Positions 1 through 64,000 of a DNA stretch of 64,000 nt are shown piece after piece. The stretch comes from Candidatus Latescibacterota bacterium (GTDB lineage Bacteria; Latescibacterota; UBA2968; UBA8231): positions 4,177,693 through 4,241,692 of the forward strand of contig CBDCDC010000002.1 in assembly GCA_965215195.1 (NCBI GenBank), read 5' to 3'. Numbering within the stretch: the stretch's first letter is position 1; the number at the start of each line of letters is the position of its first letter. The notes under the pieces are model-generated. The model did not search any database. It was not told where the DNA came from and was given only the letters and a program-made list of their open reading frames with translations. A program made the translations under genes and the position numbers.

Positions 1-1646
1 GCAACGTGGCGGTGGACCCAGTCCACAAGGGCCAAGATGGACGGCGGCGCAAGTACAATGCCGTCTATGTGTGCGCCAACGGCGAATACGCGGTGCGCGA
101 CGCCGTGCCCGCCGGGCTGCCCTGCGGCGTCCAGCCCAAGACCCTGCATCCCAACTACCGATTTTTTGACGACGACCGGCACTTCTTTTCGCTGCGCCAC
201 TTGGCCGAGGCCGAGGGCCGGCCGCTAAAGGACTGGCTGCATCCGTACCGGGTGCGGCGCAAGGATGGGCGGCCCTTTAGCTTTGGTGTGCAACTGTGCG
301 AGGACATGTGGTGCGAAGACTACTGCCACAGCGGCCAGCCCCTCGACACGCTCGCGCTATATAGCGGCCGCGGTGCCGCGGCCGTATTCAACCTCTCGGC
401 CTCGCCCTTTACTTGGCAAAAAAGCGACAAGCGCAACCGCGTGGTGCGCCAGATCCTAGCGCGCTCGCCCCTGCCGTTTTTCTACGTCAACCAAGTTGGG
501 GCGCAAAACAACGGCAAGAATATCATTGTGTTTGACGGCGACAGCACTGCGTACGCGGCCAGCGGGCACATTGCGTGCCGCGCTCATCCGTGGCGGGAAC
601 AGCTCGTGCTCGCGCACCGCGCCGAGATCGCGCCGCCCCAGAGCGAAGTCGAAGCCCAGTACGCGGGCATCCTCACCGGGCTGCGGCACCTCGACGACGT
701 GCGCGGCGCGGAGAGCAAGTTCCTCATTGCGACGAGCGGTGGCGTAGATTCCAGCGTGGTCTGCTGTCTGCTGGAGCGCACCTTTGGCCCGGAGCGCGTG
801 TTTGCGGTCAACATGCCGACGCGCTTCAATGCGGCCGTTACCCAAGACAATGCCCGCTCGCTGTGCGCCGCGCTGGGCGTCGACTACCTCTGCTGCCCGA
901 TCGAATCCCTATACGAGGCCGTAGCCGCCCTCGTGCAGGGCGCGGAATTTTCCGGGGGCCGGGGCGAGTACACTCGGTTGGTGGATGAGAACGTGCAGGC
1001 GCGCATTCGCTTTGCCGACGTGCTCTCCGGCTTAGCAGCCAAATACGGACTCGTGTTCACGGCCAACGGCAATAAGACCGAGGTTGCCTTGGGCTACGCC
1101 ACGCTCTACGGGGATGTCAGCGGCGCGGTGGCGCCGATTGCCGACCTGTACAAGGTGCAGGTTTTTGCGCTAGCCCGCTTTCTCAACGAGGTCGTCTATG
1201 GCCGCCCTGTGGTGCCGGAGAATCTGCTCGACGGATCAGTGGTGCCCAGTGCCGAGCTGTCTGCGGCTCAAGACGTGACGCAGGGCTTGGGCGACCCGAT
1301 CAAGTACGGATACCACGACGCCGTGCTGCGGCAGTTCATTGAATACCGGCGGCACAGCAGCGATTTGTTGCAGTGGTTTATAGAGGGTGTGCTGCTAGAG
1401 CGATTGGGGTGGGACGACGCGGTGCGCTTTCGCGCGTACTTCCCGGACGCGCGCAGTTGGATCGAAGATCTCGAATGGGTAGAGCGCCAAGTGCGGATCA
1501 ACTACTTCAAGCGGATTCAAGCGCCGCCAGTCATCGTCTTGAGCAAGCGCGCCTTTGGCTTTGATTTGCGCGAGACCCAACAGCCCGCATACGCGCCGCG
1601 CCGCTGCGAACAGCTAAAGGCCGAGGCCCTGAAGGTGCGGATTTGA
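1..1646 (+). CDS. nadE: Glutamine-dependent NAD+ synthase; 5' end lies outside the window
   Basis: Carbon-nitrogen hydrolase catalytic Cys context (GVQLCEDMWCED) is followed by the ATP-pyrophosphatase P-loop ATSGGVDSSV. The Cys sits only about 100 aa into the ORF, so the N-terminus is missing. Reading frame is open to the window edge. Confidence 0.85.
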   Translation, partial: NVAVDPVHKGQDGRRRKYNAVYVCANGEYAVRDAVPAGLPCGVQPKTLHPNYRFFDDDRHFFSLRHLAEAEGRPLKDWLHPYRVRRKDGRPFSFGVQLCEDMWCEDYCHSGQPLDTLALYSGRGAAAVFNLSASPFTWQKSDKRNRVVRQILARSPLPFFYVNQVGAQNNGKNIIVFDGDSTAYAASGHIACRAHPWREQLVLAHRAEIAPPQSEVEAQYAGILTGLRHLDDVRGAESKFLIATSGGVDSSVVCCLLERTFGPERVFAVNMPTRFNAAVTQDNARSLCAALGVDYLCCPIESLYEAVAALVQGAEFSGGRGEYTRLVDENVQARIRFADVLSGLAAKYGLVFTANGNKTEVALGYATLYGDVSGAVAPIADLYKVQVFALARFLNEVVYGRPVVPENLLDGSVVPSAELSAAQDVTQGLGDPIKYGYHDAVLRQFIEYRRHSSDLLQWFIEGVLLERLGWDDAVRFRAYFPDARSWIEDLEWVERQVRINYFKRIQAPPVIVLSKRAFGFDLRETQQPAYAPRRCEQLKAEALKVRI

Positions 1647-1655
1647 ATTAAGACA

Positions 1656-1673
1656 GTGATTAGTGGCCAGTTT
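1656..1673 (+). repeat. Stop-proximal heptad-like motif, copy 1 (GTGATTAGTGGCCAGTTT)
   Basis: Begins 9 nt after the nadE stop codon. Matches copies at 22692 and 44591 in 14-15 of 18 positions by hand alignment. Confidence 0.5.
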
Positions 1674-1726
1674 ATTACGCGACCGCCGCTTTTCCCCTAC
1701 CGCCCAATTCACCAAAGGAGATTATT

Positions 1727-3334
1727 ATGACCGACCCAATCCTGCTCACCGACGAGCAGATGCGCGAGTTTATCGTCAATGGCTATCTGGTTTTTGAGCC
1801 GACCGTGCCCGCAGGGACGCACGAAGCGTGCTATGAGCGGCTCAACCAGATCATCGACTCGGAGCCTAATCCGGGCAATAACATCCTGCCGCGCGTACCC
1901 GCCATGCGCCACGTGCTCAACTCGCCCGAGGTGCGCGGCGCACTCATCAGCGTCTTAGGCCCGAACTTTTTGGAGCATCCGCACCGCTACTGCCATCCCC
2001 TCAAGCCAGTGGAGGAACCCGTGCCCGCGGCCGAGGCCGAAGAGAGGCTGCGCCGCAACTGCCATCAGGACGGGTACACGCCCATGGGCCATCCGCGCCA
2101 GCACTATCTGCGCTATGCGCGAATCATGTACTATCCGCAGGATTCGCCGGTCGAGTTGGGGCCGACGCACGTGATCCCGGGCACCCAGTTCAATCGCGGA
2201 CTGACCGACGAGGATCGGGCGCGCGCCTTGCCATTGGCCGGCCGGGCCGGCACGGTGTCCCTGACGCACTTTGACGTGGGCCACGCGGCCGGCGTCAGCC
2301 TGCTACCGGTGCATCGGCACATGATCAAGTTCATCTACATGCGAGCCGCCGAGCCGACGGCCCCGACCTGGGACTGCAAAAGCATGCACTGGCAGAAGCC
2401 CCACTGGAGTGAGGTTCCCTACGATCTGGAACTGGCTTGGGCGCACACTTGGGACTGGCTATGCGGCAAGCGGGATCGCTACGATAGCTGCCCACAGGCC
2501 ACTGGAGATGTGGCGGCACTCATCGCCCAGCTCGATCTAGACGTGGATTTAGCGCAGCGGCTTGCGGCGGCACAGCGATTGGCCGGATTCGGCGTTGATG
2601 CGGCTGCAGCCGTGCCAGTGCTCGTGGAGTGCTTGGGCACCGATCACCAAGCCATGCGCACGGCAGCGACCTACGCGCTAGGCGCGATCGGCGAGCCCGC
2701 GGTCGCGTCGCTGGCCAAAGCCTTGCGCACCGCAGGTCGCGAGGCCGACCAACACGAGGCCCCGCCCGTTTGGAGCGAGGGAGCGACTAACATGGAGGAC
2801 GCGGCCCAAGCACTGGCGGCCGTTGGCGAGCCGGCGGTTGAAGCGCTCTGTGCGCTGTTGGACGACGAAAGCGAGTGGACTCAAGTCAACGCCGCCTTTG
2901 CCCTCGGCGAAATGGATTCGCACGCGGAGGCAGCAGTCCCGGCGCTGACGCGGACCCTTGAAGAGGGCTCGCATCGCTTGGTGCGCACGGCGCTCGTCGC
3001 GCTGGGCAATATCGCGCAAGGCGTACCAGTAGAAGCCTTGGGGCGCATGCTCTCGGCCGATCACCCAAATTGGCAGGAGGAAGCTGGCCGCCGCTGGGTG
3101 CCCCGCGACCAAGTGCGGACCAACGCCGCAATAGCCTGCGCCCAGCTCGGCCCGGCCGCCGCTCCGTTAGAAGCCCAGCTTTTCAGGGCACTCGACGACC
3201 CCTGCGGCCACGTAGGCGCATTCGCGCTCAGTGCCCTGCAGCAGATTGGCTCGCCCACAGCCACGCAGGCCGCGATGGATTATCTCTATTCGCAGCGCTG
3301 GGACGCCGCTATTGACGGCGAGCGGCAGTTTTGA
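1727..3334 (+). CDS. PhyH-family Fe(II)/2-oxoglutarate dioxygenase fused to C-terminal HEAT (PBS-lyase type) repeats
   Basis: N-terminus LLTDEQMREFIVNGYLVFEP and an HxD motif (NCHQDGY) are typical of phytanoyl-CoA dioxygenase-like proteins. The C-terminal half carries repeated AVPxLxxxLxxxxxxxRxxAxxALGxIG units. SD site AAAGGAG lies upstream of the ATG. Confidence 0.7.
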   Translation: MTDPILLTDEQMREFIVNGYLVFEPTVPAGTHEACYERLNQIIDSEPNPGNNILPRVPAMRHVLNSPEVRGALISVLGPNFLEHPHRYCHPLKPVEEPVPAAEAEERLRRNCHQDGYTPMGHPRQHYLRYARIMYYPQDSPVELGPTHVIPGTQFNRGLTDEDRARALPLAGRAGTVSLTHFDVGHAAGVSLLPVHRHMIKFIYMRAAEPTAPTWDCKSMHWQKPHWSEVPYDLELAWAHTWDWLCGKRDRYDSCPQATGDVAALIAQLDLDVDLAQRLAAAQRLAGFGVDAAAAVPVLVECLGTDHQAMRTAATYALGAIGEPAVASLAKALRTAGREADQHEAPPVWSEGATNMEDAAQALAAVGEPAVEALCALLDDESEWTQVNAAFALGEMDSHAEAAVPALTRTLEEGSHRLVRTALVALGNIAQGVPVEALGRMLSADHPNWQEEAGRRWVPRDQVRTNAAIACAQLGPAAAPLEAQLFRALDDPCGHVGAFALSALQQIGSPTATQAAMDYLYSQRWDAAIDGERQF

Positions 3335-3430
3335 GGGGATGAGTTTGAGTGCATCGGCAATGGTCTTCTTCCCTAGAGAACGGTCGATAAAGAAAACAAG
3401 TGGATCAGGCTGCTCGGGTGTATAACTCAC
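3335..3430 (-). pseudogene. Truncated PIN-like (DUF5615-type) toxin remnant downstream of the DUF433 gene
   Basis: From a GTG overlapping the DUF433 3' end, the frame reads ..PLVFFIDRSLGKKTIADALKLIP. This resembles the N-terminal strand-helix of DUF5615/Mut7-C-like PIN proteins that pair with DUF433. After about 30 codons the frame runs antisense into the PhyH gene, so only the N-terminus survives. Confidence 0.3.
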
Positions 3431-4163
3431 AGCGGATCGCTTCTTCGATATCGAGCGTCGGGCGATCATAGTCGTCCGCTAATGCACTGATTGCCTCCCC
3501 GGCCTTGTAGCGTTCGGCAATAATAGCCGTAGGAATCCCAGTGCCTGCGAGCACCGGGCGACCAAAAGATATGCGAGGATCAATGACAATTGCCTTGGGT
3601 TCTTCCATGAGTTGTTGGCTTGGGCGCTTGCGCGTGAAGGGGTATAGCCTCCGGGCATAACCAGCCGAATCCCTATCAATGCGCCGCAGATGCGCCTGCA
3701 ACAGGTTCCTAAGTACCAGTTGTCCAGCTTGAGAGACATTTATGAGTTGACCGTATTCTTCGACAAAGAGGTCCAAGCCGTCGGTTTCGATCTTGTGGTA
3801 TGCGAGAGGGTGATCGGACGTTAGTTCTTCTTTGATGAAATCGATAGCAATCCTAGCCTTGTGCAGCGATATGCAATGGTCGCGGCGAATGGCATCGAGC
3901 ATGTGGATTTCGACCAGATTGATAAAGGATAGAAGGTTCTGGCTATCGTCTGGTAGGTCGATCACAGGCTGGAAGAACTGGTCTCCTCCGCTAGTAGGAT
4001 ATTTGCGGCCTCGCACCCAAGAGCGAAGCGTAGTCACGGGAATGCGCAGGTAGTGGGCAGCCTCGGGAAAGCTGTAACAGGGCATTGCGCGTATGTCATC
4101 TGTTGCGATAGATCTCATGCCATAAGGTCCTTTAGCCGAGAGACGAATGCGCTGATAGACCAT
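3405..4163 (-). CDS. DUF433-domain protein with an N-terminal MerR-like HTH (antitoxin-like)
   Basis: C-terminus IDPRISFGRPVLAGTGIPTAIIAERYKAGEAISALADDYDRPTLDIEEAI matches the DUF433 signature. The N-terminus has the HTH-like YSFPEAAHYLRIPVTTLRSWVR. The start could instead be the internal MRSIATDD. Confidence 0.7.
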   Translation of the reverse strand: MVYQRIRLSAKGPYGMRSIATDDIRAMPCYSFPEAAHYLRIPVTTLRSWVRGRKYPTSGGDQFFQPVIDLPDDSQNLLSFINLVEIHMLDAIRRDHCISLHKARIAIDFIKEELTSDHPLAYHKIETDGLDLFVEEYGQLINVSQAGQLVLRNLLQAHLRRIDRDSAGYARRLYPFTRKRPSQQLMEEPKAIVIDPRISFGRPVLAGTGIPTAIIAERYKAGEAISALADDYDRPTLDIEEAIRCELYTRAA

Positions 4164-4172
4164 TAGTTTGCA

Positions 4173-5078
4173 CTAATGGTCTCTAGGCATTACGCCCTCT
4201 TTCATAGGTTTAAGTGTTCCATCACGCAAGTACATAGCGTATCTCTGGAATTGCCACTCTAGGGAGAAAATTTGTTCTGCCCAATCTCTCAGAGGCTGAC
4301 TGCACGCATTATTGCGAGCAAGAGCCTGTAGGGTTGGAATTTGTTCACCAATTTGTTCAGCTATTTCGTTATAAAAACTGCTTCTTGCTTGTTCTGGAAA
4401 GTGACTACGCTCACGAATACGAAACTGAACTGGATATTTTTGCTTGATTATATTGACCCAATACAGCAGTTTTCGGTTGTTTACGACGTATGGATCCACC
4501 CCTATGAAGCTAACATGTTGGGTTGACAACACACCGTTGGGCACTGTACAGCTAATCTCTGGATCTTGAGTCTTTGTCTTTTGTCTGCCAAATTCCTCAG
4601 CCAACTGATCTCGGAACTTGATATAAGTGCTTTTAGGAGTGCCAGAGTTGCTTGAATACTTGAAGAGACGATTAATATCTTCAAGTGTCTTGAGTGCTTC
4701 ACGTTCGCGGTTGAAGCCTTTCGCTCCTGCTGACCAGAGACATACTGCAACATCGGAGGCTTCCAATAGAGCCGAAGGACGTAGTTGAAATAGTATGGGC
4801 CCGTAGGGATTTGGAACACTTTTTGATCCCTTCGCAAAAGAGCTACCAAAGTCTGACAAGTTTACGAAAACTTTATCCCACATATTGTTTTCACGGTCAA
4901 TAGCGTCGGTCTGAAATGGCGTAAATTCTAATTGTCTACTTTCAAGCAAAGCACGTGAGGGAATTCCTCCAAGACTAATATACGACTCAAAGTCAATTAA
5001 TTGACAGGCATGATAGAGGAATACTTGACGCTCTTCAAATAAATCCACCAAATCTTGAATGTCGTTACCGGTTATCAT
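4173..5078 (-). CDS. Hypothetical protein (301 aa); N-terminal half possibly ADP-ribosyltransferase-like
   Basis: Long ORF in the AT-rich islet, 9 nt upstream of the DUF433 gene. Three segments resemble the H-Y-E ART layout: VFLYHACQ, NPYGPILFQL, and PEISCTV...HVSFIGVD. No family could be assigned by eye. Confidence 0.55.
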   Translation of the reverse strand: MITGNDIQDLVDLFEERQVFLYHACQLIDFESYISLGGIPSRALLESRQLEFTPFQTDAIDRENNMWDKVFVNLSDFGSSFAKGSKSVPNPYGPILFQLRPSALLEASDVAVCLWSAGAKGFNREREALKTLEDINRLFKYSSNSGTPKSTYIKFRDQLAEEFGRQKTKTQDPEISCTVPNGVLSTQHVSFIGVDPYVVNNRKLLYWVNIIKQKYPVQFRIRERSHFPEQARSSFYNEIAEQIGEQIPTLQALARNNACSQPLRDWAEQIFSLEWQFQRYAMYLRDGTLKPMKEGVMPRDH

Positions 5079-5098
5079 GAGATTAGCCTTTCCAACAG

Positions 5099-6037
5099 TT
5101 AAAACAGATTAAGTTGTTTGCTTTCAGGGCCTTTTGTGGGAACTTTATCGCCTATGTCCTGTTCAAGACGAGTTGCTTCCTCTTTTAGAAGCTCAACAAA
5201 TATAGGTTGCGCTTTTGCCCAAATTGCCTCGGCTTCGTCAAATGAAAGTCCTACTTTACCTAGTCTCCACTCTACCTCTTTATCCCACCATCGGGAGGGT
5301 TTGTGTTTTTTTGTGACATGACCGCTTTCACAATAGAAACTAATCCAATTCAGTTGCCTCCAAGAAAATCGAGTCTCCTTTGCAACTTTGTGAAGAGCGG
5401 CTTTTCCTTGAGGGGTGTGTTTATCTAATGCAACCCAAAACGGAAAATTCATTTCACTATTAGTATTAGGATCTGTGTACAGCTCGGGTAATCCATCCCT
5501 AATAGCTAAATATGCTGTTGCTTGTATAAAGGCCCTATCCCAAGGCCATCCGCCCTTTCGATAAACTTTTTCAGCCTGTTCGACGAGTCTAGTTTCAGTT
5601 TCGCGCGTATTTGAACATTGAGAAATTGCCCATTCCCAATATGTGTTAGCATCTGTAATCGCCTCACAAACCCGTTGAATGGTATCATCTTCTTCACAGC
5701 CTGTCAGTACTGACCTATCGCCTTCTGAAAGTGCATATGCCAGAGATCCGAGTCCAGCTGCGTCTTTGAACTTTACAGAGTTGGCAAGTTCGCTGAGAAT
5801 CTCTACCATTGCCACCTGTTCCTCGTGCTTCTTAGGTGGCCTCCATTTAACCATGAGAGGCCAGCATTCTTCAGCGATTATCACACCGATTCGTTGCCTG
5901 AGCCACCTGATGTCCCCTATTTCATAAAGGTGATTGACAACCTTAGTAACAAGGTCAGAGTTACCACGGCGCACTGCTTTTTGAAGTAGAGAACGACAAC
6001 GTTGATCCGTATTCGAATTAACCTTGCGCATGTACAT
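5099..6037 (-). CDS. Hypothetical helical protein (312 aa) with an MgsA/RarA C-terminal-lid-like segment
   Basis: Start chosen at MYMRKV, which has GAAGGA 7 nt upstream; the ORF could extend to 6229. SLLQKAVRRGNSDLVTKVV..WLRQRIGVIIAEECW parallels the RarA lid motif HKSxRGSDxDAALYW...RRLxxxAxEDIG. No AAA+ domain is present. Confidence 0.5.
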   Translation of the reverse strand: MYMRKVNSNTDQRCRSLLQKAVRRGNSDLVTKVVNHLYEIGDIRWLRQRIGVIIAEECWPLMVKWRPPKKHEEQVAMVEILSELANSVKFKDAAGLGSLAYALSEGDRSVLTGCEEDDTIQRVCEAITDANTYWEWAISQCSNTRETETRLVEQAEKVYRKGGWPWDRAFIQATAYLAIRDGLPELYTDPNTNSEMNFPFWVALDKHTPQGKAALHKVAKETRFSWRQLNWISFYCESGHVTKKHKPSRWWDKEVEWRLGKVGLSFDEAEAIWAKAQPIFVELLKEEATRLEQDIGDKVPTKGPESKQLNLF

Positions 6038-6236
6038 CAGTTGGTCCTTCAATTGAAGTTTGATTAAGCTTGACTCTCTGTTTTTCCCAACGTTGTGCGT
6101 CTGGTCGTGATCGGTAAACGGCCAAGGAGGTGTTCTGTGTACCAACGCGTCATTGAAGATAACAACGAAACCAGCCCCGTTACAATTTGTCGAACGCAAT
6201 CCATTCCATCCTCTCTGTGGACAAAACATGGGTAAT

Positions 6237-6288
6237 GCCCATTAGATAGCGCAAGCATCGCTCAGGGCGTCTTGCGTACGCCTTGGAG
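6237..6288. repeat. Direct repeat, copy A: duplicate of the TetR gene 3' end plus its downstream 24 nt
   Basis: Hand alignment to 7540-7590 gives 48 of 51 identical positions plus one 1-nt indel. The minus strand still reads LQGVRKTP-stop. Confidence 0.85.
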
Positions 6289-6321
6289 TATTGGGGGTTG
6301 CAAACCCGTCTAGCCCTACTC

Positions 6322-7425
6322 TTAACGATTGGGGACTAAGGGGCTGCCTTCGGCTTTCTTGCGCTCTATTTCCGCATGGGTTTTGTATAGCTGGAGGTAG
6401 CGGTGTGCAGTCGGCGGATGCGTACCTCTAAAGTTGTTTGACGCAACGGGATTGCGTTCCGCCATGCGTCGCCAGAAGTCGGCCGCCCCCTCGGTATCAA
6501 AGCCAGCCCGGGCCATCAGATAGAGTCCAACGTAGTCGGCTTCTTGCTCAAAGGCTTGGCTAAAGGCGATTGCACCAGCCTCCATTGTGCTTTGTGTGAT
6601 GGTGCCAAAGGTCGGTACGCCCGTTACCGCCCATTCAACAGCCGCTCCCATGATTCCGCCGAGTAGAGCATTCGTTTTCTTTTTATCGACATGTCCCTCG
6701 GTGCAGTGAGCCAACTCGTGGGCGATGACCAAGGCCAATTCACTATCTGTCGCAAAATCAAGCATTCCTGCTGTTAGGACAATATTTTCACCGTCTGTAT
6801 AGGCATTAACATCTTGTCCCTCCGAATGATATACCAAGTGAGAGCAAATCGGCTCCGCCTTTATAGGGATTTCGATAATCGTATCTTTGTTTGCTGCAAC
6901 CTTGCGCTGGACCGTAAAGATCGTCGGCTCCTCTGACGCATGACGTTTAAGCAGCTTGTGAAGATTGCTTTGGTACTCAAGGTCGTATTCGTTCCAGTGG
7001 GGCCATATTGTCTTAATCGGCTCTCCCCCGATCCTCGTAATCTGGTCTCCGGGCTGAAGACCAGACTGTGCGGCTGGGGAGCCGGCTACAAGTTCCACGA
7101 CTATCGGTTGCTCCCGCAACTTCTCTATGCCATAATAGCGCAACCTCAAGAGACGATCCCAAGGCTTCATTTTCTGCGTACTCGCCGAGTCTAAGTAGCT
7201 GAATCCGAATTGGAAGCGAGTCTTTTTGCCACATAGCGCGGCGTTGGCTCGCATGATAGACGGCGCAAGGCGCGCTATTCGCTCTTGCCGCTGCATGGAC
7301 AATCGGAAGATTCTTTCCAATTGATGGAGCATTTCCTCGGTGACTTCAGAAGAAGAAAGCTCAGGGATTTTGTACCTAGGAGCACATGAGCCAAGAATAA
7401 GAAGAATCACGAATAGGGTAGGCAT
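6322..7425 (-). CDS. M48-family zinc metallopeptidase with an internal PDZ domain; lipoprotein
   Basis: HExxH (IAHELAHCTEGH) and a downstream EQEADYVGLYLMARAGFD are typical of M48. The PDZ-like segment is VELVAGSPAAQSGLQPGDQITRIGGEPI. Start set at MPTLFVILLILGSC, which carries a lipobox. Confidence 0.8.
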   Translation of the reverse strand: MPTLFVILLILGSCAPRYKIPELSSSEVTEEMLHQLERIFRLSMQRQERIARLAPSIMRANAALCGKKTRFQFGFSYLDSASTQKMKPWDRLLRLRYYGIEKLREQPIVVELVAGSPAAQSGLQPGDQITRIGGEPIKTIWPHWNEYDLEYQSNLHKLLKRHASEEPTIFTVQRKVAANKDTIIEIPIKAEPICSHLVYHSEGQDVNAYTDGENIVLTAGMLDFATDSELALVIAHELAHCTEGHVDKKKTNALLGGIMGAAVEWAVTGVPTFGTITQSTMEAGAIAFSQAFEQEADYVGLYLMARAGFDTEGAADFWRRMAERNPVASNNFRGTHPPTAHRYLQLYKTHAEIERKKAEGSPLVPNR

Positions 7426-7539
7426 ATAGAGGCACCTTTCATCCTTCTTGGTTGTGCTGCAAGTCGAGTGGGAGGCTGGTCCTCTGCGCCGCCGTGAGCC
7501 AGCGCATTTTGAGCTGCAGCGCAGTTCAAGATAGTTTTG

Positions 7540-7590
7540 GCCCATAGATAGCGCAAGCGTCGCTCAGGGCGTCTTACGCACGCCTTGGAG
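7540..7590. repeat. Direct repeat, copy B: the authentic 3' end of the TetR gene plus downstream sequence
   Basis: Covers the last 8 codons and stop of the TetR CDS and 24 nt beyond. Pairs with 6237-6288. Confidence 0.85.
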
Positions 7591-8142
7591 GAAGATGCGC
7601 ATGATGGTATCGACCATGGCCTCTACGCTCAGGCCCTTTGCGTGGATCATCACCGAGCGCACCATGCCGCGGAGGATAGCAGCTTCGACCTGCGGGTGCT
7701 CAACCGAGAAGACGCCCTGTTCAATGCCATTTTGCAGGACCGTCTCGATCGCGGCGCGCTGGATGCGCCGTTCCTCGTGCCAGCGCCTGCGGTTTTCGCC
7801 CTTGCCGCTCCCGCTCTTGCCGTCCTCGTGCGACATCAAGCGGAAGAAGAAGCGGTTCTGGTTGAAGAAGGAGACAATGGCGTGGACCATCCGGCGGAGT
7901 TCCTCTTCCGGGTCCTGCTGGCGATTGGCCTTGCGCTGAAGCTGCTCGTTGAGCCGCCGGATGCCTTCAAAGACCACCGCAAAGTACAGCTCTTCTTTGT
8001 CGGCAAAGTACGTGTAGATCGTCCCCTTGCCGACGCCGGCTTGGTGGGCAATATCGTCCATGAGCACTTCGTCGAAGCGCTTGGCCGAAAAGAGGCGGGC
8101 CGCCTCTTCAAGGATGAGCTTTCTGCGGTTAGTTCTGGCCAT
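7564..8142 (-). CDS. TetR/AcrR-family transcriptional regulator
   Basis: N-terminal HTH ILEEAARLFSAKRFDEVLMDDIAHQAGVGKGTIYTYFADKEELY. Start set at MARTNRRK. Confidence 0.85.
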   Translation of the reverse strand: MARTNRRKLILEEAARLFSAKRFDEVLMDDIAHQAGVGKGTIYTYFADKEELYFAVVFEGIRRLNEQLQRKANRQQDPEEELRRMVHAIVSFFNQNRFFFRLMSHEDGKSGSGKGENRRRWHEERRIQRAAIETVLQNGIEQGVFSVEHPQVEAAILRGMVRSVMIHAKGLSVEAMVDTIMRIFLQGVRKTP

Positions 8143-8397
8143 AGTATGAAATTTTACGCTGCATCCACCGCAGCGTACACCTTGCCTCTTTTGGTCAACC
8201 AAGCCACATCTTCCCGTGCGGCGTACTCCTTGATCTCCCGCAGGAGTTGAATCGTTGCAGATTCATAGCACGGCTCACTCGGGTCATCGGCTGGGACGAC
8301 CATCACAAACTTAGTCGCGTTCGCTTGATGCGCTGTCCGGGAATGCGCATGGCTTAATCTCCGTTAAAAAAATGTACAGTTACGAGCTTGGCAGGGC

Positions 8398-9030
8398 TTA
8401 TTCCTCAAGAAACACATACCGCTCCAGTCGGGCTAGTTCGTGGTCGTCGACGTATTTTCCGATTTCTCGTCTCCATTGCGCCATGCTCTTATAGGGTCGG
8501 TATTCCTCAAACTCGTGCGCCATGCGCTTGCCAACCCCTGGGATCGTGAGGAAATCCGCCTCGCTGGCGCTGTTGAGTTCGAGCGGCACGAAGACGTACT
8601 GCTCCAGTCGGGCTAGTTCGTGGTCGTCGACGTATTTTCCGATTTCTCGTCTCCATTGCGCCATGCTCTTATAGGGTCGGTATTCCTCAAACTCGTGCGC
8701 CATGCGCTTGCCAACCCCCGGCACTAGTTTCATTTCGGCGTCGCTGGCGGTGTTGAGGTTGATCGGCAGGAAGAGCTTGGCGTACAGTTCGGCTCGGACC
8801 GAGTCCGCCAAAGTCGAATCCAAATAGGCGTTGAAGGCTTCCATGCCGATAAAAGGCCGTTGCGCCACAATCCCCTCGACCAACGCCGAATCGAGTTGCG
8901 CTAGGGCCAATAGCTGTTCGCCGCCGGCTCGGTTGGGATTGAGGACTGTTTCGTTTTTTCCCACCTGCCCTTGGGCGCTGCTGCCGTAGAGACAGACGGC
9001 TAAGATCACGGCTAAAACGACTTGCTGCAT
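8398..9030 (-). CDS. Secreted helix-hairpin-helix (ComEA-like) repeat protein
   Basis: Signal peptide MQQVVLAVILAVCLYGSSAQG. Three LNxASxxxxxxxPGVG HhH-type units are present, and the last two 60-aa units are nearly identical. Confidence 0.65.
   Translation of the reverse strand: MQQVVLAVILAVCLYGSSAQGQVGKNETVLNPNRAGGEQLLALAQLDSALVEGIVAQRPFIGMEAFNAYLDSTLADSVRAELYAKLFLPINLNTASDAEMKLVPGVGKRMAHEFEEYRPYKSMAQWRREIGKYVDDHELARLEQYVFVPLELNSASEADFLTIPGVGKRMAHEFEEYRPYKSMAQWRREIGKYVDDHELARLERYVFLEE
8421..8718. repeat. Tandem in-frame duplication, period 180 bp, inside the ComEA-like gene
   Basis: 8421-8538 and 8601-8718 are identical over 118 bp by direct reading. Confidence 0.9.
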
Positions 9031-9033
9031 TGC

Positions 9034-9474
9034 TTAATCCTTTGTTTGCTCCCGACTCAGGGCCGGGTGTTGGTACGTGTAAAGGAACCCGACTAGTCCT
9101 AGCTGAACCAGTGCCCCGGGTGCCAACGCCGGCATAGCGCCGCCCAACGCCTTAGACAGCAGTTCCAACCCAGTCAGCGTCGGGTACATCTCCAATTCAA
9201 ACTCCATGTTGGCACTAAGGTGAAACCAGAAGCCGACCATGCCGCCTAAGGCGAAAGTTAGCATGGTCAAGCGGAATAGGCGCAGAATGACCCTGCCTCG
9301 GTAGAGGAGCCGCGCCGCCAACAAAACCAACCCAAACGCCAACAAGGCCAAGGGCACCTGTTGACGCCATTCTTCAAAGTGCCCGAGCAGCAGCAATTCG
9401 GTGCCTAGTCCCACAGTTCCTATGACAAAAATCAGCAGGAGACCTCGCCGCAAGGTCGCATGAGCTCTATCCAC
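9034..9474 (-). CDS. Small integral membrane protein (about 4 TM helices), unknown function
   Basis: Hydrophobic segments LLLIFVIGTVGLGTELLLL, LALLAFGLVLLAARLL, LTMLTFALGGMVGFWF and ALAPGALVQLGLVGFLY. Lies 3 nt upstream of the ComEA-like gene. Confidence 0.55.
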   Translation of the reverse strand: MDRAHATLRRGLLLIFVIGTVGLGTELLLLGHFEEWRQQVPLALLAFGLVLLAARLLYRGRVILRLFRLTMLTFALGGMVGFWFHLSANMEFELEMYPTLTGLELLSKALGGAMPALAPGALVQLGLVGFLYTYQHPALSREQTKD

Positions 9475-9486
9475 GAAAGTTTACAC

Positions 9487-9603
9487 CTATGACTCCAATT
9501 GAGCCGTGCCGTTCAATGTTTGGTTGAAGAAACTAATTGTGCGTTCCCAAGCCAGTTTGGCTGCTGCTTCGTCTCGCTTGGGGGTGATGCGGTGGGCGCG
9601 CTC
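9487..9603 (-). pseudogene. C-terminal remnant (about 38 codons) of a dienelactone-hydrolase-like gene
   Basis: The frame directly after the DUF1854 stop reads ERAHRITPKRDEAAAKLAWERTISFFNQTLNGTAQLES-stop. This resembles DLH C-termini (..aaxdAWxRtlxFFxxxL). No upstream body is present. Confidence 0.35.
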
Positions 9604-10119
9604 TCACACCATTTCCTCGACCAAGGCCTGGCTGGCCGGATCTAGATGCCGGTAGTCGGGAATTTCGTAGCGGTTGCCGTCGGCGTCTTGTATTGCGACT
9701 CGCCCGCCGCCCAAAAGGCGGACATCGCTATTTCGGTGGCTGGAATAGATGTCAAAGGTGCGCGGTCCTCGGTCGGTCTCTACCTCCCAGCGCGGCACTC
9801 GGTTGGCCACGGTCACCCTGGCGATGCGCTGGATGCGCGGCGTGAAATAGGCCCGCTCCAACTCGTCTTCCACGGCTTGGCGGCTGGCCCGATCTAGCGC
9901 ATCGAGCCGGGCGAGCGAGCCAATCTCCTTGCCCTCGCGGTCTTGGACGACGATAAAGCAATCGTCGCAGGTGAGGGGAAAAGCCCGTTTGACCCGGACC
10001 CTCGGATAGGTGCGGTCCCCGGCTAACTCCAAGTTCAGGTCTTCGAAAGCATCGACGAAAAAACGCGCTTTATCCGGGTCGAGATAGGCGACTTCAGCAG
10101 CTAACTTACGGCGCTGCAT
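9604..10119 (-). CDS. DUF1854-family protein (partner of the upstream ABC exporter)
   Basis: Size, position 4 nt after an ABC permease/ATPase fusion, and motifs are as remembered for DUF1854: FPLTCDDCFIVVQD..GKEIGSLARLDALD, TPRIQRI, WEVETDRG, DADGNRYEIPD. Confidence 0.6.
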   Translation of the reverse strand: MQRRKLAAEVAYLDPDKARFFVDAFEDLNLELAGDRTYPRVRVKRAFPLTCDDCFIVVQDREGKEIGSLARLDALDRASRQAVEDELERAYFTPRIQRIARVTVANRVPRWEVETDRGPRTFDIYSSHRNSDVRLLGGGRVAIQDADGNRYEIPDYRHLDPASQALVEEMV

Positions 10120-10123
10120 AATG

Positions 10124-12448
10124 TTACCAAGCCCTCAGTTTGGACATTTCGGTTTGCATGCGGCACAGATGCGCGTAGATGCCATCTTGCGCAATCAGCT
10201 CGTCGTGGGTGCCTATTTCGGCGAGTTTGCCCTTGTCGAGGATGAGCAGGCGATGGGCGTTTTTGAGGGTGGATAAGCGGTGGGCAATGGCAAAGGTGGT
10301 GCGCCCTTGGACCAGCCGCTCTAGGGCTTCCTGAATCTGCGCTTCGGTCTGGGTATCGACGTTGGAGGTGGCTTCGTCGAGGATGAGAATGCGCGGGTCG
10401 CGCAAAATGGCCCGGGCAATGGACAGCCGCTGCCGCTCGCCCCCAGACACGCGGGTGCCGCGCTCGCCGACCAAGGTATCGTACCCGTCGGGCATGTTCA
10501 TGATGAAGTCGTGCGCATTGGCGGCCTTGGCCGCGGCCACGATTTGTTCGAGGGAAGCGGCGGGATGGCCGTAGGCAATGTTCTCGGCCACGGTGCCGTT
10601 GAAGAGAAAGGGGTCCTGCAAGACCACGCCGATTTGCTCGCGCAGCGATTGGAGGTTCACTTGGCGGGTGTCGCGGCCGTCGACGAGGATGGTGCCCGCC
10701 TGCGGCTCGTAGAAGCGGCAGATGAGGTTGATCAAGGTGCTCTTGCCCGCGCCGCTGTGGCCGGCCAAGCCGATCATTTCGCCCGGCTCAACCGCGAAAT
10801 TCAAATCCTCAATGACCGGCTTGTCTTCCTCATAGCCAAAGTGGACGCCGCGAAATTCGACTCGGCCCGCGATGGGCGGCATGAGCACCGCGCCGGGCTG
10901 GTCGATCACCTCCGGGTGCGTATCGAGCACGTCAAAGACGCGCTCGGCCGAGGTGGCGGCGCGCTGGAAGCGGTGGTTGAGGCGGCACAAGTTCTCCACC
11001 GGCCCGTAAAAGCGATACATGTAACTGGTAAAGGCGACAAAGGCCCCCAACGTCAGCTCCCCGGCCAAGATGTCGCGGCCGCCGACCCACCAGATGATGA
11101 TGGTGCCGATGGAGGTTATAAAGGCCATGACCGGGCCGAACAGGCTGCGCATCCACGCCACCCGCAGTTCGCCTTGCAGCAGGTCTAGGCTGCGGCCCTT
11201 GAACTTGCCCACTTCCCGCTGTTCTTGGGCAAATGCCTTGACCACGCGCACCCCCGGGATGGTATCGGCCAGCAGGGCACTCAGGCCGGCCCAGCGACGC
11301 CACAACGGCCGGTATATGGCGTGTAGCCGCCGGCCAAAGCGCAGGGTCGCCCACACCAACAGGGGCGTCGGCAGCAGCACGAGAGCTGCTAGCCCGGGAT
11401 TGAGCGCAAAGAGGATGATGCAAATGATGACCAAGGTGAGCACATCGCGGATGGCTTCTTGCAGACCGTCGCCGATAAAATCCTGCAAGCGGCCCACGTC
11501 TTGGGTGACGCTGGCCATAATGCGCCCGGTCTCGTTTTTGTTGTAATAACTAAGCGACAGCGCGTGGAGATGGGTGTACACCTCGTTGCGCAGGCCGTAG
11601 GTGACGCGCTGGCCAATGCGAGCCATGATATAGCTGCGCAGACCCGACAAGACGCTGACGGTGAGGTTCATCGCTATTAACAAGCCCACCAGCCATGTCA
11701 GCGCAGCGACTGGATCGTCCTTGGACACGGGCAAAAGAGATAGCAGATCAAAGCGCACCCCAACGTCCATAGAAGAAGGGGCACCGGCATTTAAGACATC
11801 GTCGATGAGAACGCTCATCAGCAGCGGCTGGCCCAAGCCAATGGTCGTGGCCACCACCATGAGCAACAGGCTCAGGGCAATGAGCCGCCAATGCGGCTGG
11901 GCATAGCCCAACAGCCGGAACAGTAGCTTGCCCTTTTCCAGACAGGCCGGGCATACTCCGTAGTAGCGCGGAATGACTTGGCCGCAGCGGTCGCAGCGCT
12001 TGCGCCCGGCCCGCGCCCCGGCCAACCGCCCGTGCAGCACTTGGCCCTCGGCCTCGGTTGAGCGGGCTTGCTTGACTAGGCGCTCGACCTGATTGGGCAA
12101 TTCGGACAGGGCCGGCACCAAGCTCTTGGAGAATACGGCCATGGTCGCGCCCCGCTCTGCGGTGCGCACCTTGAGGGCCGCAGTCCCCCAATCCTCGCGC
12201 ACCTCCACCCCGTTTATTTGGTTCAGGGGCAGACAGACCATATCGGGCGGGCCCCCGCTGTCCGGGCTGAAGGCCACTAGATGGTCGTCGGTGGCCATCA
12301 GCCACGCCTCGCCGTACTGGCCGTCGAGCTTGATATCGGTAGTTACTGCCAAGCGGAGCTCTTCGTCCGGGCCTACTACCTCGGCCAGTTCGCGTCGCAC
12401 CTGCGGCGGCACGGCCTTTTTTGCCGTGTTGCGTTCAATCTCTTGCAT
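10124..12448 (-). CDS. ABC exporter (TMD-NBD fusion) with an N-terminal PH-like domain and a zinc ribbon
   Basis: Walker A GHSGAGKST, signature VSGGERQR, Walker B ILILDEATS. Six-helix type I exporter TMD. The N-terminal 190 aa hold a beta-rich PH-like region and CDRCGQVIPRYYGVCPAC. Start set at MQEIERN (ATG 12448). Confidence 0.85.
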   Translation of the reverse strand: MQEIERNTAKKAVPPQVRRELAEVVGPDEELRLAVTTDIKLDGQYGEAWLMATDDHLVAFSPDSGGPPDMVCLPLNQINGVEVREDWGTAALKVRTAERGATMAVFSKSLVPALSELPNQVERLVKQARSTEAEGQVLHGRLAGARAGRKRCDRCGQVIPRYYGVCPACLEKGKLLFRLLGYAQPHWRLIALSLLLMVVATTIGLGQPLLMSVLIDDVLNAGAPSSMDVGVRFDLLSLLPVSKDDPVAALTWLVGLLIAMNLTVSVLSGLRSYIMARIGQRVTYGLRNEVYTHLHALSLSYYNKNETGRIMASVTQDVGRLQDFIGDGLQEAIRDVLTLVIICIILFALNPGLAALVLLPTPLLVWATLRFGRRLHAIYRPLWRRWAGLSALLADTIPGVRVVKAFAQEQREVGKFKGRSLDLLQGELRVAWMRSLFGPVMAFITSIGTIIIWWVGGRDILAGELTLGAFVAFTSYMYRFYGPVENLCRLNHRFQRAATSAERVFDVLDTHPEVIDQPGAVLMPPIAGRVEFRGVHFGYEEDKPVIEDLNFAVEPGEMIGLAGHSGAGKSTLINLICRFYEPQAGTILVDGRDTRQVNLQSLREQIGVVLQDPFLFNGTVAENIAYGHPAASLEQIVAAAKAANAHDFIMNMPDGYDTLVGERGTRVSGGERQRLSIARAILRDPRILILDEATSNVDTQTEAQIQEALERLVQGRTTFAIAHRLSTLKNAHRLLILDKGKLAEIGTHDELIAQDGIYAHLCRMQTEMSKLRAW

Positions 12449-12497
12449 GGATTTGCCCCGTACAACGCGACACCAGATTTGCGTCGGTGCGTTGGAT

Positions 12498-15400
12498 TTA
12501 CCGCGCACTGAGCTCGTCCAAGTGCGCGGTCGGTAGGTTGGGAGGGCCGCCCCGGGCCATTTTGTGCGATGTGCGGACTACGCGCTTGCACCACAGGGCC
12601 AGATCGTCCAACAGCGAATAGAGCGTTGGGGCCAGCATCAAGGTCAGCACCGTTGAGGTGGCCAAGCCGCTGGCTACGACCAAGCCCACCGGCCCCCAGC
12701 GGCGGGCAAAACCCTCGGACGTGCCATAGACCATCGGCAGCACGATCGGCATCAGGTTGAGGATGGTGGTAAAGGCGGTCATCAGGATGGGCCGGAGCCG
12801 GTGCTGGCCGCCGAGGCAGATCGCCGCGCGCCGCGACAGCCCGCTCGCCCGCAGGTGGTTGATATGGGCGATCAGCACGATGCCGTTGTTGACGACAATG
12901 CCGAAGAGGATCAAAAGCCCCAAGGCACCGTTGTTGTCAAAGGGGACGTCGAGGACGTATAGCCCCAAGGCCACGCCGATCAAGGAGAAGGGGATGGCGA
13001 GTATGATGGTGAAGGGGTGGATCAGGGATTCGAAGAGCGAGGCCATGATTAGGTAGATCAACAGCACGGCAAAAATGGCGGCGAAGTTGTTGTCGCTGGC
13101 CTCCTCCTGCTCCCAGCGCGCTGCCCGGCCCAAATCCCAGCTATAGCCGGGGGGCAACTGCATTCCTTCCATCATCTCGCTGATCGGTTCCATCAGGGTG
13201 CGGGCTACATGGCGGTTTTCAGTGTTGGCGAAGACGGTGACGTTGAGGACCCGATTCTCGCGCCTGAGATCGCGGGGGCCGCGGCCAAGCTCGAAGTCGG
13301 CCAGCGACGCGAGCTGAACCGAGCTGCCGTCGCGGGTCTCGTAGCGGCTGTTTTTGAGCTGGTCGAGGGAGGTGCGGTCGCCTTCGTTGAGCTGCATGAC
13401 GATGTCGATTTCGCGGTCGTCGCTCTTGAAGCCGCTGGTGCGGCGGGTGCCCAAGGCCGCGGAAATGCCTTGGGCCACCTCGCGCGGCGACAGCCCATAG
13501 CCGAGTGCCTCGGCGCGGTTGATCTCGACGCGGACTTCGTCTTCGCCATCTTCGAGGCTGCTATCGACGTCTTGGACCCCGGGTAGCTGTTCGAGACCGG
13601 CTTTGACGTCTTCCATTAGCACGGCTAAGACTTCTGGGTCGCGGCCGTGGAGCTGGACTTCGACGCCGAGTTGGTTGCCGGTCCAACTGCGCGAGCGGCC
13701 CATTTTGTACGTGTAGCCCACTTTCTCTGGCAGCAGTTCCTTGATTGCATTGCCGGCCTCCATGGTCGAGAGCTGGCCCTCGTCGGCATCGACGAGATAG
13801 GCGCGGATGCTGCCGCGGCGCTGGCCGAAGCGCGTCATGAGCGATTGCAGGTCGAGCGAGTCTTTTTTTGCCAAAATGATGTCTTCGATCTGCTCGAAGT
13901 GTGCGCGGATCTCGTCGAGGCTGTAGCTGCGGTCGATGACCACCGTCATATCCACCCGGCGCTCCGGGGTCCAGGGGGTGCCGCGCTGCTCAATCTGGTT
14001 GTAGAGGTAATAGCCGGTGCCGGTCAGGGCCACCGTGGCCAGCAGCGCGACCCAGCGGTGGTCGAGCGTCCAGTTGAGCAAGCGGCCATACGAGGCGCGC
14101 AGGCCGTGGCGCGAGCAGTACCAGCCGAGCGCGGCCCCGGCCAGCGCAGTGAGCGCACAGCCGAGAATGGTCTGCCACTGCATTCCGCCGATTGAGGCGG
14201 CGATCAGCCCAGACCAGCGGTCCCACCAAGCCTGCAAGCCGCTCCAGCCAAGGTCGCTGATCTGCCAGTAGGCAATGCCCACCACGACTGCGACGACCAG
14301 CAGCTTGAGCCAGCGGTCGAAGCGCTCAACCCCGGCGCGAAGCAGCCGCGAGGACACCAGCGGAATTAGCGACAACGAGACGATCATCGACACCATCACG
14401 GCGAGGCATATCGCGATCCCGGCGTCCTTCATCCACGCGGCCGAGCGGCCATCGGAGAGGAAGAAGAAGGGCACGAAGACGCAGATCGTCGTCAGGGCCG
14501 AGGCTAGCACGGCCATGCCGACTTCGCGGCTGCCCACGTGAGCGGCCTCATCGGCGTCGAGCCCGTCTTCTTGACGGCGGCGGAAGATGCTTTCTAGCAC
14601 CACTACCGCCGGATCGACCAACATCCCCACCGCCAGCATCAGCCCCATCATCGAGACCATATTGAGGGTGATGGTTGATTCAAAAACCTCGCGGGCGACG
14701 TACATGCCGATAAAGACGCACAGCGCCGAGGTGGGGATGGCGAGGGCGATGACGATGGTCGAGCGGATGTTGCGCAGGAAGAGGAAGATGATAGTCATCG
14801 CCAAAAACGCGCCCAGCAGGGCCGAGTTGACGAGCATACCCGCTTCTTTGAGCACGGCCTCGGCGCGATTGCGGTCGATGAAAATTCCGAGTTCGCCATC
14901 GTATTCGTCCTCAATCGCCTGTAACTCGGCGACGACGGCCTCGCCGACATCGACGACATTGGCGGTGGAGGCTTTGAAAATTTCTAGCTCCAGCGCATCG
15001 GTGCCGTTGAGCCGCTCGTAGCGGCGCTTTTCGGGGTAGCCGTAGTTGATCTCGCCGATGTCGCTGAGGCGGAACTGACCGCCCATAAGCGGCATGGAGG
15101 CAATTTCCTCAGCGCGGGTGAACTCGCCGATGGCGCGGGCCATGTAGCGCTGGTCGCCGTCCATGACCCGACCCAGCGAGATGTTGGTGTTGTTCTCGTT
15201 GAGCTGCCAGCCGAGCGAGCCCAGCGATATGTTGTGGGTCTGCAAGCGCTCCTGGTCCAGCTCGACGATGAGCTGTTTTTCCTCAAAGTCGTCGATGACC
15301 ACGTTGACGACGCCATTGAGCCGCAACAGCCGTGGCTCAATGACCTTCTGGATTAGGTCGAGCAGGCGGTCGCCGTCGCCGCGCCACGCCAGATTGGCGT

Positions 15401-15818
15401 CTATAATGGCGCGCTGGTCGGACTGCCAGCGGCGCAGGCTGACGCGATCGACGTCTGAGGGCAGGAGGGCGCGGGCTTGGTCGAGTTTTTCGCGCATTTC
15501 CATGTTGGCCAAGTCCATGTCGGTGCCGGCCTTGAAGTCAACGCGCACCTCGCCCTGATTGCGCCCCGAGCTCGAACTGATGCGGTCGATGTTGTTGAGT
15601 GTGCCCAGCGTCTGCTCCAGCGGCAGGACTACCAAGCGCTCGATCTCTTCGGGGGAGTTGTTGTTGTACTGGACGCGGGCCGTGATCCCAGAAGAGGAAA
15701 TGCTCGGCAACTGCTCTATGGGCAGGCGGTCTAAGGCGACCACACCTACTACCAAGGCGCAGACGGTAATCATCAACGTGGTCACGGGCCGTTTGAGCGA
15801 AAATTCCGACAGGTTCAT
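12498..15818 (-). CDS. RND (AcrB/HAE1-type) efflux transporter, second paralogue
   Basis: More than 1100 aa, 12-TM RND architecture, N-terminus NLSEFSLKRPVTTLMI. SD AGGAGG lies 6 nt upstream of ATG 15818. Confidence 0.9.
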   Translation of the reverse strand: MNLSEFSLKRPVTTLMITVCALVVGVVALDRLPIEQLPSISSSGITARVQYNNNSPEEIERLVVLPLEQTLGTLNNIDRISSSSGRNQGEVRVDFKAGTDMDLANMEMREKLDQARALLPSDVDRVSLRRWQSDQRAIIDANLAWRGDGDRLLDLIQKVIEPRLLRLNGVVNVVIDDFEEKQLIVELDQERLQTHNISLGSLGWQLNENNTNISLGRVMDGDQRYMARAIGEFTRAEEIASMPLMGGQFRLSDIGEINYGYPEKRRYERLNGTDALELEIFKASTANVVDVGEAVVAELQAIEDEYDGELGIFIDRNRAEAVLKEAGMLVNSALLGAFLAMTIIFLFLRNIRSTIVIALAIPTSALCVFIGMYVAREVFESTITLNMVSMMGLMLAVGMLVDPAVVVLESIFRRRQEDGLDADEAAHVGSREVGMAVLASALTTICVFVPFFFLSDGRSAAWMKDAGIAICLAVMVSMIVSLSLIPLVSSRLLRAGVERFDRWLKLLVVAVVVGIAYWQISDLGWSGLQAWWDRWSGLIAASIGGMQWQTILGCALTALAGAALGWYCSRHGLRASYGRLLNWTLDHRWVALLATVALTGTGYYLYNQIEQRGTPWTPERRVDMTVVIDRSYSLDEIRAHFEQIEDIILAKKDSLDLQSLMTRFGQRRGSIRAYLVDADEGQLSTMEAGNAIKELLPEKVGYTYKMGRSRSWTGNQLGVEVQLHGRDPEVLAVLMEDVKAGLEQLPGVQDVDSSLEDGEDEVRVEINRAEALGYGLSPREVAQGISAALGTRRTSGFKSDDREIDIVMQLNEGDRTSLDQLKNSRYETRDGSSVQLASLADFELGRGPRDLRRENRVLNVTVFANTENRHVARTLMEPISEMMEGMQLPPGYSWDLGRAARWEQEEASDNNFAAIFAVLLIYLIMASLFESLIHPFTIILAIPFSLIGVALGLYVLDVPFDNNGALGLLILFGIVVNNGIVLIAHINHLRASGLSRRAAICLGGQHRLRPILMTAFTTILNLMPIVLPMVYGTSEGFARRWGPVGLVVASGLATSTVLTLMLAPTLYSLLDDLALWCKRVVRTSHKMARGGPPNLPTAHLDELSAR

Positions 15819-15828
15819 AACCAACCTC

Positions 15829-18800
15829 CTAAGTGCTGCGATCCATCAGGGTATAGACCACGGGAATGAGCACCAAGGTCAGCAGGGTGGATACCAACAG
15901 CCCGCCGATGACGGTAATGGCCATGGGTGCGCGGATCTCGGCCCCCTCGCCCAGCCCCAAGGCCATGGGCAACAGCCCGAGAGCGGTGGTTGAGGTCGTC
16001 ATCAGAATGGGCCGGAAGCGCACCTCGCCAGCGCGCAACACCGCGGCGAATTTTTCCATGCCCTCGTCGCGGCGCAGGCGGTTGATGTAATCGACGAGCA
16101 CGATGGCGTTGTTGACGACGATGCCAGCGAGCATGATCAGGCCAATGAGCACTACTACGCTGATGGTGGTGCCGGTCGCGAGCAGGCCGAGGGCGCTGCC
16201 GATCAGGCCGAGGGGGATGGTGAACATGATGACCAGCGGGTGCAACAGCGATTCAAATTGCGAGGCCATCACCAGATAGACCAAGAATACGGCCAATAGC
16301 AGGGCGAATTTCATGCTGTCAAAGGAGCGCACCATTTCCTCGTTCTGGCCGCCGATCGACACGGTGAAGCCCTCGGGCAGGGGCAAGTCGGCGAGGGTGG
16401 TTTCGATCTCCTCTGCTACGCCGCCGAGGTCGCGCCCATCGAGGTTGGCCGAGATGACCGCGACGCGCTCTTGGTCGAGGCGGCGGATCTCGGCGGGGCC
16501 GTCCACGGCTTGCACGTCGGCGACCGATTCGAGCGCGACCGGCACCGGGTAGGAGGCCGGGCTGACGACCATCTGCTTGAGGTCGGCGACGGTCTGGCGC
16601 TCCTCCTCGAGCGAGCGGACCCGGATATCGACCTTGCGGTCGCGGCGCGCCAGCTCGGTGGCCACGTCGCCTTGCAGTTTGTTGCGCAACAGCTCGCCGA
16701 TATTCTGCACGGTAGTGCCCAACTCGGCGACGCGCCGGCGGTCGAAGAAAATTTGGATTTCGGGTTGGCCGCCGGCCGTGCTCGAGCGGATGTCGGTCAG
16801 CCCGGGAATGGTGTGCATGCGCTCGACCGCTTCGTCGGCCAACAGATCGAGGGTGCTTAGACTGTAGCCGCTGATTTCCACCTCTATCGGGGTGCGGAAG
16901 GAAAAATACGTCGGCCGCGAGAATTTGAACTTCAGTTCGGGGATGCGCCCGAGGAGGCCGCGCACCGCTTCGATGGCTGCGTCTTCGCCGACTTCCGGCG
17001 CGAGCCGCACGTGGAGGTGAGCGGTGTGTTCCTTTTTATCCGCGGCCGTGCCGCCGGCTTGGGCACTGCTGCCGACGAGGGCAAAGACCGAGGCGATGCC
17101 ATCGAGACTGCGGACCTGCCGGTCAATGGCGGCGACTTGGGCGGCGGTCTGCTCCAGCGGGGTGCCAGCGCGCCATTCCAAATCCACGAGGAATTCGCCC
17201 TGGCTCATCTCTGGGATCAGCTCTAGCCCGAGGCCGCGCGCCCGCTCGAAAACCAAGGCCCCCAGCGCGATAAAGACGGCGAGGACCAGCAAGCGGCGGC
17301 CCAGTGCCCAGCGCAAAAGGAGCGGATACGCTTTGTTGAGCGCGTTGAAGACGAGGTCGAACAGCCAGTACAGGGGAAAAAGCAGGGTGGAGAAGACGCG
17401 ACCGATGCCGCGCGCTAGGGCGCGGATCAGCCGAATGAGCAGCGCGGGGCCTTGGAGTCCGCGTTTGGGACCGATCTCTTCCCGCTCGGCAATCATGCGC
17501 TCGAGGCTCAGCGACGAGAGCATGGGGATTAGCATCAAGGCGACCACGAGGGAGGCGACCAGCGAATAGGTGACGGTCAGGGCCTGATCGCGGAAGAGCT
17601 GGCCGGCAACGCCCTCGACGAAGACGATGGGCAAAAACACGCAGATGGTGGTGGTGGTGGCGGCGATGACGGCGCGGCCGACCTCGCTGGCACCGCGCAC
17701 GGCCGCGGCTAAGACATTGAGCCCTTGGTCGCGGTAGCGCTGCACGCTTTCCAAGACCACAATGGAGTTGTCAACCAGCATTCCGACTCCCAAAGCCAGC
17801 CCGCCCAGCGACATGATGTTGAGGCTCACGTCCGAGCCGAACATCAGGAAAAAGGTCGCCACCACCGAGAGGGGGATCGAGAGGCCGATGATGGCCGTAC
17901 TTTTGAGGTCGCGGAGGAAGAGGAAGAGCACGATGACGGCGAGGATGCCGCCGAGGATGGCGGTGTTGAGTACCTCGTCGACGGCCTGCTGGATAAAGGT
18001 CGCCTGATTGAAGACCACTTCCATGCCGCTGTCTTGGAGTAGCGTGACATTCTCGGCGAGAAATTCGTCCAAGCGTTCTTGGACCGCGGTGCTGACTTGA
18101 ACGGTGTTGGCGTCGCCCTCCTTGAAGACCGAGACCTCGACGCCCTCGCGCCCATTGATGCGGGTGACGAGGTCGCGCTCGCGGTGGCCGCGGAAGACGC
18201 GACCCACGTCCTTGAGCTTGATCGGCGCACGGTCGATCTGACCGACGACGATTTCGCCTATTTCGTCAATGCCTTGGAACTCGTTGAGGGTGCGGACGAG
18301 GAACTCGGCCTCGCCATCCTTGAGCATCCCGCCGGTCAGGTTGACGTTTTCCGCGGCGAGGCGACTGGTGACTTGGCTAATGGAGATGCCGAGGTAGGCG
18401 AGGCGCTGGGCTTCGACCTCGACTTGAATTTCTTCTTCTAGGCCGCCGTTGATTCGGACCGCGGCTACGCCTTCGAGGCTTTCGAGGTCGGGACGCAGCC
18501 GCTCTTCGGCGACGCGCCGCATCTCCATCAGGCTCAACTTGCCGTAAAACGCCAAGCGCATTATGGGGTCGAGTGAGGGGTCGAAGCGCAAGAGGATGGG
18601 CTTGCTGGCGTCGCGCGGGAGGTTGGACAAATCGAGCTTTTCGCGGATGTCGAGCGAAGCAAAGTCCATGTTGGTGCCCCAGCCGAACTCTACTACCACA
18701 TCGGAGATGCCCGGCCGCGAAATCGACGAGACGCGGACCACGTTGCTGACCACGCCGACCAAGCCCTCGACCGGCTCGGAAATGAGGCGCTCGATTTCGA

Positions 18801-18969
18801 GGGGTGCCACGCCCTCGTATTCGGTGCGGACGGTGATGGTGGGATAGGTGATGTCCGGGAGGAGGTTGACTGCGAGGCGCGAAAAACCCACGCCGCCAAA
18901 GGCGATGATCGCCACCATCAGCATCGCCACTGTGACGCGGCGGCGAGTGGAAAACTCGACTAGTTTCAC
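15829..18969 (-). CDS. RND (AcrB/HAE1-type) efflux transporter, first paralogue
   Basis: N-terminus MKLVEFSTRRRVTVAML, 1046 aa, typical RND repeats. The GTG start overlaps the adaptor stop (GTGA). Confidence 0.9.
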   Translation of the reverse strand: MKLVEFSTRRRVTVAMLMVAIIAFGGVGFSRLAVNLLPDITYPTITVRTEYEGVAPLEIERLISEPVEGLVGVVSNVVRVSSISRPGISDVVVEFGWGTNMDFASLDIREKLDLSNLPRDASKPILLRFDPSLDPIMRLAFYGKLSLMEMRRVAEERLRPDLESLEGVAAVRINGGLEEEIQVEVEAQRLAYLGISISQVTSRLAAENVNLTGGMLKDGEAEFLVRTLNEFQGIDEIGEIVVGQIDRAPIKLKDVGRVFRGHRERDLVTRINGREGVEVSVFKEGDANTVQVSTAVQERLDEFLAENVTLLQDSGMEVVFNQATFIQQAVDEVLNTAILGGILAVIVLFLFLRDLKSTAIIGLSIPLSVVATFFLMFGSDVSLNIMSLGGLALGVGMLVDNSIVVLESVQRYRDQGLNVLAAAVRGASEVGRAVIAATTTTICVFLPIVFVEGVAGQLFRDQALTVTYSLVASLVVALMLIPMLSSLSLERMIAEREEIGPKRGLQGPALLIRLIRALARGIGRVFSTLLFPLYWLFDLVFNALNKAYPLLLRWALGRRLLVLAVFIALGALVFERARGLGLELIPEMSQGEFLVDLEWRAGTPLEQTAAQVAAIDRQVRSLDGIASVFALVGSSAQAGGTAADKKEHTAHLHVRLAPEVGEDAAIEAVRGLLGRIPELKFKFSRPTYFSFRTPIEVEISGYSLSTLDLLADEAVERMHTIPGLTDIRSSTAGGQPEIQIFFDRRRVAELGTTVQNIGELLRNKLQGDVATELARRDRKVDIRVRSLEEERQTVADLKQMVVSPASYPVPVALESVADVQAVDGPAEIRRLDQERVAVISANLDGRDLGGVAEEIETTLADLPLPEGFTVSIGGQNEEMVRSFDSMKFALLLAVFLVYLVMASQFESLLHPLVIMFTIPLGLIGSALGLLATGTTISVVVLIGLIMLAGIVVNNAIVLVDYINRLRRDEGMEKFAAVLRAGEVRFRPILMTTSTTALGLLPMALGLGEGAEIRAPMAITVIGGLLVSTLLTLVLIPVVYTLMDRST

Positions 18970-20252
18970 TCGCCCCTACCTTGCCAGCGCCGCGGTGGCG
19001 ACCCGCCGCCCTGCTCGCGCAGTGCGCGCAGAACTTGGCGCAAGCTGTCGGGCAGGGGCTTGCCCGCACGGCGGTACTCGGCTATGACTTGGCGCAAGCT
19101 GTCGGGCAGGCCGCCCGGCCCGCCGCCCCTAGCCCCGGGCGGGCGGGCGCCTTCGCTTGGGGATGCGGCCAATTCCGCCGGAGCCGGTAGGCCCTCGCCG
19201 GCCAAGCGCACAGCCGCACCGTCCTTGAGGCCCTCGTGGCCAATGGTCACTACTTGGTCGCCTTCTTTGAGGCCAGAGACAATCTCGACTTGATCGCCCT
19301 CGACAAAGCCCAACTCCACGGCGACCCGCCGAACGGTGCCGTCCTCGATGAGGAAGACGTCGTCCTCGTCGGTTTCGAGGACTAGGGCCTTCTTGGGGAT
19401 GATCAAGGTGTGGGGCCGCCGCTCGGTAATAATGCGCACCGTGGCGAACATCCCCGGTTTGAGGACGCCGGCACTGGCGACTTCGAGGGTGACCTTGACG
19501 GTGCCGCTGGCGGGATTGACCTCTGGATTAATCATGCGGATGCGGCCGCGGAAGCTCGTGTCGGGCAGGGCCTCAACCGCGATGGTCGCCTCTTGGCCGG
19601 GGTGCAACTGGTACATGCGCTGCTCGGGCGCGAAAATTTTCACCAGCAGCGGGCTGAGGTCGGCGATGACAAAGACTTCTTGGTTGCTGCGAACTAGGTC
19701 GCCCAGTTCGACCAACCGCTCGGTGACAACGCCTGCAATCGGCGCGGCAATGTTCGCGTACGTGAGATTGAGCTGGGCTCCTTCGAGGGTCAACTTGGCA
19801 TTGTCCAAGCGGAGGCGGGCCGTCTCGTATTCGGATTGGCTGACCATGCTGCGCTCGTGCAGCGCCTTGATGCGGTCGTAGTTGGTGCTGGCGTCGGCAA
19901 GAGCCTCTTCGGCTTGACGCCAGTTCAGGCTCAATTCGTCCTTGTTGAGGCGGACCATCGCTTGCCCTTGATGCACTCGGTCGCCCTCTTCGGCCGCTAG
20001 CTCCTCGACTAGGCCAGTCGTGCGCGCCAAGACGCTGACTCGGCGCTCGGCTTCGAGGCGGGAATACGTCTCGATGTAGGCATTCATGTCGCCGCGAGTG
20101 ACCTTTTCGCCTTTGACCGGAATGGCCGCTGCTTCGCGCCCGCCCCAACCGCCGCGCCCGTAGCTGGCGGGTTGCTGTGCTTCCTCCTCGCCGCAGCCTA
20201 GCGCGAGGAGCAAGACGCTGCCGATGGACAGCGCAGATTGGCGAGCGGTCAT
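18966..20252 (-). CDS. RND efflux periplasmic adaptor (MFP/HlyD family), lipoprotein
   Basis: Lipobox LLLALGCG. Barrel-sandwich and coiled-coil motifs (ITAPIAGVV-type NIAAPIAGVVTERLVELGDLV). The C-terminal tail carries a duplicated PDSLRQV unit. Confidence 0.85.
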   Translation of the reverse strand: MTARQSALSIGSVLLLALGCGEEEAQQPASYGRGGWGGREAAAIPVKGEKVTRGDMNAYIETYSRLEAERRVSVLARTTGLVEELAAEEGDRVHQGQAMVRLNKDELSLNWRQAEEALADASTNYDRIKALHERSMVSQSEYETARLRLDNAKLTLEGAQLNLTYANIAAPIAGVVTERLVELGDLVRSNQEVFVIADLSPLLVKIFAPEQRMYQLHPGQEATIAVEALPDTSFRGRIRMINPEVNPASGTVKVTLEVASAGVLKPGMFATVRIITERRPHTLIIPKKALVLETDEDDVFLIEDGTVRRVAVELGFVEGDQVEIVSGLKEGDQVVTIGHEGLKDGAAVRLAGEGLPAPAELAASPSEGARPPGARGGGPGGLPDSLRQVIAEYRRAGKPLPDSLRQVLRALREQGGGSPPRRWQGRGE

Positions 20253-20349
20253 CTGGAGCAGGCCCTAGTTGTGTGTGTTTTGTCCACGGGGTTCCTTTCT
20301 TTTGCGGGGTCGTCAAGAGAGTATAGAGGAGGCTTCGATCCTTGTCAAT

Positions 20350-20369
20350 AAAACTGACTGGTCAGTTTT
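20350..20369. promoter_or_regulatory. Perfect palindrome AAAACTGAC-TG-GTCAGTTTT, TetR-type operator candidate upstream of the RND operon
   Basis: 9-bp perfect inverted arms with a 2-bp spacer, about 100 bp upstream of the adaptor ATG, in a locally AT-rich stretch. Confidence 0.5.
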
Positions 20370-20486
20370 ATTTAGCTATACTATCCATTAGACCATCGCT
20401 TGATTCTATTCATTCCCGTGCGTTTCATTTTTTTGCCGCTGCCGCACGATGGCAGGGTACACGACTGCGCCGGGCGTAGTATCTAG

Positions 20487-20655
20487 TCGGGGATTCACTT
20501 AGGCGGGGTGTTGGGGAAGACCGGGATGACCTACGACAAACTCGCCGGTTTTTGCTTGGAGACCCAACACTACAACCAACCGAGCTTTCCGTCGGTGGTG
20601 TTGCGGCTTGGGGTGCGCTAGCGGTCGGTGACGGGGTATAGGTTTTTGGTGACTT
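20487..20655 (+). pseudogene. 3'-terminal remnant of an aldose 1-epimerase (galactose mutarotase)-like gene
   Basis: Translation GKTGMTYDKLAGFCLETQHYNQPSFPSVVLRLGVR-stop resembles the mutarotase C-terminus (..Y..xxGxCLETQxxPDSPNxPxFPSxxLxPGE). A shifted frame then reads RSVTGYRFLVT-stop. No 5' body is present. Confidence 0.45.
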
Positions 20656-21973
20656 AGGGCTGCTTTTCCAAGGCCGCCAACCGCTCTGCCAAGTCCGTAG
20701 GGACGGCGAATATCATGGGTCGGCCCTTTTTGACCATTTCGAGGACGCCGCGTTCTACGAGGTCCAACAAATCGGTTCGCGCTGTCTGGTGGACGACGGC
20801 GTGGCTTTGTTGGTGGCTGGCGATGGTATAGCGTTGTCCTGGATTGCTCAGGGCGTGGCGGATGAGTGCGACCTGCCGGTGGTTGAACAGCGCAAGTGCT
20901 TGGATATCCTGCTCTGCTTGGCGCAGTTGAGCCGCTTTTCTCTCGATGTAGCGGTGTAACTCACCTATAGCTTGGGCAATCACCTCGGTCTGGGCAACCA
21001 AAAAGTAGGTCAAGTCGTTGTCGTCCGTCTCGGTGTACAAAAACGAACGGCCGTATTTCACCGGTGCCTTGCGCAGAATAGTAGAAATCGAAATAAACTC
21101 GAAGAGCCAATAGCCGCTCCGCAGCATGGACCAGTAGAAAAGCGCCCTTGCGGTCCGCCCGTTGCCATCGACAAATGGATGGTCGTAAGCCAACCAGAAG
21201 TGCAAAATTATGGCCCGCACAGTCGGGTGAATGAAGTGGCTAGGCGTTTCGCCATTGGCAAAATCACACATGGCGTTCATCCGCTCCGCCAGTTCACCAG
21301 CGGACGGCGGGTCGTGAAAAATTTGGCCGGAATCATCGCCGACGACGCATCGCTCATCGGGCCTGCGGAAGCGACCTGCTGCTAGGGTATCGGCGGTGAT
21401 TAGACGGTGGATCTCCAACACAAGCTCCGGCGAGAGAGCCGAGGATTTTAACTCCCGGATGCGCTGCATAGTCAGATAGTTGTTCAAGATCATCTGCTCA
21501 CTCGTATCGTGCGGGCGGCGGCCCGTGCGGATCATATCTTTGGCTACCTCGCGCGTAGTCGCCGCACCTTCGAGCTGACTCGAAGTGATGGCTTCTTCCA
21601 TCAGTGAACGCACCAAATAGCGGTCGCGAGTCTGAGGATTGACAATGGGTTCCGGTATGCTCACCAGCCCGCCCGTGCCCAAATCAATCTGGTGTAACTC
21701 CTGCAAGACTCCCTCTGGCACGGCAAACTGGAACGGCCTTCCTTCCTTGTCTTTGAGGCTGATCGGTTGCAGCGCGTTGATGCGAAATATCTTCAATGCC
21801 AGCCACCACTCGCGGTGGGAAAAGTTCTCAGGCGGCGGGCGATACCGGACTTTATCCCAATGCAGGTAGTGTCCAGCGCCAGTCCGCATACGGCGGGCAA
21901 GCTGAAGCATCCGCTCTGGCGAGACTTCGGCTATCAGGTCTTCGAGCTTGGGAGGGGACTGAGGGAGATTCAT
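20654..21973 (-). CDS. Fic-family protein (AMPylase-type) with an N-terminal inhibitory motif and a C-terminal wHTH-like region
   Basis: Fic motif HPFVDGNGRTARAL. An upstream SSQLEG matches the (S/T)xxxE(G/N) auto-inhibition helix. Start set at MNLPQSPP (ATG 21973). Confidence 0.85.
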   Translation of the reverse strand: MNLPQSPPKLEDLIAEVSPERMLQLARRMRTGAGHYLHWDKVRYRPPPENFSHREWWLALKIFRINALQPISLKDKEGRPFQFAVPEGVLQELHQIDLGTGGLVSIPEPIVNPQTRDRYLVRSLMEEAITSSQLEGAATTREVAKDMIRTGRRPHDTSEQMILNNYLTMQRIRELKSSALSPELVLEIHRLITADTLAAGRFRRPDERCVVGDDSGQIFHDPPSAGELAERMNAMCDFANGETPSHFIHPTVRAIILHFWLAYDHPFVDGNGRTARALFYWSMLRSGYWLFEFISISTILRKAPVKYGRSFLYTETDDNDLTYFLVAQTEVIAQAIGELHRYIERKAAQLRQAEQDIQALALFNHRQVALIRHALSNPGQRYTIASHQQSHAVVHQTARTDLLDLVERGVLEMVKKGRPMIFAVPTDLAERLAALEKQP

Positions 21974-22004
21974 GGAAAAGTCAATTAAGGAACAGGTTAA
22001 TACT

Positions 22005-22087
22005 AATGAATTACTAATTAATACTAAATTAGTAATAAGAAAAGAGAGCAATGTCAATGAATTACTAATTAATACTAAATTAGTAAT
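22005..22087. repeat. Two copies of a 32-bp AT-rich unit (22005-22036, 22056-22087), each containing the palindrome ATTACTAATT-N7-AATTAGTAAT
   Basis: Read directly. The units are identical and spaced 51 bp start to start, immediately upstream of the Fic start codon in the Fic/DUF151 divergent intergenic region. Confidence 0.85.
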
Positions 22088-22218
22088 TAAACTCCCGCGA
22101 TTGAGCGTATTCGTCGACGTTGCAATCCGCGTCCCGTTCGCTTTTGCAGGCCGCAGCCACAGCCCCTATAATTGGGCCGTGTGCAAAAAACCCAACACCG
22201 CAAAACAGGAGCGATGTC

Positions 22219-22686
22219 ATGCAACAGCTCCTCGTGGCCTTGGCGGCCCTTGCGCTGGCCGCCTGTGGCCGAGAACCCCCCGCTGATCTCATCCCCGCCC
22301 GAATTGTCGATGTGCGCGACTTCGGTGCCGATGGGGTGGCCGTCGTGCTCAAAGGGGACGACGTGCCGCCGTTGCCCATCATCATCGGCCACTGCGAGGC
22401 GCGGGCGTTGGTCGGGGCCATGCGGGACGAAGATTTCCCGCGCCCGCTCGCGTACGATCTGTTGGAAGCGATGCTGGAGAAGCTGCAAGGCGAGGTGATG
22501 CACCTCGTCGTCCACAGCATTGAGGACAACACCTTTCACGCCAACTTGTACATTGAGACCGCGGCTGGCGAGTGGGTGCTCGACTGCCGGCCCAGCGACG
22601 GCATGGTGCTGGTGACGCGCCTCGGAGCACCCATCTACTTGCGGCCGCGGCTTTTTGAACCCAAAGACCTAAGCCCACAGGTATAA
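22219..22686 (+). CDS. DUF151 bifunctional nuclease-domain protein with a lipoprotein signal
   Basis: PLPIIIGHCEARALVGAM...PRPLAYDLLEAMLEKLQGEV..VVHSIEDNTFHANLYI matches the BFN/DUF151 pattern. N-terminus MQQLLVALAALALAACG carries a lipobox. Confidence 0.7.
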   Translation: MQQLLVALAALALAACGREPPADLIPARIVDVRDFGADGVAVVLKGDDVPPLPIIIGHCEARALVGAMRDEDFPRPLAYDLLEAMLEKLQGEVMHLVVHSIEDNTFHANLYIETAAGEWVLDCRPSDGMVLVTRLGAPIYLRPRLFEPKDLSPQV

Positions 22687-22691
22687 TCAAC

Positions 22692-22709
22692 GTGGTCAGT
22701 GGTCAGTCC
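22692..22709 (+). repeat. Stop-proximal heptad-like motif, copy 2 (GTGGTCAGTGGTCAGTCC)
   Basis: Begins 5 nt after the DUF151 stop. Can pair, with G-U wobbles, with CACTGACTGCTGGCCA at 22738-22753. Confidence 0.5.
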
Positions 22710-22789
22710 CTGCCTCGCTCTAGGGGGTGGAACTAAGCACTGACTGCTGGCCATTCCACTAGCTAACCACCAACCGCGAGGAGGGTGCC

Positions 22790-23791
22790 GTGGCCTATCG
22801 CGTCGGCCTCGTGGGCACGGGTGGCATTGCCCGCGCCCACGGCAAGGCCTGCCAGCAGATCGCCGAAGCCGAACTCGTCGCTGTCTGCGACGTGTCCGCA
22901 GAGCAGCTAGCGCGCTACGGCGAGGAGTTCGGCGTTGCCGCGCGCTATACCGAACTCGACGCCATGCTGCACGCGGCCGAGCTGGACATTGCCATTATCT
23001 GCACTTGGGGTGCCTTTCACGCGGAGACCGGGATCCGCATCTGCGATTCGGGACGGGTAAAAGCCGTGCTCTGCGAAAAACCCTTCACCCAAAACGCCGC
23101 CCAAGCAGCGGCCTTTGCCGCGGCCGGCCGGAAAAACCGCGTCCTCGTGGCCGAGGCGTTTAAGTTTCGCCATCACCCCATGCACTTGCGGGCCAAGGCC
23201 ATGATCGACGCTGGCGCAATCGGCGACCTAGTCGGCGTGCGGAGCACGTTTTGCACCAGTGCCGGAGGCGCACTCAAAGAGCGCACACCCGAGTCGAATT
23301 GGCGCTTCAACAAGGCCAAAGGCGGCGGCAGCATGTACGACTTGGCCTGTTACAACATTCACCACGCGCGGTTTGTGTTTGGCCAAGAGCCGGAGCGGGT
23401 GTTTGCCGCACAGCAGCCGGGCTTGGAGACCGACGATGCCGCGTCGATTGTGCTCGTCTTTTCCGGGGGCCGCACCGCGCAGATCGCCGTAGGGTTTAAT
23501 GCGTTCAGCTCGCAGTACGCGGAAATTTCCGGGCACCGCGGGATGCTGCGACTAGACCAAGTGTGGAACAACGAGAATCGGGCCGTGGCCATAGAGCATC
23601 GCACGCCGAGCGGGGCGGAGGTCGTCGAATTCGCGCCTTGCTTTCAGTTTGCATTGCAGTTGCAGCACCTGTGCGAATGCTTGGCCGAGGGACGGGAGCA
23701 TCGGATCGCGCCGGAGCACAGCGTCGCGCAGATGCGGGTGTTAGACGCGGTGAAGGAGTCTATGGAGACCGGGCGGGCAGTGGAGTGTTAG
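22790..23791 (+). CDS. Gfo/Idh/MocA-family NAD(P)-dependent oxidoreductase
   Basis: N-terminal Rossmann fold YRVGLVGTGGIARAH and the EKP motif (VLCEKPF). GTG start. Confidence 0.8.
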   Translation: MAYRVGLVGTGGIARAHGKACQQIAEAELVAVCDVSAEQLARYGEEFGVAARYTELDAMLHAAELDIAIICTWGAFHAETGIRICDSGRVKAVLCEKPFTQNAAQAAAFAAAGRKNRVLVAEAFKFRHHPMHLRAKAMIDAGAIGDLVGVRSTFCTSAGGALKERTPESNWRFNKAKGGGSMYDLACYNIHHARFVFGQEPERVFAAQQPGLETDDAASIVLVFSGGRTAQIAVGFNAFSSQYAEISGHRGMLRLDQVWNNENRAVAIEHRTPSGAEVVEFAPCFQFALQLQHLCECLAEGREHRIAPEHSVAQMRVLDAVKESMETGRAVEC

Positions 23792-23825
23792 GGAATTAAA
23801 ACTTTAACCAAAGAAAGGACGAATC

Positions 23826-24914
23826 ATGCGCGTTGGCATTATTGGACACACTGGCCGCGGCCACTACGGCCACTACCTCGACATGGCGTTTGTCGGGGTA
23901 GAAGGCGCGGAGATTGTGGCGCTGGCCGATCCCGATGACGAGGGAAGAAAGGCCGCTGTCGCCAAGACCGGAGCACCCCAAGGATACGCCGATTACGTGC
24001 AGATGTTAGAGGAGCAGCAGCCGGATATTGCGGTGGTGGCCTCGCGGGAGATCGGCGATCACTTGGCGTTGGTGCTCAATTGTGTGGCGCGCGGGGCGCA
24101 CGTGTACCTCGAAAAGCCAGTGGCGGCTTCGGTCGCCCAAGTTGACCAGATGATCGCAGCGTGCGATAAGGCTGGAGTAACGGTGGTGGTGGCGCATCCT
24201 TGGCGGGGGCATCCGCCCGTCCAGCGAGTGGCGATTCCGGCGATTAAGGCGGGGAAGATCGGCCAGCCGCGGCTGTGCCGGATCTATGGGATGGGCGGCG
24301 CGCACGGCGGGGATCAACTGTTTTTGGACTTGTATCCGCATTTCTTTGACTTTCTCTATCAGTTGTTTGGTGCGCCGCTGTGGTGCCATGCACATCTGAC
24401 GCAAGATGGGCGCAGCGCGACGCCGGCCGATGTACAGGAAGGCGTTGAAGGGATGGGCTTGGTGGCCGGCGACGGCATCAAGGCGTACTACGAGTTCCCG
24501 GGCGGCGTGGCTGCCGATTTTGAATCCTACCGGGGCGATGGGAAGGAAAACCCCTATCGCATCGACATTCACGGTACGGAAGGGACCTTGTCGCTGCCGG
24601 GGCCGATGGTCAACTTGCCGGACATTTACTACCACCCGCTGGTCAACCCCGGGCTGATCGGCGATCCGCGCTGGGAGGTCATGCCCTCGTCGCCGCCGCC
24701 GGATGAGCACAAGTGGCTCAACGCCCACCGCCGCATGGCGCGGTCCATGATCGACATGCTCGAAGGCCGCGACCCGCAGTGGGAGTTGGTGGAGTTGGAA
24801 AATGCGCGGCTCTATCTGGAAATGGCGATGATGGCGCATGCCTCGCACAAGGCCGGAGCGCGGGTAGGGCTGCCGCTGGCGAGCACGGCGAACCCGTTTG
24901 ACGAGTGGGAGTGA
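23826..24914 (+). CDS. Gfo/Idh/MocA-family oxidoreductase (second copy)
   Basis: MRVGIIGHTGRGHYG Rossmann start and a YLEKP motif. Confidence 0.75.
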   Translation: MRVGIIGHTGRGHYGHYLDMAFVGVEGAEIVALADPDDEGRKAAVAKTGAPQGYADYVQMLEEQQPDIAVVASREIGDHLALVLNCVARGAHVYLEKPVAASVAQVDQMIAACDKAGVTVVVAHPWRGHPPVQRVAIPAIKAGKIGQPRLCRIYGMGGAHGGDQLFLDLYPHFFDFLYQLFGAPLWCHAHLTQDGRSATPADVQEGVEGMGLVAGDGIKAYYEFPGGVAADFESYRGDGKENPYRIDIHGTEGTLSLPGPMVNLPDIYYHPLVNPGLIGDPRWEVMPSSPPPDEHKWLNAHRRMARSMIDMLEGRDPQWELVELENARLYLEMAMMAHASHKAGARVGLPLASTANPFDEWE

Positions 24915-24954
24915 TGGTTGCCGGGACCAACATCGTTCAAAATTCCAAGCGGCG

Positions 24955-26547
24955 ATGATGGCAGTGCGCTGGGTTTTGGTGCTGTTTTGCCTGTGGGGCG
25001 CGGCCGCGGTCGCCCAGCCTCGGTACGTGGATGTGGCCGCGGCGGCTGGCATTGAATTCGAGCACCGCAATGGGGCTAGCGGGCACAAGCAATTGCCCGA
25101 GACTATGGGGTCGGGCGTGGCCCTTTTCGACTATGACGACGACGGCTGGCTCGACCTGTATTGGGTCAATGTCGCGGGCCCGGCCGCGCTCTACCGCAAC
25201 GAAGGGAATGGCCGTTTTGCCGAGCAGACGCAAGCGGCCGGTGTGGGGAATTCCGGGTGCGGCATGGGCGCGGTGGCCGCAGACTACGACAATGACGGCG
25301 ATGCAGACCTGTACATCACCTGCTACGGCGCGAACATCCTCTACCGCAATCGCGGCGACGGCCGCTTTGCCGATGCCACGGCCACAGCCGGCGTGGGCGA
25401 CGAGGGCTTCGGCACGGGCGCGGCCTTTGGCGACTGGGATCTCGATGGCGACTTGGATTTGTATGTGGCCAACTATCTAAACTTCCGCGCCGACCCAGAC
25501 CGCGCCTGTTTTCGCCAAGATAGCGTCCGGGTCTATTGCGCGCCGTGGACCTATGCGCCCGAAGCGGACGCTTTCTACCGCAACGACGGCGGTCGCTTCG
25601 CCGAGGTCGGTGCGGAAGTGGGGTTTGCCGCGGGTCGAGCGCGGGAGCTGGGCGCGGTCTTTGTCGATTGGGATCTCGACGGCGACTTGGACCTATTTGC
25701 CGCGGGCGATGGTACGCCCAATTTGCTCTACCAAAACGAGGGCGGCCACTTCGCGGAAGTGGGTTTGCTCGCCGGGGTTTCCCACAATCGGCAGGGCCAA
25801 TCCGAAGCCGGCATGGGCGTGGCCGCGGGCGACTACGACAACGACGGAGCCTTTGATTTTTTCGCGACTAATTTCTACTTGGAGAGCAATACCTTGTACC
25901 GCAACGAGGGCGCGGGGTTTTTCCGCGACCAGACGACGGACGCCAAATTAGGCAAGCCCTCGCTGGCGCACCTGTCTTGGGGCACGGCTTTCTTCGACTG
26001 GGATCTCGACGGCGACGAGGATCTCTTCGTGGCCAATGGCCACATCGACGACAACGTAGAACGCTTCGCCGAGACCACGTACGCGCAGCCCAATCAGTTG
26101 TTCCGAAACGACGGCCCGGCTGGGTTTGCCGATGTCAGTGCCGCGGCCGGGCTGGGCGCTGTGCAGTCGAGCCGAGGGGCGGCCTTGGGCGATTGCGACA
26201 ACGACGGCGATCTCGATATTGCGGTGGCCCATATCAATGCGCGCCCTTCGCTCCTGCGCAACGACATGGGGGGCGAGCGCAACTACTTGGCCGTCCGCAC
26301 GGTAGGCGTGGAGAGCAACCGCGACGGCGTCGGCGCGCGCATTCGCGTGCGCACCGGACCTCGGGTGCAAGTGCGGGAGGTGCGCCGCGGCGGCAGCTAT
26401 CTGTCGAGCCACGACCCGCGCGTCTTTTTTGGCCTCGGGGCCAGCGCGCAGGCCGACGCAGTGGAGATTCGCTGGCCCAGCGGCAAGGTGCAGCGGCTCG
26501 GCCGGGTGCTGGGCGGACAGGTGTTGACCGCAAAGGAGCCGCAGTAG
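24955..26547 (+). CDS. CRTAC1-family protein (FG-GAP/VCBS repeats plus ASPIC/UnbV C-terminal domain)
   Basis: Repeated DxDxDGDxDLY motifs (DYDNDGDADLY, DWDLDGDLDLY and others). C-terminus NRDGVGARIRV...GGSYLSSHDPRVFFGLG. Signal peptide from MMAVRWVLVLF. Confidence 0.85.
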   Translation: MMAVRWVLVLFCLWGAAAVAQPRYVDVAAAAGIEFEHRNGASGHKQLPETMGSGVALFDYDDDGWLDLYWVNVAGPAALYRNEGNGRFAEQTQAAGVGNSGCGMGAVAADYDNDGDADLYITCYGANILYRNRGDGRFADATATAGVGDEGFGTGAAFGDWDLDGDLDLYVANYLNFRADPDRACFRQDSVRVYCAPWTYAPEADAFYRNDGGRFAEVGAEVGFAAGRARELGAVFVDWDLDGDLDLFAAGDGTPNLLYQNEGGHFAEVGLLAGVSHNRQGQSEAGMGVAAGDYDNDGAFDFFATNFYLESNTLYRNEGAGFFRDQTTDAKLGKPSLAHLSWGTAFFDWDLDGDEDLFVANGHIDDNVERFAETTYAQPNQLFRNDGPAGFADVSAAAGLGAVQSSRGAALGDCDNDGDLDIAVAHINARPSLLRNDMGGERNYLAVRTVGVESNRDGVGARIRVRTGPRVQVREVRRGGSYLSSHDPRVFFGLGASAQADAVEIRWPSGKVQRLGRVLGGQVLTAKEPQ

Positions 26548-26752
26548 CCGATCCCGTGTAAGAGTACCCCCTTACTACACGACACCAGCCCTCAGCGAGG
26601 GCGGGACGCCCTCGATCCCGGACCCAGCGGAAACCGCAGAAAAGGCGTACTCAAAGTAAGGGGCGCCTACTTTAGGGGTCGGGTACTAAGGAGTACCCCT
26701 ACCGACGCCCTATAATATGTAAGGGCACCTCTTGTAGGGAAAATTGTCCTTT

Positions 26753-27934
26753 ATGAGATGGCTTCTAGTGATTCTGCTCATCGGCTGCAAGGAGCAGGAG
26801 TCGCCCTCGGCTGTAGGGCGCGCGCATTTTGAGCAGGGCCTTGCACACGCCCAACGCGGGCGTTTCCACGAAGCCATTGCCGCGTATAGGCAGGCGGCCG
26901 CGCAGATGCCGGACGCGCCCCAAGTCCACTACAATCTGGCCAATGCCTATTTTTCGACCGATGCCCTCGGCCAAGCCGAGGCCGCGTACCAAAAGGCCAT
27001 CGCACTCAAGCCCGACTACGCGGACGCGCACTACCAACTCGGCGGCGTGTACATTCGGCAAAAAAAGTACGACGCGGCCTACGCGCCGCTCGGCAAGGCA
27101 TTGGAAAGCGACCCCGGGCACGTTGCCGCGTACAATGCCTTGGGCCTGCTGCACATCCGGCAGGGCGCATACCAAGAGGCCGCCGCCCTGTACGAGCGCG
27201 CCTTGCAGGTGGATTCGACGCGCTCTGAACTCTGGTATCATCTCGGCCAAGTCGAAGTCAGGCGCGGCGAGCGCGAAGCAGCGAAAACGGCCTTTGCCCG
27301 TGCAATTCGCACGGACACGACCCAAGCGGGCGCGTACGCGGGCTTGGGTGCCCTGTATGTGGAGGAGCAACGCTACGAGGAGGCCGAGGGTTTTTTGCTG
27401 CGGGCCGTTGCGCTGCGCCCGTTTTGGGCGCGCCCCCACTACGACTTGGGGCAGGTCTATATGCGCTTGGGCGAGCGGCAAAAGGGCCGCGAGGTATTGG
27501 AGCGATTTGCGCGCCTCGAAGAAGAGGAAAAAATGATCAAGAGCTTGGAGTTTACGCTCTTGAGCGAGGCCGAGGACGCACGCCGCCACTACGACTTGGG
27601 GGTGCTCTACGGCCAGCGTCGCCAATTCGCCAAGGCCGCGGCGCGCTACGGCCGCGCACTCGCACTCGACTCAACTTTTGCGGCGGCCTATGTGAACTTG
27701 GGCAACATCTACTTGCGCGAGGAGCACTTTGAAGCGGCCCAGCAGCTTTTTGCCCAAGCGCTCGCCGCGGATTCGACCCACGCCAACGCGCACAATAGCC
27801 TCGGCAACCTGCACCTGATGCGCCGGGACTTTGCGGCCGCCGCAGCCGCGTTTGCCAGCGCAGTGCGCTTGGCCCCGGATGCCCCGGGCTTCCGCGAAAA
27901 TTTGGACATCGCCCGGGGGTTGGCAGGGAAATAA
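26753..27934 (+). CDS. TPR-repeat lipoprotein
   Basis: MRWLLVILLIGC lipobox. Multiple 34-aa TPR units (AxxxYxxAlxxxPxxaxahynLGxvY). Confidence 0.8.
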   Translation: MRWLLVILLIGCKEQESPSAVGRAHFEQGLAHAQRGRFHEAIAAYRQAAAQMPDAPQVHYNLANAYFSTDALGQAEAAYQKAIALKPDYADAHYQLGGVYIRQKKYDAAYAPLGKALESDPGHVAAYNALGLLHIRQGAYQEAAALYERALQVDSTRSELWYHLGQVEVRRGEREAAKTAFARAIRTDTTQAGAYAGLGALYVEEQRYEEAEGFLLRAVALRPFWARPHYDLGQVYMRLGERQKGREVLERFARLEEEEKMIKSLEFTLLSEAEDARRHYDLGVLYGQRRQFAKAAARYGRALALDSTFAAAYVNLGNIYLREEHFEAAQQLFAQALAADSTHANAHNSLGNLHLMRRDFAAAAAAFASAVRLAPDAPGFRENLDIARGLAGK

Positions 27935-28104
27935 GGGGCTTCTTACTATAAATGACTAACGTTGCAGTTTTGAGGGTTGCGCACCCCGATGCGGCGGGTC
28001 GCCCCGTCGCCCGCGCCCCCGTTTTCACGGCCGCAAGCCGGCGGCTGCGCAGGACGAACAACCTTAAAGCGCGTACCACCAGTTAGTTAGTCAAAGGAGA
28101 GAAT

Positions 28105-29943
28105 ATGCCGAAAGTTAGAATGTTCACAGTGGCCGCTTGGTTGGGCATCTGCGTCGCCGGCCATGCCGCTGCGGAGGAAGGGGCGTGGGAGGTGGTGGAG
28201 AAAATTCTCATGAGTACCAAGGATATCGTCGTACTCGACGGCACCGAAAAGGTGCCGCTGCGCTACGAGGGGGGAGCAGAGCCGACCCACGGCGACTGGA
28301 TGGTGCGCCACATGCTGTCCGATCCCGAAAAACTCAATCCGTACACCTCCAGCGATGCCGGTGCCAGCCGGGTGCTAGAGCTTATCTTTGAGAGCCTACT
28401 CGACACCGAGCATGAGCCGCCGTACAACCTGCGGGGTTGGGTGGCTGTCGGATATCCAGAGGTTGCGGCGGACAAACTCGCGTACACGTTTGAGTTGCGC
28501 GACGGGGTTTACTTCTCAGACGGCAAGCCGCTGACGGCCGCGGATGTCGTCTTCAGCATGAAGGTCATCCACAACCCCCAAGTGCTAGCGCCGCATCTGC
28601 GCAACTACTATGCTACCGTCCGAGACGTGCAGATCGTGGAGGCCAATAAGGTCCGCTTCCTTTGCCGCGAGCCTTATTTCCGCAATGACCTGATCTTGGG
28701 CGGCTTCTCCATTCTGCCCAAGCATTTCTACGACCCGGAGGGGCTGATGGAGCCGGTCGAGCTCAAGAGCTTGGTGGATGGCTCTTGGGAGGAGGGGCCT
28801 CACAAGGAACGGGTTGAGCGCTTTGCCGAACAGTTCAACCAAAATTTCAATCGCACGGCGCTTGGCTCGGGGCCGTACCGGATCGCAGATCCAGAGCGCG
28901 ATTTGGTCACCCAGCAGAAAGTCGTGCTGACGCGGAATGCAAACTACTGGGGTCGGGACGTGGAAGGGCTGCTGCCGCCCGGCTTTGTCGATAAGATCGT
29001 CTTTAACATCATCAACAATACCGACGCGGCATTCATCGAGTTGACCAACGGCAACCTCGATTACTACGCTCTGCGCCCGTTGCAATTTAAGGAAAAGAGC
29101 TGGTCGGAAGACTTCAATCGCCGCTTCCTCAAAGGCGTCAGCTACTCCAGCGGCTATATGTACATAGGGTGGAACAACAACCATCCGATCTTCGGCGACA
29201 AGCGGGTGCGCCAAGCCATGACCTATTTGACCGACCGCGAGGGCATGGTAGAGAACTTCATGTTCGGCTTGGCCGAGACGGTAGAGGGGCCGATTAACAA
29301 GTTTCGCCCGGAGTACAACCACGACCTCGCGCCGTACCCCTACGATCCCGACCGCGCCCTCGACCTGCTCGCGGAGGCTGGCTGGGAGGACGCCGATGAG
29401 GACGGCATTCTCGACAAGACCATCGACGGAGAGTTGGTGCCATTTCGCTTTGAGATCTTGGTCAACTCGGGCAACCAGATCCGCAAAGACATCGCCCTGA
29501 CGGTCCAATACGAGCTGCAAGATATCGGCATTGACTGCCAAGTGCGCGAGCTAGACTGGTCGATTTTCCTGCAAAAGGTCAAGAGCAAAGCTTTCGACGC
29601 CATGGTGTTGGGCTGGACCGGCAGCCTGCGCGTCGCACCCGACAGCTACCAGATCTGGCATTCTTCCCAGACCGTAGAGAACGGCTCCAACCACGTGAGC
29701 TTTATCAACGACGAAGTTGACAACATCTTGGAGACCTATCGCCGCGAGTTCGACATGGACAAGCGCATTGAGCTCTACCGCCGCTTTCAGGAGATCCTGT
29801 ACGCGGAACAGCCGTACACCTTCATGTGGAAATCGCGCTCGCCCCAAGCCTATAGCCGGCGCTTCAGTGGCGTCACTTGGTATCCCCCCGGCGTCCGCTT
29901 GCAGGACTGGTGGGTTGCGCGGGAAGAGCAGATGTACCAATAG
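28105..29943 (+). CDS. ABC transporter substrate-binding protein, family 5 (peptide/nickel, OppA/DppA-like)
   Basis: Signal peptide, 612 aa. Typical family-5 segments: YTFELRDGVYFSDGKPLTAADVVFS and GSGPYRI. SD AAAGGAG. Confidence 0.85.
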   Translation: MPKVRMFTVAAWLGICVAGHAAAEEGAWEVVEKILMSTKDIVVLDGTEKVPLRYEGGAEPTHGDWMVRHMLSDPEKLNPYTSSDAGASRVLELIFESLLDTEHEPPYNLRGWVAVGYPEVAADKLAYTFELRDGVYFSDGKPLTAADVVFSMKVIHNPQVLAPHLRNYYATVRDVQIVEANKVRFLCREPYFRNDLILGGFSILPKHFYDPEGLMEPVELKSLVDGSWEEGPHKERVERFAEQFNQNFNRTALGSGPYRIADPERDLVTQQKVVLTRNANYWGRDVEGLLPPGFVDKIVFNIINNTDAAFIELTNGNLDYYALRPLQFKEKSWSEDFNRRFLKGVSYSSGYMYIGWNNNHPIFGDKRVRQAMTYLTDREGMVENFMFGLAETVEGPINKFRPEYNHDLAPYPYDPDRALDLLAEAGWEDADEDGILDKTIDGELVPFRFEILVNSGNQIRKDIALTVQYELQDIGIDCQVRELDWSIFLQKVKSKAFDAMVLGWTGSLRVAPDSYQIWHSSQTVENGSNHVSFINDEVDNILETYRREFDMDKRIELYRRFQEILYAEQPYTFMWKSRSPQAYSRRFSGVTWYPPGVRLQDWWVAREEQMYQ

Positions 29944-29952
29944 GGCGCGTCC

Positions 29953-30369
29953 GTGTCCTCCGCAGACGCCCTCCGCTGGGAGAGCCACCCCCTGCGCCGG
30001 GAGAAGCCGGCCAAGTCCATGCTACTGGTCGCGCTCATCGTCGCTTCCGCAGCGGCTGCGGCCTTTGGCTTTGAGCATTGGTTTTACGGGGTGTTTTCAC
30101 TCGGAGCATTGACCGTCTCGCTGTCGCGCTATTTCTTCCCTACGCGCTACGCGCTCAACGGCGAGGGGGTCCGCAGCGAACACCTCGGCCTTAAACAGCG
30201 CCGTTCTTGGGCGGAATTCCGTCGAGTAGAAGAGCATCGGGACGGCATTTTTTTACGTCCGTCCGTCCGCCCAAGTCGGCTGGATTCCTTTCGCGGCGTT
30301 TTTTTGCGCTGCGATCAAAACCGCACAGAGGTTGCGCGTTTCGTCCGGTGCCATGTTCCGAGTCAATAG
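29953..30369 (+). CDS. Small 2-TM protein with a C-terminal PH-like (bPH-type) domain
   Basis: Hydrophobic MLLVALIVASAAAAAFGF and FYGVFSLGALTVSL, then YALNGEGVRSEHLGLKQRRSWAEFRRVEEHRDGIFLRP. GTG start 9 nt after the binding-protein stop. Confidence 0.55.
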   Translation: MSSADALRWESHPLRREKPAKSMLLVALIVASAAAAAFGFEHWFYGVFSLGALTVSLSRYFFPTRYALNGEGVRSEHLGLKQRRSWAEFRRVEEHRDGIFLRPSVRPSRLDSFRGVFLRCDQNRTEVARFVRCHVPSQ

Positions 30370-30688
30370 CTTAAAAGCGCGGTGGCGGCACGCTTTTGCC
30401 CTTGAAGATCCAGCGGCGGGTTGGTCTGAAGACGAGCGTGCGCTGGCCGAGCGGCTGGCCGAGTTTATAGTGCGCCGCCGCATGGGAGCGGCCGCGTCCA
30501 TGGCGTTGGAGGCTTGCCGCCCTCTCAACTTTTTGGGCAGCCAAGCCCTGACCTTTTTGGCCCCGTTTGCCACGCTGGTTTTTTCGCGCGACGAGTACCA
30601 GCGCTTTACGCGCATGTTGGAGCGACGCCAGTGCATAGATTTGCTCGCCGAGGCCATTGCCCGGCGCGAAAGCCAAAAGCATGGATGA
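30353..30688 (+). CDS. Small hypothetical protein (111 aa)
   Basis: The ORF overlaps both neighbours (17 nt and 8 nt), consistent with translational coupling. No recognisable family. Confidence 0.45.
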   Translation: MFRVNSLKARWRHAFALEDPAAGWSEDERALAERLAEFIVRRRMGAAASMALEACRPLNFLGSQALTFLAPFATLVFSRDEYQRFTRMLERRQCIDLLAEAIARRESQKHG

Positions 30689-32462
30689 CCTCAACGTAGT
30701 TATCGCCACGGACTGCGGCAGTACGACGACCAAGGCGATCCTGATCGAAAAGAAGGACGAAGGGTATCGCCAGACCTTTCGCGGCGAGGCCCCCACTACG
30801 GTGGAGGCCCCCTTTGAGGACGTCACCCGGGGGGTGCTCAACGCCATTCAAGAGGTTGAGGAGCTTTCCGGGCGGCAAATTCTCGCTGGCGAGCAGATCA
30901 TCACTCCGGCAGACGGCGCTGTCGGGGTCGATATGTACATCTCCACGAGCAGTGCCGGCGGCGGGTTGCAGATGGTAGTGGCCGGCGTGGTCTTGGCGAT
31001 GACTGGCGAGAGCGCACAGCGCTGCGCCTTGGGGGCCGGGGCAATTGTCATGGACGCGCTCGCTGCCAACGATGGGCGCTTGCCGCACGAGAAAATAGAG
31101 CGCATCCGCCAACTGCGCCCCGATATGGTGTTGCTGTCGGGCGGCACCGATGGCGGCACCGTCAGCCACGTGGTCGAGCTGGCCGAATTCATCAGCGCGG
31201 CCGATCCCAAGCCCCGCTTTGGCGCGGGCTTCAAGTTGCCGGTTATTTTTGCGGGCAATCAGAGCGCGTGCGAGGCGGTCAAAAAGGCGTTGGGAGGGAA
31301 GATGGCCCTGACCGTCGCCGAGAATATCCGCCCAGTGCTCGAAGAGGAAAACTTGGACCCGGCGCGGCGCGTCATTCACGACCTCTTCCTCGAACACGTC
31401 ATGGCGCAGGCACCTGGCTACCGCAAGCTGATGGGCTGGACCGGTGCGCCGATTATGCCGACGCCCGGGGCAGTGGGCGAGATCATGCAGACTATTGCCC
31501 GCCAGCAGGAGCTCAATGTCGTTGGCGTGGATATCGGCGGGGCGACGACCGATGTATTCAGCGTCTTCGATGGCGCGTTCAACCGCACGGTCAGTGCCAA
31601 TTTAGGCATGTCCTATAGCGTCTCCAACGTGCTGGCCGAGGCCGGGCTCGACCGCATCATGCGCTGGGTTCCTTTTGACATTGAGGAAGCCGACCTCCGC
31701 GACCGGATCAAAAACAAGATGATCCGCCCGACGACCATCCCGCAGCTCATGCAGGAACTGCAAGTTGAGCAAGCCATTGCCCGCGAGGCCCTGCGCCTGG
31801 CCTTTGAGCAACACCGGGCGTTGGCAGTGGGATTGAAGGGGGTGCAGAGCAAGCGCACGCTGGCCGATGTGTTTGAGCAGGGTGCCACCGGCGAGAGTTT
31901 AGTCGAGATGATGGCGCTGGACATGCTGGTCGGCAGCGGCGGCGTACTCTCGCACGCGCCCCGCCGCGAGCAGAGTTGCGCCATGCTCATAGATGCCTTC
32001 CAGCCCGAAGGCGTCACTCGCTTGGCGGTCGATAGCATCTTTATGATGCCCCACTTGGGGGTGCTCTCGACCGTTGACGAGCGGGCCGCGACCGAGGTTT
32101 TTGAGCGCGATTGCCTGATCTACTTGGGCACTTGTGTAGCTCCCGTCGGCGAGGGTAAGGACGGCGAGGTTTGCCTCCAGTACGAGATAGAACTGCCCAG
32201 CGGGCGTCAAACTGGCCAAGTACAGGTCGGCCAGCTACAGTGGATGCCCTTGGCCGATGGCGAGGAGGTCGAAGTCTCACTCCAGCCGGCGCGGCGTTGG
32301 GATGTGGGTGCTGGTCCGGGGCAAGCCCTAAACGCGCGGGTGCGCGGCGGGGTTGTAGGGCTAGTGCTGGACGGTCGCGGGCGGCCCATCCAGATGGCGA
32401 CAGACCGCGATCGCCAGCGGCAGATAAGCGACTGGCAGCGGGCGTTAAACCTATACGAGTAG
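30681..32462 (+). CDS. GlmL/MutL-like ASKHA-superfamily ATPase (593 aa), with no mutase partner present
   Basis: Phosphate-binding motifs ATDCGSTTTKAIL, LLSGGTDGG, GVDIGGATTDVFSV and LVGSGGVL, in the order seen in glutamate mutase L-type proteins. Confidence 0.7.
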   Translation: MDDLNVVIATDCGSTTTKAILIEKKDEGYRQTFRGEAPTTVEAPFEDVTRGVLNAIQEVEELSGRQILAGEQIITPADGAVGVDMYISTSSAGGGLQMVVAGVVLAMTGESAQRCALGAGAIVMDALAANDGRLPHEKIERIRQLRPDMVLLSGGTDGGTVSHVVELAEFISAADPKPRFGAGFKLPVIFAGNQSACEAVKKALGGKMALTVAENIRPVLEEENLDPARRVIHDLFLEHVMAQAPGYRKLMGWTGAPIMPTPGAVGEIMQTIARQQELNVVGVDIGGATTDVFSVFDGAFNRTVSANLGMSYSVSNVLAEAGLDRIMRWVPFDIEEADLRDRIKNKMIRPTTIPQLMQELQVEQAIAREALRLAFEQHRALAVGLKGVQSKRTLADVFEQGATGESLVEMMALDMLVGSGGVLSHAPRREQSCAMLIDAFQPEGVTRLAVDSIFMMPHLGVLSTVDERAATEVFERDCLIYLGTCVAPVGEGKDGEVCLQYEIELPSGRQTGQVQVGQLQWMPLADGEEVEVSLQPARRWDVGAGPGQALNARVRGGVVGLVLDGRGRPIQMATDRDRQRQISDWQRALNLYE

Positions 32463-32465
32463 CTC

Positions 32466-33581
32466 ATGGCCCACGCCTATACCCCTGGACTGCGCGTGAC
32501 GCAACACGCAGTCGTCCACAAAGAGCGGCGTTTGCCCCTCAAAGGCGAAGTTGTCGTCGAGCGCGGCCAAGCGGTGCGGCGAAACCAAGTCGTGGCCCGC
32601 ACCGAACTGCCGGGCGAGGTGGCAATCCTCAACTTGGTAAACCGCTTGGGCATCTCGCCGCAAGAGTTATCCGGCTATATGCTCAAAAAAGAGGGCGACC
32701 GCGTCGAAGCCGGCGAGCCGCTCGCCGAGACCAAGCCCTTTATTCGGTGGTTCAAGACCACGGTCGAAGCCCCGGTCAGCGGCACGGTCGAGAGCATTTC
32801 GCCGGTTACCGGGCAGGTGATGCTGCGCCAAGCCCCTAAGCCGGTCGAAGTGCTCGCTTACGTCGATGGGGTCGTCGAGGAAGTTTTTGCCGCGGAGGGC
32901 GTGCGCGTCGCAGCGCAAGGTGCGTATATCCAGGGCATTTTCGGCGTGGGGGGCGAGTGCTGGGGTGCGCTGCACTTGGCGGTTGCAGCCCCGGACGCCA
33001 TTGCCGGGCCGCTGGGCCCGGAAGTGGCGGGCAAAATCGCGGTGGTCGGTAGCCTGATTAGCGCGGAGACCGTGGAACAGGCCCGGCAGGCCGGGGCCGT
33101 GGGGTTGATCGGCGGCGGCCTGCGCGACCGCGACTTGCGCGACCTGCTCGGCCGCGATTTGGGCGTGGCCATCACCGGGACCGAGCAAATCGGCCTGACC
33201 GTGGTAGCTACCGAGGGCTTCGGCCGCGTCGCCATGGCCCGCAAGACCTTCGACATTCTGCGCGCCTGCGCCGGCATGGATGCGTCCATGGCCGGCGCGA
33301 CCCAGATCCGCGCTGGCGTATTGCGGCCGGAGATCATCGTTCCCACAGCCGCTGACAAAGAGGAAGAAGAGGTGCGGCCGAGTGCGGGCGGGTTGCAGGT
33401 GGGCGATTTGTTGCGGGTGATTCGGATGCCCTATTTTGGGCGCATTGGGCGCGTCAGCGACTTGCCGACCGAATTGTGCGCGGTGGAATCTGGGGCGCGG
33501 GTGCGGGTCTTGGCCGTGGAGTTTGAAGACGGGGAGCAGGCGGTAGTGCCGCGGGCAAATGTGGAGCTGATTGAGGAATAA
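32466..33581 (+). CDS. Soluble protein with barrel-sandwich (biotinyl/lipoyl-like) motifs and a KOW/SH3-like C-terminus, unknown function
   Basis: LPLKGEVVVERGQAV; KKEGDRVEAGEPLAE...VEAPVSGTVESI; glycine-rich GKIAVVGSL..AGAVGLIGGG; C-terminal VGDLLRVIRMPYFGRIGRV. Starts 3 nt after the ATPase stop. Confidence 0.6.
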   Translation: MAHAYTPGLRVTQHAVVHKERRLPLKGEVVVERGQAVRRNQVVARTELPGEVAILNLVNRLGISPQELSGYMLKKEGDRVEAGEPLAETKPFIRWFKTTVEAPVSGTVESISPVTGQVMLRQAPKPVEVLAYVDGVVEEVFAAEGVRVAAQGAYIQGIFGVGGECWGALHLAVAAPDAIAGPLGPEVAGKIAVVGSLISAETVEQARQAGAVGLIGGGLRDRDLRDLLGRDLGVAITGTEQIGLTVVATEGFGRVAMARKTFDILRACAGMDASMAGATQIRAGVLRPEIIVPTAADKEEEEVRPSAGGLQVGDLLRVIRMPYFGRIGRVSDLPTELCAVESGARVRVLAVEFEDGEQAVVPRANVELIEE

Positions 33582-33585
33582 AGGT

Positions 33586-34830
33586 ATGAGAGCAAAAAGC
33601 TGGCTGGCTGCATTCGTCTTGGCTTGGCCGTTGGCGAGCGCGGCGGAGAATGCGGAACAGGGGCTTGGCGCGTTGCTGGCACCCCCTAGGCCGCCGATTG
33701 AGGTGCAAGCCTTTGACACGCCCAATGACGACGGGGGCAGCATTACGCTGACTTGGCCGCGAGATCGTCAGATCAGTGAAAATGCGATGTATCAGGTCGC
33801 CATTGCCGACTCGCCCAGCGGGCCTTTTCGCGTCGCGGCCGAGGTTGCGGCAACGGAGAATTTGATGTCCGAGGCACCGGCCCTCTTTGGGCACGGGGAT
33901 GATCTGGAGAATCACCACTATGTCAACGTTGAGGAATTCGCCGGCGCGAGCGGCAAGGTGCCGTTAGAAGACGGCAAGACGTATTACTTTCACGTGGATG
34001 TGCGGTCGGCCGGGGGCGCGATCCGCGGCAAGGTGATCGTCAACGCCGAGTCGGCCGGCAATTTTTTTAATCGCGCCAAGACCAACAATCTGATGTTGTG
34101 CCTCGTGTTTTCAGGGCTAATCATGGGCTACATTGGCATCGCACGGCGGCGCGCGCTCAAAATTCGCCGCATCGCCGGACTAGAGGCGCTCGACGAGGCG
34201 CTGGGGCGGGCGACCGAGATGGGCAAGCCGGTGCTCTTCATCCACGGCCTGCGCGGCATGGACTCGATATCGACTATTGCCGCGGTCAATATCTTGGGCC
34301 GGGTCGCGCGGCGCACGGCCGAGTACGAGACCGCGCTGCGGGTGGTGGCCCCAGACCCGGTGGTCATGTCCGTGAGTCAGGAGACGATGAAGGCATCTTA
34401 TGTGGAGGCCGGCCGGCCCCACGACTTCAACCCGGAGCACGTGTTCGTCGCTAGTACCGATCAGTTCAGCTATGCGGCGGCGGTTGAAGGCATCATGGTG
34501 CGCGAGCGGCCGGCGGCTCACATTATGATGGGGTACTTCTACGCTGAGTCCCTGCTGTTGGCCGAGACGGGTTCGACGACCGGGGCGATCCAGATCGCCG
34601 GTACGGACGCCTTCACCCAACTGCCTTTTTTTATTACGACTTGCGATTATACCCTACTCGGCGAAGAGCTGTACGCGGCCAGTGCCTATCTGTCGGGTGA
34701 GCCGCGAATGCTGGGCACGCTCAAGGGCCAGGACATGAGCAAGGCCATTATTTTGATCGTTTTGGTGGTGGGCACGATCTTAGCGACATTGGGGATGCCG
34801 CAATTCGCACACGTGTTCGCCCCGTACTGA
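33586..34830 (+). CDS. Membrane protein (414 aa): signal peptide, Fn3-like exposed N-domain, TM helix, soluble domain, C-terminal TM helix
   Basis: MRAKSWLAAFVLAWPLASA; IEVQAFDTPNDDGGSITLTWP; TM helices LMLCLVFSGLIMGYIGI and AIILIVLVVGTILATL. Confidence 0.6.
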   Translation: MRAKSWLAAFVLAWPLASAAENAEQGLGALLAPPRPPIEVQAFDTPNDDGGSITLTWPRDRQISENAMYQVAIADSPSGPFRVAAEVAATENLMSEAPALFGHGDDLENHHYVNVEEFAGASGKVPLEDGKTYYFHVDVRSAGGAIRGKVIVNAESAGNFFNRAKTNNLMLCLVFSGLIMGYIGIARRRALKIRRIAGLEALDEALGRATEMGKPVLFIHGLRGMDSISTIAAVNILGRVARRTAEYETALRVVAPDPVVMSVSQETMKASYVEAGRPHDFNPEHVFVASTDQFSYAAAVEGIMVRERPAAHIMMGYFYAESLLLAETGSTTGAIQIAGTDAFTQLPFFITTCDYTLLGEELYAASAYLSGEPRMLGTLKGQDMSKAIILIVLVVGTILATLGMPQFAHVFAPY

Positions 34831-34839
34831 GGAGATGCC

Positions 34840-35496
34840 ATGTTGTTTTTCAGCCGCACCCTACCACTGGCTGTCGCCTTTGTCTTTGGTTTGCTGGGCA
34901 TTGCCATTTACTACATACCGCACAGCTATGCCCAGAGCTTTGAGCGGGAGATGTCGCTGTGGGTGCGGATCATTTTTGCTTTTTCCTACCTCCTCGGGCT
35001 GTACAGCTTACTCAACCTGCACTGGCAGCGCATCCGCCAGCAGGTCGCCGGCTGGGGGTATAGCTTCGTGGCGATTGTCAGCTTTGCGGTGATGATGGTC
35101 TTCGTGGCGTACAACGACGGGGCCGGTCCGTTTGCTCCGCAAGCCGGAGCCGGGGCCTACAAGTGGATGTTCGACTACATTCACTTCCCCTGCGCCGCCA
35201 CCATGTTCTCGATCTTGGCCTTCTTCATTGCGTCGGCGGCCTACCGGACCTTCCGCGCCCGTACGCCCGAAGCCGCCTTGTTGCTCGTCGCCGCCGTGAT
35301 CGTCATGTTGGGCCGGGTGCCCATTGGCCGGGAGATCTCCGAGTATTTTCCGCTGGTGAGCGAGTGGCTGATGAGCGTACCGAATTTAGCAGCCAAGCGC
35401 GGCATCCTGCTTGGGGTATCCCTAGGGGCCATTGCAACCTCGCTGCGGATCATCTTCGGTATTGAGCGTTCGTACTTGGGAGGGGGAGACAAGTGA
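34840..35496 (+). CDS. Polytopic membrane protein (218 aa), unknown function
   Basis: Five to six hydrophobic helices. SD GGAG upstream. Confidence 0.6.
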   Translation: MLFFSRTLPLAVAFVFGLLGIAIYYIPHSYAQSFEREMSLWVRIIFAFSYLLGLYSLLNLHWQRIRQQVAGWGYSFVAIVSFAVMMVFVAYNDGAGPFAPQAGAGAYKWMFDYIHFPCAATMFSILAFFIASAAYRTFRARTPEAALLLVAAVIVMLGRVPIGREISEYFPLVSEWLMSVPNLAAKRGILLGVSLGAIATSLRIIFGIERSYLGGGDK

Positions 35497-36311
35497 TGCA
35501 GATAGATCGCCGCATCCTCTTCGCCTTGATGTTTCTCGGAGTGGCCGTGCCGCTCTTGGTGGGGCTAGACCTGCCGATCACGCCGTCCAAGCGGGTGAGA
35601 GCGGCTTACGACCGGATTGAGCAACTTGCCGCCGGGCAGGTCGTCTTAGTCTCCTTCTCCTACGGCGCCAGTACAGCTCCTGAGATGCAGCCCATGGCGC
35701 GGGCGATTTTGCGCCACGCCTTCCGCCGCGACCTCAAGGTGGTTGCCATTTGCCTGTGGCCGGAAGCGACCGGCTTGGCCCAGGAGGTGCTCGACGAGAT
35801 GGCGGCTGAATTCGACTTGGAGTACGGGGTGGATTACACCTTTATGGGCTACAAGCCGGGCAATTTTAGCGTCATTCTCAATATGGGGCACGACATGCAC
35901 GGCACCTTTCCACAGGACAATTGGGGCGCCGGTGTTGGCACTTTGGAATTGATGCGGAATTTGCGCTCGCTGAGGGATTTCGATCTCGTCTTTGACTTGG
36001 GGGCCGGAGATTCGATTGAGTTTTGGTGGATTCCCTACGGGCAGGAGAAATACGGCTTTCCCTTTGCCGCCGGCTGCACCGCGGTGATGGCCCCGGATCT
36101 CTACCCCTTCCTCGGCTCGGGCCAACTCGTGGGTCTGCTCGGGGGCTTGGCCGGTGCAGCCGACTACGAGGTCCTGATTGATCACCGCGATGAGGCGAAC
36201 AAGAGCATGTCTCCCCAGTCGGTGACGCACTTGATCATTGTCGTCTTCGTGATTTTTGGCAATATCGCCTACTTCGTCGGTCGGCGGGGCCGATCGCAGC
36301 AGGAGAGCTAA
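35493..36311 (+). CDS. Bitopic membrane protein (272 aa) with a central soluble domain, unknown function
   Basis: GTGA start/stop overlap with the preceding gene. N-terminal TM ILFALMFLGVAVPLLVGL and C-terminal TM LIIVVFVIFGNIAYFVG. Confidence 0.6.
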   Translation: MMQIDRRILFALMFLGVAVPLLVGLDLPITPSKRVRAAYDRIEQLAAGQVVLVSFSYGASTAPEMQPMARAILRHAFRRDLKVVAICLWPEATGLAQEVLDEMAAEFDLEYGVDYTFMGYKPGNFSVILNMGHDMHGTFPQDNWGAGVGTLELMRNLRSLRDFDLVFDLGAGDSIEFWWIPYGQEKYGFPFAAGCTAVMAPDLYPFLGSGQLVGLLGGLAGAADYEVLIDHRDEANKSMSPQSVTHLIIVVFVIFGNIAYFVGRRGRSQQES

Positions 36312-36314
36312 GCC

Positions 36315-37028
36315 GTGCGCGATACCTATATCTTTCTGGGTTTGCTCCTGCTGTTTGCGGCCGTCAACATCGGCTTAGTGGCCAGCGGCACCTTGGCGGC
36401 GGATTGGACGGGTTTCGGCGTCATCGTCGCCGCGGGAATGACCTTGGCGCTCTACAGCTTCCTCTACAAGGACAACCCGCTCTTCAAATTTGCCGAGCAC
36501 GTCTTCGTCGGCGTGGCAGCGGCCTACGTATTCGGCCAGTACTGGTATCCGACGCTTTACGGCGAGCTCATCGCCGAATGGACCGATCCGGGGGAAGGGG
36601 AGTCGCCCGATTGGTGGCTGTTGGCCCCGACGGCGCTCGGGCTTTTGATGTTGACGCGCTTTTCGCTGCGCTTTGGTTGGCTCAGCCGCTATGCTTTTGC
36701 ATTTTTCGTGGGGTTGAGTGCCGGCCTGACGATTCCCCGCTATATTTCTTCTTTTATTTTGGCCCAAGTTGAACCTACATTACAACCACTAACTGGGAGC
36801 TGGGAGGGACTCAATTTGCTGATCGTCCTAGTGGGGGTCGTCGGGGTGTTGGTTTATTTCTTCTTTTCCGTTGAGCACACTGGCGCGGCCGGCCACATCT
36901 CCAAGGTGGGGATATGGTTTTTGATGGTCTCGTTTGGGGCTTCGTTTGGTTACACTATTATGGCGAGGGTCTCGCTGTTGATCGGGCGCGCGACCTTTCT
37001 CTTAGAAGATTGGCTGCACCTGATGTAG
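36315..37028 (+). CDS. Polytopic membrane protein (237 aa), unknown function
   Basis: GTG start 3 nt after the preceding stop. About six hydrophobic helices. Confidence 0.55.
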   Translation: MRDTYIFLGLLLLFAAVNIGLVASGTLAADWTGFGVIVAAGMTLALYSFLYKDNPLFKFAEHVFVGVAAAYVFGQYWYPTLYGELIAEWTDPGEGESPDWWLLAPTALGLLMLTRFSLRFGWLSRYAFAFFVGLSAGLTIPRYISSFILAQVEPTLQPLTGSWEGLNLLIVLVGVVGVLVYFFFSVEHTGAAGHISKVGIWFLMVSFGASFGYTIMARVSLLIGRATFLLEDWLHLM

Positions 37029-37062
37029 CGATATTGAGAACTACCCTACAAAGGAGGGATAT

Positions 37063-40000
37063 ATGACCAAGTTTGCAGGCGTTTTTCGCGCCCTGATTGC
37101 ACTTGGCGTCTTGCTCGCGCTGAGCTTGGCTCCGGCCGAGGCCAGCACCGGCGGCAAGATCGCCGGTGTAGTAAAGGATGCCACCACCGGGGATGGGCTG
37201 CCCCATGCCAATGTCGTGGTGGTGGATGCCAAGCTGGGGACCACGGCGGACGAAAGGGGCCGCTTTTTTATTCTCAACGTGCCGGCGGGCACCTACACCC
37301 TCAAGGTCACGTATATCGGCTACGCGGATTATACGGTCGAGGATGTGCGGGTTTCCGCCGACCTGACCACGAATCTCGACATCGACCTGACTTCTTCGGA
37401 TATCCAAGTCGAGGAGGTGATAATTCGCGCCGAGCGGCCTATTATCGACAAGACCGCCACGAATGCGGTGCGCATTGTCGGGGCCGAGGACATAGAGATT
37501 CTGCCGTTCAGAGGCGTTGGCCAAGTCTTGTCCCTGCAGGCTGGCGTGGTCGAAGACGAGGGTGCGCTGCACATCCGCGGCTCGCGCAGCGACGAAATTG
37601 GCTATTACGTTGATGGGGCCAGCGTCCGCAACATAATCACCGGCAGCAGTGCTGTGGCCCTGATCGACGAAGCCCTAGAGGAAATTCAGCTACAGGCCGG
37701 CGGCTTCAACGCCGAGTACGGCGGGGCCAACGCCGGCATCGTCTTGCAGGAACTGCGCACCGGAGGCAGCGATTGGGACTTCAAGGTCGTCGCCGAGTCG
37801 GACAATTTCACTTCCGACTTTGAGGAGCGCTTCGGCTCGTACTCATACGGCTATTCCAACCAAGTGGTCACGGCCGGCGGCCCGGTCGCGGGCAACCAAA
37901 ATATCCGCGCCTTTCTCGCCGGTCAGCGGTTGAGCCGGGACTACCGACCGACCTTCTGGTCGGGGTTTGAGTTCGAGGATCTGGTCGATACGGGCAACCG
38001 CCAAGGCCGCGTACATTGGGAAAAGGACGAGGAGGGCAATCCCATCCCAGACGCGGTCGAGCGGCTGGAAGTGAAACCGGGCAATATCCCGCACACCGGC
38101 AGCGAGTTCCTCGGCTTTAACAGCACCCTGCACTTCAACTACAATCCCATCCAGTTCCGGGTCACGGGCCTGCACTCCACCGGGGACCGCGATCTCAACA
38201 TCAATCCCATCAAAAACATCCTCAATCAAGAACGCCTCAACGAGCAGACGTACTCTTCGAGCTTGGTCAACGTAAAGGCCATCCACTTGCTCGACCCGAG
38301 CCTGTTCTACGAAATGAACGTCAGCTTCTACGGTCAGGGGCGCGAGAGTTTCGACGGGGTGTTCAAAGAGCGTTGGTGGGTTTACAACGACAGCGTGGCC
38401 GTCCAGCGCGCCTTGGAAGGCGGCCTGGAGTACACCCCTTATACGGCCAACGGATCGATACCCGAGCCTTACGACCTGAGCGGGTTTCCGTTCAACCGCC
38501 CGGGGTCGCCTACCAATTCTGCGTCCGGGAACAGCACGGGCGCTTGGTACGCCAAGGAAGAGGATCGCTATTGGGGCTTGGCCGGCAGCATTACCAAGCA
38601 GACCGCGGTCCATCAACTCAAGGCCGGCTTTGACTACCAGATGTGGACGTCGCGCCGCTACGCCATCTTCAACGGATCCATTCGCTCGCGTATCGCAGCG
38701 ACATATCCCAAGCTAGACGAAGTGTATCAGCGGTACTACAGCGACGCGCTCAACGAGGGCGAAATTCTCGACGAGCTGATCGAGACTGCCAAGGGCCTGC
38801 CCGATGACGAAGGTAGCCTCGAGGACCTCAAGAAGTCCCTACGCCTCAGTTCTGGCGACTTCTATGGCTACGACGAATTCGGCCGCTCCATCGACTCGTC
38901 GGACGACCCGCTGCAAGACCCGCGCAAGCCCGTGGTCGGCTCGGCCTACGTCCAAGACAAGATCGAATACAACGATCTGATCATCAACGCCGGGCTGCGC
39001 TTGGATTACTTTGATGCGGCGAGTTGGCGCTTTGTCGATCAATCGGCGCCGAAGATAGACAAAGACGCACGCACCATAGTAATCGCAGACACGACCGGCA
39101 CGTACATGGAGAAGACGCCTACATACGCGGAGATCAGCCCGCGCTTGGGCTTTTCGTTCCCGGTGTCGGACCTGACGGTCTTCCACGTGCAGTACGGGCG
39201 CTTCTCGCAGATGCCGCGGATGCGCGATATGTTCACCGGCGGTGCGCGGCTGGCCATCGAGTTGGGTGGGCAAAACTTCATTCCCACGCCCACGGCCTTT
39301 GACGTCGAGCCGGTGCGCACGACCCAATACGAGATCGGCTTTGAGCGTCAGTTCGCCGATTTTGCCTCGTTTGACGTGACGAGTTTTTACCGCGACATCA
39401 AGGGCCAGCTCCAGATCAGGCGTCAAGATGTGTCGGCCGGGAACGCCGGTTCGTTTACGTACTTGCAGAACGGCGATTTCGCCACGACCAAGGGCATTGA
39501 GTTCCAGTTCAAGGTGCGGCGGTTCAACCGCTTGCAGGCCGAGTTGAACTACACGCTGTCCGACGCACGCGGCACGGGTTCGACCCTGATATCGGCGCAG
39601 TCGGGCGTGGAGAACGACACCACCGTGCCGACGATCATCTCCCCGCTCGACTTCAACCAGACGCACCGCGGCTCTTTGTTCTTGGACTACCGCTTTGCCG
39701 ACAACGAGGCGAACCCGCTTCTCCGCAGCTTGGGGGCCAACCTGTTAGCGCGCTTTGCCAGCGGCTACAGCTTCACGCTGGTGGAGGGTTCCATCGGCCA
39801 GCGCGGGCCGGAAGAAGGCGGCATCCTCGCCAGCGACGACCCGCGCTCGCGCAAGCCGGTTGAGTCCATCAATCGCTCTTCGACGCCCTGGACTTTTCAG
39901 ACGGACTTGCGGATTGACAAGGGCTTTTCGCTCATGGGGGTCAATGCCCAGATTTACACGTACGTGCAGAACCTGTTCAACCGCCAGAACGTAATTAACG

Positions 40001-40212
40001 TGTACGGCCGGACCGGCAACGACAAGGACGACGGCTTTTTGACGAACCCGGACTTGAGCCAGCAGATCGTCGAGGCCAGCGGCGGTTGGGAGTACCAGCA
40101 GCTCTACGAGGCGATCAACTTGCTCAACCGCCAGCACTACTGGTCCACCGAGGGCGGCGACATCTACGACTCACCGCGGCAGATCCGCTTCGGGCTACAA
40201 TTCGACTTCTAG
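37063..40212 (+). CDS. TonB-dependent receptor-like outer-membrane protein with an N-terminal CarboxypepD_reg domain
   Basis: GKIAGVVKDATTGDGLPHANVVV...GTYTLKVTYIGY; plug motif LHIRGSRSDEIGYYVDGASV; C-terminal RQIRFGLQFDF. SD AAAGGAGGG. Confidence 0.85.
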   Translation: MTKFAGVFRALIALGVLLALSLAPAEASTGGKIAGVVKDATTGDGLPHANVVVVDAKLGTTADERGRFFILNVPAGTYTLKVTYIGYADYTVEDVRVSADLTTNLDIDLTSSDIQVEEVIIRAERPIIDKTATNAVRIVGAEDIEILPFRGVGQVLSLQAGVVEDEGALHIRGSRSDEIGYYVDGASVRNIITGSSAVALIDEALEEIQLQAGGFNAEYGGANAGIVLQELRTGGSDWDFKVVAESDNFTSDFEERFGSYSYGYSNQVVTAGGPVAGNQNIRAFLAGQRLSRDYRPTFWSGFEFEDLVDTGNRQGRVHWEKDEEGNPIPDAVERLEVKPGNIPHTGSEFLGFNSTLHFNYNPIQFRVTGLHSTGDRDLNINPIKNILNQERLNEQTYSSSLVNVKAIHLLDPSLFYEMNVSFYGQGRESFDGVFKERWWVYNDSVAVQRALEGGLEYTPYTANGSIPEPYDLSGFPFNRPGSPTNSASGNSTGAWYAKEEDRYWGLAGSITKQTAVHQLKAGFDYQMWTSRRYAIFNGSIRSRIAATYPKLDEVYQRYYSDALNEGEILDELIETAKGLPDDEGSLEDLKKSLRLSSGDFYGYDEFGRSIDSSDDPLQDPRKPVVGSAYVQDKIEYNDLIINAGLRLDYFDAASWRFVDQSAPKIDKDARTIVIADTTGTYMEKTPTYAEISPRLGFSFPVSDLTVFHVQYGRFSQMPRMRDMFTGGARLAIELGGQNFIPTPTAFDVEPVRTTQYEIGFERQFADFASFDVTSFYRDIKGQLQIRRQDVSAGNAGSFTYLQNGDFATTKGIEFQFKVRRFNRLQAELNYTLSDARGTGSTLISAQSGVENDTTVPTIISPLDFNQTHRGSLFLDYRFADNEANPLLRSLGANLLARFASGYSFTLVEGSIGQRGPEEGGILASDDPRSRKPVESINRSSTPWTFQTDLRIDKGFSLMGVNAQIYTYVQNLFNRQNVINVYGRTGNDKDDGFLTNPDLSQQIVEASGGWEYQQLYEAINLLNRQHYWSTEGGDIYDSPRQIRFGLQFDF

Positions 40213-40237
40213 CCGCTTAAAAGCGAGGAAGCACACC

Positions 40238-43200
40238 ATGCGAAAACTCATTTTTGGATATATAGCTGCGGCTGGGCTGGCAATCGGCCCGGCCGAGGCG
40301 CGCGAGCCGTTCTACGGCCGTGCAGCCAAATCCCTCCAAGAGGAGGCCGTTGAGATCTCGACCGATCGGACGATGCTCAACATCAACAACATGGCGATGT
40401 GGATTCTGAGCGATGGCGAGTCGGCTCACAACCCGATCAGCGGTAGCGCGGGCGTGACTTTTCCGCGCTCGACCGACCAAGTCATCTTTCAGGACGGACT
40501 GATTTGGGGCGGGCGGGTCATTGACGGCAACCCGCAGGAGTTGCGAGTCGGCGGCCAGACTTATGCCGTTGGCACGGTCCCGGGTGTCATTGAGTCGAGG
40601 GGGGTGGCCCAAGACCGCGATACAGCGCGCCTGTACCGAATTCGTCGCGACTATGCGACCGCTGATTTGCGGCTCGACGCCTCCGAGATCCTCAACAAGC
40701 GCCTGAGCGAAGTCACCGACGCCGATGAGGAGGCCGTGCGCACCCAATACGAGCGCGACTGGATGGAGTGGCCAGCCGAGTTGGGCGCGCCCTTTTACGA
40801 TAACGACGGAAACGGGCAGTACGACCCCGCAGTTGACGAGCCGGGGCTGGCCAATGCCGACCAAGTGATCTGGTTAGCCATCAACGACTTGGACCCAGGG
40901 GCTGTCGCCAGTCTCTATGGCTCCTTACCGATTGGCATGGAGACGCAGGTGACGCTGTGGGGTTACGCCCGCACGGACGCGCTGGGCGACGCGATTTTCA
41001 AGAAGTACAAGGTCATTTACAAGGGCACCGAGAGCACGCCGGACACGGCGCGCATTGAGGACATGTACTTGGCCCAATGGTCCGATCCCGACTTGGGCGA
41101 CTTTGGCGACGACTTTGCCGGCGCCGATGTCGATCTGAGCTTGGGCTACGTCTACAACTCGATTGACGACGACTCGCACTACGTGAATTTTGAATTGGCC
41201 CCGCCGGCCGCGGGCTACGATTTTTTGCAAGGCCCAGTCGTGCCGGTGTACCTACTCGACGAGGAGGGTAATGTCGCCGTAGATGAGGAAGGCAACTCCC
41301 TGCTCGACGAGAGCTCGGTGGCGATCTTCAACGACGGCATGAGGCCCGGTTACAAGAACTTGCCGATGACCGCTTTCGTGTACTTCGCGGCTGGTTCGTC
41401 GATTAGTGACCCGGACTTGAACGAGTACGACGGCACCTTGCAGTGGTACAACCTGCTGCAAGGCTTCCAGCCGCAGGCCGACATTGAAAATCCCGTGCCC
41501 TACACCAATCCCCTGACCAACGAGGATACCAAGTTCACGCTCGACGGCGACCCAACGCGGGCCACTGGCTGGAACGACGGAATCCCATTGCCGGCCGGCG
41601 ATCGGCGCATCGTAATGGCGACCGGCCCGTTTGAGATGGCATTGGGTGACACGCAAGAAGTGGTGGTCGCACTCTTGGGCGCGAGCAGCACCGACCGCTT
41701 GCGCAGCGTCTCCAAGCTCAAGTTTACCGACCAGTTCGTGCAGGACGCGTACAACAGCTTCTTTCAGGTTCCCAAGCCGCCGGTCCGGCCCAATGTTCGC
41801 CTAATTGAGCTGGATCAGACCATCGTACTCAACTGGGGTTGGGACCCAGAGTCGGTGTCTAAGACCGAAGGCGTGGGTTCGCCCGGTTTTGATTTTGAAG
41901 GCTATAACGTCTATCAATTGCCTTCAGCCGAGGCCACGCTGAGCCAAGGCACTAGGGTCGCCACTTTTGATTTAGTCAACGGCGTGACGACCATATTGGG
42001 GATCGCTCTCGACGAGCAGTCCGGCGTGGTGCTGGACGTGCCTTTGCAGATCGGCAATGACAGCGGCCTCCAGCGCTATATCGCCCTGAGCCACGACGCG
42101 TTGCGCGGCGGCCCGCTGGTCAACGGCCAGCAGTACTATTTCACAGTGACCGCCTACAACCGCGCCACTTCGGAAGATGCGGCCACGACCACCACCCTAG
42201 AAAGCAGCCCGCAGACCATCACTTGTGTGCCGCAAATCGCGCCGCCGGGTATCACGCGCACCCATGAGGACCCCGGGGATACGCTGTCTGTCGAACACAC
42301 CAAGGGCATCGGCGACGCCAGCGTATGGCCGCTGGTGATCGATCCTACGGCCCTGCAGCAGGCCACCTACAAGGTCACCTTCAACGACGACGCGACTTGG
42401 AGTCTGTCGCGGGACGGGGAGAGGATAGTCGACCGGGAGAGCAACATTTCCCTCGACGAGAGCTATCCCATCGTCGAAGGCCTCCAAGTGAAGGTGGGCG
42501 ATCTGGTCTTCACCCATCCGACGACCTACATCCGTTCCAAAGTGACCAACGACGCCAACTTAGACGATGGCCCCCTCAGCCTTTGGGGCGACGGTACGCT
42601 CTTCGGCTTTGCCGACGGCTATGGCTCAACTTTCTGGGACGGCGGCGGCGCTGGGGACAATCGGCTGGTGCGCGATATTGAGTTCCGCTTCACCGGCGTG
42701 TGGAACGCCGATTCGACCGCAATTGCCGAGGGCGGCTCAATTGCGACCCTCGGTGGCGTCAGTGCCGGCAGCGGCGAGCGCGACATCGCGGCGCATCCCT
42801 TCAAGCCCGCCGAGGTGTCGGATTCGACCGGTGCCTTCCTCCAGCGCGTGCCCTTTGAGGTTTGGGACGTGGAGGATCCGGACAATCCGCGCCAGTTGAA
42901 CGCCGTGTTTTACGACCGCGGTGCCGACGGGTCCAGAGACGAAGGCAGCGTTGTCTATCACCAGACTTACAACATGCCGGGTCGCGACTATATCACCATC
43001 GTCCACACCGACTACGATCCGACCAAGATCCACGAGTTGACGGACGAGAACACCACGTGGGTTTACTTCTTCACGCAGGGAGGTTCTTCGGTCTGGTCGA
43101 CGGGCGACGTACTAAGGATTACCATCGGCAATACCGTAGTGGCCGGTGAGGACGAGTTTGAGTTCAAGGTGACGGCCGAGACGTACTCCGAAGCCTTGGC

Positions 43201-43528
43201 CAAGGAAAGCGTCAAAAAGATCAACGTCTTTCCCAATCCCTACCTCGGCGTCAATTCGGCCGAGACCAGCCGCTACAACCACTTCGTGACCTTCAGCCAC
43301 CTGCCGCCCAAGGCGAATATCCGCATCTTCGACATGAGCGGCACGCTGGTGCGCACCATTGAGAAAGACGATCCGGCGCAATTTATGCGCTGGGATCTGC
43401 AAAACCACAACGAACTGCCGGTGGCCAGCGGCATGTACATCGCCCATATCGAGTTGCCGGAAACCGGCATGAGTCGGATTCTCAAGCTGGCCGTCATCCA
43501 AGAGCAGCAGTTTTTGGAAAACTTCTAG
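40238..43528 (+). CDS. Large secreted protein (1096 aa) with Fn3-like segments and a T9SS C-terminal sorting domain
   Basis: Signal peptide. YYFTVTAYN Fn3-like signature. C-terminal about 80 aa INVFPNPYLG...IRIFDMSGTLVRTIE...GMYIAHIEL...ILKLAVIQ is typical of the Por secretion tail. Confidence 0.75.
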   Translation: MRKLIFGYIAAAGLAIGPAEAREPFYGRAAKSLQEEAVEISTDRTMLNINNMAMWILSDGESAHNPISGSAGVTFPRSTDQVIFQDGLIWGGRVIDGNPQELRVGGQTYAVGTVPGVIESRGVAQDRDTARLYRIRRDYATADLRLDASEILNKRLSEVTDADEEAVRTQYERDWMEWPAELGAPFYDNDGNGQYDPAVDEPGLANADQVIWLAINDLDPGAVASLYGSLPIGMETQVTLWGYARTDALGDAIFKKYKVIYKGTESTPDTARIEDMYLAQWSDPDLGDFGDDFAGADVDLSLGYVYNSIDDDSHYVNFELAPPAAGYDFLQGPVVPVYLLDEEGNVAVDEEGNSLLDESSVAIFNDGMRPGYKNLPMTAFVYFAAGSSISDPDLNEYDGTLQWYNLLQGFQPQADIENPVPYTNPLTNEDTKFTLDGDPTRATGWNDGIPLPAGDRRIVMATGPFEMALGDTQEVVVALLGASSTDRLRSVSKLKFTDQFVQDAYNSFFQVPKPPVRPNVRLIELDQTIVLNWGWDPESVSKTEGVGSPGFDFEGYNVYQLPSAEATLSQGTRVATFDLVNGVTTILGIALDEQSGVVLDVPLQIGNDSGLQRYIALSHDALRGGPLVNGQQYYFTVTAYNRATSEDAATTTTLESSPQTITCVPQIAPPGITRTHEDPGDTLSVEHTKGIGDASVWPLVIDPTALQQATYKVTFNDDATWSLSRDGERIVDRESNISLDESYPIVEGLQVKVGDLVFTHPTTYIRSKVTNDANLDDGPLSLWGDGTLFGFADGYGSTFWDGGGAGDNRLVRDIEFRFTGVWNADSTAIAEGGSIATLGGVSAGSGERDIAAHPFKPAEVSDSTGAFLQRVPFEVWDVEDPDNPRQLNAVFYDRGADGSRDEGSVVYHQTYNMPGRDYITIVHTDYDPTKIHELTDENTTWVYFFTQGGSSVWSTGDVLRITIGNTVVAGEDEFEFKVTAETYSEALAKESVKKINVFPNPYLGVNSAETSRYNHFVTFSHLPPKANIRIFDMSGTLVRTIEKDDPAQFMRWDLQNHNELPVASGMYIAHIELPETGMSRILKLAVIQEQQFLENF

Positions 43529-43550
43529 GGGAGAAACAGGAGGCCATTCC

Positions 43551-44585
43551 ATGATTCGACACAAGCTTAGCATCTCGACGATCCTGCTGGCGCTGGTTTT
43601 CGCCTCGGCTGCGGCCTTTGCCGATGGCTATGATCGCGCCGGTACGGCCGCGGCCCCGGAACTGCTGATTCCGGTTGGCGCACGCGACATGGCCTTGGGC
43701 GGTGCCTCAATCGCCACCAGTTCCGGTCTGGAAGCCCTACACTGGAACCCGGCAGGTCTGTCCAAGTCCGAATCCAACGCGGGCATCATGTTCTCGACGA
43801 TGTCCTATCTGGCGGATACCCGCATCAACTATCTGGCCACCGGTGCCAACTTCAAGAACCTCGGCTCGCTGGCCCTCAACATCAAGGCCCTAGATTTCGG
43901 CGAAATCCCGGTGACAACCGAGGCCAATCCCGACGGCACCGGCGCGACCTATTCGCCGACCTTTTTCACCTTGGGCCTGACCTTCGCACGGGAACTGACC
44001 GATCGCATCGCCGTCGGGATTACCAGCCATTATGTCGTCAACCGCATCCAGCGCGTCGAGGCCACTGCGACCTCGCTGAGTGCCGGTCTGCAATACGCCA
44101 ATCTGGGCGGAATTGCCGGCTTGGACTTGGGGGTGGCGCTCAAGCACATCGGTACGCAGATGCAGTTTGAAGGGTCCGGCCTGTTGCGCCGCGGTCAGAT
44201 CGACGGGTTGCGCCGCGGCCCCTCTGATTACAATGTACAGGCTAGCGCGGCCGACCTGCCCTCGACGTTTGAACTCGGTTTGAGCTACCGCTACACGCCC
44301 GCTGGTCTGGGCGCGGTCAACTTGTCCTCGGTCTTCCGGCACAACAACTTCGCCTACGACCAGTACCGGTTGGGCGCTGAGTATCTGTTGAGCGATTTCT
44401 TCGCCGTGCGCGCTGGCTTCGACTACGCGCCCAACTCGACCGACGACTACATCTACGGCACCAGCTTCGGCTTTGGTATGAATCTGGAGGCCGGGACGCT
44501 CGAGGATTTGCGCGTTGATTACGCCTACACTACGGTCGACTATTTCGACGCGCTCAATACTTTCACCTTTCAGTTCGGTTTTTGA
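43551..44585 (+). CDS. PorV/PorQ-family outer-membrane beta-barrel protein
   Basis: AAPELLIPVGARDMALGGASIATSSGLEALHWNPAGL matches the PorV-family N-terminal signature. Ends in the barrel-type TFTFQFGF. Confidence 0.7.
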   Translation: MIRHKLSISTILLALVFASAAAFADGYDRAGTAAAPELLIPVGARDMALGGASIATSSGLEALHWNPAGLSKSESNAGIMFSTMSYLADTRINYLATGANFKNLGSLALNIKALDFGEIPVTTEANPDGTGATYSPTFFTLGLTFARELTDRIAVGITSHYVVNRIQRVEATATSLSAGLQYANLGGIAGLDLGVALKHIGTQMQFEGSGLLRRGQIDGLRRGPSDYNVQASAADLPSTFELGLSYRYTPAGLGAVNLSSVFRHNNFAYDQYRLGAEYLLSDFFAVRAGFDYAPNSTDDYIYGTSFGFGMNLEAGTLEDLRVDYAYTTVDYFDALNTFTFQFGF

Positions 44586-44590
44586 AATTA

Positions 44591-44608
44591 GTGGTTAGTG
44601 GTCCGTTT
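44591..44608 (+). repeat. Stop-proximal heptad-like motif, copy 3 (GTGGTTAGTGGTCCGTTT)
   Basis: Begins 5 nt after the PorV-like stop. AGTGGTTAGTGG can pair with the downstream CCACTGCCACT. Confidence 0.5.
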
Positions 44609-44672
44609 CCCACTGCCACTCCGCGGGGATGGGTTGGGGCTGGCCACTGGCGGTCTCCAAAGGAGATTTTTT

Positions 44673-45677
44673 ATGAGGTTTGCAGGTTGGCTAGCGGTGC
44701 TCGTCGCCGTCGCCGGATTGGGATGTCAGAGTTCGACCATGACCGCGGCCAAGCTCTATATCAAGCAAGAGCAGCCGCAAAAGGCCAAAGAACAACTCGC
44801 CCTAGTCTTGCAGACCGAGCCAGAGAATTTCGAGGCTCACTTGCTCATGGGCCAGCTTTTAGGGGACGAGGGCCGCTATGGCGAAATGGCCGATCACTTG
44901 GCGCATGCCGAGCGCGAGCCCAAGTTTCAGAGCGAGGTTGAGCAAACGCGCCGCCAGTTTTGGACGCACGAGTACAATGCCGGCGTCTTCCATGCCCAAG
45001 GCGAGGTGCCGAATTACGTCATGGCGCGGCATTCGTTTCACAACGCTACCCTCATCGACGAGAGTGCGCTCGACGCTTGGCGCAACCTCGCGTACGTCTA
45101 TTACCAGATCGACAGCACGGATGCGGCCATTGCCACCTACCAGAAGATCGCGTCGGCCGATCCAGAAGACGAGCGCACCTTTTTCAGCTTGGGGTCGCTT
45201 TACTTGGGAAAAGGCGACCTTGATGCGGCCATCCGCGCCTTGTCGCAGGTGGTCAAGATCAATCCGGCAAACCTCAATGGCCTGACCAATCTCGCCATCG
45301 CCCAAGTCCAAGCCGAGGATTACGAGAGTGCCGAGGCCAATTATCGCAAGGTCATTGAGCTAAACCCCGATGATTTCAAGCCCTACTTCAACTTGGGCAA
45401 CCTCTACTGGCAGCAGGAAAAATATACCGCGGCTCAGCGGGCCTATGAGCAGGCCCTCCAGCTCGAACCCGACGACGGGGACGTGCGCTACAACCTCGCC
45501 ATGGTCCACTTGGCCACCGAGGACATGGATGGCGCGTTGCCGCTCTTGGAACAGCTCGCCGAACAAACGCCAGACAATGCGTTGGTGTGGATGCACTTGG
45601 GCACGGTTTACGCCCACAAGGACTTGGTTGCAGAGAGCGAGGCGGCGTTTGCGCGGGCCGAGGAACTAGAGGAGTAA
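44673..45677 (+). CDS. TPR-repeat lipoprotein
   Basis: MRFAGWLAVLVAVAGLGCQ lipobox; about six TPR units. SD AAAGGAG. Confidence 0.8.
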   Translation: MRFAGWLAVLVAVAGLGCQSSTMTAAKLYIKQEQPQKAKEQLALVLQTEPENFEAHLLMGQLLGDEGRYGEMADHLAHAEREPKFQSEVEQTRRQFWTHEYNAGVFHAQGEVPNYVMARHSFHNATLIDESALDAWRNLAYVYYQIDSTDAAIATYQKIASADPEDERTFFSLGSLYLGKGDLDAAIRALSQVVKINPANLNGLTNLAIAQVQAEDYESAEANYRKVIELNPDDFKPYFNLGNLYWQQEKYTAAQRAYEQALQLEPDDGDVRYNLAMVHLATEDMDGALPLLEQLAEQTPDNALVWMHLGTVYAHKDLVAESEAAFARAEELEE

Positions 45678-45699
45678 AGCGCCGGCGCTGTAACCCACC

Positions 45700-46995
45700 A
45701 TGCTGCAGTACACCATCCAGCGCATTCTGCTCGCCATCCCGACCCTCCTCGGCATCACCCTACTGACCTTTCTGATTATGCGTTTGGCACCCGGCGACCC
45801 GGTCGATCTGTTCTTGGGCGGGGCCGCCGCTGGCGAGGGGATCTCCACCGATCACCAAGCGGATATGGAGAAGACGCGCCGGGATTTGCGCCGCCAACTC
45901 GGGCTGGACCAACCGCTGCACATCCAGTATTTGCACTGGCTTTCCAACTTGGTCTTGCGCGTAGAAGACCTAGGCGCATTCGACCGCGGGGCCTTGTTGG
46001 CCGACGCCGTGCTCGACGAGCTACCAGACGCGGCGCGGGCCGAGCTGGCCGCGCTCGAAGGCGCGGAGCGCAAGGCACGCTTCTTGGAGCACTTTCGCGG
46101 CTGGCGTCCCGGGCGCGTCGACGAGCTAGTTGAGTCGCCTTTCTGGCAGAGCCGCCTGTTCTCGCCAGTCAAAAACTACGCGTATGCCGGGTCTGGCTTG
46201 GAGCTGGTGCAGGCGGGGGACTGGCGTTTGGTGACGCTGAATCTGGGGCGTTCCTTCAAAGACCAAGAGCCGGTCATCGACCACATCCTCGACCGGCTGC
46301 CCATCACGCTGGAAATCAACCTCATCAGCCTCGTCTTTGCCTATCTAGTCGGCGTACCGCTGGGCATCGTGATCGCAGTCAAGCAAAATACCGCTATCGA
46401 CCGCTTGGCTACCATCGGAACCTTCATGCTGTGGTCGATGCCTTCGTTTTGGGTCGGCATGCTGTTGATCTTGTTTTTCTGCAACAAGGAATTCTTCCAC
46501 TGGTTTCCGGCCTCTGGGATCCAATCCATAGAAGCTGGGGAAGACTGGGGGTTCTGGCGGCTGCTGACCGACCACGCCCACCACATGGTGTTGCCGGTAC
46601 TGGCTTCGACCTACTCCAGCTTCGCCGGCATCTCGCGCTATATGCGCACCAGCATGCTGGAGAATTTGCGGCTGGACTACGTGCGCACCGCTCAAGCCAA
46701 GGGGTTGCGCTACCGCGTCGTGGTGCTGCGCCACGTGCTGCGCAACTCCCTGATTCCCATTGTGACGCTACTGGCCGGGCTTTTGCCGGGGATGATCGCG
46801 GGTTCGGTGTTTATCGAGACGATCTTCACCATTCCGGGCATGGGCTTTTTGGCTTTCCAGTCGGTCATCGCGCGCGACTATCCGGTGGCCATGGCGCTCT
46901 TCACGGTTGGCGCGGCCCTGTCGCTGGCGGGGATCTTGGTGGCGGATATTCTGCTCAAGGTGGCGGATCCGCGCATCGACTTTGCGAGTATGTAG
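45700..46995 (+). CDS. ABC transporter permease (DppB/OppB-like) with an enlarged first periplasmic loop
   Basis: N-terminus MLQYTIQRILLAIPTLLGITLLTFLIMRLAPGDP and the EAA-loop region DYVRTAQAKGL. About 100 extra residues sit after TM1 compared with typical family members. Confidence 0.85.
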   Translation: MLQYTIQRILLAIPTLLGITLLTFLIMRLAPGDPVDLFLGGAAAGEGISTDHQADMEKTRRDLRRQLGLDQPLHIQYLHWLSNLVLRVEDLGAFDRGALLADAVLDELPDAARAELAALEGAERKARFLEHFRGWRPGRVDELVESPFWQSRLFSPVKNYAYAGSGLELVQAGDWRLVTLNLGRSFKDQEPVIDHILDRLPITLEINLISLVFAYLVGVPLGIVIAVKQNTAIDRLATIGTFMLWSMPSFWVGMLLILFFCNKEFFHWFPASGIQSIEAGEDWGFWRLLTDHAHHMVLPVLASTYSSFAGISRYMRTSMLENLRLDYVRTAQAKGLRYRVVVLRHVLRNSLIPIVTLLAGLLPGMIAGSVFIETIFTIPGMGFLAFQSVIARDYPVAMALFTVGAALSLAGILVADILLKVADPRIDFASM

Positions 46996-46996
46996 C

Positions 46997-48040
46997 ATGA
47001 ACGCGAAGGCCGTTGCGCAAGGGCAATCCTACGGGCGGATCGTCTGGAGGCAGTTCAAGAAAAACAAACCCGCTCTGCTCAGTCTCTTGGGCATCGTCTT
47101 GCTGGGAATTGTGGCCTTAAGTGCCGACTTACTGGCCGGCGACAAGCCTTACTATATGAAGTACAAGGGCGAGACCTACTTTCCGGCCTTCCGCCAGTAC
47201 GCAGTCTATCTGGGGGTAATGGACTGGCCGGCCGAATTGAAGCGCCGCCGCAACTTCAAAAAGCTCAAGACAGATGAGGCCATCTTCCCGCCGGTGCCTT
47301 ATGCCCCAGGCGAAATCCGCTTGCGGGAGAAGTACCAGCCCCCCGGGGCCGAGCACTATCTGGGCACGGACCGCTTGGGCCGCGACGTGCTCTCGGGATT
47401 GATTCACGGCACGCGCTACGCCTTGACCATCGGCCTAGTGGCCGTGGGCATATCGCTGGTCATTGGCTTGGTCTTAGGGGCGTTGGCTGGCTACTTTGGA
47501 GGCTGGATCGACTTGGCGCTCTCGCGCCTTTTCGAGCTGTGGGCCGCGATTCCCAGCTTCTTCCTGATCCTGACGGCCGCGGCGTTTTTCCCGCCGAACC
47601 TGTTCTTCGTCATGATCATTATCGGCCTTACGAGTTGGGTCGGTATCGCCCGCTTGACGCGCTCGCAGTTTTTGCAGGTGCGCAGCTACGATTACGTGGC
47701 CGCCGCTCGCAGCCTCGGGTACTCAAACGGGCGGATCATGTTCCGCCACATTTTGCCCAACGCCATCGGACCGATCCTGATCCCGGCGGCCTTCGGAGTC
47801 GCGGGTGCCATACTCGCCGAGTCGGGACTGAGCTTTTTGGGGGTGGGAGTGCCGGCAGAAGTGATCACTTGGGGTGCCCTGCTGGCTGGGGCGCGCAGCA
47901 ATGCGGCGGCGTGGTGGCTGGTGGTCGTGCCGGGCGTGGCCATTTTTGCGACCGTGACCCTGTACAACCTGCTGGGCGACGGCCTGCGCGACGCGCTGGA
48001 CCCGAAGCTGCGCGGATCAGGCGCGGAGGAAAGCGGGTAG
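46997..48040 (+). CDS. ABC transporter permease (DppC/OppC-like)
   Basis: HYLGTDRLGRDVLS motif and the EAA-loop DYVAAARSLGYS. ATG lies 1 nt after the preceding stop. Confidence 0.85.
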   Translation: MNAKAVAQGQSYGRIVWRQFKKNKPALLSLLGIVLLGIVALSADLLAGDKPYYMKYKGETYFPAFRQYAVYLGVMDWPAELKRRRNFKKLKTDEAIFPPVPYAPGEIRLREKYQPPGAEHYLGTDRLGRDVLSGLIHGTRYALTIGLVAVGISLVIGLVLGALAGYFGGWIDLALSRLFELWAAIPSFFLILTAAAFFPPNLFFVMIIIGLTSWVGIARLTRSQFLQVRSYDYVAAARSLGYSNGRIMFRHILPNAIGPILIPAAFGVAGAILAESGLSFLGVGVPAEVITWGALLAGARSNAAAWWLVVVPGVAIFATVTLYNLLGDGLRDALDPKLRGSGAEESG

Positions 48041-49288
48041 GGACTCGTTGGCTACGATCTGGTCGAGGGTCTGTCGCTGGCGCAGCAGATGGAGCTCGCC
48101 GTCTGTGCCGAGCAGCACTTCGCATGCTTCCGGGAAGGAATTGTAGTTTTTGGCTGCCATGCCAGCGCAATAGGCCCCGCTGCCGCCGATAAAGACCGCG
48201 TCGCCGATGCGCGGCTCGGTGAGTACGCGGGGTCCCAGCTCTTCGGGGTTGCCGGGTACTGGCGTGAGAATATCCCCGCTTTCACAGCAATGGCCGGCGA
48301 TTAGGTACTCGCCTTGGCCGCGCGCCTCTGGTGTGGCCGGGACCACGACGATGGGGTGTTGCGCCCCGTACAGGCTGGGACGCAGCACTTCAGTCATTCC
48401 GCTATCGACCTTGATGAAGGAATAGCCCTGCCGGCCGGTATCGACTACGTCGACGACGCAGCACACGATGGCACCGGCGTTGCCCACCAAGAAGGTCCCA
48501 GGTTCGATTTCGAGATGCAGTTTGCGGCCGTGCTCGCGGGCGAAGCGGTTGAATTCGTCGGCCACAGGTTGGCCAGCTTTGTGCAAGTCGGTCGATGCTT
48601 CGCCCGCCATGCGCCCCACCCTGAAACCGCCGCCCATACTCACGCGCCGGACCTCGGGCAGCTTGGCGGCCACGCCCAGCGTCAGCCGGGCGCAGTGCTG
48701 CCACACTTCTGGGTCGCTGCCCGAGCCGATATGGCTGTGCAAGCCGGTGATGTGGAGGTCGCAGGTAGCGGCCGTTGCGAGCACTTGGTCGAGATGCTCG
48801 TGCCAGATGCCGAAGCTCGCCGAAGGGCCGCCCGTGTTGGTGCGATTGCTGTGTCCCGAGCCTAGGCCTGGGTTGACGCGCACCGAGACCTCGCGGCCCG
48901 CAAAGAGCCGGCCGTAGGTTTCGAGCTGGTGCAGGGAGCAGGCGTTAAAGAGGACGCCTTGGCGCACTAGGTCTGCTAAATTGTCGGGTAGTTGTTGGGC
49001 CGTGAGCTGAATCTGGGCCGCGGGGACGCCAGCGCGCATGGCCCGCAGCGCTTCGTACCCACTACTGGCGTCGATGTGCAGGCCAGCGCGGTTGAGAATG
49101 CGGATCACGCCGGCGGCCGGGCAGGCTTTCACAGCGTAGCGAACCGTCAGGCCGTGTGCATTGGGGAAGGCAAGAGCCTTTTGGGCTTGGGATTCCAACG
49201 CCTTTTGATCATAGACAAAAGTGGGCGTCCCAAACTGGCGCTGGACGGTGCGAACTTGCTCTTCAGACAGGAGTGAAAGCCGTTCCAT
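48017..49288 (-). CDS. lysA: PLP-dependent Orn/DAP/Arg-type decarboxylase, probably diaminopimelate decarboxylase
   Basis: GTPTFVYD start, PLP-lysine context YAVKACP, and the C-terminal CESGD motif (GHCCESGDIL). Confidence 0.7.
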   Translation of the reverse strand: MERLSLLSEEQVRTVQRQFGTPTFVYDQKALESQAQKALAFPNAHGLTVRYAVKACPAAGVIRILNRAGLHIDASSGYEALRAMRAGVPAAQIQLTAQQLPDNLADLVRQGVLFNACSLHQLETYGRLFAGREVSVRVNPGLGSGHSNRTNTGGPSASFGIWHEHLDQVLATAATCDLHITGLHSHIGSGSDPEVWQHCARLTLGVAAKLPEVRRVSMGGGFRVGRMAGEASTDLHKAGQPVADEFNRFAREHGRKLHLEIEPGTFLVGNAGAIVCCVVDVVDTGRQGYSFIKVDSGMTEVLRPSLYGAQHPIVVVPATPEARGQGEYLIAGHCCESGDILTPVPGNPEELGPRVLTEPRIGDAVFIGGSGAYCAGMAAKNYNSFPEACEVLLGTDGELHLLRQRQTLDQIVANESLPAFLRA

Positions 49289-49380
49289 TAAATGACCCTA
49301 ACTTGATATTTTTCAATAGAATCCATAGGTTATGAAAACTCTTTAGTATCGCTGCTACATCCCATTTTGTCAAGCTCCCT

Positions 49381-51204
49381 ATGGCCACCCACATCCTCGG
49401 CATTTCCGCGTTCTACCACGATAGCGCGGCCTGTTTGGTGCGCGACGGAGAGATCGTCGCGGCTGCGCAGGAGGAGCGATTCACGCGCGTTAAACACGAT
49501 CCAGATTTTCCCGCTCGCGCCGTCGCCTACTGTCTGCGAGAAGGCGGTATTGAGGCCAAAGACCTGCACTGCGTGGGGTTTTACGACAAACCCCTGCTGA
49601 CCTTTGAACGCCTGCTAGAGACTCATCTGGGCACGGTGCCGTTGGGCCTCCGCCTCTACTGGAAGAGCATGAAGGTCTGGCTGGAAAAGAAGCTGTGGAT
49701 CCCGCAGTTAATCCAAGAGCAGCTAGGCTGCGATGTACCGGTGCTGTTCGGCGACCACCACGAGTCGCACGCCGCGTCGGCCTTCTATCCGTCGCCGTAT
49801 CGAGAAGCGGCAATCGCAACCTTAGACGGGGTTGGCGAGTGGACCACGACCAGCTATGGCTACGGCCGAGATGCCGAAATTCACACGCTGGCCGACCTCA
49901 AGTTTCCCCACTCGCTCGGTTTGTTCTATTCGGCCTTTACCTATTTTGCGGGCTTCAAGGTCAACTCCGGCGAGTACAAGCTGATGGGGCTGGCCCCTTA
50001 CGGCGAGCCAAAATACGTCGATCTAATGCTCGAAGAGATAATCGACCTCAAGGACGACGGCTCCTTCAAGCTCAACACTCGTTATTTCAACTACTTATCC
50101 GGCCTGACGATGACCAGTCGGGCAATGGACAAGCTCTTCGGGGGAGGGCCGCGGCGGCCGGAGACGCCGCTGACCCAGCGCGAAATGGATATCGCGCGCT
50201 CCTGTCAGGTCGTCACCGAGGAAGTCATGTTGCGCATTGCCCGCACGGTCCACAGAGAAACCAAGATCAAAAACTTGTGCATGGCCGGTGGCGTGGCACT
50301 CAATTGCGTCGGCAATGGCCGCATCTTGCGCGAGGGCCCCTTTGAAAACATCTGGATCCAGCCGGCTGCGGGCGATGCCGGCGGGGCCTTGGGCGTGGCG
50401 CTGGCGCTGTGGTATAACCACTTGGGCCACGAGCGGGTGGCAGACGGCGCAAACGACGCGATGCGGGCGTCGCTGTTAGGGCCTGAATACGGAGACGAAG
50501 AAATCCACCAGTGCATTGAGCAGCAGGCGGGGGTGGCGCAAAAGATCGCCGCGGACGAGTTGCCGGTGCGCGTGGCCGAGCTTTTGGCTGCGGGCAAAGT
50601 CGTGGGCTTTTTTCAGGGGCGGATGGAATTTGGGCCGCGTGCGCTCGGTGCCCGCTCAATTCTCGGCGACCCGCGCTCAGCCGAGATGCAGTCGCTGATG
50701 AACCGCAAGATCAAGTTCCGCGAGAGCTTCCGCCCCTTTGCCCCGACGGTCCTGCGCGAATGCGTACGCGAGTTCTTTGAGCTGGATGCCGACTCGCCTT
50801 ACATGCTGCAAGTGGCTCCACTTAAAGCGGAACGGCAGATTCCCATGAGCGAGGGCCAGCAGCGGCTGTTCGGCATTGACAAGCTAAACGTGCCGCGCTC
50901 GGATATTCCGGCCGTCACCCACGTGGACTACTCGGCGCGGGTGCAGACGCTGCGCCGGCGAGATCACCCTCGCTACTACGACGTGATTCGCGCCTTTCAG
51001 AGCCTGACCGGATATCCAGTGGTGGTCAACACGTCCTTCAACGTGCGCGGCGAACCCATCGTCCAAAGCCCAGAAGACGCCTATCGCTGCTTCATGCGGA
51101 CCGAGATGGATTTTTTGGTCCTAGGCTCTTATGTCTTGGACAAGAGGGACCAACCGCAGTGGCAGGAGGAACGGGATTGGCAAGAGGAGTTTGAGCTTGA
51201 CTGA
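49381..51204 (+). CDS. Carbamoyltransferase (NodU/CmcH family)
   Basis: ILGISAFYHDSAACLVRDGEIVAAAQEERFTRVKHD N-terminus; 607 aa. Confidence 0.85.
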   Translation: MATHILGISAFYHDSAACLVRDGEIVAAAQEERFTRVKHDPDFPARAVAYCLREGGIEAKDLHCVGFYDKPLLTFERLLETHLGTVPLGLRLYWKSMKVWLEKKLWIPQLIQEQLGCDVPVLFGDHHESHAASAFYPSPYREAAIATLDGVGEWTTTSYGYGRDAEIHTLADLKFPHSLGLFYSAFTYFAGFKVNSGEYKLMGLAPYGEPKYVDLMLEEIIDLKDDGSFKLNTRYFNYLSGLTMTSRAMDKLFGGGPRRPETPLTQREMDIARSCQVVTEEVMLRIARTVHRETKIKNLCMAGGVALNCVGNGRILREGPFENIWIQPAAGDAGGALGVALALWYNHLGHERVADGANDAMRASLLGPEYGDEEIHQCIEQQAGVAQKIAADELPVRVAELLAAGKVVGFFQGRMEFGPRALGARSILGDPRSAEMQSLMNRKIKFRESFRPFAPTVLRECVREFFELDADSPYMLQVAPLKAERQIPMSEGQQRLFGIDKLNVPRSDIPAVTHVDYSARVQTLRRRDHPRYYDVIRAFQSLTGYPVVVNTSFNVRGEPIVQSPEDAYRCFMRTEMDFLVLGSYVLDKRDQPQWQEERDWQEEFELD

Positions 51205-51622
51205 GGCCAAGACCTACTGGGGGGTTGCAACTCCCACGCGCGGCGATTTGCGCCGATTTGGACTCGTGCTGGCGGCGTTGCTGGCCTTGCTAGGCGGCTA
51301 TCTGTGGTATGTGGAAGCTGTCGGCTTCGCCCAGCTTGTACACGCGGCCTCGTTGGTATTGCTCGGGGTCGGATTGGTGCTGCCCATTGCGCTGACGCCG
51401 ATCTACTTTCCCTATATGTGGCTGGCCAGAATCGTGGCCTTTGTCAATATCCACCTGCTTTTAGGGCTGGTTTTCTACACACTTTTTACCCTGATCGGGC
51501 TTGGCATGCGCCTTTTGGGACGCGATCCGCTCGACCGCAAAATCGCTCCCGACGCGGAGAGTTACTGGCAGCGTCGGGCCTCTTCTCTGTTTCCCCGCGA
51601 CCACTATCGCAAGCGGTTCTGA
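51191..51622 (+). CDS. Small membrane protein, SxtJ-like; start uncertain (TTG at 51191 or 51197)
   Basis: Overlaps the end of the carbamoyltransferase gene, which is the usual position of SxtJ-family genes. Three hydrophobic helices. No ATG lies before the helices. Confidence 0.45.
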   Translation: MSLTEAKTYWGVATPTRGDLRRFGLVLAALLALLGGYLWYVEAVGFAQLVHAASLVLLGVGLVLPIALTPIYFPYMWLARIVAFVNIHLLLGLVFYTLFTLIGLGMRLLGRDPLDRKIAPDAESYWQRRASSLFPRDHYRKRF

Positions 51623-51690
51623 GCCTTGCTCTTGTTTTGGGCAGCCGTTATATTTACACCGCTTGGGAGGCCCCTTAAAAACGGCCTCAA

Positions 51691-52179
51691 ATGGAATCTA
51701 CGGAAGAACTTAGCTCATTTGCCGCAGACGGTCGTTGGATGCGCGAGGCCCTGCGCGAGGCCGAGCGAGCTGGCCGTCGTGGCGAGGTGCCCGTCGGTGC
51801 TGTCGTCGTCGGGGGCGGGCGGGTTTTGGGCCGGGCCGGCAACGCCATTGAAGCGACGCAGGATCCCACGGCTCACGCGGAGATGCTGGCTTTGCGCCAA
51901 GCTGCGGCGGCACTGGGGACGCGGCGTCTGTTGGCGACGACGCTCTACGCCACCTTGGAACCTTGCGCCATGTGCGCTGGGGCCGCAGTCTTGGCCCGGG
52001 TGCCGCGGCTGGTCTTTGGGGCCGCGGATCCCAAATCCGGTGCTTGCGGTTCGTTGCGCAATGTTGCGGAGGATCCTCGGCTCAATCATCGCTGTAAGGT
52101 CCGCGGCGGGGTGCTAGAGCGAGAATGTGCCGAGTTGCTCAAGGGTTTTTTTGCGGCCCTGCGAGCGGCCAAAAATTGA
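51691..52179 (+). CDS. tadA: tRNA-specific adenosine deaminase
   Basis: CDA zinc motifs HAEMLAL and PCAMCAGA. Confidence 0.9.
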   Translation: MESTEELSSFAADGRWMREALREAERAGRRGEVPVGAVVVGGGRVLGRAGNAIEATQDPTAHAEMLALRQAAAALGTRRLLATTLYATLEPCAMCAGAAVLARVPRLVFGAADPKSGACGSLRNVAEDPRLNHRCKVRGGVLERECAELLKGFFAALRAAKN

Positions 52180-52269
<90 letters not shown>

Positions 52270-52275
52270 TTTTGT

Positions 52276-52366
52276 GGAGAGATGGCCGAGTGGTCGAAGG
52301 TGCACGACTGGAAATCGTGTGTAGGGCAACCCCCTACCGAGGGTTCGAATCCCTCTCTCTCCGCCA
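52276..52366 (+). tRNA. tRNA-Ser (anticodon GGA)
   Basis: Acceptor GGAGAGA/TCTCTCC, anticodon loop CTGGAAA, long variable arm, T-loop GGTTCGAATCC, encoded CCA. Confidence 0.9.
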
Positions 52367-52380
52367 TTATTGATCCGGAT

Positions 52381-52456
52381 GGGGCAGTAGCTCAGCTGGG
52401 AGAGCGCCAGGTTCGCAATCTGGAGGTCGTGGGTTCGATCCCCATCTGCTCCACCA
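52381..52456 (+). tRNA. tRNA-Ala (anticodon CGC)
   Basis: Acceptor GGGGCAG/CTGCTCC with the G3:U70 Ala identity pair, anticodon loop TTCGCAA, encoded CCA. Confidence 0.9.
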
Positions 52457-52474
52457 TTTTTTCCGGATACTCGC

Positions 52475-52483
52475 TGGTAAAAT
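52475..52483 (+). promoter_or_regulatory. Extended -10 promoter candidate (TGGTAAAAT) for the SRP RNA
   Basis: TGn-TAAAAT lies about 10 nt upstream of the first base of the SRP RNA terminal helix. No clear -35 element. Confidence 0.4.
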
Positions 52484-52493
52484 GCAGTGTTTT

Positions 52494-52766
52494 AGGTCGT
52501 GCTAGATGGGGAGATAGCGGTGCCCTGTACCCGCAATCCGCTATAGCGGGATTGAATTCCCATCGAGAGGCTTTCGCACCTCTTGTTCGACCGGAGCAAA
52601 GTGGCGCTGAAGACCGGATTCTGCGCAATCAAGAGCTTCTGAACCCCGTCAGGACCGGAAGGTAGCAGCGGTAGGAATGTCTCTTGGTGTGCCGTAGAGC
52701 TGTCCGGTTGGAGCTAACTGGCACTGGGCAGACCTGAGGACGGGGTCGAAGATGGGTGCACGGCCT
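52494..52766 (+). ncRNA. ffs: Signal recognition particle RNA, large Bacillus-type (with Alu domain)
   Basis: Near-colinear match, from memory, to B. subtilis scRNA. Shared segments: GGTCGTGCTAG..GGGGAG.TAGCGGTGCCCTGTACC.GCAATCCGCT.TAGC; domain IV GTCAGGACCGGAAGGTAGCAGC; GAGCTAACTG; 3' GGTGCACGG closing helix. A U-tract follows. Confidence 0.9.
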
Positions 52767-52815
52767 TCTAATTTTTTGTTTACTCCCTTCATCTTAGCTG
52801 TGTCGAGCAACGCAA

Positions 52816-54429
52816 ATGGCCTATCAGGTAACAGCGCGCAAGTGGCGTCCTCGCCAATTCGACGAAGTAGTAGGGCAGGAGCACATCACTACCACCTTAA
52901 AGAATGCCGTCTATTCCGGGCGCATTGCGCAGTGCTACCTGTTTTGCGGCCCCCGCGGCGTGGGCAAGACCACGACCGCGCGAATCCTCGCCAAGGTCCT
53001 CAACTGCGCCGCTCGCCGCGACGGCAATCCCTGCGGGGCGTGCGATTCCTGCAAGAGCATTGCCGCCTCCACCAGCATGAACGTGCTGGAGATCGACGGG
53101 GCCTCCAACAACAGCGTCGATGACATCCGCGAGTTGCGCGAAGTCGTGCGCTACGCCGCGACCGCAGGCGTCTATAAAATTTACATCATCGACGAGGTTC
53201 ACATGCTCTCAACCGCGGCGTTCAATGCGCTGTTGAAGACGCTGGAGGAGCCGCCGGAGCACGTGGTTTTCATCTTCGCCACCACCGAGGTGCAGTCGGT
53301 CCCCGACACCATTCTCTCGCGCTGTCAGCGCTTCAATTTTCGCCGCATCTCAAGCGGACAGATCGCCGCCCACCTCGGCATCATTGCCCAAGCCGAGGGC
53401 ATCGCAGTCGAAGAGGGGGCACTCCACCTGCTGGCCAGCCGCGCAGATGGTGCTTTGCGCGACGCCGAGAGCCTACTCGATCAAGTGGCCTCCTTGGGCG
53501 CGGAGGTATCGCAGCAAGCCGTGGTGCAGGTGTTGGGTCTCGTCGATCGCGGCCTCTACTTTGAATTGCTCGACGCCATGCGCGAAGCGGCGCCCGCACG
53601 GGTGCTGGACATCGTCGCCCAAGCCATCGACGAAGGGGCCGACATCGAGGAGTTCGTCTATGGCCTAGTCGAGCTTTTGCGCCACCTGCTCTTCGCCAAG
53701 ATACAGGGTGGGACCGACGAGCTGGATATGGCCGAAGATGCCCGCCGCCGCTGTGGCGAGCTCGCGGCCGTTATGGAGGTCGAGGACCTGCTCCGCATGA
53801 TGCAGTCGCTCTTGGATTTAGAAGCGGATATAAAGCGCTCGGTACAGCCGCGCTTTCGCGTGGAAATCGCCTTGGTGCATCTGGCGCTGATGGGCCGGTC
53901 GGTCGATGTGGGCGAGCTGCTCCGCCGCTTGCAGTCGCTCGAAAGTGCCGCGCCACCTCCAAGCAGGGGTCGCAGCGAACAAGTCGTGCGTCCGTCTCCA
54001 AGTAGTCTCAATAAACAGGCCGCGCCGCCGCCCCCGGCCCCGCAGCAAGCCGCCGCCCCGGCGGTGCCGAGCAATGCCGCTGCTGGCCTGAGCTTTGATC
54101 AGGTGCGCACCACTTGGGCCGAGCTAGTCCATGCCGTGCGAGCCGCCAAGCCGTCGCTGGCCCACTTTCTCAATGGGGCGGCCTTAGTCGGCTTGGAGGG
54201 CCACGTGCTCAAGCTGAGCTTTGGTGCTGCCGACCGCTTTGCTAAGGACTACGTGCTCAACAACCGAGAAAGCGTAGAGGCCATAGCCGAGGAGAAATAC
54301 GGGCGGCGGCTGCGCTTAGAGGCCGTAGTAAAGAAGGGCGACCAGCCAGCCCCGCAGGCGGCGAGCCAGCCCGAGTCCGACCCCACCCTGCGCTCGGTGC
54401 TCGACACTTTTGACGGCGAGTTAGTCTGA
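52816..54429 (+). CDS. dnaX: DNA polymerase III subunits gamma/tau
   Basis: YQVTARKWRPRQFDEVVGQEHI, Walker A GPRGVGKTT, zinc module CGACDSC, SRC motif LSRCQRF. Confidence 0.95.
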   Translation: MAYQVTARKWRPRQFDEVVGQEHITTTLKNAVYSGRIAQCYLFCGPRGVGKTTTARILAKVLNCAARRDGNPCGACDSCKSIAASTSMNVLEIDGASNNSVDDIRELREVVRYAATAGVYKIYIIDEVHMLSTAAFNALLKTLEEPPEHVVFIFATTEVQSVPDTILSRCQRFNFRRISSGQIAAHLGIIAQAEGIAVEEGALHLLASRADGALRDAESLLDQVASLGAEVSQQAVVQVLGLVDRGLYFELLDAMREAAPARVLDIVAQAIDEGADIEEFVYGLVELLRHLLFAKIQGGTDELDMAEDARRRCGELAAVMEVEDLLRMMQSLLDLEADIKRSVQPRFRVEIALVHLALMGRSVDVGELLRRLQSLESAAPPPSRGRSEQVVRPSPSSLNKQAAPPPPAPQQAAAPAVPSNAAAGLSFDQVRTTWAELVHAVRAAKPSLAHFLNGAALVGLEGHVLKLSFGAADRFAKDYVLNNRESVEAIAEEKYGRRLRLEAVVKKGDQPAPQAASQPESDPTLRSVLDTFDGELV

Positions 54430-54437
54430 GAGAGCCC

Positions 54438-55034
54438 ATGGAACCCCTAGCCCTCGAAGACTTGATCGTCGCATTTGCCAAGCTGCCCGGTATTGGCCGC
54501 AAGACAGCCCAGCGCTTGGCGCTCTATGTGGTCAAGAGGCCGCGCGAGGAAGCCGAGCTGCTCGCCAAGGCGCTCGTTGCCGCCAAAGACCAGATCGAAC
54601 ACTGCGCCACCTGCCGCAATTTCACCCAAAAGGGCGAGCCCCTATGCGAAGTCTGCCGCGACCCCCGGCGCGACCAGCAGTTCCTCTGCGTAGTGGCCGA
54701 AGCCAGCGATGTGCTGGCCTTTGAGATGAGTCAGTTTTACTCCGGGGCGTATCACGTGCTCGGCGGGGTGCTTTCCCCGCAAGACGGCGTACTGCCCGAG
54801 GATTTGCACATCGACTCCTTGGTCGAGCGCGTGCGCCAGCAGGGCGTACAGGAGGTACTGCTCGCGCTCAATGCCAACGCCGAGGGCGATGCCACCGCTC
54901 ACTTCATCGCTCAGCAACTCGTGCCGCTGACCAAGGTGTCGAGGCTGGCGCGCGGCCTGCCGGTGGGCGCGGATTTGGACTTGGCCGACAGCGTCACCCT
55001 CTCGCTGGCCTTTGCCGGCCGGTCTTCGCTGTAA
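54438..55034 (+). CDS. recR: Recombination protein RecR
   Basis: HhH LPGIGRKTAQRLA, C4 zinc finger CATCRN...CEVC, Toprim domain. Confidence 0.95.
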   Translation: MEPLALEDLIVAFAKLPGIGRKTAQRLALYVVKRPREEAELLAKALVAAKDQIEHCATCRNFTQKGEPLCEVCRDPRRDQQFLCVVAEASDVLAFEMSQFYSGAYHVLGGVLSPQDGVLPEDLHIDSLVERVRQQGVQEVLLALNANAEGDATAHFIAQQLVPLTKVSRLARGLPVGADLDLADSVTLSLAFAGRSSL

Positions 55035-55041
55035 GGTAGAA

Positions 55042-55644
55042 ATGGAGCGGCGCGATATCTTTAATTTGCCCAATGGGCTGACCGCACTCAGGATCGGCTT
55101 GACGCCGCTGTTTTTGCTGCTGCTCTTCACCGATACTTGGTATTGGAAAAGCCTTGCCTTCGTGGTCTTCAGCGCGGCCTCGCTGACCGATTTCTACGAT
55201 GGCAAACTAGCGCGCGCCGGCAATCAAGTAACGCCGCTGGGGCGCTTCTTGGACCCGTTGGCCGACAAGATCTTGGTGACGTCGGCACTCGTCGCCCTAG
55301 CGTTGGACGAAATGGTCAATTTTTGGCTGGTCTTGCCCATCGTCGGGCGCGACATCCTGATCACGGGCATGCGCCTCTACGGGCTGTACCGGGGCCGTCC
55401 CATGGTCACTTCGCGCTTGGCCAAGTGGAAGACCGCAGTCCAGCTTTTCACGGTTATCTTCATACTTTTCGTCATTGGCCTCGAGGAGGCGATGGGGCGT
55501 TTTGCCGCAGGTCATCTCTTCTTTCTCGACGACCAGCTAATCCAGCTTTTGGCCAATGCACTGTTGGCGGGGGTGCTGTTGCTGACGCTGCTGTCGGGTT
55601 TCCACTACCTGTTCCGCGCGACCTCTTCCTACAAGGAATCCTGA
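55042..55644 (+). CDS. pgsA: CDP-diacylglycerol--glycerol-3-phosphate 3-phosphatidyltransferase
   Basis: CDP-alcohol phosphatidyltransferase motif DGKLAR...G..LDPLADK. Confidence 0.85.
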   Translation: MERRDIFNLPNGLTALRIGLTPLFLLLLFTDTWYWKSLAFVVFSAASLTDFYDGKLARAGNQVTPLGRFLDPLADKILVTSALVALALDEMVNFWLVLPIVGRDILITGMRLYGLYRGRPMVTSRLAKWKTAVQLFTVIFILFVIGLEEAMGRFAAGHLFFLDDQLIQLLANALLAGVLLLTLLSGFHYLFRATSSYKES

Positions 55645-55670
55645 GCGCGGCATAGAGGAACGCGTTTCTT

Positions 55671-56135
55671 CTGAACCGACTGATCGCCACGCTCTTTTTC
55701 GTCGGCTATGCCCCGTGGGCACCCGGTACGGCTGGTACCGCGCTCGTCGCCCTGTTATATTGGCTATTTTTTCCTCGTTTGGATTTGGGGATGCTGGAGT
55801 GGCTCGGTGTGCTTTTGGTCGCCTCGGCCATTGGGGTGTACAGCGCGGGCCGGGCGGCCCCGGAATGGGGCGAGGACCCCGGGCAGGTCGTCGTTGACGA
55901 GGGGGTGGGCTTTCTCTTTGCAGTGGCACTTTTGCCTCCGGGCGCAGGGACGGCCATCGCCGGCTTCTTCGTCTTTCGCGCCCTCGATATTGTCAAGCCG
56001 CCCCCGGCGCGGCAGCTAGAAGCCCTGCCGCGGGGATGGGGCATTGTGGCCGACGACGTGGTCGCCGGTCTGTACAGCAACGCGGTCATTCGCTCGTCGT
56101 CCTATTTGATCGAGTGGGCGCGATACCACACTTAA
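55671..56135 (+). CDS. pgpA: Phosphatidylglycerophosphatase A; start codon uncertain (only CTG available)
   Basis: IATLFFVGYAPWAPGTAGT and VVVDEGVG / FRALDIVKPPP / GWGIVADDVVAG match PgpA. The conserved N-terminus lies upstream of the first ATG (55779). Confidence 0.75.
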   Translation: MNRLIATLFFVGYAPWAPGTAGTALVALLYWLFFPRLDLGMLEWLGVLLVASAIGVYSAGRAAPEWGEDPGQVVVDEGVGFLFAVALLPPGAGTAIAGFFVFRALDIVKPPPARQLEALPRGWGIVADDVVAGLYSNAVIRSSSYLIEWARYHT

Positions 56136-56147
56136 GAGGGGATTTCC

Positions 56148-57212
56148 ATGGCCAAAGCGAACGGACGCAGCCCAGCCGGCAACAAGGTTAGGGCGCTGGA
56201 ACTGGCGATGTCGCAGATTGAAAAGCAGTACGGCAAGGGGTCGATCATGCGCCTCGGCGATGAGGGTGGGGTGCAAGAAGTGGAGGCAATTTCTACTGGG
56301 TCGCTGGCTGTAGATGCCGCGCTGGGCATCGGCGGCTTGCCCAAGGGGCGAATCGTCGAAATATCCGGTCCAGAGGGGGCGGGCAAGACCATGCTCTCGC
56401 TGCACGCGATCCGCGAGTCGCAGAAGCAGAACGGCACGGCGGCCTTTATCGACGCCGAACACGCCCTCGACGTCAGCTTTGCCCGGCGCATTGGCGTCGA
56501 TGTAGAAAACCTAATCATATCGCAGCCGGATTCGGGCGAGCAGGCCCTCGAAATCGTCGATACCTTGGTGCGCAGCGGTGCCTTCGATATCATCGTGGTC
56601 GATTCGGTGGCCGCGCTGGTGCCCCAGGCCGAGCTGGAGGGCGACATGGGCGATTCGCACGTGGGCTTGCACGCGCGGCTGATGTCCCAAGCCCTGCGCA
56701 AACTCGCTGGCTCGATCAACCGCTCGCACACCTGTCTGATTTTTCTCAACCAGTTGAGGATGAAAATTGGCGTGATGTTCGGCAACCCAGAGACCACCAC
56801 CGGCGGCCGCGCCCTGCCCTTCTACTCCTCGGTGCGCATCGACATCCGCCGCATCGCCCGCGTCAAAGACGGAGACCTCGATATCGGCAATCGCACTCGG
56901 GTCAAGGTCGTCAAAAACAAGGTGGCCCCCCCCTTTCGCGAGGCCGAATTCGACCTGATTTTCCACGGCGACCAGATCGGCATTTCCCATGAGGGCGACC
57001 TGCTCGATATCGGCGTCGCCAAAGGGCTTGTCGACAAGAGCGGGGCGTGGTTCTCCTACAATGGCGCGCGATTGGGGCAGGGCCGAGACAATGCCCGGGT
57101 CTTTCTGCGCGAAAATCCAACAGTAGCCGCAGAGATAGAGCACAAGCTGCGCGTCGAGTTGGGCCTCAAGGTCGCGGCAGGCCAAGACGAAGCCAGCGAG
57201 GCAGGCGAATAG
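56148..57212 (+). CDS. recA: Recombinase RecA
   Basis: [23 protein letters not shown], Walker A GPEGAGKT. Confidence 0.97.
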
Positions 57213-57701
57213 GTGGAAGACCAACTGCAAAAGGCCAAGGATGCGGCCTATCGCTATCTCAGCTATAGGGCGCGGTCCACAGCGGAGGTGCGCGACAAGC
57301 TGCGGGAGAAGGAGTTTGCCGCCGAGGTCGTCGCCGAGGTCGTCGCCGACTTGCAGCGCCAGAAGCTCCTCGACGACCGCGAGTTCGCCCGGCGCTGGGT
57401 TGAGGCGCGATTGCCGCGGGCTTATGGCGCACGTAAACTAGTCCAAGATCTCAGGCACAAAGGCGTGGCCGCCGGCGTAGTGGACGAGGTCCTCGCCGAA
57501 TACGCCTCAGCGCTCAATTCGGGCGAGCGGGCGGTCCAACTGCTGAGCAAGCAGGCTTGGCGCTACCGGGGGTTAGCACCCGACAAGGCCAAGCGTCGGA
57601 TGCTGGGCTTTTTGGCCCGGCGCGGTTGCGATCAGGAAATGGCCAGAGCAGCGGTTGAACAGGTATGGCAGGAGTTAGCCAATGAAGTCGAGGGAAATTA
57701 G
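57213..57701 (+). CDS. recX: RecA regulator RecX
   Basis: Directly follows recA. AYRYLSYRARSTAEVRDKL repeat architecture. GTG start. Confidence 0.85.
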   Translation: MEDQLQKAKDAAYRYLSYRARSTAEVRDKLREKEFAAEVVAEVVADLQRQKLLDDREFARRWVEARLPRAYGARKLVQDLRHKGVAAGVVDEVLAEYASALNSGERAVQLLSKQAWRYRGLAPDKAKRRMLGFLARRGCDQEMARAAVEQVWQELANEVEGN

Positions 57702-60291
57702 GGAGACGTTCCTCCATTTTTTTGAGGGTAAGGGCCACGTGCGCGTACCGAGTGCGCCGGTCGTACCGCAGGACGACCCCACGCTCTATTTTACCAACGC
57801 CGGCATGAATCAGTTCAAGGACGTCTTCTTGGGCTTGGGCCGGCGCGACTACACCCGAGCGGTCGATACGCAGAAGATCTTGCGGGTGTCGGGCAAGCAC
57901 AACGACCTCGACGAAGTCGGCTACAGCCCTTGGCACCACACCTTCTTTGAGATGCTGGGCAACTGGTCCTTTGGCGATTACTTCAAAAAAGAGGCCATTG
58001 AGTGGGGCTGGGAGTTAATTACCGAGCACTTTGGCCTCGAAAAGGAGCGGCTCTGGGCCACCGTCTTTGCTGGCGGCGACCGCCTCGAAGCCGACGCCGA
58101 GGCCGAGGCGCTGTGGTACGAATGCACCGACCTGCGGCCGGGCCGCGTCGTGCGCCTGCCGGCCAAGGAAAACTTCTGGGAAATGGGCGCGACCGGCCCC
58201 TGCGGCCCCTGTTCCGAGATTCACTACTACTTAGGCGACGATCTGGCCGCGCAGGACAGCCGCATGCTCATCGACGATACCGGCGATCTGGTTGAAATAT
58301 GGAACTTGGTCTTCATCCAGTACAACCGCGACGATACGGGTGCGCTACAGCCGCTGCCCGAGAAGCACGTGGATACCGGCATGGGCTTTGAGCGGATGTG
58401 CAGCCTGTTACAGGGGGCCGCGAGCAACTACGAGACCGATGTCTTTCAGCCGCTCATCGGCCGCATCGCCGAGCTAACGGGCAAAGAGTACGGCCGCGAG
58501 CACCGCATCCCCATGCAGGTCGTCGCCGACCACGTCCGCGCCCTCAGCTTCGCCATGGCCGACGGCGCAATGCCCTCCAACGAGGGCCGTGGCTACGTCC
58601 TGCGCCGCATCCTGCGCCGCGCCGCGCGCTACGCCCGCCAGCTCGATCAGCACGACCCCTTCATTCATCAGTTAGTTGGCACGGTGGGCGAAACCATGGG
58701 CCACGTCTTCCCGGAGGTCGCCGCTAGGAAGGACCACAGCGCCCGAGTCATCCACTCCGAGGAGGAGGGTTTTGGCAAGACCCTCGACCGCGGCTTGGAC
58801 ATCTTCGCGCGGTTCGCCGCCAAGGGGCAGATCACCGGCGGCGATGCCTTCCAGCTCTACGACACCTACGGCTTTCCACAGGACCTGACCGAGCTGATGG
58901 CCCGCGAGCAGGGGATCCCGCTGGTCGAGCAGGGGGAATTCGACCGCGCACTCGCCGCTCAGAGGCAGCGGGCGCGCCAAGCTACCCGCGCACAGTTTAG
59001 TGCCACCGAAGGCGTCGGCCATACCTTGGAGGGAGCGCATTCGCTCTTCGTAGGCTACGACGAATTGGAAATAGACGCTCAGGTGATACGTGCCGAAGGA
59101 GGCAAAGATAGCCGGGTGTGGCTCGTGTTAGATCGAACTCCTTTCTACGCCGAGGCAGGGGGGCAAGTCGGCGATCGAGGACGGATTGAGGGCAACGGTT
59201 TTGTCGTCGAAGTCCAAGACGTGCAGAAAGCGCGCGGCGGCATCGTCCACAAAGGTTGCTTAGTGGAAGGTGATACCCAAGCGTTGACAGGTCCAGTAGT
59301 AGCCCGCGTTGATGGCCAAGCTCGCATTGACGCCGAGCGCAACCACACCGCAACTCATCTGTTGCACGAGTCGCTGCGGCGGACCCTCGGCGATCACGTA
59401 GGGCAGATGGGTTCGCTGGTTGCGCCGGACCGCTTGCGCTTTGACTTTTCGCATTTTGCCGCGGTTGCGCCCGAGCCGTTGCGCGAAATTGAGGAGCGGG
59501 TCAACGAGCAGATTCGCGCCGATCTAGAAGTGAGCACCTTTCAAGAGGAATTGGAAAAGGCCAAGGCCATGGGGGCGCAGGCGCTCTTCGGCGAAAAATA
59601 CGAGGACCGAGTGCGCGTGGTGCGGATCGGCGGCTTCAGCTTAGAGCTGTGCGGCGGGACCCACGTGCGCTCAACCGGCGAGATCGGTGCTTTCGATTTG
59701 GTCTCCGAAAGCGGCATTGCCGCTGGCGTCCGCCGCAGCGAGGCATTGACCGGCGCAGGGGCCGAGTGCGCCGCACGCCAGCGACGGCAGGTATTGGCGG
59801 GCTTGGGCACTCGGCTCAACGCCGCGCCCGAAGAGTTAGCAGACAAAATCGAGGCGCTCTTGGGGCGCAATCGCCAGTTGGAGCGAACCCTCGACGAGTT
59901 GCGACGTAGGGTTGCGGCGCTAGAGACGAGCGATCTAGCGAGTGGAGCGCGCCAAGTGAAAGGGGTTGCGGTCGTGGCGCGCCGCACCCAAGCGGAGGAC
60001 GTGCCCAGCCTGCGGGCCATGGCCGACGGACTGCGCGAGAGCCTCGGCTCGGGCGTCGCCGTCTTGGGGGCGGATATCGGCGGCAAGGTTTCCTTTGTCG
60101 CCGTTGTTACCGACGACCTAATCAAGGGCCGCGGGCTGAAGGCCGGCGACATTGTGCGCGGCGTGGCCCAGCTAGCCGGCGGCTCGGGCGGCGGCAAGGC
60201 GCACTTGGCCCAGGCTGGCGGCCGCGACCGGGGCAAACTCGACGAAGCACTAGGGCAAGTGGCGCACATCGTCGAGCAGCAGCTAAAATAG
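57682..60291 (+). CDS. alaS: Alanine--tRNA ligase
   Basis: REIRETFLHFFEGKGHVRVPSAPVVP, FTNAGMNQFK, HxxxH/CGGTH editing and zinc motifs; 869 aa. Confidence 0.97.
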   Translation: MKSREIRETFLHFFEGKGHVRVPSAPVVPQDDPTLYFTNAGMNQFKDVFLGLGRRDYTRAVDTQKILRVSGKHNDLDEVGYSPWHHTFFEMLGNWSFGDYFKKEAIEWGWELITEHFGLEKERLWATVFAGGDRLEADAEAEALWYECTDLRPGRVVRLPAKENFWEMGATGPCGPCSEIHYYLGDDLAAQDSRMLIDDTGDLVEIWNLVFIQYNRDDTGALQPLPEKHVDTGMGFERMCSLLQGAASNYETDVFQPLIGRIAELTGKEYGREHRIPMQVVADHVRALSFAMADGAMPSNEGRGYVLRRILRRAARYARQLDQHDPFIHQLVGTVGETMGHVFPEVAARKDHSARVIHSEEEGFGKTLDRGLDIFARFAAKGQITGGDAFQLYDTYGFPQDLTELMAREQGIPLVEQGEFDRALAAQRQRARQATRAQFSATEGVGHTLEGAHSLFVGYDELEIDAQVIRAEGGKDSRVWLVLDRTPFYAEAGGQVGDRGRIEGNGFVVEVQDVQKARGGIVHKGCLVEGDTQALTGPVVARVDGQARIDAERNHTATHLLHESLRRTLGDHVGQMGSLVAPDRLRFDFSHFAAVAPEPLREIEERVNEQIRADLEVSTFQEELEKAKAMGAQALFGEKYEDRVRVVRIGGFSLELCGGTHVRSTGEIGAFDLVSESGIAAGVRRSEALTGAGAECAARQRRQVLAGLGTRLNAAPEELADKIEALLGRNRQLERTLDELRRRVAALETSDLASGARQVKGVAVVARRTQAEDVPSLRAMADGLRESLGSGVAVLGADIGGKVSFVAVVTDDLIKGRGLKAGDIVRGVAQLAGGSGGGKAHLAQAGGRDRGKLDEALGQVAHIVEQQLK

Positions 60292-60303
60292 GCGAGCTGG
60301 TTC

Positions 60304-61059
60304 GTGACTAGCAGTGTACTGCAACACCTATTAGACATCCGCCACCGCCGCGGTGCTGGCTACCTGCCCTTGCTAGATCCAGATCGGTTGACCCCAGACG
60401 AATTGGAGACTCGCGCCCAGTGCTGCGTTGCGGCCGGGGCCGACGCCATCCTCATCGGCACGAGCCTGATGTTCTCGTCTCGCACCGCGGTCTGTTTCGA
60501 GCGCGTGCGGGCCAAGGTCGATGTGCCGGTGATCAGCTTCCCCGGGAGCTGGGGCCAAGTGGTGCCTACGGCCGATGCGATCCTCTTCCTGTCGCTGGTC
60601 AGCGGGCGCAATCCCGAGCTCTTGATCGGCGAGCACGTCAAGGCCGCCCCCTTGATCCGCGAGTACGGCATTGAGGTCATCCCCACCGGATATATGCTGG
60701 TCGAGTCCGGGACCCTGACCTCCGTGGAATTTATGAGCGATACCCGGCCCATTCCGCGCGATAAGATCGACATTGCCATGGCCCACGCCTTGGCGGCCGA
60801 GTACTTGGGCATGCGCCTCATTTACCTAGAGACCGGCAGCGGCGCGTGCGCTGCTGTGCCCGACGAAATGGTCAGCGCGGTAGCCGATTGCGTGTCGGTG
60901 CCGGTCGTGGTCGGCGGCGGCATCCGCGATCCAGGGGTGGCGCAGGCCAAGGTAGAGGCCGGCGCGGGTTTCGTGGTCACCGGCAGCGTCGTCGAAGACG
61001 ATCAGCAGCGCTTGTGCGCCCTGAGCCGAGCAGTACACGCAAAAGAACGACAGGAGTAG
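60304..61059 (+). CDS. Geranylgeranylglyceryl/heptaprenylglyceryl phosphate synthase family protein (GGGPS/PcrB homologue)
   Basis: TIM-barrel motifs LLDPD, ADAILIGTS, LSLVSGRNPELLIG, LIYLETGSGA and VVVGGGIR are characteristic of this family. GTG start. Confidence 0.75.
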   Translation: MTSSVLQHLLDIRHRRGAGYLPLLDPDRLTPDELETRAQCCVAAGADAILIGTSLMFSSRTAVCFERVRAKVDVPVISFPGSWGQVVPTADAILFLSLVSGRNPELLIGEHVKAAPLIREYGIEVIPTGYMLVESGTLTSVEFMSDTRPIPRDKIDIAMAHALAAEYLGMRLIYLETGSGACAAVPDEMVSAVADCVSVPVVVGGGIRDPGVAQAKVEAGAGFVVTGSVVEDDQQRLCALSRAVHAKERQE

Positions 61060-61068
61060 CAATGGGCC

Positions 61069-61341
61069 ATGGTTGAAAAGACGGCCACGATCAACAATCC
61101 GCTGGGCATTCACGCTCGTCCGGCCGCGCTCTTGGTGCAGATGGCGGCGCAGTTCAAGGCCGACATTTACCTCTCCAAAGGCGACGTCGATGGGGTCAAC
61201 GGCAAGAGCATCATGGGCGTGATGATGCTGGCGGCCGAGCAAGGGGCCCAAGTCGCCGTCCGGGCCGAGGGCGAGGACGCGGCCGCGGCCGTTGCGGCCA
61301 TGGTCTCACTGCTGGAAAGCACATTTGAGGGGCAGTGTTGA
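61069..61341 (+). CDS. ptsH: Phosphocarrier protein HPr
   Basis: Active-site His context GIHARPA and regulatory Ser context NGKSIMGVM. Confidence 0.9.
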   Translation: MVEKTATINNPLGIHARPAALLVQMAAQFKADIYLSKGDVDGVNGKSIMGVMMLAAEQGAQVAVRAEGEDAAAAVAAMVSLLESTFEGQC

Positions 61342-63104
61342 GCACGGCGAGCGCACATCGAGTTTTCGCTGGGATATGCGTCTCCCCCGGCATTGGCATT
61401 GGCCGGGCTTTCGCGTACCACAAGCGGGCCCCGGTCATCACCCGCCGGCGCGTAGCGCAGCACTTGGTTGGGGAGGAGGTCGAGCGCTTTCGCAACATAC
61501 TCCACCAGGCCGGGGACGAGATTCGGCGCACTCGCCGCTGGGTCGCCAGCGAGCAAGGAGAGGAACTAGCGCAGATATTCGACGCCCAGCTAGCCATGCT
61601 AGAGGATCCGTCCATCAAAGAGCGCACCGAGGCCTTGATCCGCGAAAAGCACTATTCGGCCGAGCGGGCGTACGCCGAGGAGCTGGAGAAAGTCAAAGAG
61701 GCCTTCGGCAACATTGAGAACGAATACCTGCGGGCGCGGATAAGCGACGTAGCGGATATCGAAAATCAGGTGTTGATGCGGTTAGCCGGAGGCGAGGTCA
61801 AGGCGCTCGATTCGCTCCGCGCCAACACAATTGTCCTCGCCCACGACTTGCTGCCCTCCGAGATGGTGCGCCTAGAGCGCCGCCGGATCAAAGGCGTGGT
61901 GCTCGACATCGGCGGCGCGGCTTCGCACGCGGCCATCATCGCCCGCTCGTTGCAGCTACCCACGGTCGTCGGCACTGGCGACTGTTCGCGGCAAGTGGCA
62001 GACGGCGACTTGGTGGTCGTCGATGGCAACGAAGGCTGGGTCCACGTGCGGCCCGATGCCCCCGACGAGCGGCGCTATCGGGCGCGTCGCCGGCGTCAGC
62101 TCCGGCGCGAGCGCAACCTAGAGGCGCGGCGCAACTTGCCCGCCATTACCCGAGACGGGCGGGAAATCGCATTGATGGCCAACGTCGATGTGCCAACCGA
62201 AGTGCAGACGGCACTCGACCACGGTGCCCGCGGCGTGGGCATGTACCGCACCGAATTCCTGTATCTCAACTACCGCTTGCCCTCCGAGGAGGAGCAGCTC
62301 AGGGTCTATTCTACCCTTGTCAAATCGCTGGCCCCGCATCCCGTAGTGATCCGCAGCATGGACTTGGGCGGCGACAAGCTGTCCCATGTCTTGGAGGTGC
62401 CGCCCGAGGCCAATCCCTTCTTGGGGTGGCGCGGCATCCGCATTTGCCTCGATACCCCAGACCTGTTTAAGACGCAGTTGCGCGCCCTGCTGCGGGCCGG
62501 AGTACAGGGCGAGGTTCACATTTTGTTGCCGATGATCTCTAGCCTGAACGAGCTGCGGTGCGCCCAAGCGCTAGTGGAGGAAGCCAAAGACGAGCTGCGG
62601 GCGGCGGGGCGGCCCTTTGCCGATCATTGCAAGCTGGGCATCATGGTCGAAGTGCCGTCCGTGGCCTTGATGGCCGATCACTTTGCCGGCGAAGTAGATT
62701 TTTTTAGCCTCGGCACCAACGACCTGACCCAGTACGCGTTGGCCGTGGATCGCGGCATGAGCAAAGTGGCTTGGCTCTACGACCCGTTTCATCCGGCGGT
62801 CTTGCGCTTGATCGAGATGGTCGCCGACAGCGGCCAGCGCACGAACACGCCCGTGAGCATCTGCGGCGAGATGGCCGGCGACCCCTTGGCCACGACGCTC
62901 TTGCTCGGGCTCGGGCTGGATTGTCTGAGCCTAAGCCCGGGTCTCATCCCGGAAGTCAAGGAGGTCATTCGCGCCATCCGCGCTGAAAAGGCGCGGCAGA
63001 TCGCCAGCGAATGCTTGGCTATGGACACGGGTGCTGAGGTGCGCCAGCACTTGGAGGATGCCGTTGGCGAGTACGTACCTTTCTGGCGTCAGAGGCATCG
63101 CTGA
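61335..63104 (+). CDS. ptsI: Phosphoenolpyruvate-protein phosphotransferase (PTS enzyme I)
   Basis: Phospho-His context [13 protein letters not shown] and C-terminal PEP-utilising TIM motifs ([19 protein letters not shown]). Confidence 0.9.
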
Positions 63105-63123
63105 AGGAGCTCGAGAATACACC

Positions 63124-64000
<877 letters not shown>

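Follow-up and report, generated by a model that had tools for sequence, protein, structure and literature searches.

We found that eight plus-strand genes of a Latescibacterota genome belong to a module conserved across five phyla, and we propose, with a probability that we put at roughly 40%, that together they encode one two-part, ATP-driven inner-membrane machine of a kind so far undescribed. The window (the whole stretch of DNA analysed, 64,000 nucleotides) contains all eight of the open reading frames (ORFs) that an earlier, sequence-only reading had placed at 29953-37028 (ORF check; Table 1), and the junctions claimed for them were borne out: overlaps of 17 nt (g1/g2) and 8 nt (g2/g3), a GTGA overlap at 35493-35496 (g6/g7), and gaps of 3 nt (g3/g4), 4 nt (g4/g5), 9 nt (g5/g6), and 3 nt (g7/g8). 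Such tight packing does not by itself delimit the module, however; a SBP_bac_5 gene on the 5' side ends 9 nt before g1, gaps do not exceed 34 nt anywhere in the plus-strand run (28105-48040), and no terminator-like site was found at the module borders within this run. Since spacing alone does not set the limits, we took the borders from comparative conservation.

Table 1. The eight genes of the module, with positions numbered from the first nucleotide of the window.
Gene	Coordinates	Strand	Length	Product
g1	29953..30369	+	138 aa	small membrane protein (ORF, hydropathy)
g2	30353..30688	+	111 aa from ATG; 118 aa from TTG 30332	helical protein
g3	30681..32462	+	593 aa from ATG; 601 aa from TTG 30657	ASKHA ATPase, PF13941
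g4	32466..33581	+	371 aa	soluble adaptor
g5	33586..34830	+	414 aa	DUF6754 protein (PF20539)
g6	34840..35496	+	218 aa	polytopic membrane protein
g7	35493..36311	+	272 aa	bitopic protein
g8	36315..37028	+	237 aa	polytopic membrane protein

To assess conservation, 80 independent genome loci were collected via the DUF6754 gene (g5), and these came from Latescibacterota, Gemmatimonadota, Nitrospirota, Methylomirabilota, and Planctomycetota (Nitrospira and anammox bacteria included). The block g5-g6-g7-g8 was colinear in 75/80 loci and g3-g8 in 55/80, a recurrence that argues against chance gene order and confirms that the module is real and conserved; no fewer than five bacterial phyla keep seven to eight genes in a tightly packed group, and no further neighbour gene was conserved across phyla among the 80 loci. 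Two parts evolve as units, one cytoplasmic (g2, g3, and g4) and one of membrane proteins (g5-g8): Brocadia has separate loci for g2-g3-g4 and for g5-g8, both sub-modules are contiguous in Scalindua and Anammoxibacter, and one planctomycete locus (L053) has g5-g8 duplicated in tandem. Homologues of g1 at the corresponding position are confined to Latescibacterota, Gemmatimonadota, and two loci of Planctomycetota, which makes g1 a lineage-restricted accessory gene. In its product a hydrophobic N-terminal segment (aa 22-60) precedes a soluble C-domain of ~75 aa (hydropathy), and no family in Pfam or NCBIfam was matched.

The product of g3 falls within the MutL/GlmL family (PF13941, E=9.4e-127), and the motifs on which the sequence-only reading had relied (ATDCGSTTTK, LLSGGTDGG, GVDIGGATTD, and LVGSGGVL) are present and invariant in 21 orthologues from five phyla; all nucleotide-binding motifs (phosphate-1, phosphate-2, and adenosine) are intact. 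Over the same orthologues the mean column identity is 74%, and with 65-80% identity between phyla g3 is the slowest-evolving gene of the set. Judged from these alignments, its conservation is at the level of interaction-rich mechanochemical ATPases, although the cross-phylum identity could stem in part from horizontal transfer. No relative of solved structure was detected by sequence.

Directly upstream of g3 there is always g2, which stays with g3-g4 even at the split Brocadia locus. Its product matched no family in Pfam or NCBIfam and looks all-helical by eye. Alignment A10 (19 orthologues) shows a conserved P-x6-Q-x6-P segment of moderate hydrophobicity as well as an LER motif, and the protein may serve the g3 ATPase as a partner or as a tether to the membrane. 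DdrA and DdrB likewise pair an ASKHA ATPase of ~600 aa with a protein of ~110 aa, and the nucleotide-driven opening of a partner protein by the radical B12 enzyme reactivases (DdrAB/GdrAB, EutA) is a mode that may also apply to g3. Unlike in those systems, however, neither a DDR nor a Dehydratase_MU match was found in Pfam, the EutA match was marginal (E=0.09), g2 appears all-helical, and the presumed client of g3 would be a membrane complex rather than a soluble enzyme.

The g4 protein has neither a TM helix nor a signal peptide and is therefore predicted to be cytoplasmic (hydropathy). Its AF2 model (pLDDT 85.5) comprises a barrel-sandwich hybrid (aa ~8-121), a small beta-barrel (125-171), an alpha/beta domain (180-295), and, after a flexible linker, a KOW/SH3-like tail (313-368), so that of the architecture suggested earlier the barrel hybrid and KOW-like tail stand, but the two lipoyl-like motifs give way to a single hybrid followed by the beta-barrel; Foldseek returned domain-level KOW and BCCP matches only. 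Some g4 orthologues (P0192/P0209), inside otherwise identical clusters, carry an N-terminal PilZ domain directly before the hybrid and beta-barrel, an arrangement that resembles the Alg44-type c-di-GMP receptors of synthase-dependent exopolysaccharide secretion, in which PilZ is fused to a membrane-fusion-protein-like barrel-hybrid domain. Alg44 differs in that g4 is cytoplasmic, and its systems differ in that the module has no conserved glycosyltransferase or outer-membrane porin.

Hydropathy agrees with the proposed topologies of the membrane proteins, with g5 and g7 bitopic, each holding a soluble domain between two TM helices, and g6 and g8 polytopic. The g5 protein (DUF6754, E=5e-111) runs from a signal peptide through an Fn3/Ig-like sandwich (aa ~40-160) and a TM helix to a domain of ~200 aa and a C-terminal TM helix; the signal peptide and Fn3-like N-domain, both anticipated from the sequence, were corroborated, the Fn3 fold by AF2 and Foldseek of the N-domain, and the core domain gave no usable model (pLDDT <50). 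The ~200-aa domain is highly conserved, of alpha/beta type, and predicted to be cytoplasmic from the cleavable signal peptide and the basic residues after TM1 (hydropathy, positive-inside rule). Across the family (~2,550 clusters at 50% identity) the core is always C-terminal and the periplasmic N-part is variable, ranging from ~100 to >1000 aa with Fn3 or HEAT repeats. The g7 protein places an alpha/beta-type domain of ~215 aa between its N- and C-terminal TM helices, predicted to be periplasmic because basic residues lie before TM1 and after TM2; it belongs to no Pfam or NCBIfam family, and its profile gave marginal PDB matches only. In g6 there are about six hydrophobic segments, a basic loop that is invariant (AAYRTFRAR), and the motif GIERSY at the C-terminus; no consistent Pfam match emerged among 28 orthologues of g6, and no PDB match by profile. 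The g8 motifs are SFLYKDNP and SVEH(K/T)G; 17/28 orthologues weakly matched a 30-residue DUF3704 motif, and g8 gave no PDB match. No significant paralogy was detected between g5 and g7, and none between g6 and g8.

Apart from the DUF6754 match, searches of g5-g8 against Pfam, NCBIfam, PADLOC, PDB profiles, and Foldseek placed them in no known family, and literature searches returned nothing on the module; these results uphold the earlier statement that no described machine fits. Each of the three tests that the sequence-only reading had set against its own finding turned out to favour it. The PilM-PilN-PilO and GspL-GspM platforms (type IV pili, type II secretion) also combine a cytoplasmic actin-fold protein with bitopic inner-membrane proteins bearing periplasmic domains; unlike these, however, the module has no PilM/GspL family match and includes neither a hexameric secretion ATPase nor pilins, a prepilin peptidase, or a secretin.

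We reasoned that g5, g6, g7, and g8 would form a membrane core. On its periplasmic side this core would display the Fn3-like domain of g5 and the alpha/beta domain of g7, and on its cytoplasmic side the DUF6754 domain of g5, which is very conserved; g2, g3, and g4 would make up a cytoplasmic part, of which g3/g4 would dock on that DUF6754 domain. ATP binding and hydrolysis by g3 would then switch its conformation and so drive or gate the core, by analogy with the related reactivases and Hsp70-type ASKHA proteins, and c-di-GMP may tune this step in lineages with a PilZ-bearing g4. Most likely, the machine would move or assemble some component of the envelope or surface, either across the inner membrane or at it. 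We favour such a machine because gene order is kept across five phyla, the sub-modules act as units, the g3 motifs are invariant, g5 and g7 have the topologies described, g5 joins a constant core to a variable arm, and PilZ-g4 fusions occur. Gene content, domain folds, conservation, the two sub-modules, and the intact ATPase motifs are observed; from them we infer a physical complex, the docking of g3/g4 on the cytoplasmic domain of g5, which way energy flows, and a role in the envelope. Across the 80 loci, no gene for a glycosyltransferase, polymerase, secretin, pilin, or substrate is kept beside the module, so that nothing points to its cargo.

Counted against the switch is the Hydantoinase_A score of g3, which exceeds the Pfam gathering threshold (25.3 vs. 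22.9) and would fit a substrate-phosphorylating enzyme; the Hydant_A_N score falls just short of its own threshold. The module could then be a membrane-anchored ATP-dependent enzyme or ion pump, in which g3 phosphorylates a small substrate as its hydantoinase, oxoprolinase, and acetone-carboxylase relatives do, g4 serves as a swinging arm or NqrA/RnfC-like peripheral subunit, and g5-g8 couple this to ion or solute translocation. In keeping with this, g4 exceeds the gathering scores of RnfC_N (29.1 bits) and Biotin_lipoyl (27.3 bits), weakly matches NQRA_N, shares with NqrA/RnfC a starting barrel-sandwich hybrid followed by an alpha/beta domain, and, like them, is soluble and has small polytopic membrane proteins encoded next to it; by eye, the g5 and g7 domains show predicted beta-alpha repeats whose invariant residues follow the strands, as in ligand-binding alpha/beta folds. 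We nonetheless consider it unlikely, since no HyuB-type partner, Rnf-Nqr membrane family (NqrB/RnfD included), FMN (FMN_bind), Fe-S, or NADH domain was matched in Pfam or NCBIfam, Trp95 takes the canonical lipoyl/biotinyl lysine position in the g4 HMM alignment (Lys97, which is conserved, lies two residues away), neither KOW tails nor PilZ fusions are features of Nqr/Rnf, and PilZ control with a hypervariable Fn3/HEAT periplasmic arm would be unusual for a metabolic enzyme. Very improbable, in our view, is a membrane-anchored cytoskeletal or positioning system in which g3 polymerises as an actin-fold protein and g4-g8 anchor the filaments: the ASKHA fold of g3, a very high conservation comparable to that of cytomotive proteins, and a dedicated membrane platform with small partner proteins would suit it, but a published list of the superfamily's non-polymerising enzymes (PMC5597319) includes the branch of MutL/GlmL, EutA, and the reactivases, and the MreB, FtsA, ParM, PilM, and MamK families were matched at marginal scores at most (Pfam). 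Public records label g3 orthologues ‘glutamate mutase L’, ‘methylaspartate mutase’, or ‘reactivating factor for D-ornithine aminomutase’, and g3 shares its strongly matched family over ~470 residues, and the order of its phosphate and adenosine motifs, with GlmL/MutL of glutamate (methylaspartate) mutase and Or-4 of D-ornithine aminomutase operons (PF13941, TIGR01319). That g3 is a genuine B12-mutase accessory or reactivase (GlmL), placed by accident between membrane genes unrelated to it while its mutase is encoded at another site, is nevertheless extremely unlikely, because it scores far below every curated NCBIfam cut-off (GlmL 230 vs. 475, Or-4 212 vs. 600, glmL_fam 158 vs. 204) and carries an extra beta-rich, family-specific C-terminal tail of ~110 aa. 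Moreover, it always adjoins g2 and g4, adjoins g5-g8 in 55/80 loci, and never adjoins mutase genes, none of which is conserved beside it across the 80 loci, and the window holds no cobalamin riboswitch; g3 thus remains, as first described, a GlmL/MutL-family ASKHA protein without mutase partners among the neighbours compared.

Genomic context suggests a further role, namely that the module is a sensor, regulator, or energiser accessory to nutrient uptake, joining an Opp-type importer (in the window also a SusC-like receptor and T9SS cargo) to scavenge peptides or oligomers. Opp-type ABC importer genes are interleaved with the module in Latescibacterota and lie beside or inside it in ~24/31 Latescibacterota and Gemmatimonadota loci, in three arrangements (SBP / g1-8 / ... 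OppB OppC in the window, where the SBP gene closely precedes g1; module / OppD OppF / PD40 peptidase in the L016 type; and g1-3 / SBP OppB OppC / g4-8 / OppD OppF in L012). Neither this interleaving nor the two sub-modules and the PilZ fusions had been noticed in the sequence-only reading. However, the modules of Nitrospirota, Methylomirabilota, and Planctomycetota have no Opp, TonB-dependent receptor, or T9SS genes; being lineage-specific, the Opp link cannot define the core function, and we regard this role as quite improbable. The same applies to the outer-membrane genes that the sequence-only reading had used as an argument: TonB-dependent receptor, T9SS cargo, and PorV genes lie 3' of the module in no more than 9-10 loci, all closely related, and never in those of Nitrospirota, Planctomycetota, or Methylomirabilota. 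The envelope machine is therefore proposed from architecture and not from genomic context. Genes of envelope biogenesis such as lpxK, lipid A acyltransferase, glmS, AsmA-like, M48 protease, and fab genes recur as neighbours in several phyla and give the proposal a weak signal in its favour; such neighbours are common housekeeping genes.

Eight plus-strand ORFs (g1–g8) are present with the junctions that the sequence-only reading had listed (see table), and its ATG starts for g2 (30353), g3 (30681) and g5 (33586) agree with homologue N-termini. The tight spacing between the genes stands; its use to set the borders of the module does not, as the SBP_bac_5 gene stops 9 nt before g1 and the plus-strand run extends to ~48040 with gaps of 34 nt or less. 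We found no terminator-like site at either module border, and Rfam placed no RNA element at the module, riboswitches included (three tRNAs and an SRP RNA, far downstream, were the only matches).

Positions of features in the window and, where a locus (L) is named, in genomes of relatives
Feature	Position	Strand	Remark
Low-GC stretch	4001-6000		GC 0.44 vs ~0.61 elsewhere
Low-GC ORFs	3405-4163, 4173-5078, 5099-6229	minus	without NCBIfam family
Putative HlyD-type adaptor gene	18966-20252		noted by eye
Fic-motif ORF	20654-22057	minus	HPFxDGNGRxxR, noted by eye
SBP gene	28105-29943		upstream of module
Module g1–g8	29953-37028	plus	
g1/g2 junction			17-nt overlap
g2/g3 junction			8-nt overlap
g3/g4 junction			3-nt gap
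g4/g5 junction			4-nt gap
g5/g6 junction			9-nt gap
g6/g7 junction	35493-35496		GTGA overlap
g7/g8 junction			3 nt between
SusC/RagA-like TonB-dependent receptor	37063-40212		3' of module
Receptor-to-PorV/PorQ block	37063-44585		
OppB-/OppC-like permeases	45700-48040		8.7 kb downstream
tRNA-Ser(cga), tRNA-Ser(gga), tRNA-Ala(cgc), SRP RNA	52180-52763		just upstream of dnaX
g4 model, barrel-sandwich hybrid	aa ~8-121		
g4 model, small beta-barrel	aa 125-171		
g4 model, alpha/beta domain	aa 180-295		
g4 model, KOW/SH3-like barrel	aa 313-368		after a disordered linker that follows the alpha/beta domain
Module split by importer genes	L012:2607-8800		
Tandem copies of g5-g6-g7-g8	L053:3570-10089		Planctomycetota MAG219
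PilZ-g4 gene (P0209)	L081:10001-11425		
690-aa protein gene	L083:13201-15273		Brocadia
HD_5 genes	L086:13583-14254, L087:12990-13667	opposite g4	

Candidatus Latescibacterota supplied the nearest homologues. With one genome scanned per species, at least 545 stretches were found to encode a relative of DUF6754, the domain of g5; the best 80 loci were retrieved together with 10 kb on either side. Conservation of the g3 ATPase gene with the membrane protein genes (g5–g8), proposed earlier as a check on the module, was borne out in several phyla: among these best 80 loci, g3–g8 are colinear in 55 and g5–g8 in 75 (respectively 23 and 25 of 25 loci in Latescibacterota, 5 and 5 of 6 in Gemmatimonadota, 18 and 21 of 21 in Nitrospirota, 2 and 2 of 3 in Methylomirabilota, 4 and 17 of 20 in Planctomycetota, and 3 and 5 of 5 in unclassified or other; tblastn with the window’s proteins, phyla as labelled, some non-colinear loci ending at a contig edge). 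When all ORFs of the best 80 loci were clustered against one another, only g2–g8 proved to be shared across phyla; g1 occurs solely in Latescibacterota, Gemmatimonadota and two planctomycete loci. Median identity of the window proteins to their Nitrospirota orthologues is 69% for g3, 52% for g4, 51% for g8, 48% for g5, 45% for g6 and g7, and 39% for g2. Over ~600 residues, mean column identity in the g3 alignment is 74%, a level usual for interaction-rich ATPases and out of the ordinary for small-molecule enzymes. An apparent g3–g4 fusion ORF (L059) is an artefact, an open frame in GC-rich DNA, since its two tblastn matches sit in different frames; a mobile element was also rejected, the DUF6754 core having no plasmid match.

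The cytoplasmic set (g2–g4) and the membrane set (g5–g8) behave as separate evolutionary units kept in the same genomes. Brocadia, Kuenenia and some other Planctomycetota carry g5–g8 alone, with g2-g3-g4 at a second locus in the Brocadia genomes (L083/L084); in Scalindua and Anammoxibacter all genes are contiguous; and one planctomycete has two tandem copies of g5-g6-g7-g8, the first with a g5 of only 295 aa, which therefore almost lacks the periplasmic domain. In Brocadia, g2-g3-g4 is followed by the gene of a 690-aa protein without a Pfam family, with many ‘YGDDV’-type repeats and C-terminal hydrophobic segments, which may be a lineage-specific partner.

Profile searches of Pfam, NCBIfam and the PDB placed no membrane subunit in a known family, in line with the earlier claim that none could be assigned. 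The one substantial match is g5 aa 163-415 to DUF6754 (PF20539; profile positions 3-256 of 257, 370 bits vs a cut-off of 27, E=5e-111), and g1, g2, g6, g7 and the window’s g8 have no family in Pfam or NCBIfam. Among weak Pfam matches over the g6, g7 and g8 orthologue sets, only DUF3704, a 30-residue motif matched weakly by 17 of 28 g8 orthologues, recurs. Against the PDB, g3 (as single sequence and as profile) and the profiles of g5, g6, g7 and g8 yielded nothing meaningful, and no match to these or to the g4 profile was better than E ~0.003; neurexin LNS matches to g7 were treated as chance. That g5 and g7, or g6 and g8, are paralogues was rejected at hhalign’s sensitivity here (probability 0.5% for either pair). 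By hydropathy and the positive-inside rule, g5 is predicted to have a signal peptide, a periplasmic Fn3 domain, a TM helix, the cytoplasmic DUF6754 domain and a second TM helix, and g7 a periplasmic domain between two TM helices; g6 and g8 are predicted to be polytopic, g3 and g4 soluble, and g2 soluble with one conserved moderately hydrophobic segment. In an AF2 model of g5 (55 homologues, 58-94% identity) the N-terminal domain, an Fn3/Ig sandwich, is the sole well-modelled part, and aa 189-382 of the DUF6754 core have a pLDDT below 50. Searched by profile, 1.84 billion representatives gave 2,553 DUF6754 clusters at 50% identity, in all of which the core is C-terminal, preceded by a periplasmic part of ~100 to >1000 residues (Fn3 repeats in one case, HEAT repeats in another).

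The adaptor g4 exceeds the gathering scores of RnfC_N (29.1 vs 25.6 bits) and Biotin_lipoyl (PF00364, aa 72-116; 27.3 vs 22.1 bits) and stays under that of NQRA_N (22.0 vs 25 bits). Its predicted model (pLDDT 85.5) comprises the four domains listed in the table, and Foldseek against the PDB returned domain-level matches only (Spt5/NusG KOW, PetP and BCCP), with no whole-protein fold match (TM-score (query) ≤0.15). Aligned by HMM to the PDH E2 lipoyl domain, g4 has Trp95 in the lipoyl-lysine column and a 2-residue insertion in the hairpin that shifts the conserved Lys97 by +2, and no modifiable lysine was found at the hairpin tip (E-x-D-K-A / A-M-K-M). Because the modified-lysine column holds Trp95, a swinging-arm cofactor on g4 is unlikely. 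A lipoate/biotin ligase-family gene adjoins the cluster in one locus (L081) and lies near it in another (L085); we judged this a coincidence and rejected lipoylation or biotinylation of g4, as the L085 ligase belongs to glycine-cleavage genes and g4 lacks the canonical lysine. The window’s g4 has no PilZ domain, and two orthologues (P0192 and P0209), encoded in otherwise identical g1–g8 clusters, carry one N-terminally (E=1.5e-14), which implies a probable c-di-GMP input in some lineages. In two Brocadiia genomes an HD_5 (HD-GYP-like) gene lies directly 3' of g4 and next to glmS, which is a further, though weak, pointer to cyclic-di-GMP signalling.

Comparison with known systems left some defining feature missing each time, for g5–g8 at the level of sequence-profile searches, and we therefore regard the module as new in kind. 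With Rnf/Nqr, g4 shares the RnfC/NqrA-type N-terminal barrel-sandwich hybrid, but not the cofactor domains or membrane subunits: NADH/FMN, 4Fe-4S and FMN_bind domains and Rnf-Nqr/RnfD-type subunits were not found in g3–g8 (Pfam, NCBIfam), nor were Rnf/Nqr families among 28, 25 and 28 orthologues of g6, g7 and g8 at E up to 5. Unlike HlyD/AcrA membrane fusion proteins, which are periplasmic by signal peptide, lipobox or TM anchor and have an alpha-helical hairpin, g4 has no hydrophobic segment by hydropathy, and where the hairpin would be its model shows just two short helices (aa 57-71); its HlyD_3 and RND_mfp matches have E>0.1; with biotinyl/lipoyl carriers it shares the Biotin_lipoyl match but not the modifiable lysine. 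No PilM/GspL-family protein, secretion ATPase, pilin or secretin was found in g1–g8 (Pfam, NCBIfam), and no type IV pilus/T2SS gene among the conserved neighbours in the best 80 loci; a defence system was rejected, as none of the eight products matched PADLOC up to E 0.1. All recognisable domains (ASKHA, barrel-sandwich hybrid, KOW, Fn3 and PilZ) are generic.

The data fit, with a probability of about 0.4, one two-part machine made of a membrane core and a cytoplasmic ATPase set. The g5–g8 core would span the inner membrane with domains on both faces, g2–g4 would drive or gate it, and PilZ fusions would add c-di-GMP control in some lineages; we infer complex formation, a docking site and an envelope-related output. 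The closest precedent for how g3 would work comes from ASKHA reactivases and Hsp70, in which nucleotide drives the opening of a partner protein. Ranked by weight, the leading rival, in itself unlikely, is a membrane-bound enzyme or pump that depends on ATP. Next comes an accessory of Opp-type uptake, an improbable role. In ~24 of 31 Latescibacterota and Gemmatimonadota loci, genes of an Opp-type importer sit next to the module or break it up, in three arrangements: SBP, g1–g8 and, further on, OppB and OppC, as in the window; fab-rnc, module, OppD, OppF and a PD40 peptidase (L016); and g1–g3, an insert of SBP, OppB, a DUF772 transposase and OppC, then g4–g8, OppD, OppF and a PD40/Tricorn-like peptidase (L012). 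This link is missing in other phyla, where neighbours vary, and the accessory role leaves the module there without explanation. The window’s own Opp/Dpp/Nik-type ABC importer is split by the module, and no OppD/F ATPase genes were seen among those of the window’s ORFs that were scanned with Pfam. Still less probable is a membrane-anchored cytoskeletal system.

Lowest in the ranking, and very improbable, is a true mutase reactivase. The four ASKHA motifs quoted in the sequence-only reading are in g3 and invariant across 21 orthologues, g3 matches PF13941 (MutL/GlmL; E=9.4e-127, 423.9 bits, profile positions 1-450) and narrowly passes the Pfam Hydantoinase_A cut-off, and public records label orthologues ‘methylaspartate mutase’ or ‘glutamate mutase L’. 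GlmL proteins share PF13941 with g3, but not its scores or surroundings: g3 falls below the NCBIfam cut-offs for GlmL (NF040745; TIGR01319; 229.7 vs 475), Or-4 (212.2 vs 600) and glmL_fam (157.7 vs 204), and neither glmS/glmE nor oraS/oraE is among the conserved neighbours of g3 in the best 80 loci. Nor were B12 mutase subunit genes seen next to g3 in six Pfam-annotated contexts (L081, L083-L087) or in the ORFs scanned in part of the window. The cut-off scores and gene context argue that the mutase label is wrong for this subfamily.

The sequence-only reading had argued for an envelope machine from the position upstream of outer-membrane genes. That argument falls, because the receptor, T9SS-tailed and PorV/PorQ genes accompany the module in close relatives only. 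In the window, next after the receptor come a 1096-aa protein whose T9SS type A sorting tail is just at cut-off and then a PorV/PorQ-family protein (149 bits vs 90), a PUL-like layout with T9SS cargo. In other phyla the neighbours often include lpxK, a lipid A acyltransferase gene, glmS, an AsmA-like gene, an M48 protease gene or dapF, envelope-biogenesis genes that offer no more than a weak hint at the module’s role.

Conserved in five or more phyla, with Nitrospira, anammox bacteria and Methylomirabilis among the carriers, the two-part machine could, at the same tentative level, be the first recognised representative of a new kind of inner-membrane machine that draws its power from a GlmL-type ASKHA ATPase instead of an ABC, AAA+, P-loop or PMF motor. 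Its four-protein core would consist wholly of undescribed families, and in some lineages it would be wired to c-di-GMP. If so, an actin/Hsp70-fold ATPase of the ‘B12-reactivase’ branch would have been recruited for driving a membrane complex; we know of no described transport, secretion or assembly system with that energy-coupling principle. Literature searches on DUF6754, PF20539, PF13941, TIGR01319, DUF3704 and the cluster gave no relevant mention, and those on GlmL in Nitrospira and ornithine aminomutase in anammox nothing relevant. With ~2,550 clusters at 50% identity for its DUF6754 subunit alone, the module is common, and its hosts include key players in the nitrogen and methane cycles (Nitrospira, Brocadia, Kuenenia, Scalindua and Methylomirabilis) and the abundant uncultured phyla Latescibacterota and Gemmatimonadota. 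Its function, once defined, would give roles to five orphan protein families together and put right metabolic reconstructions in which the g3 gene is taken as a sign of glutamate fermentation.

Elsewhere in the window, the low-GC stretch may be a foreign island. The Fic-motif ORF adjoins, besides the putative adaptor gene, two RND-size ORFs (~1,050-1,100 aa, by eye), and the three tRNA genes cluster with an SRP RNA of the large bacterial type (169 bits).
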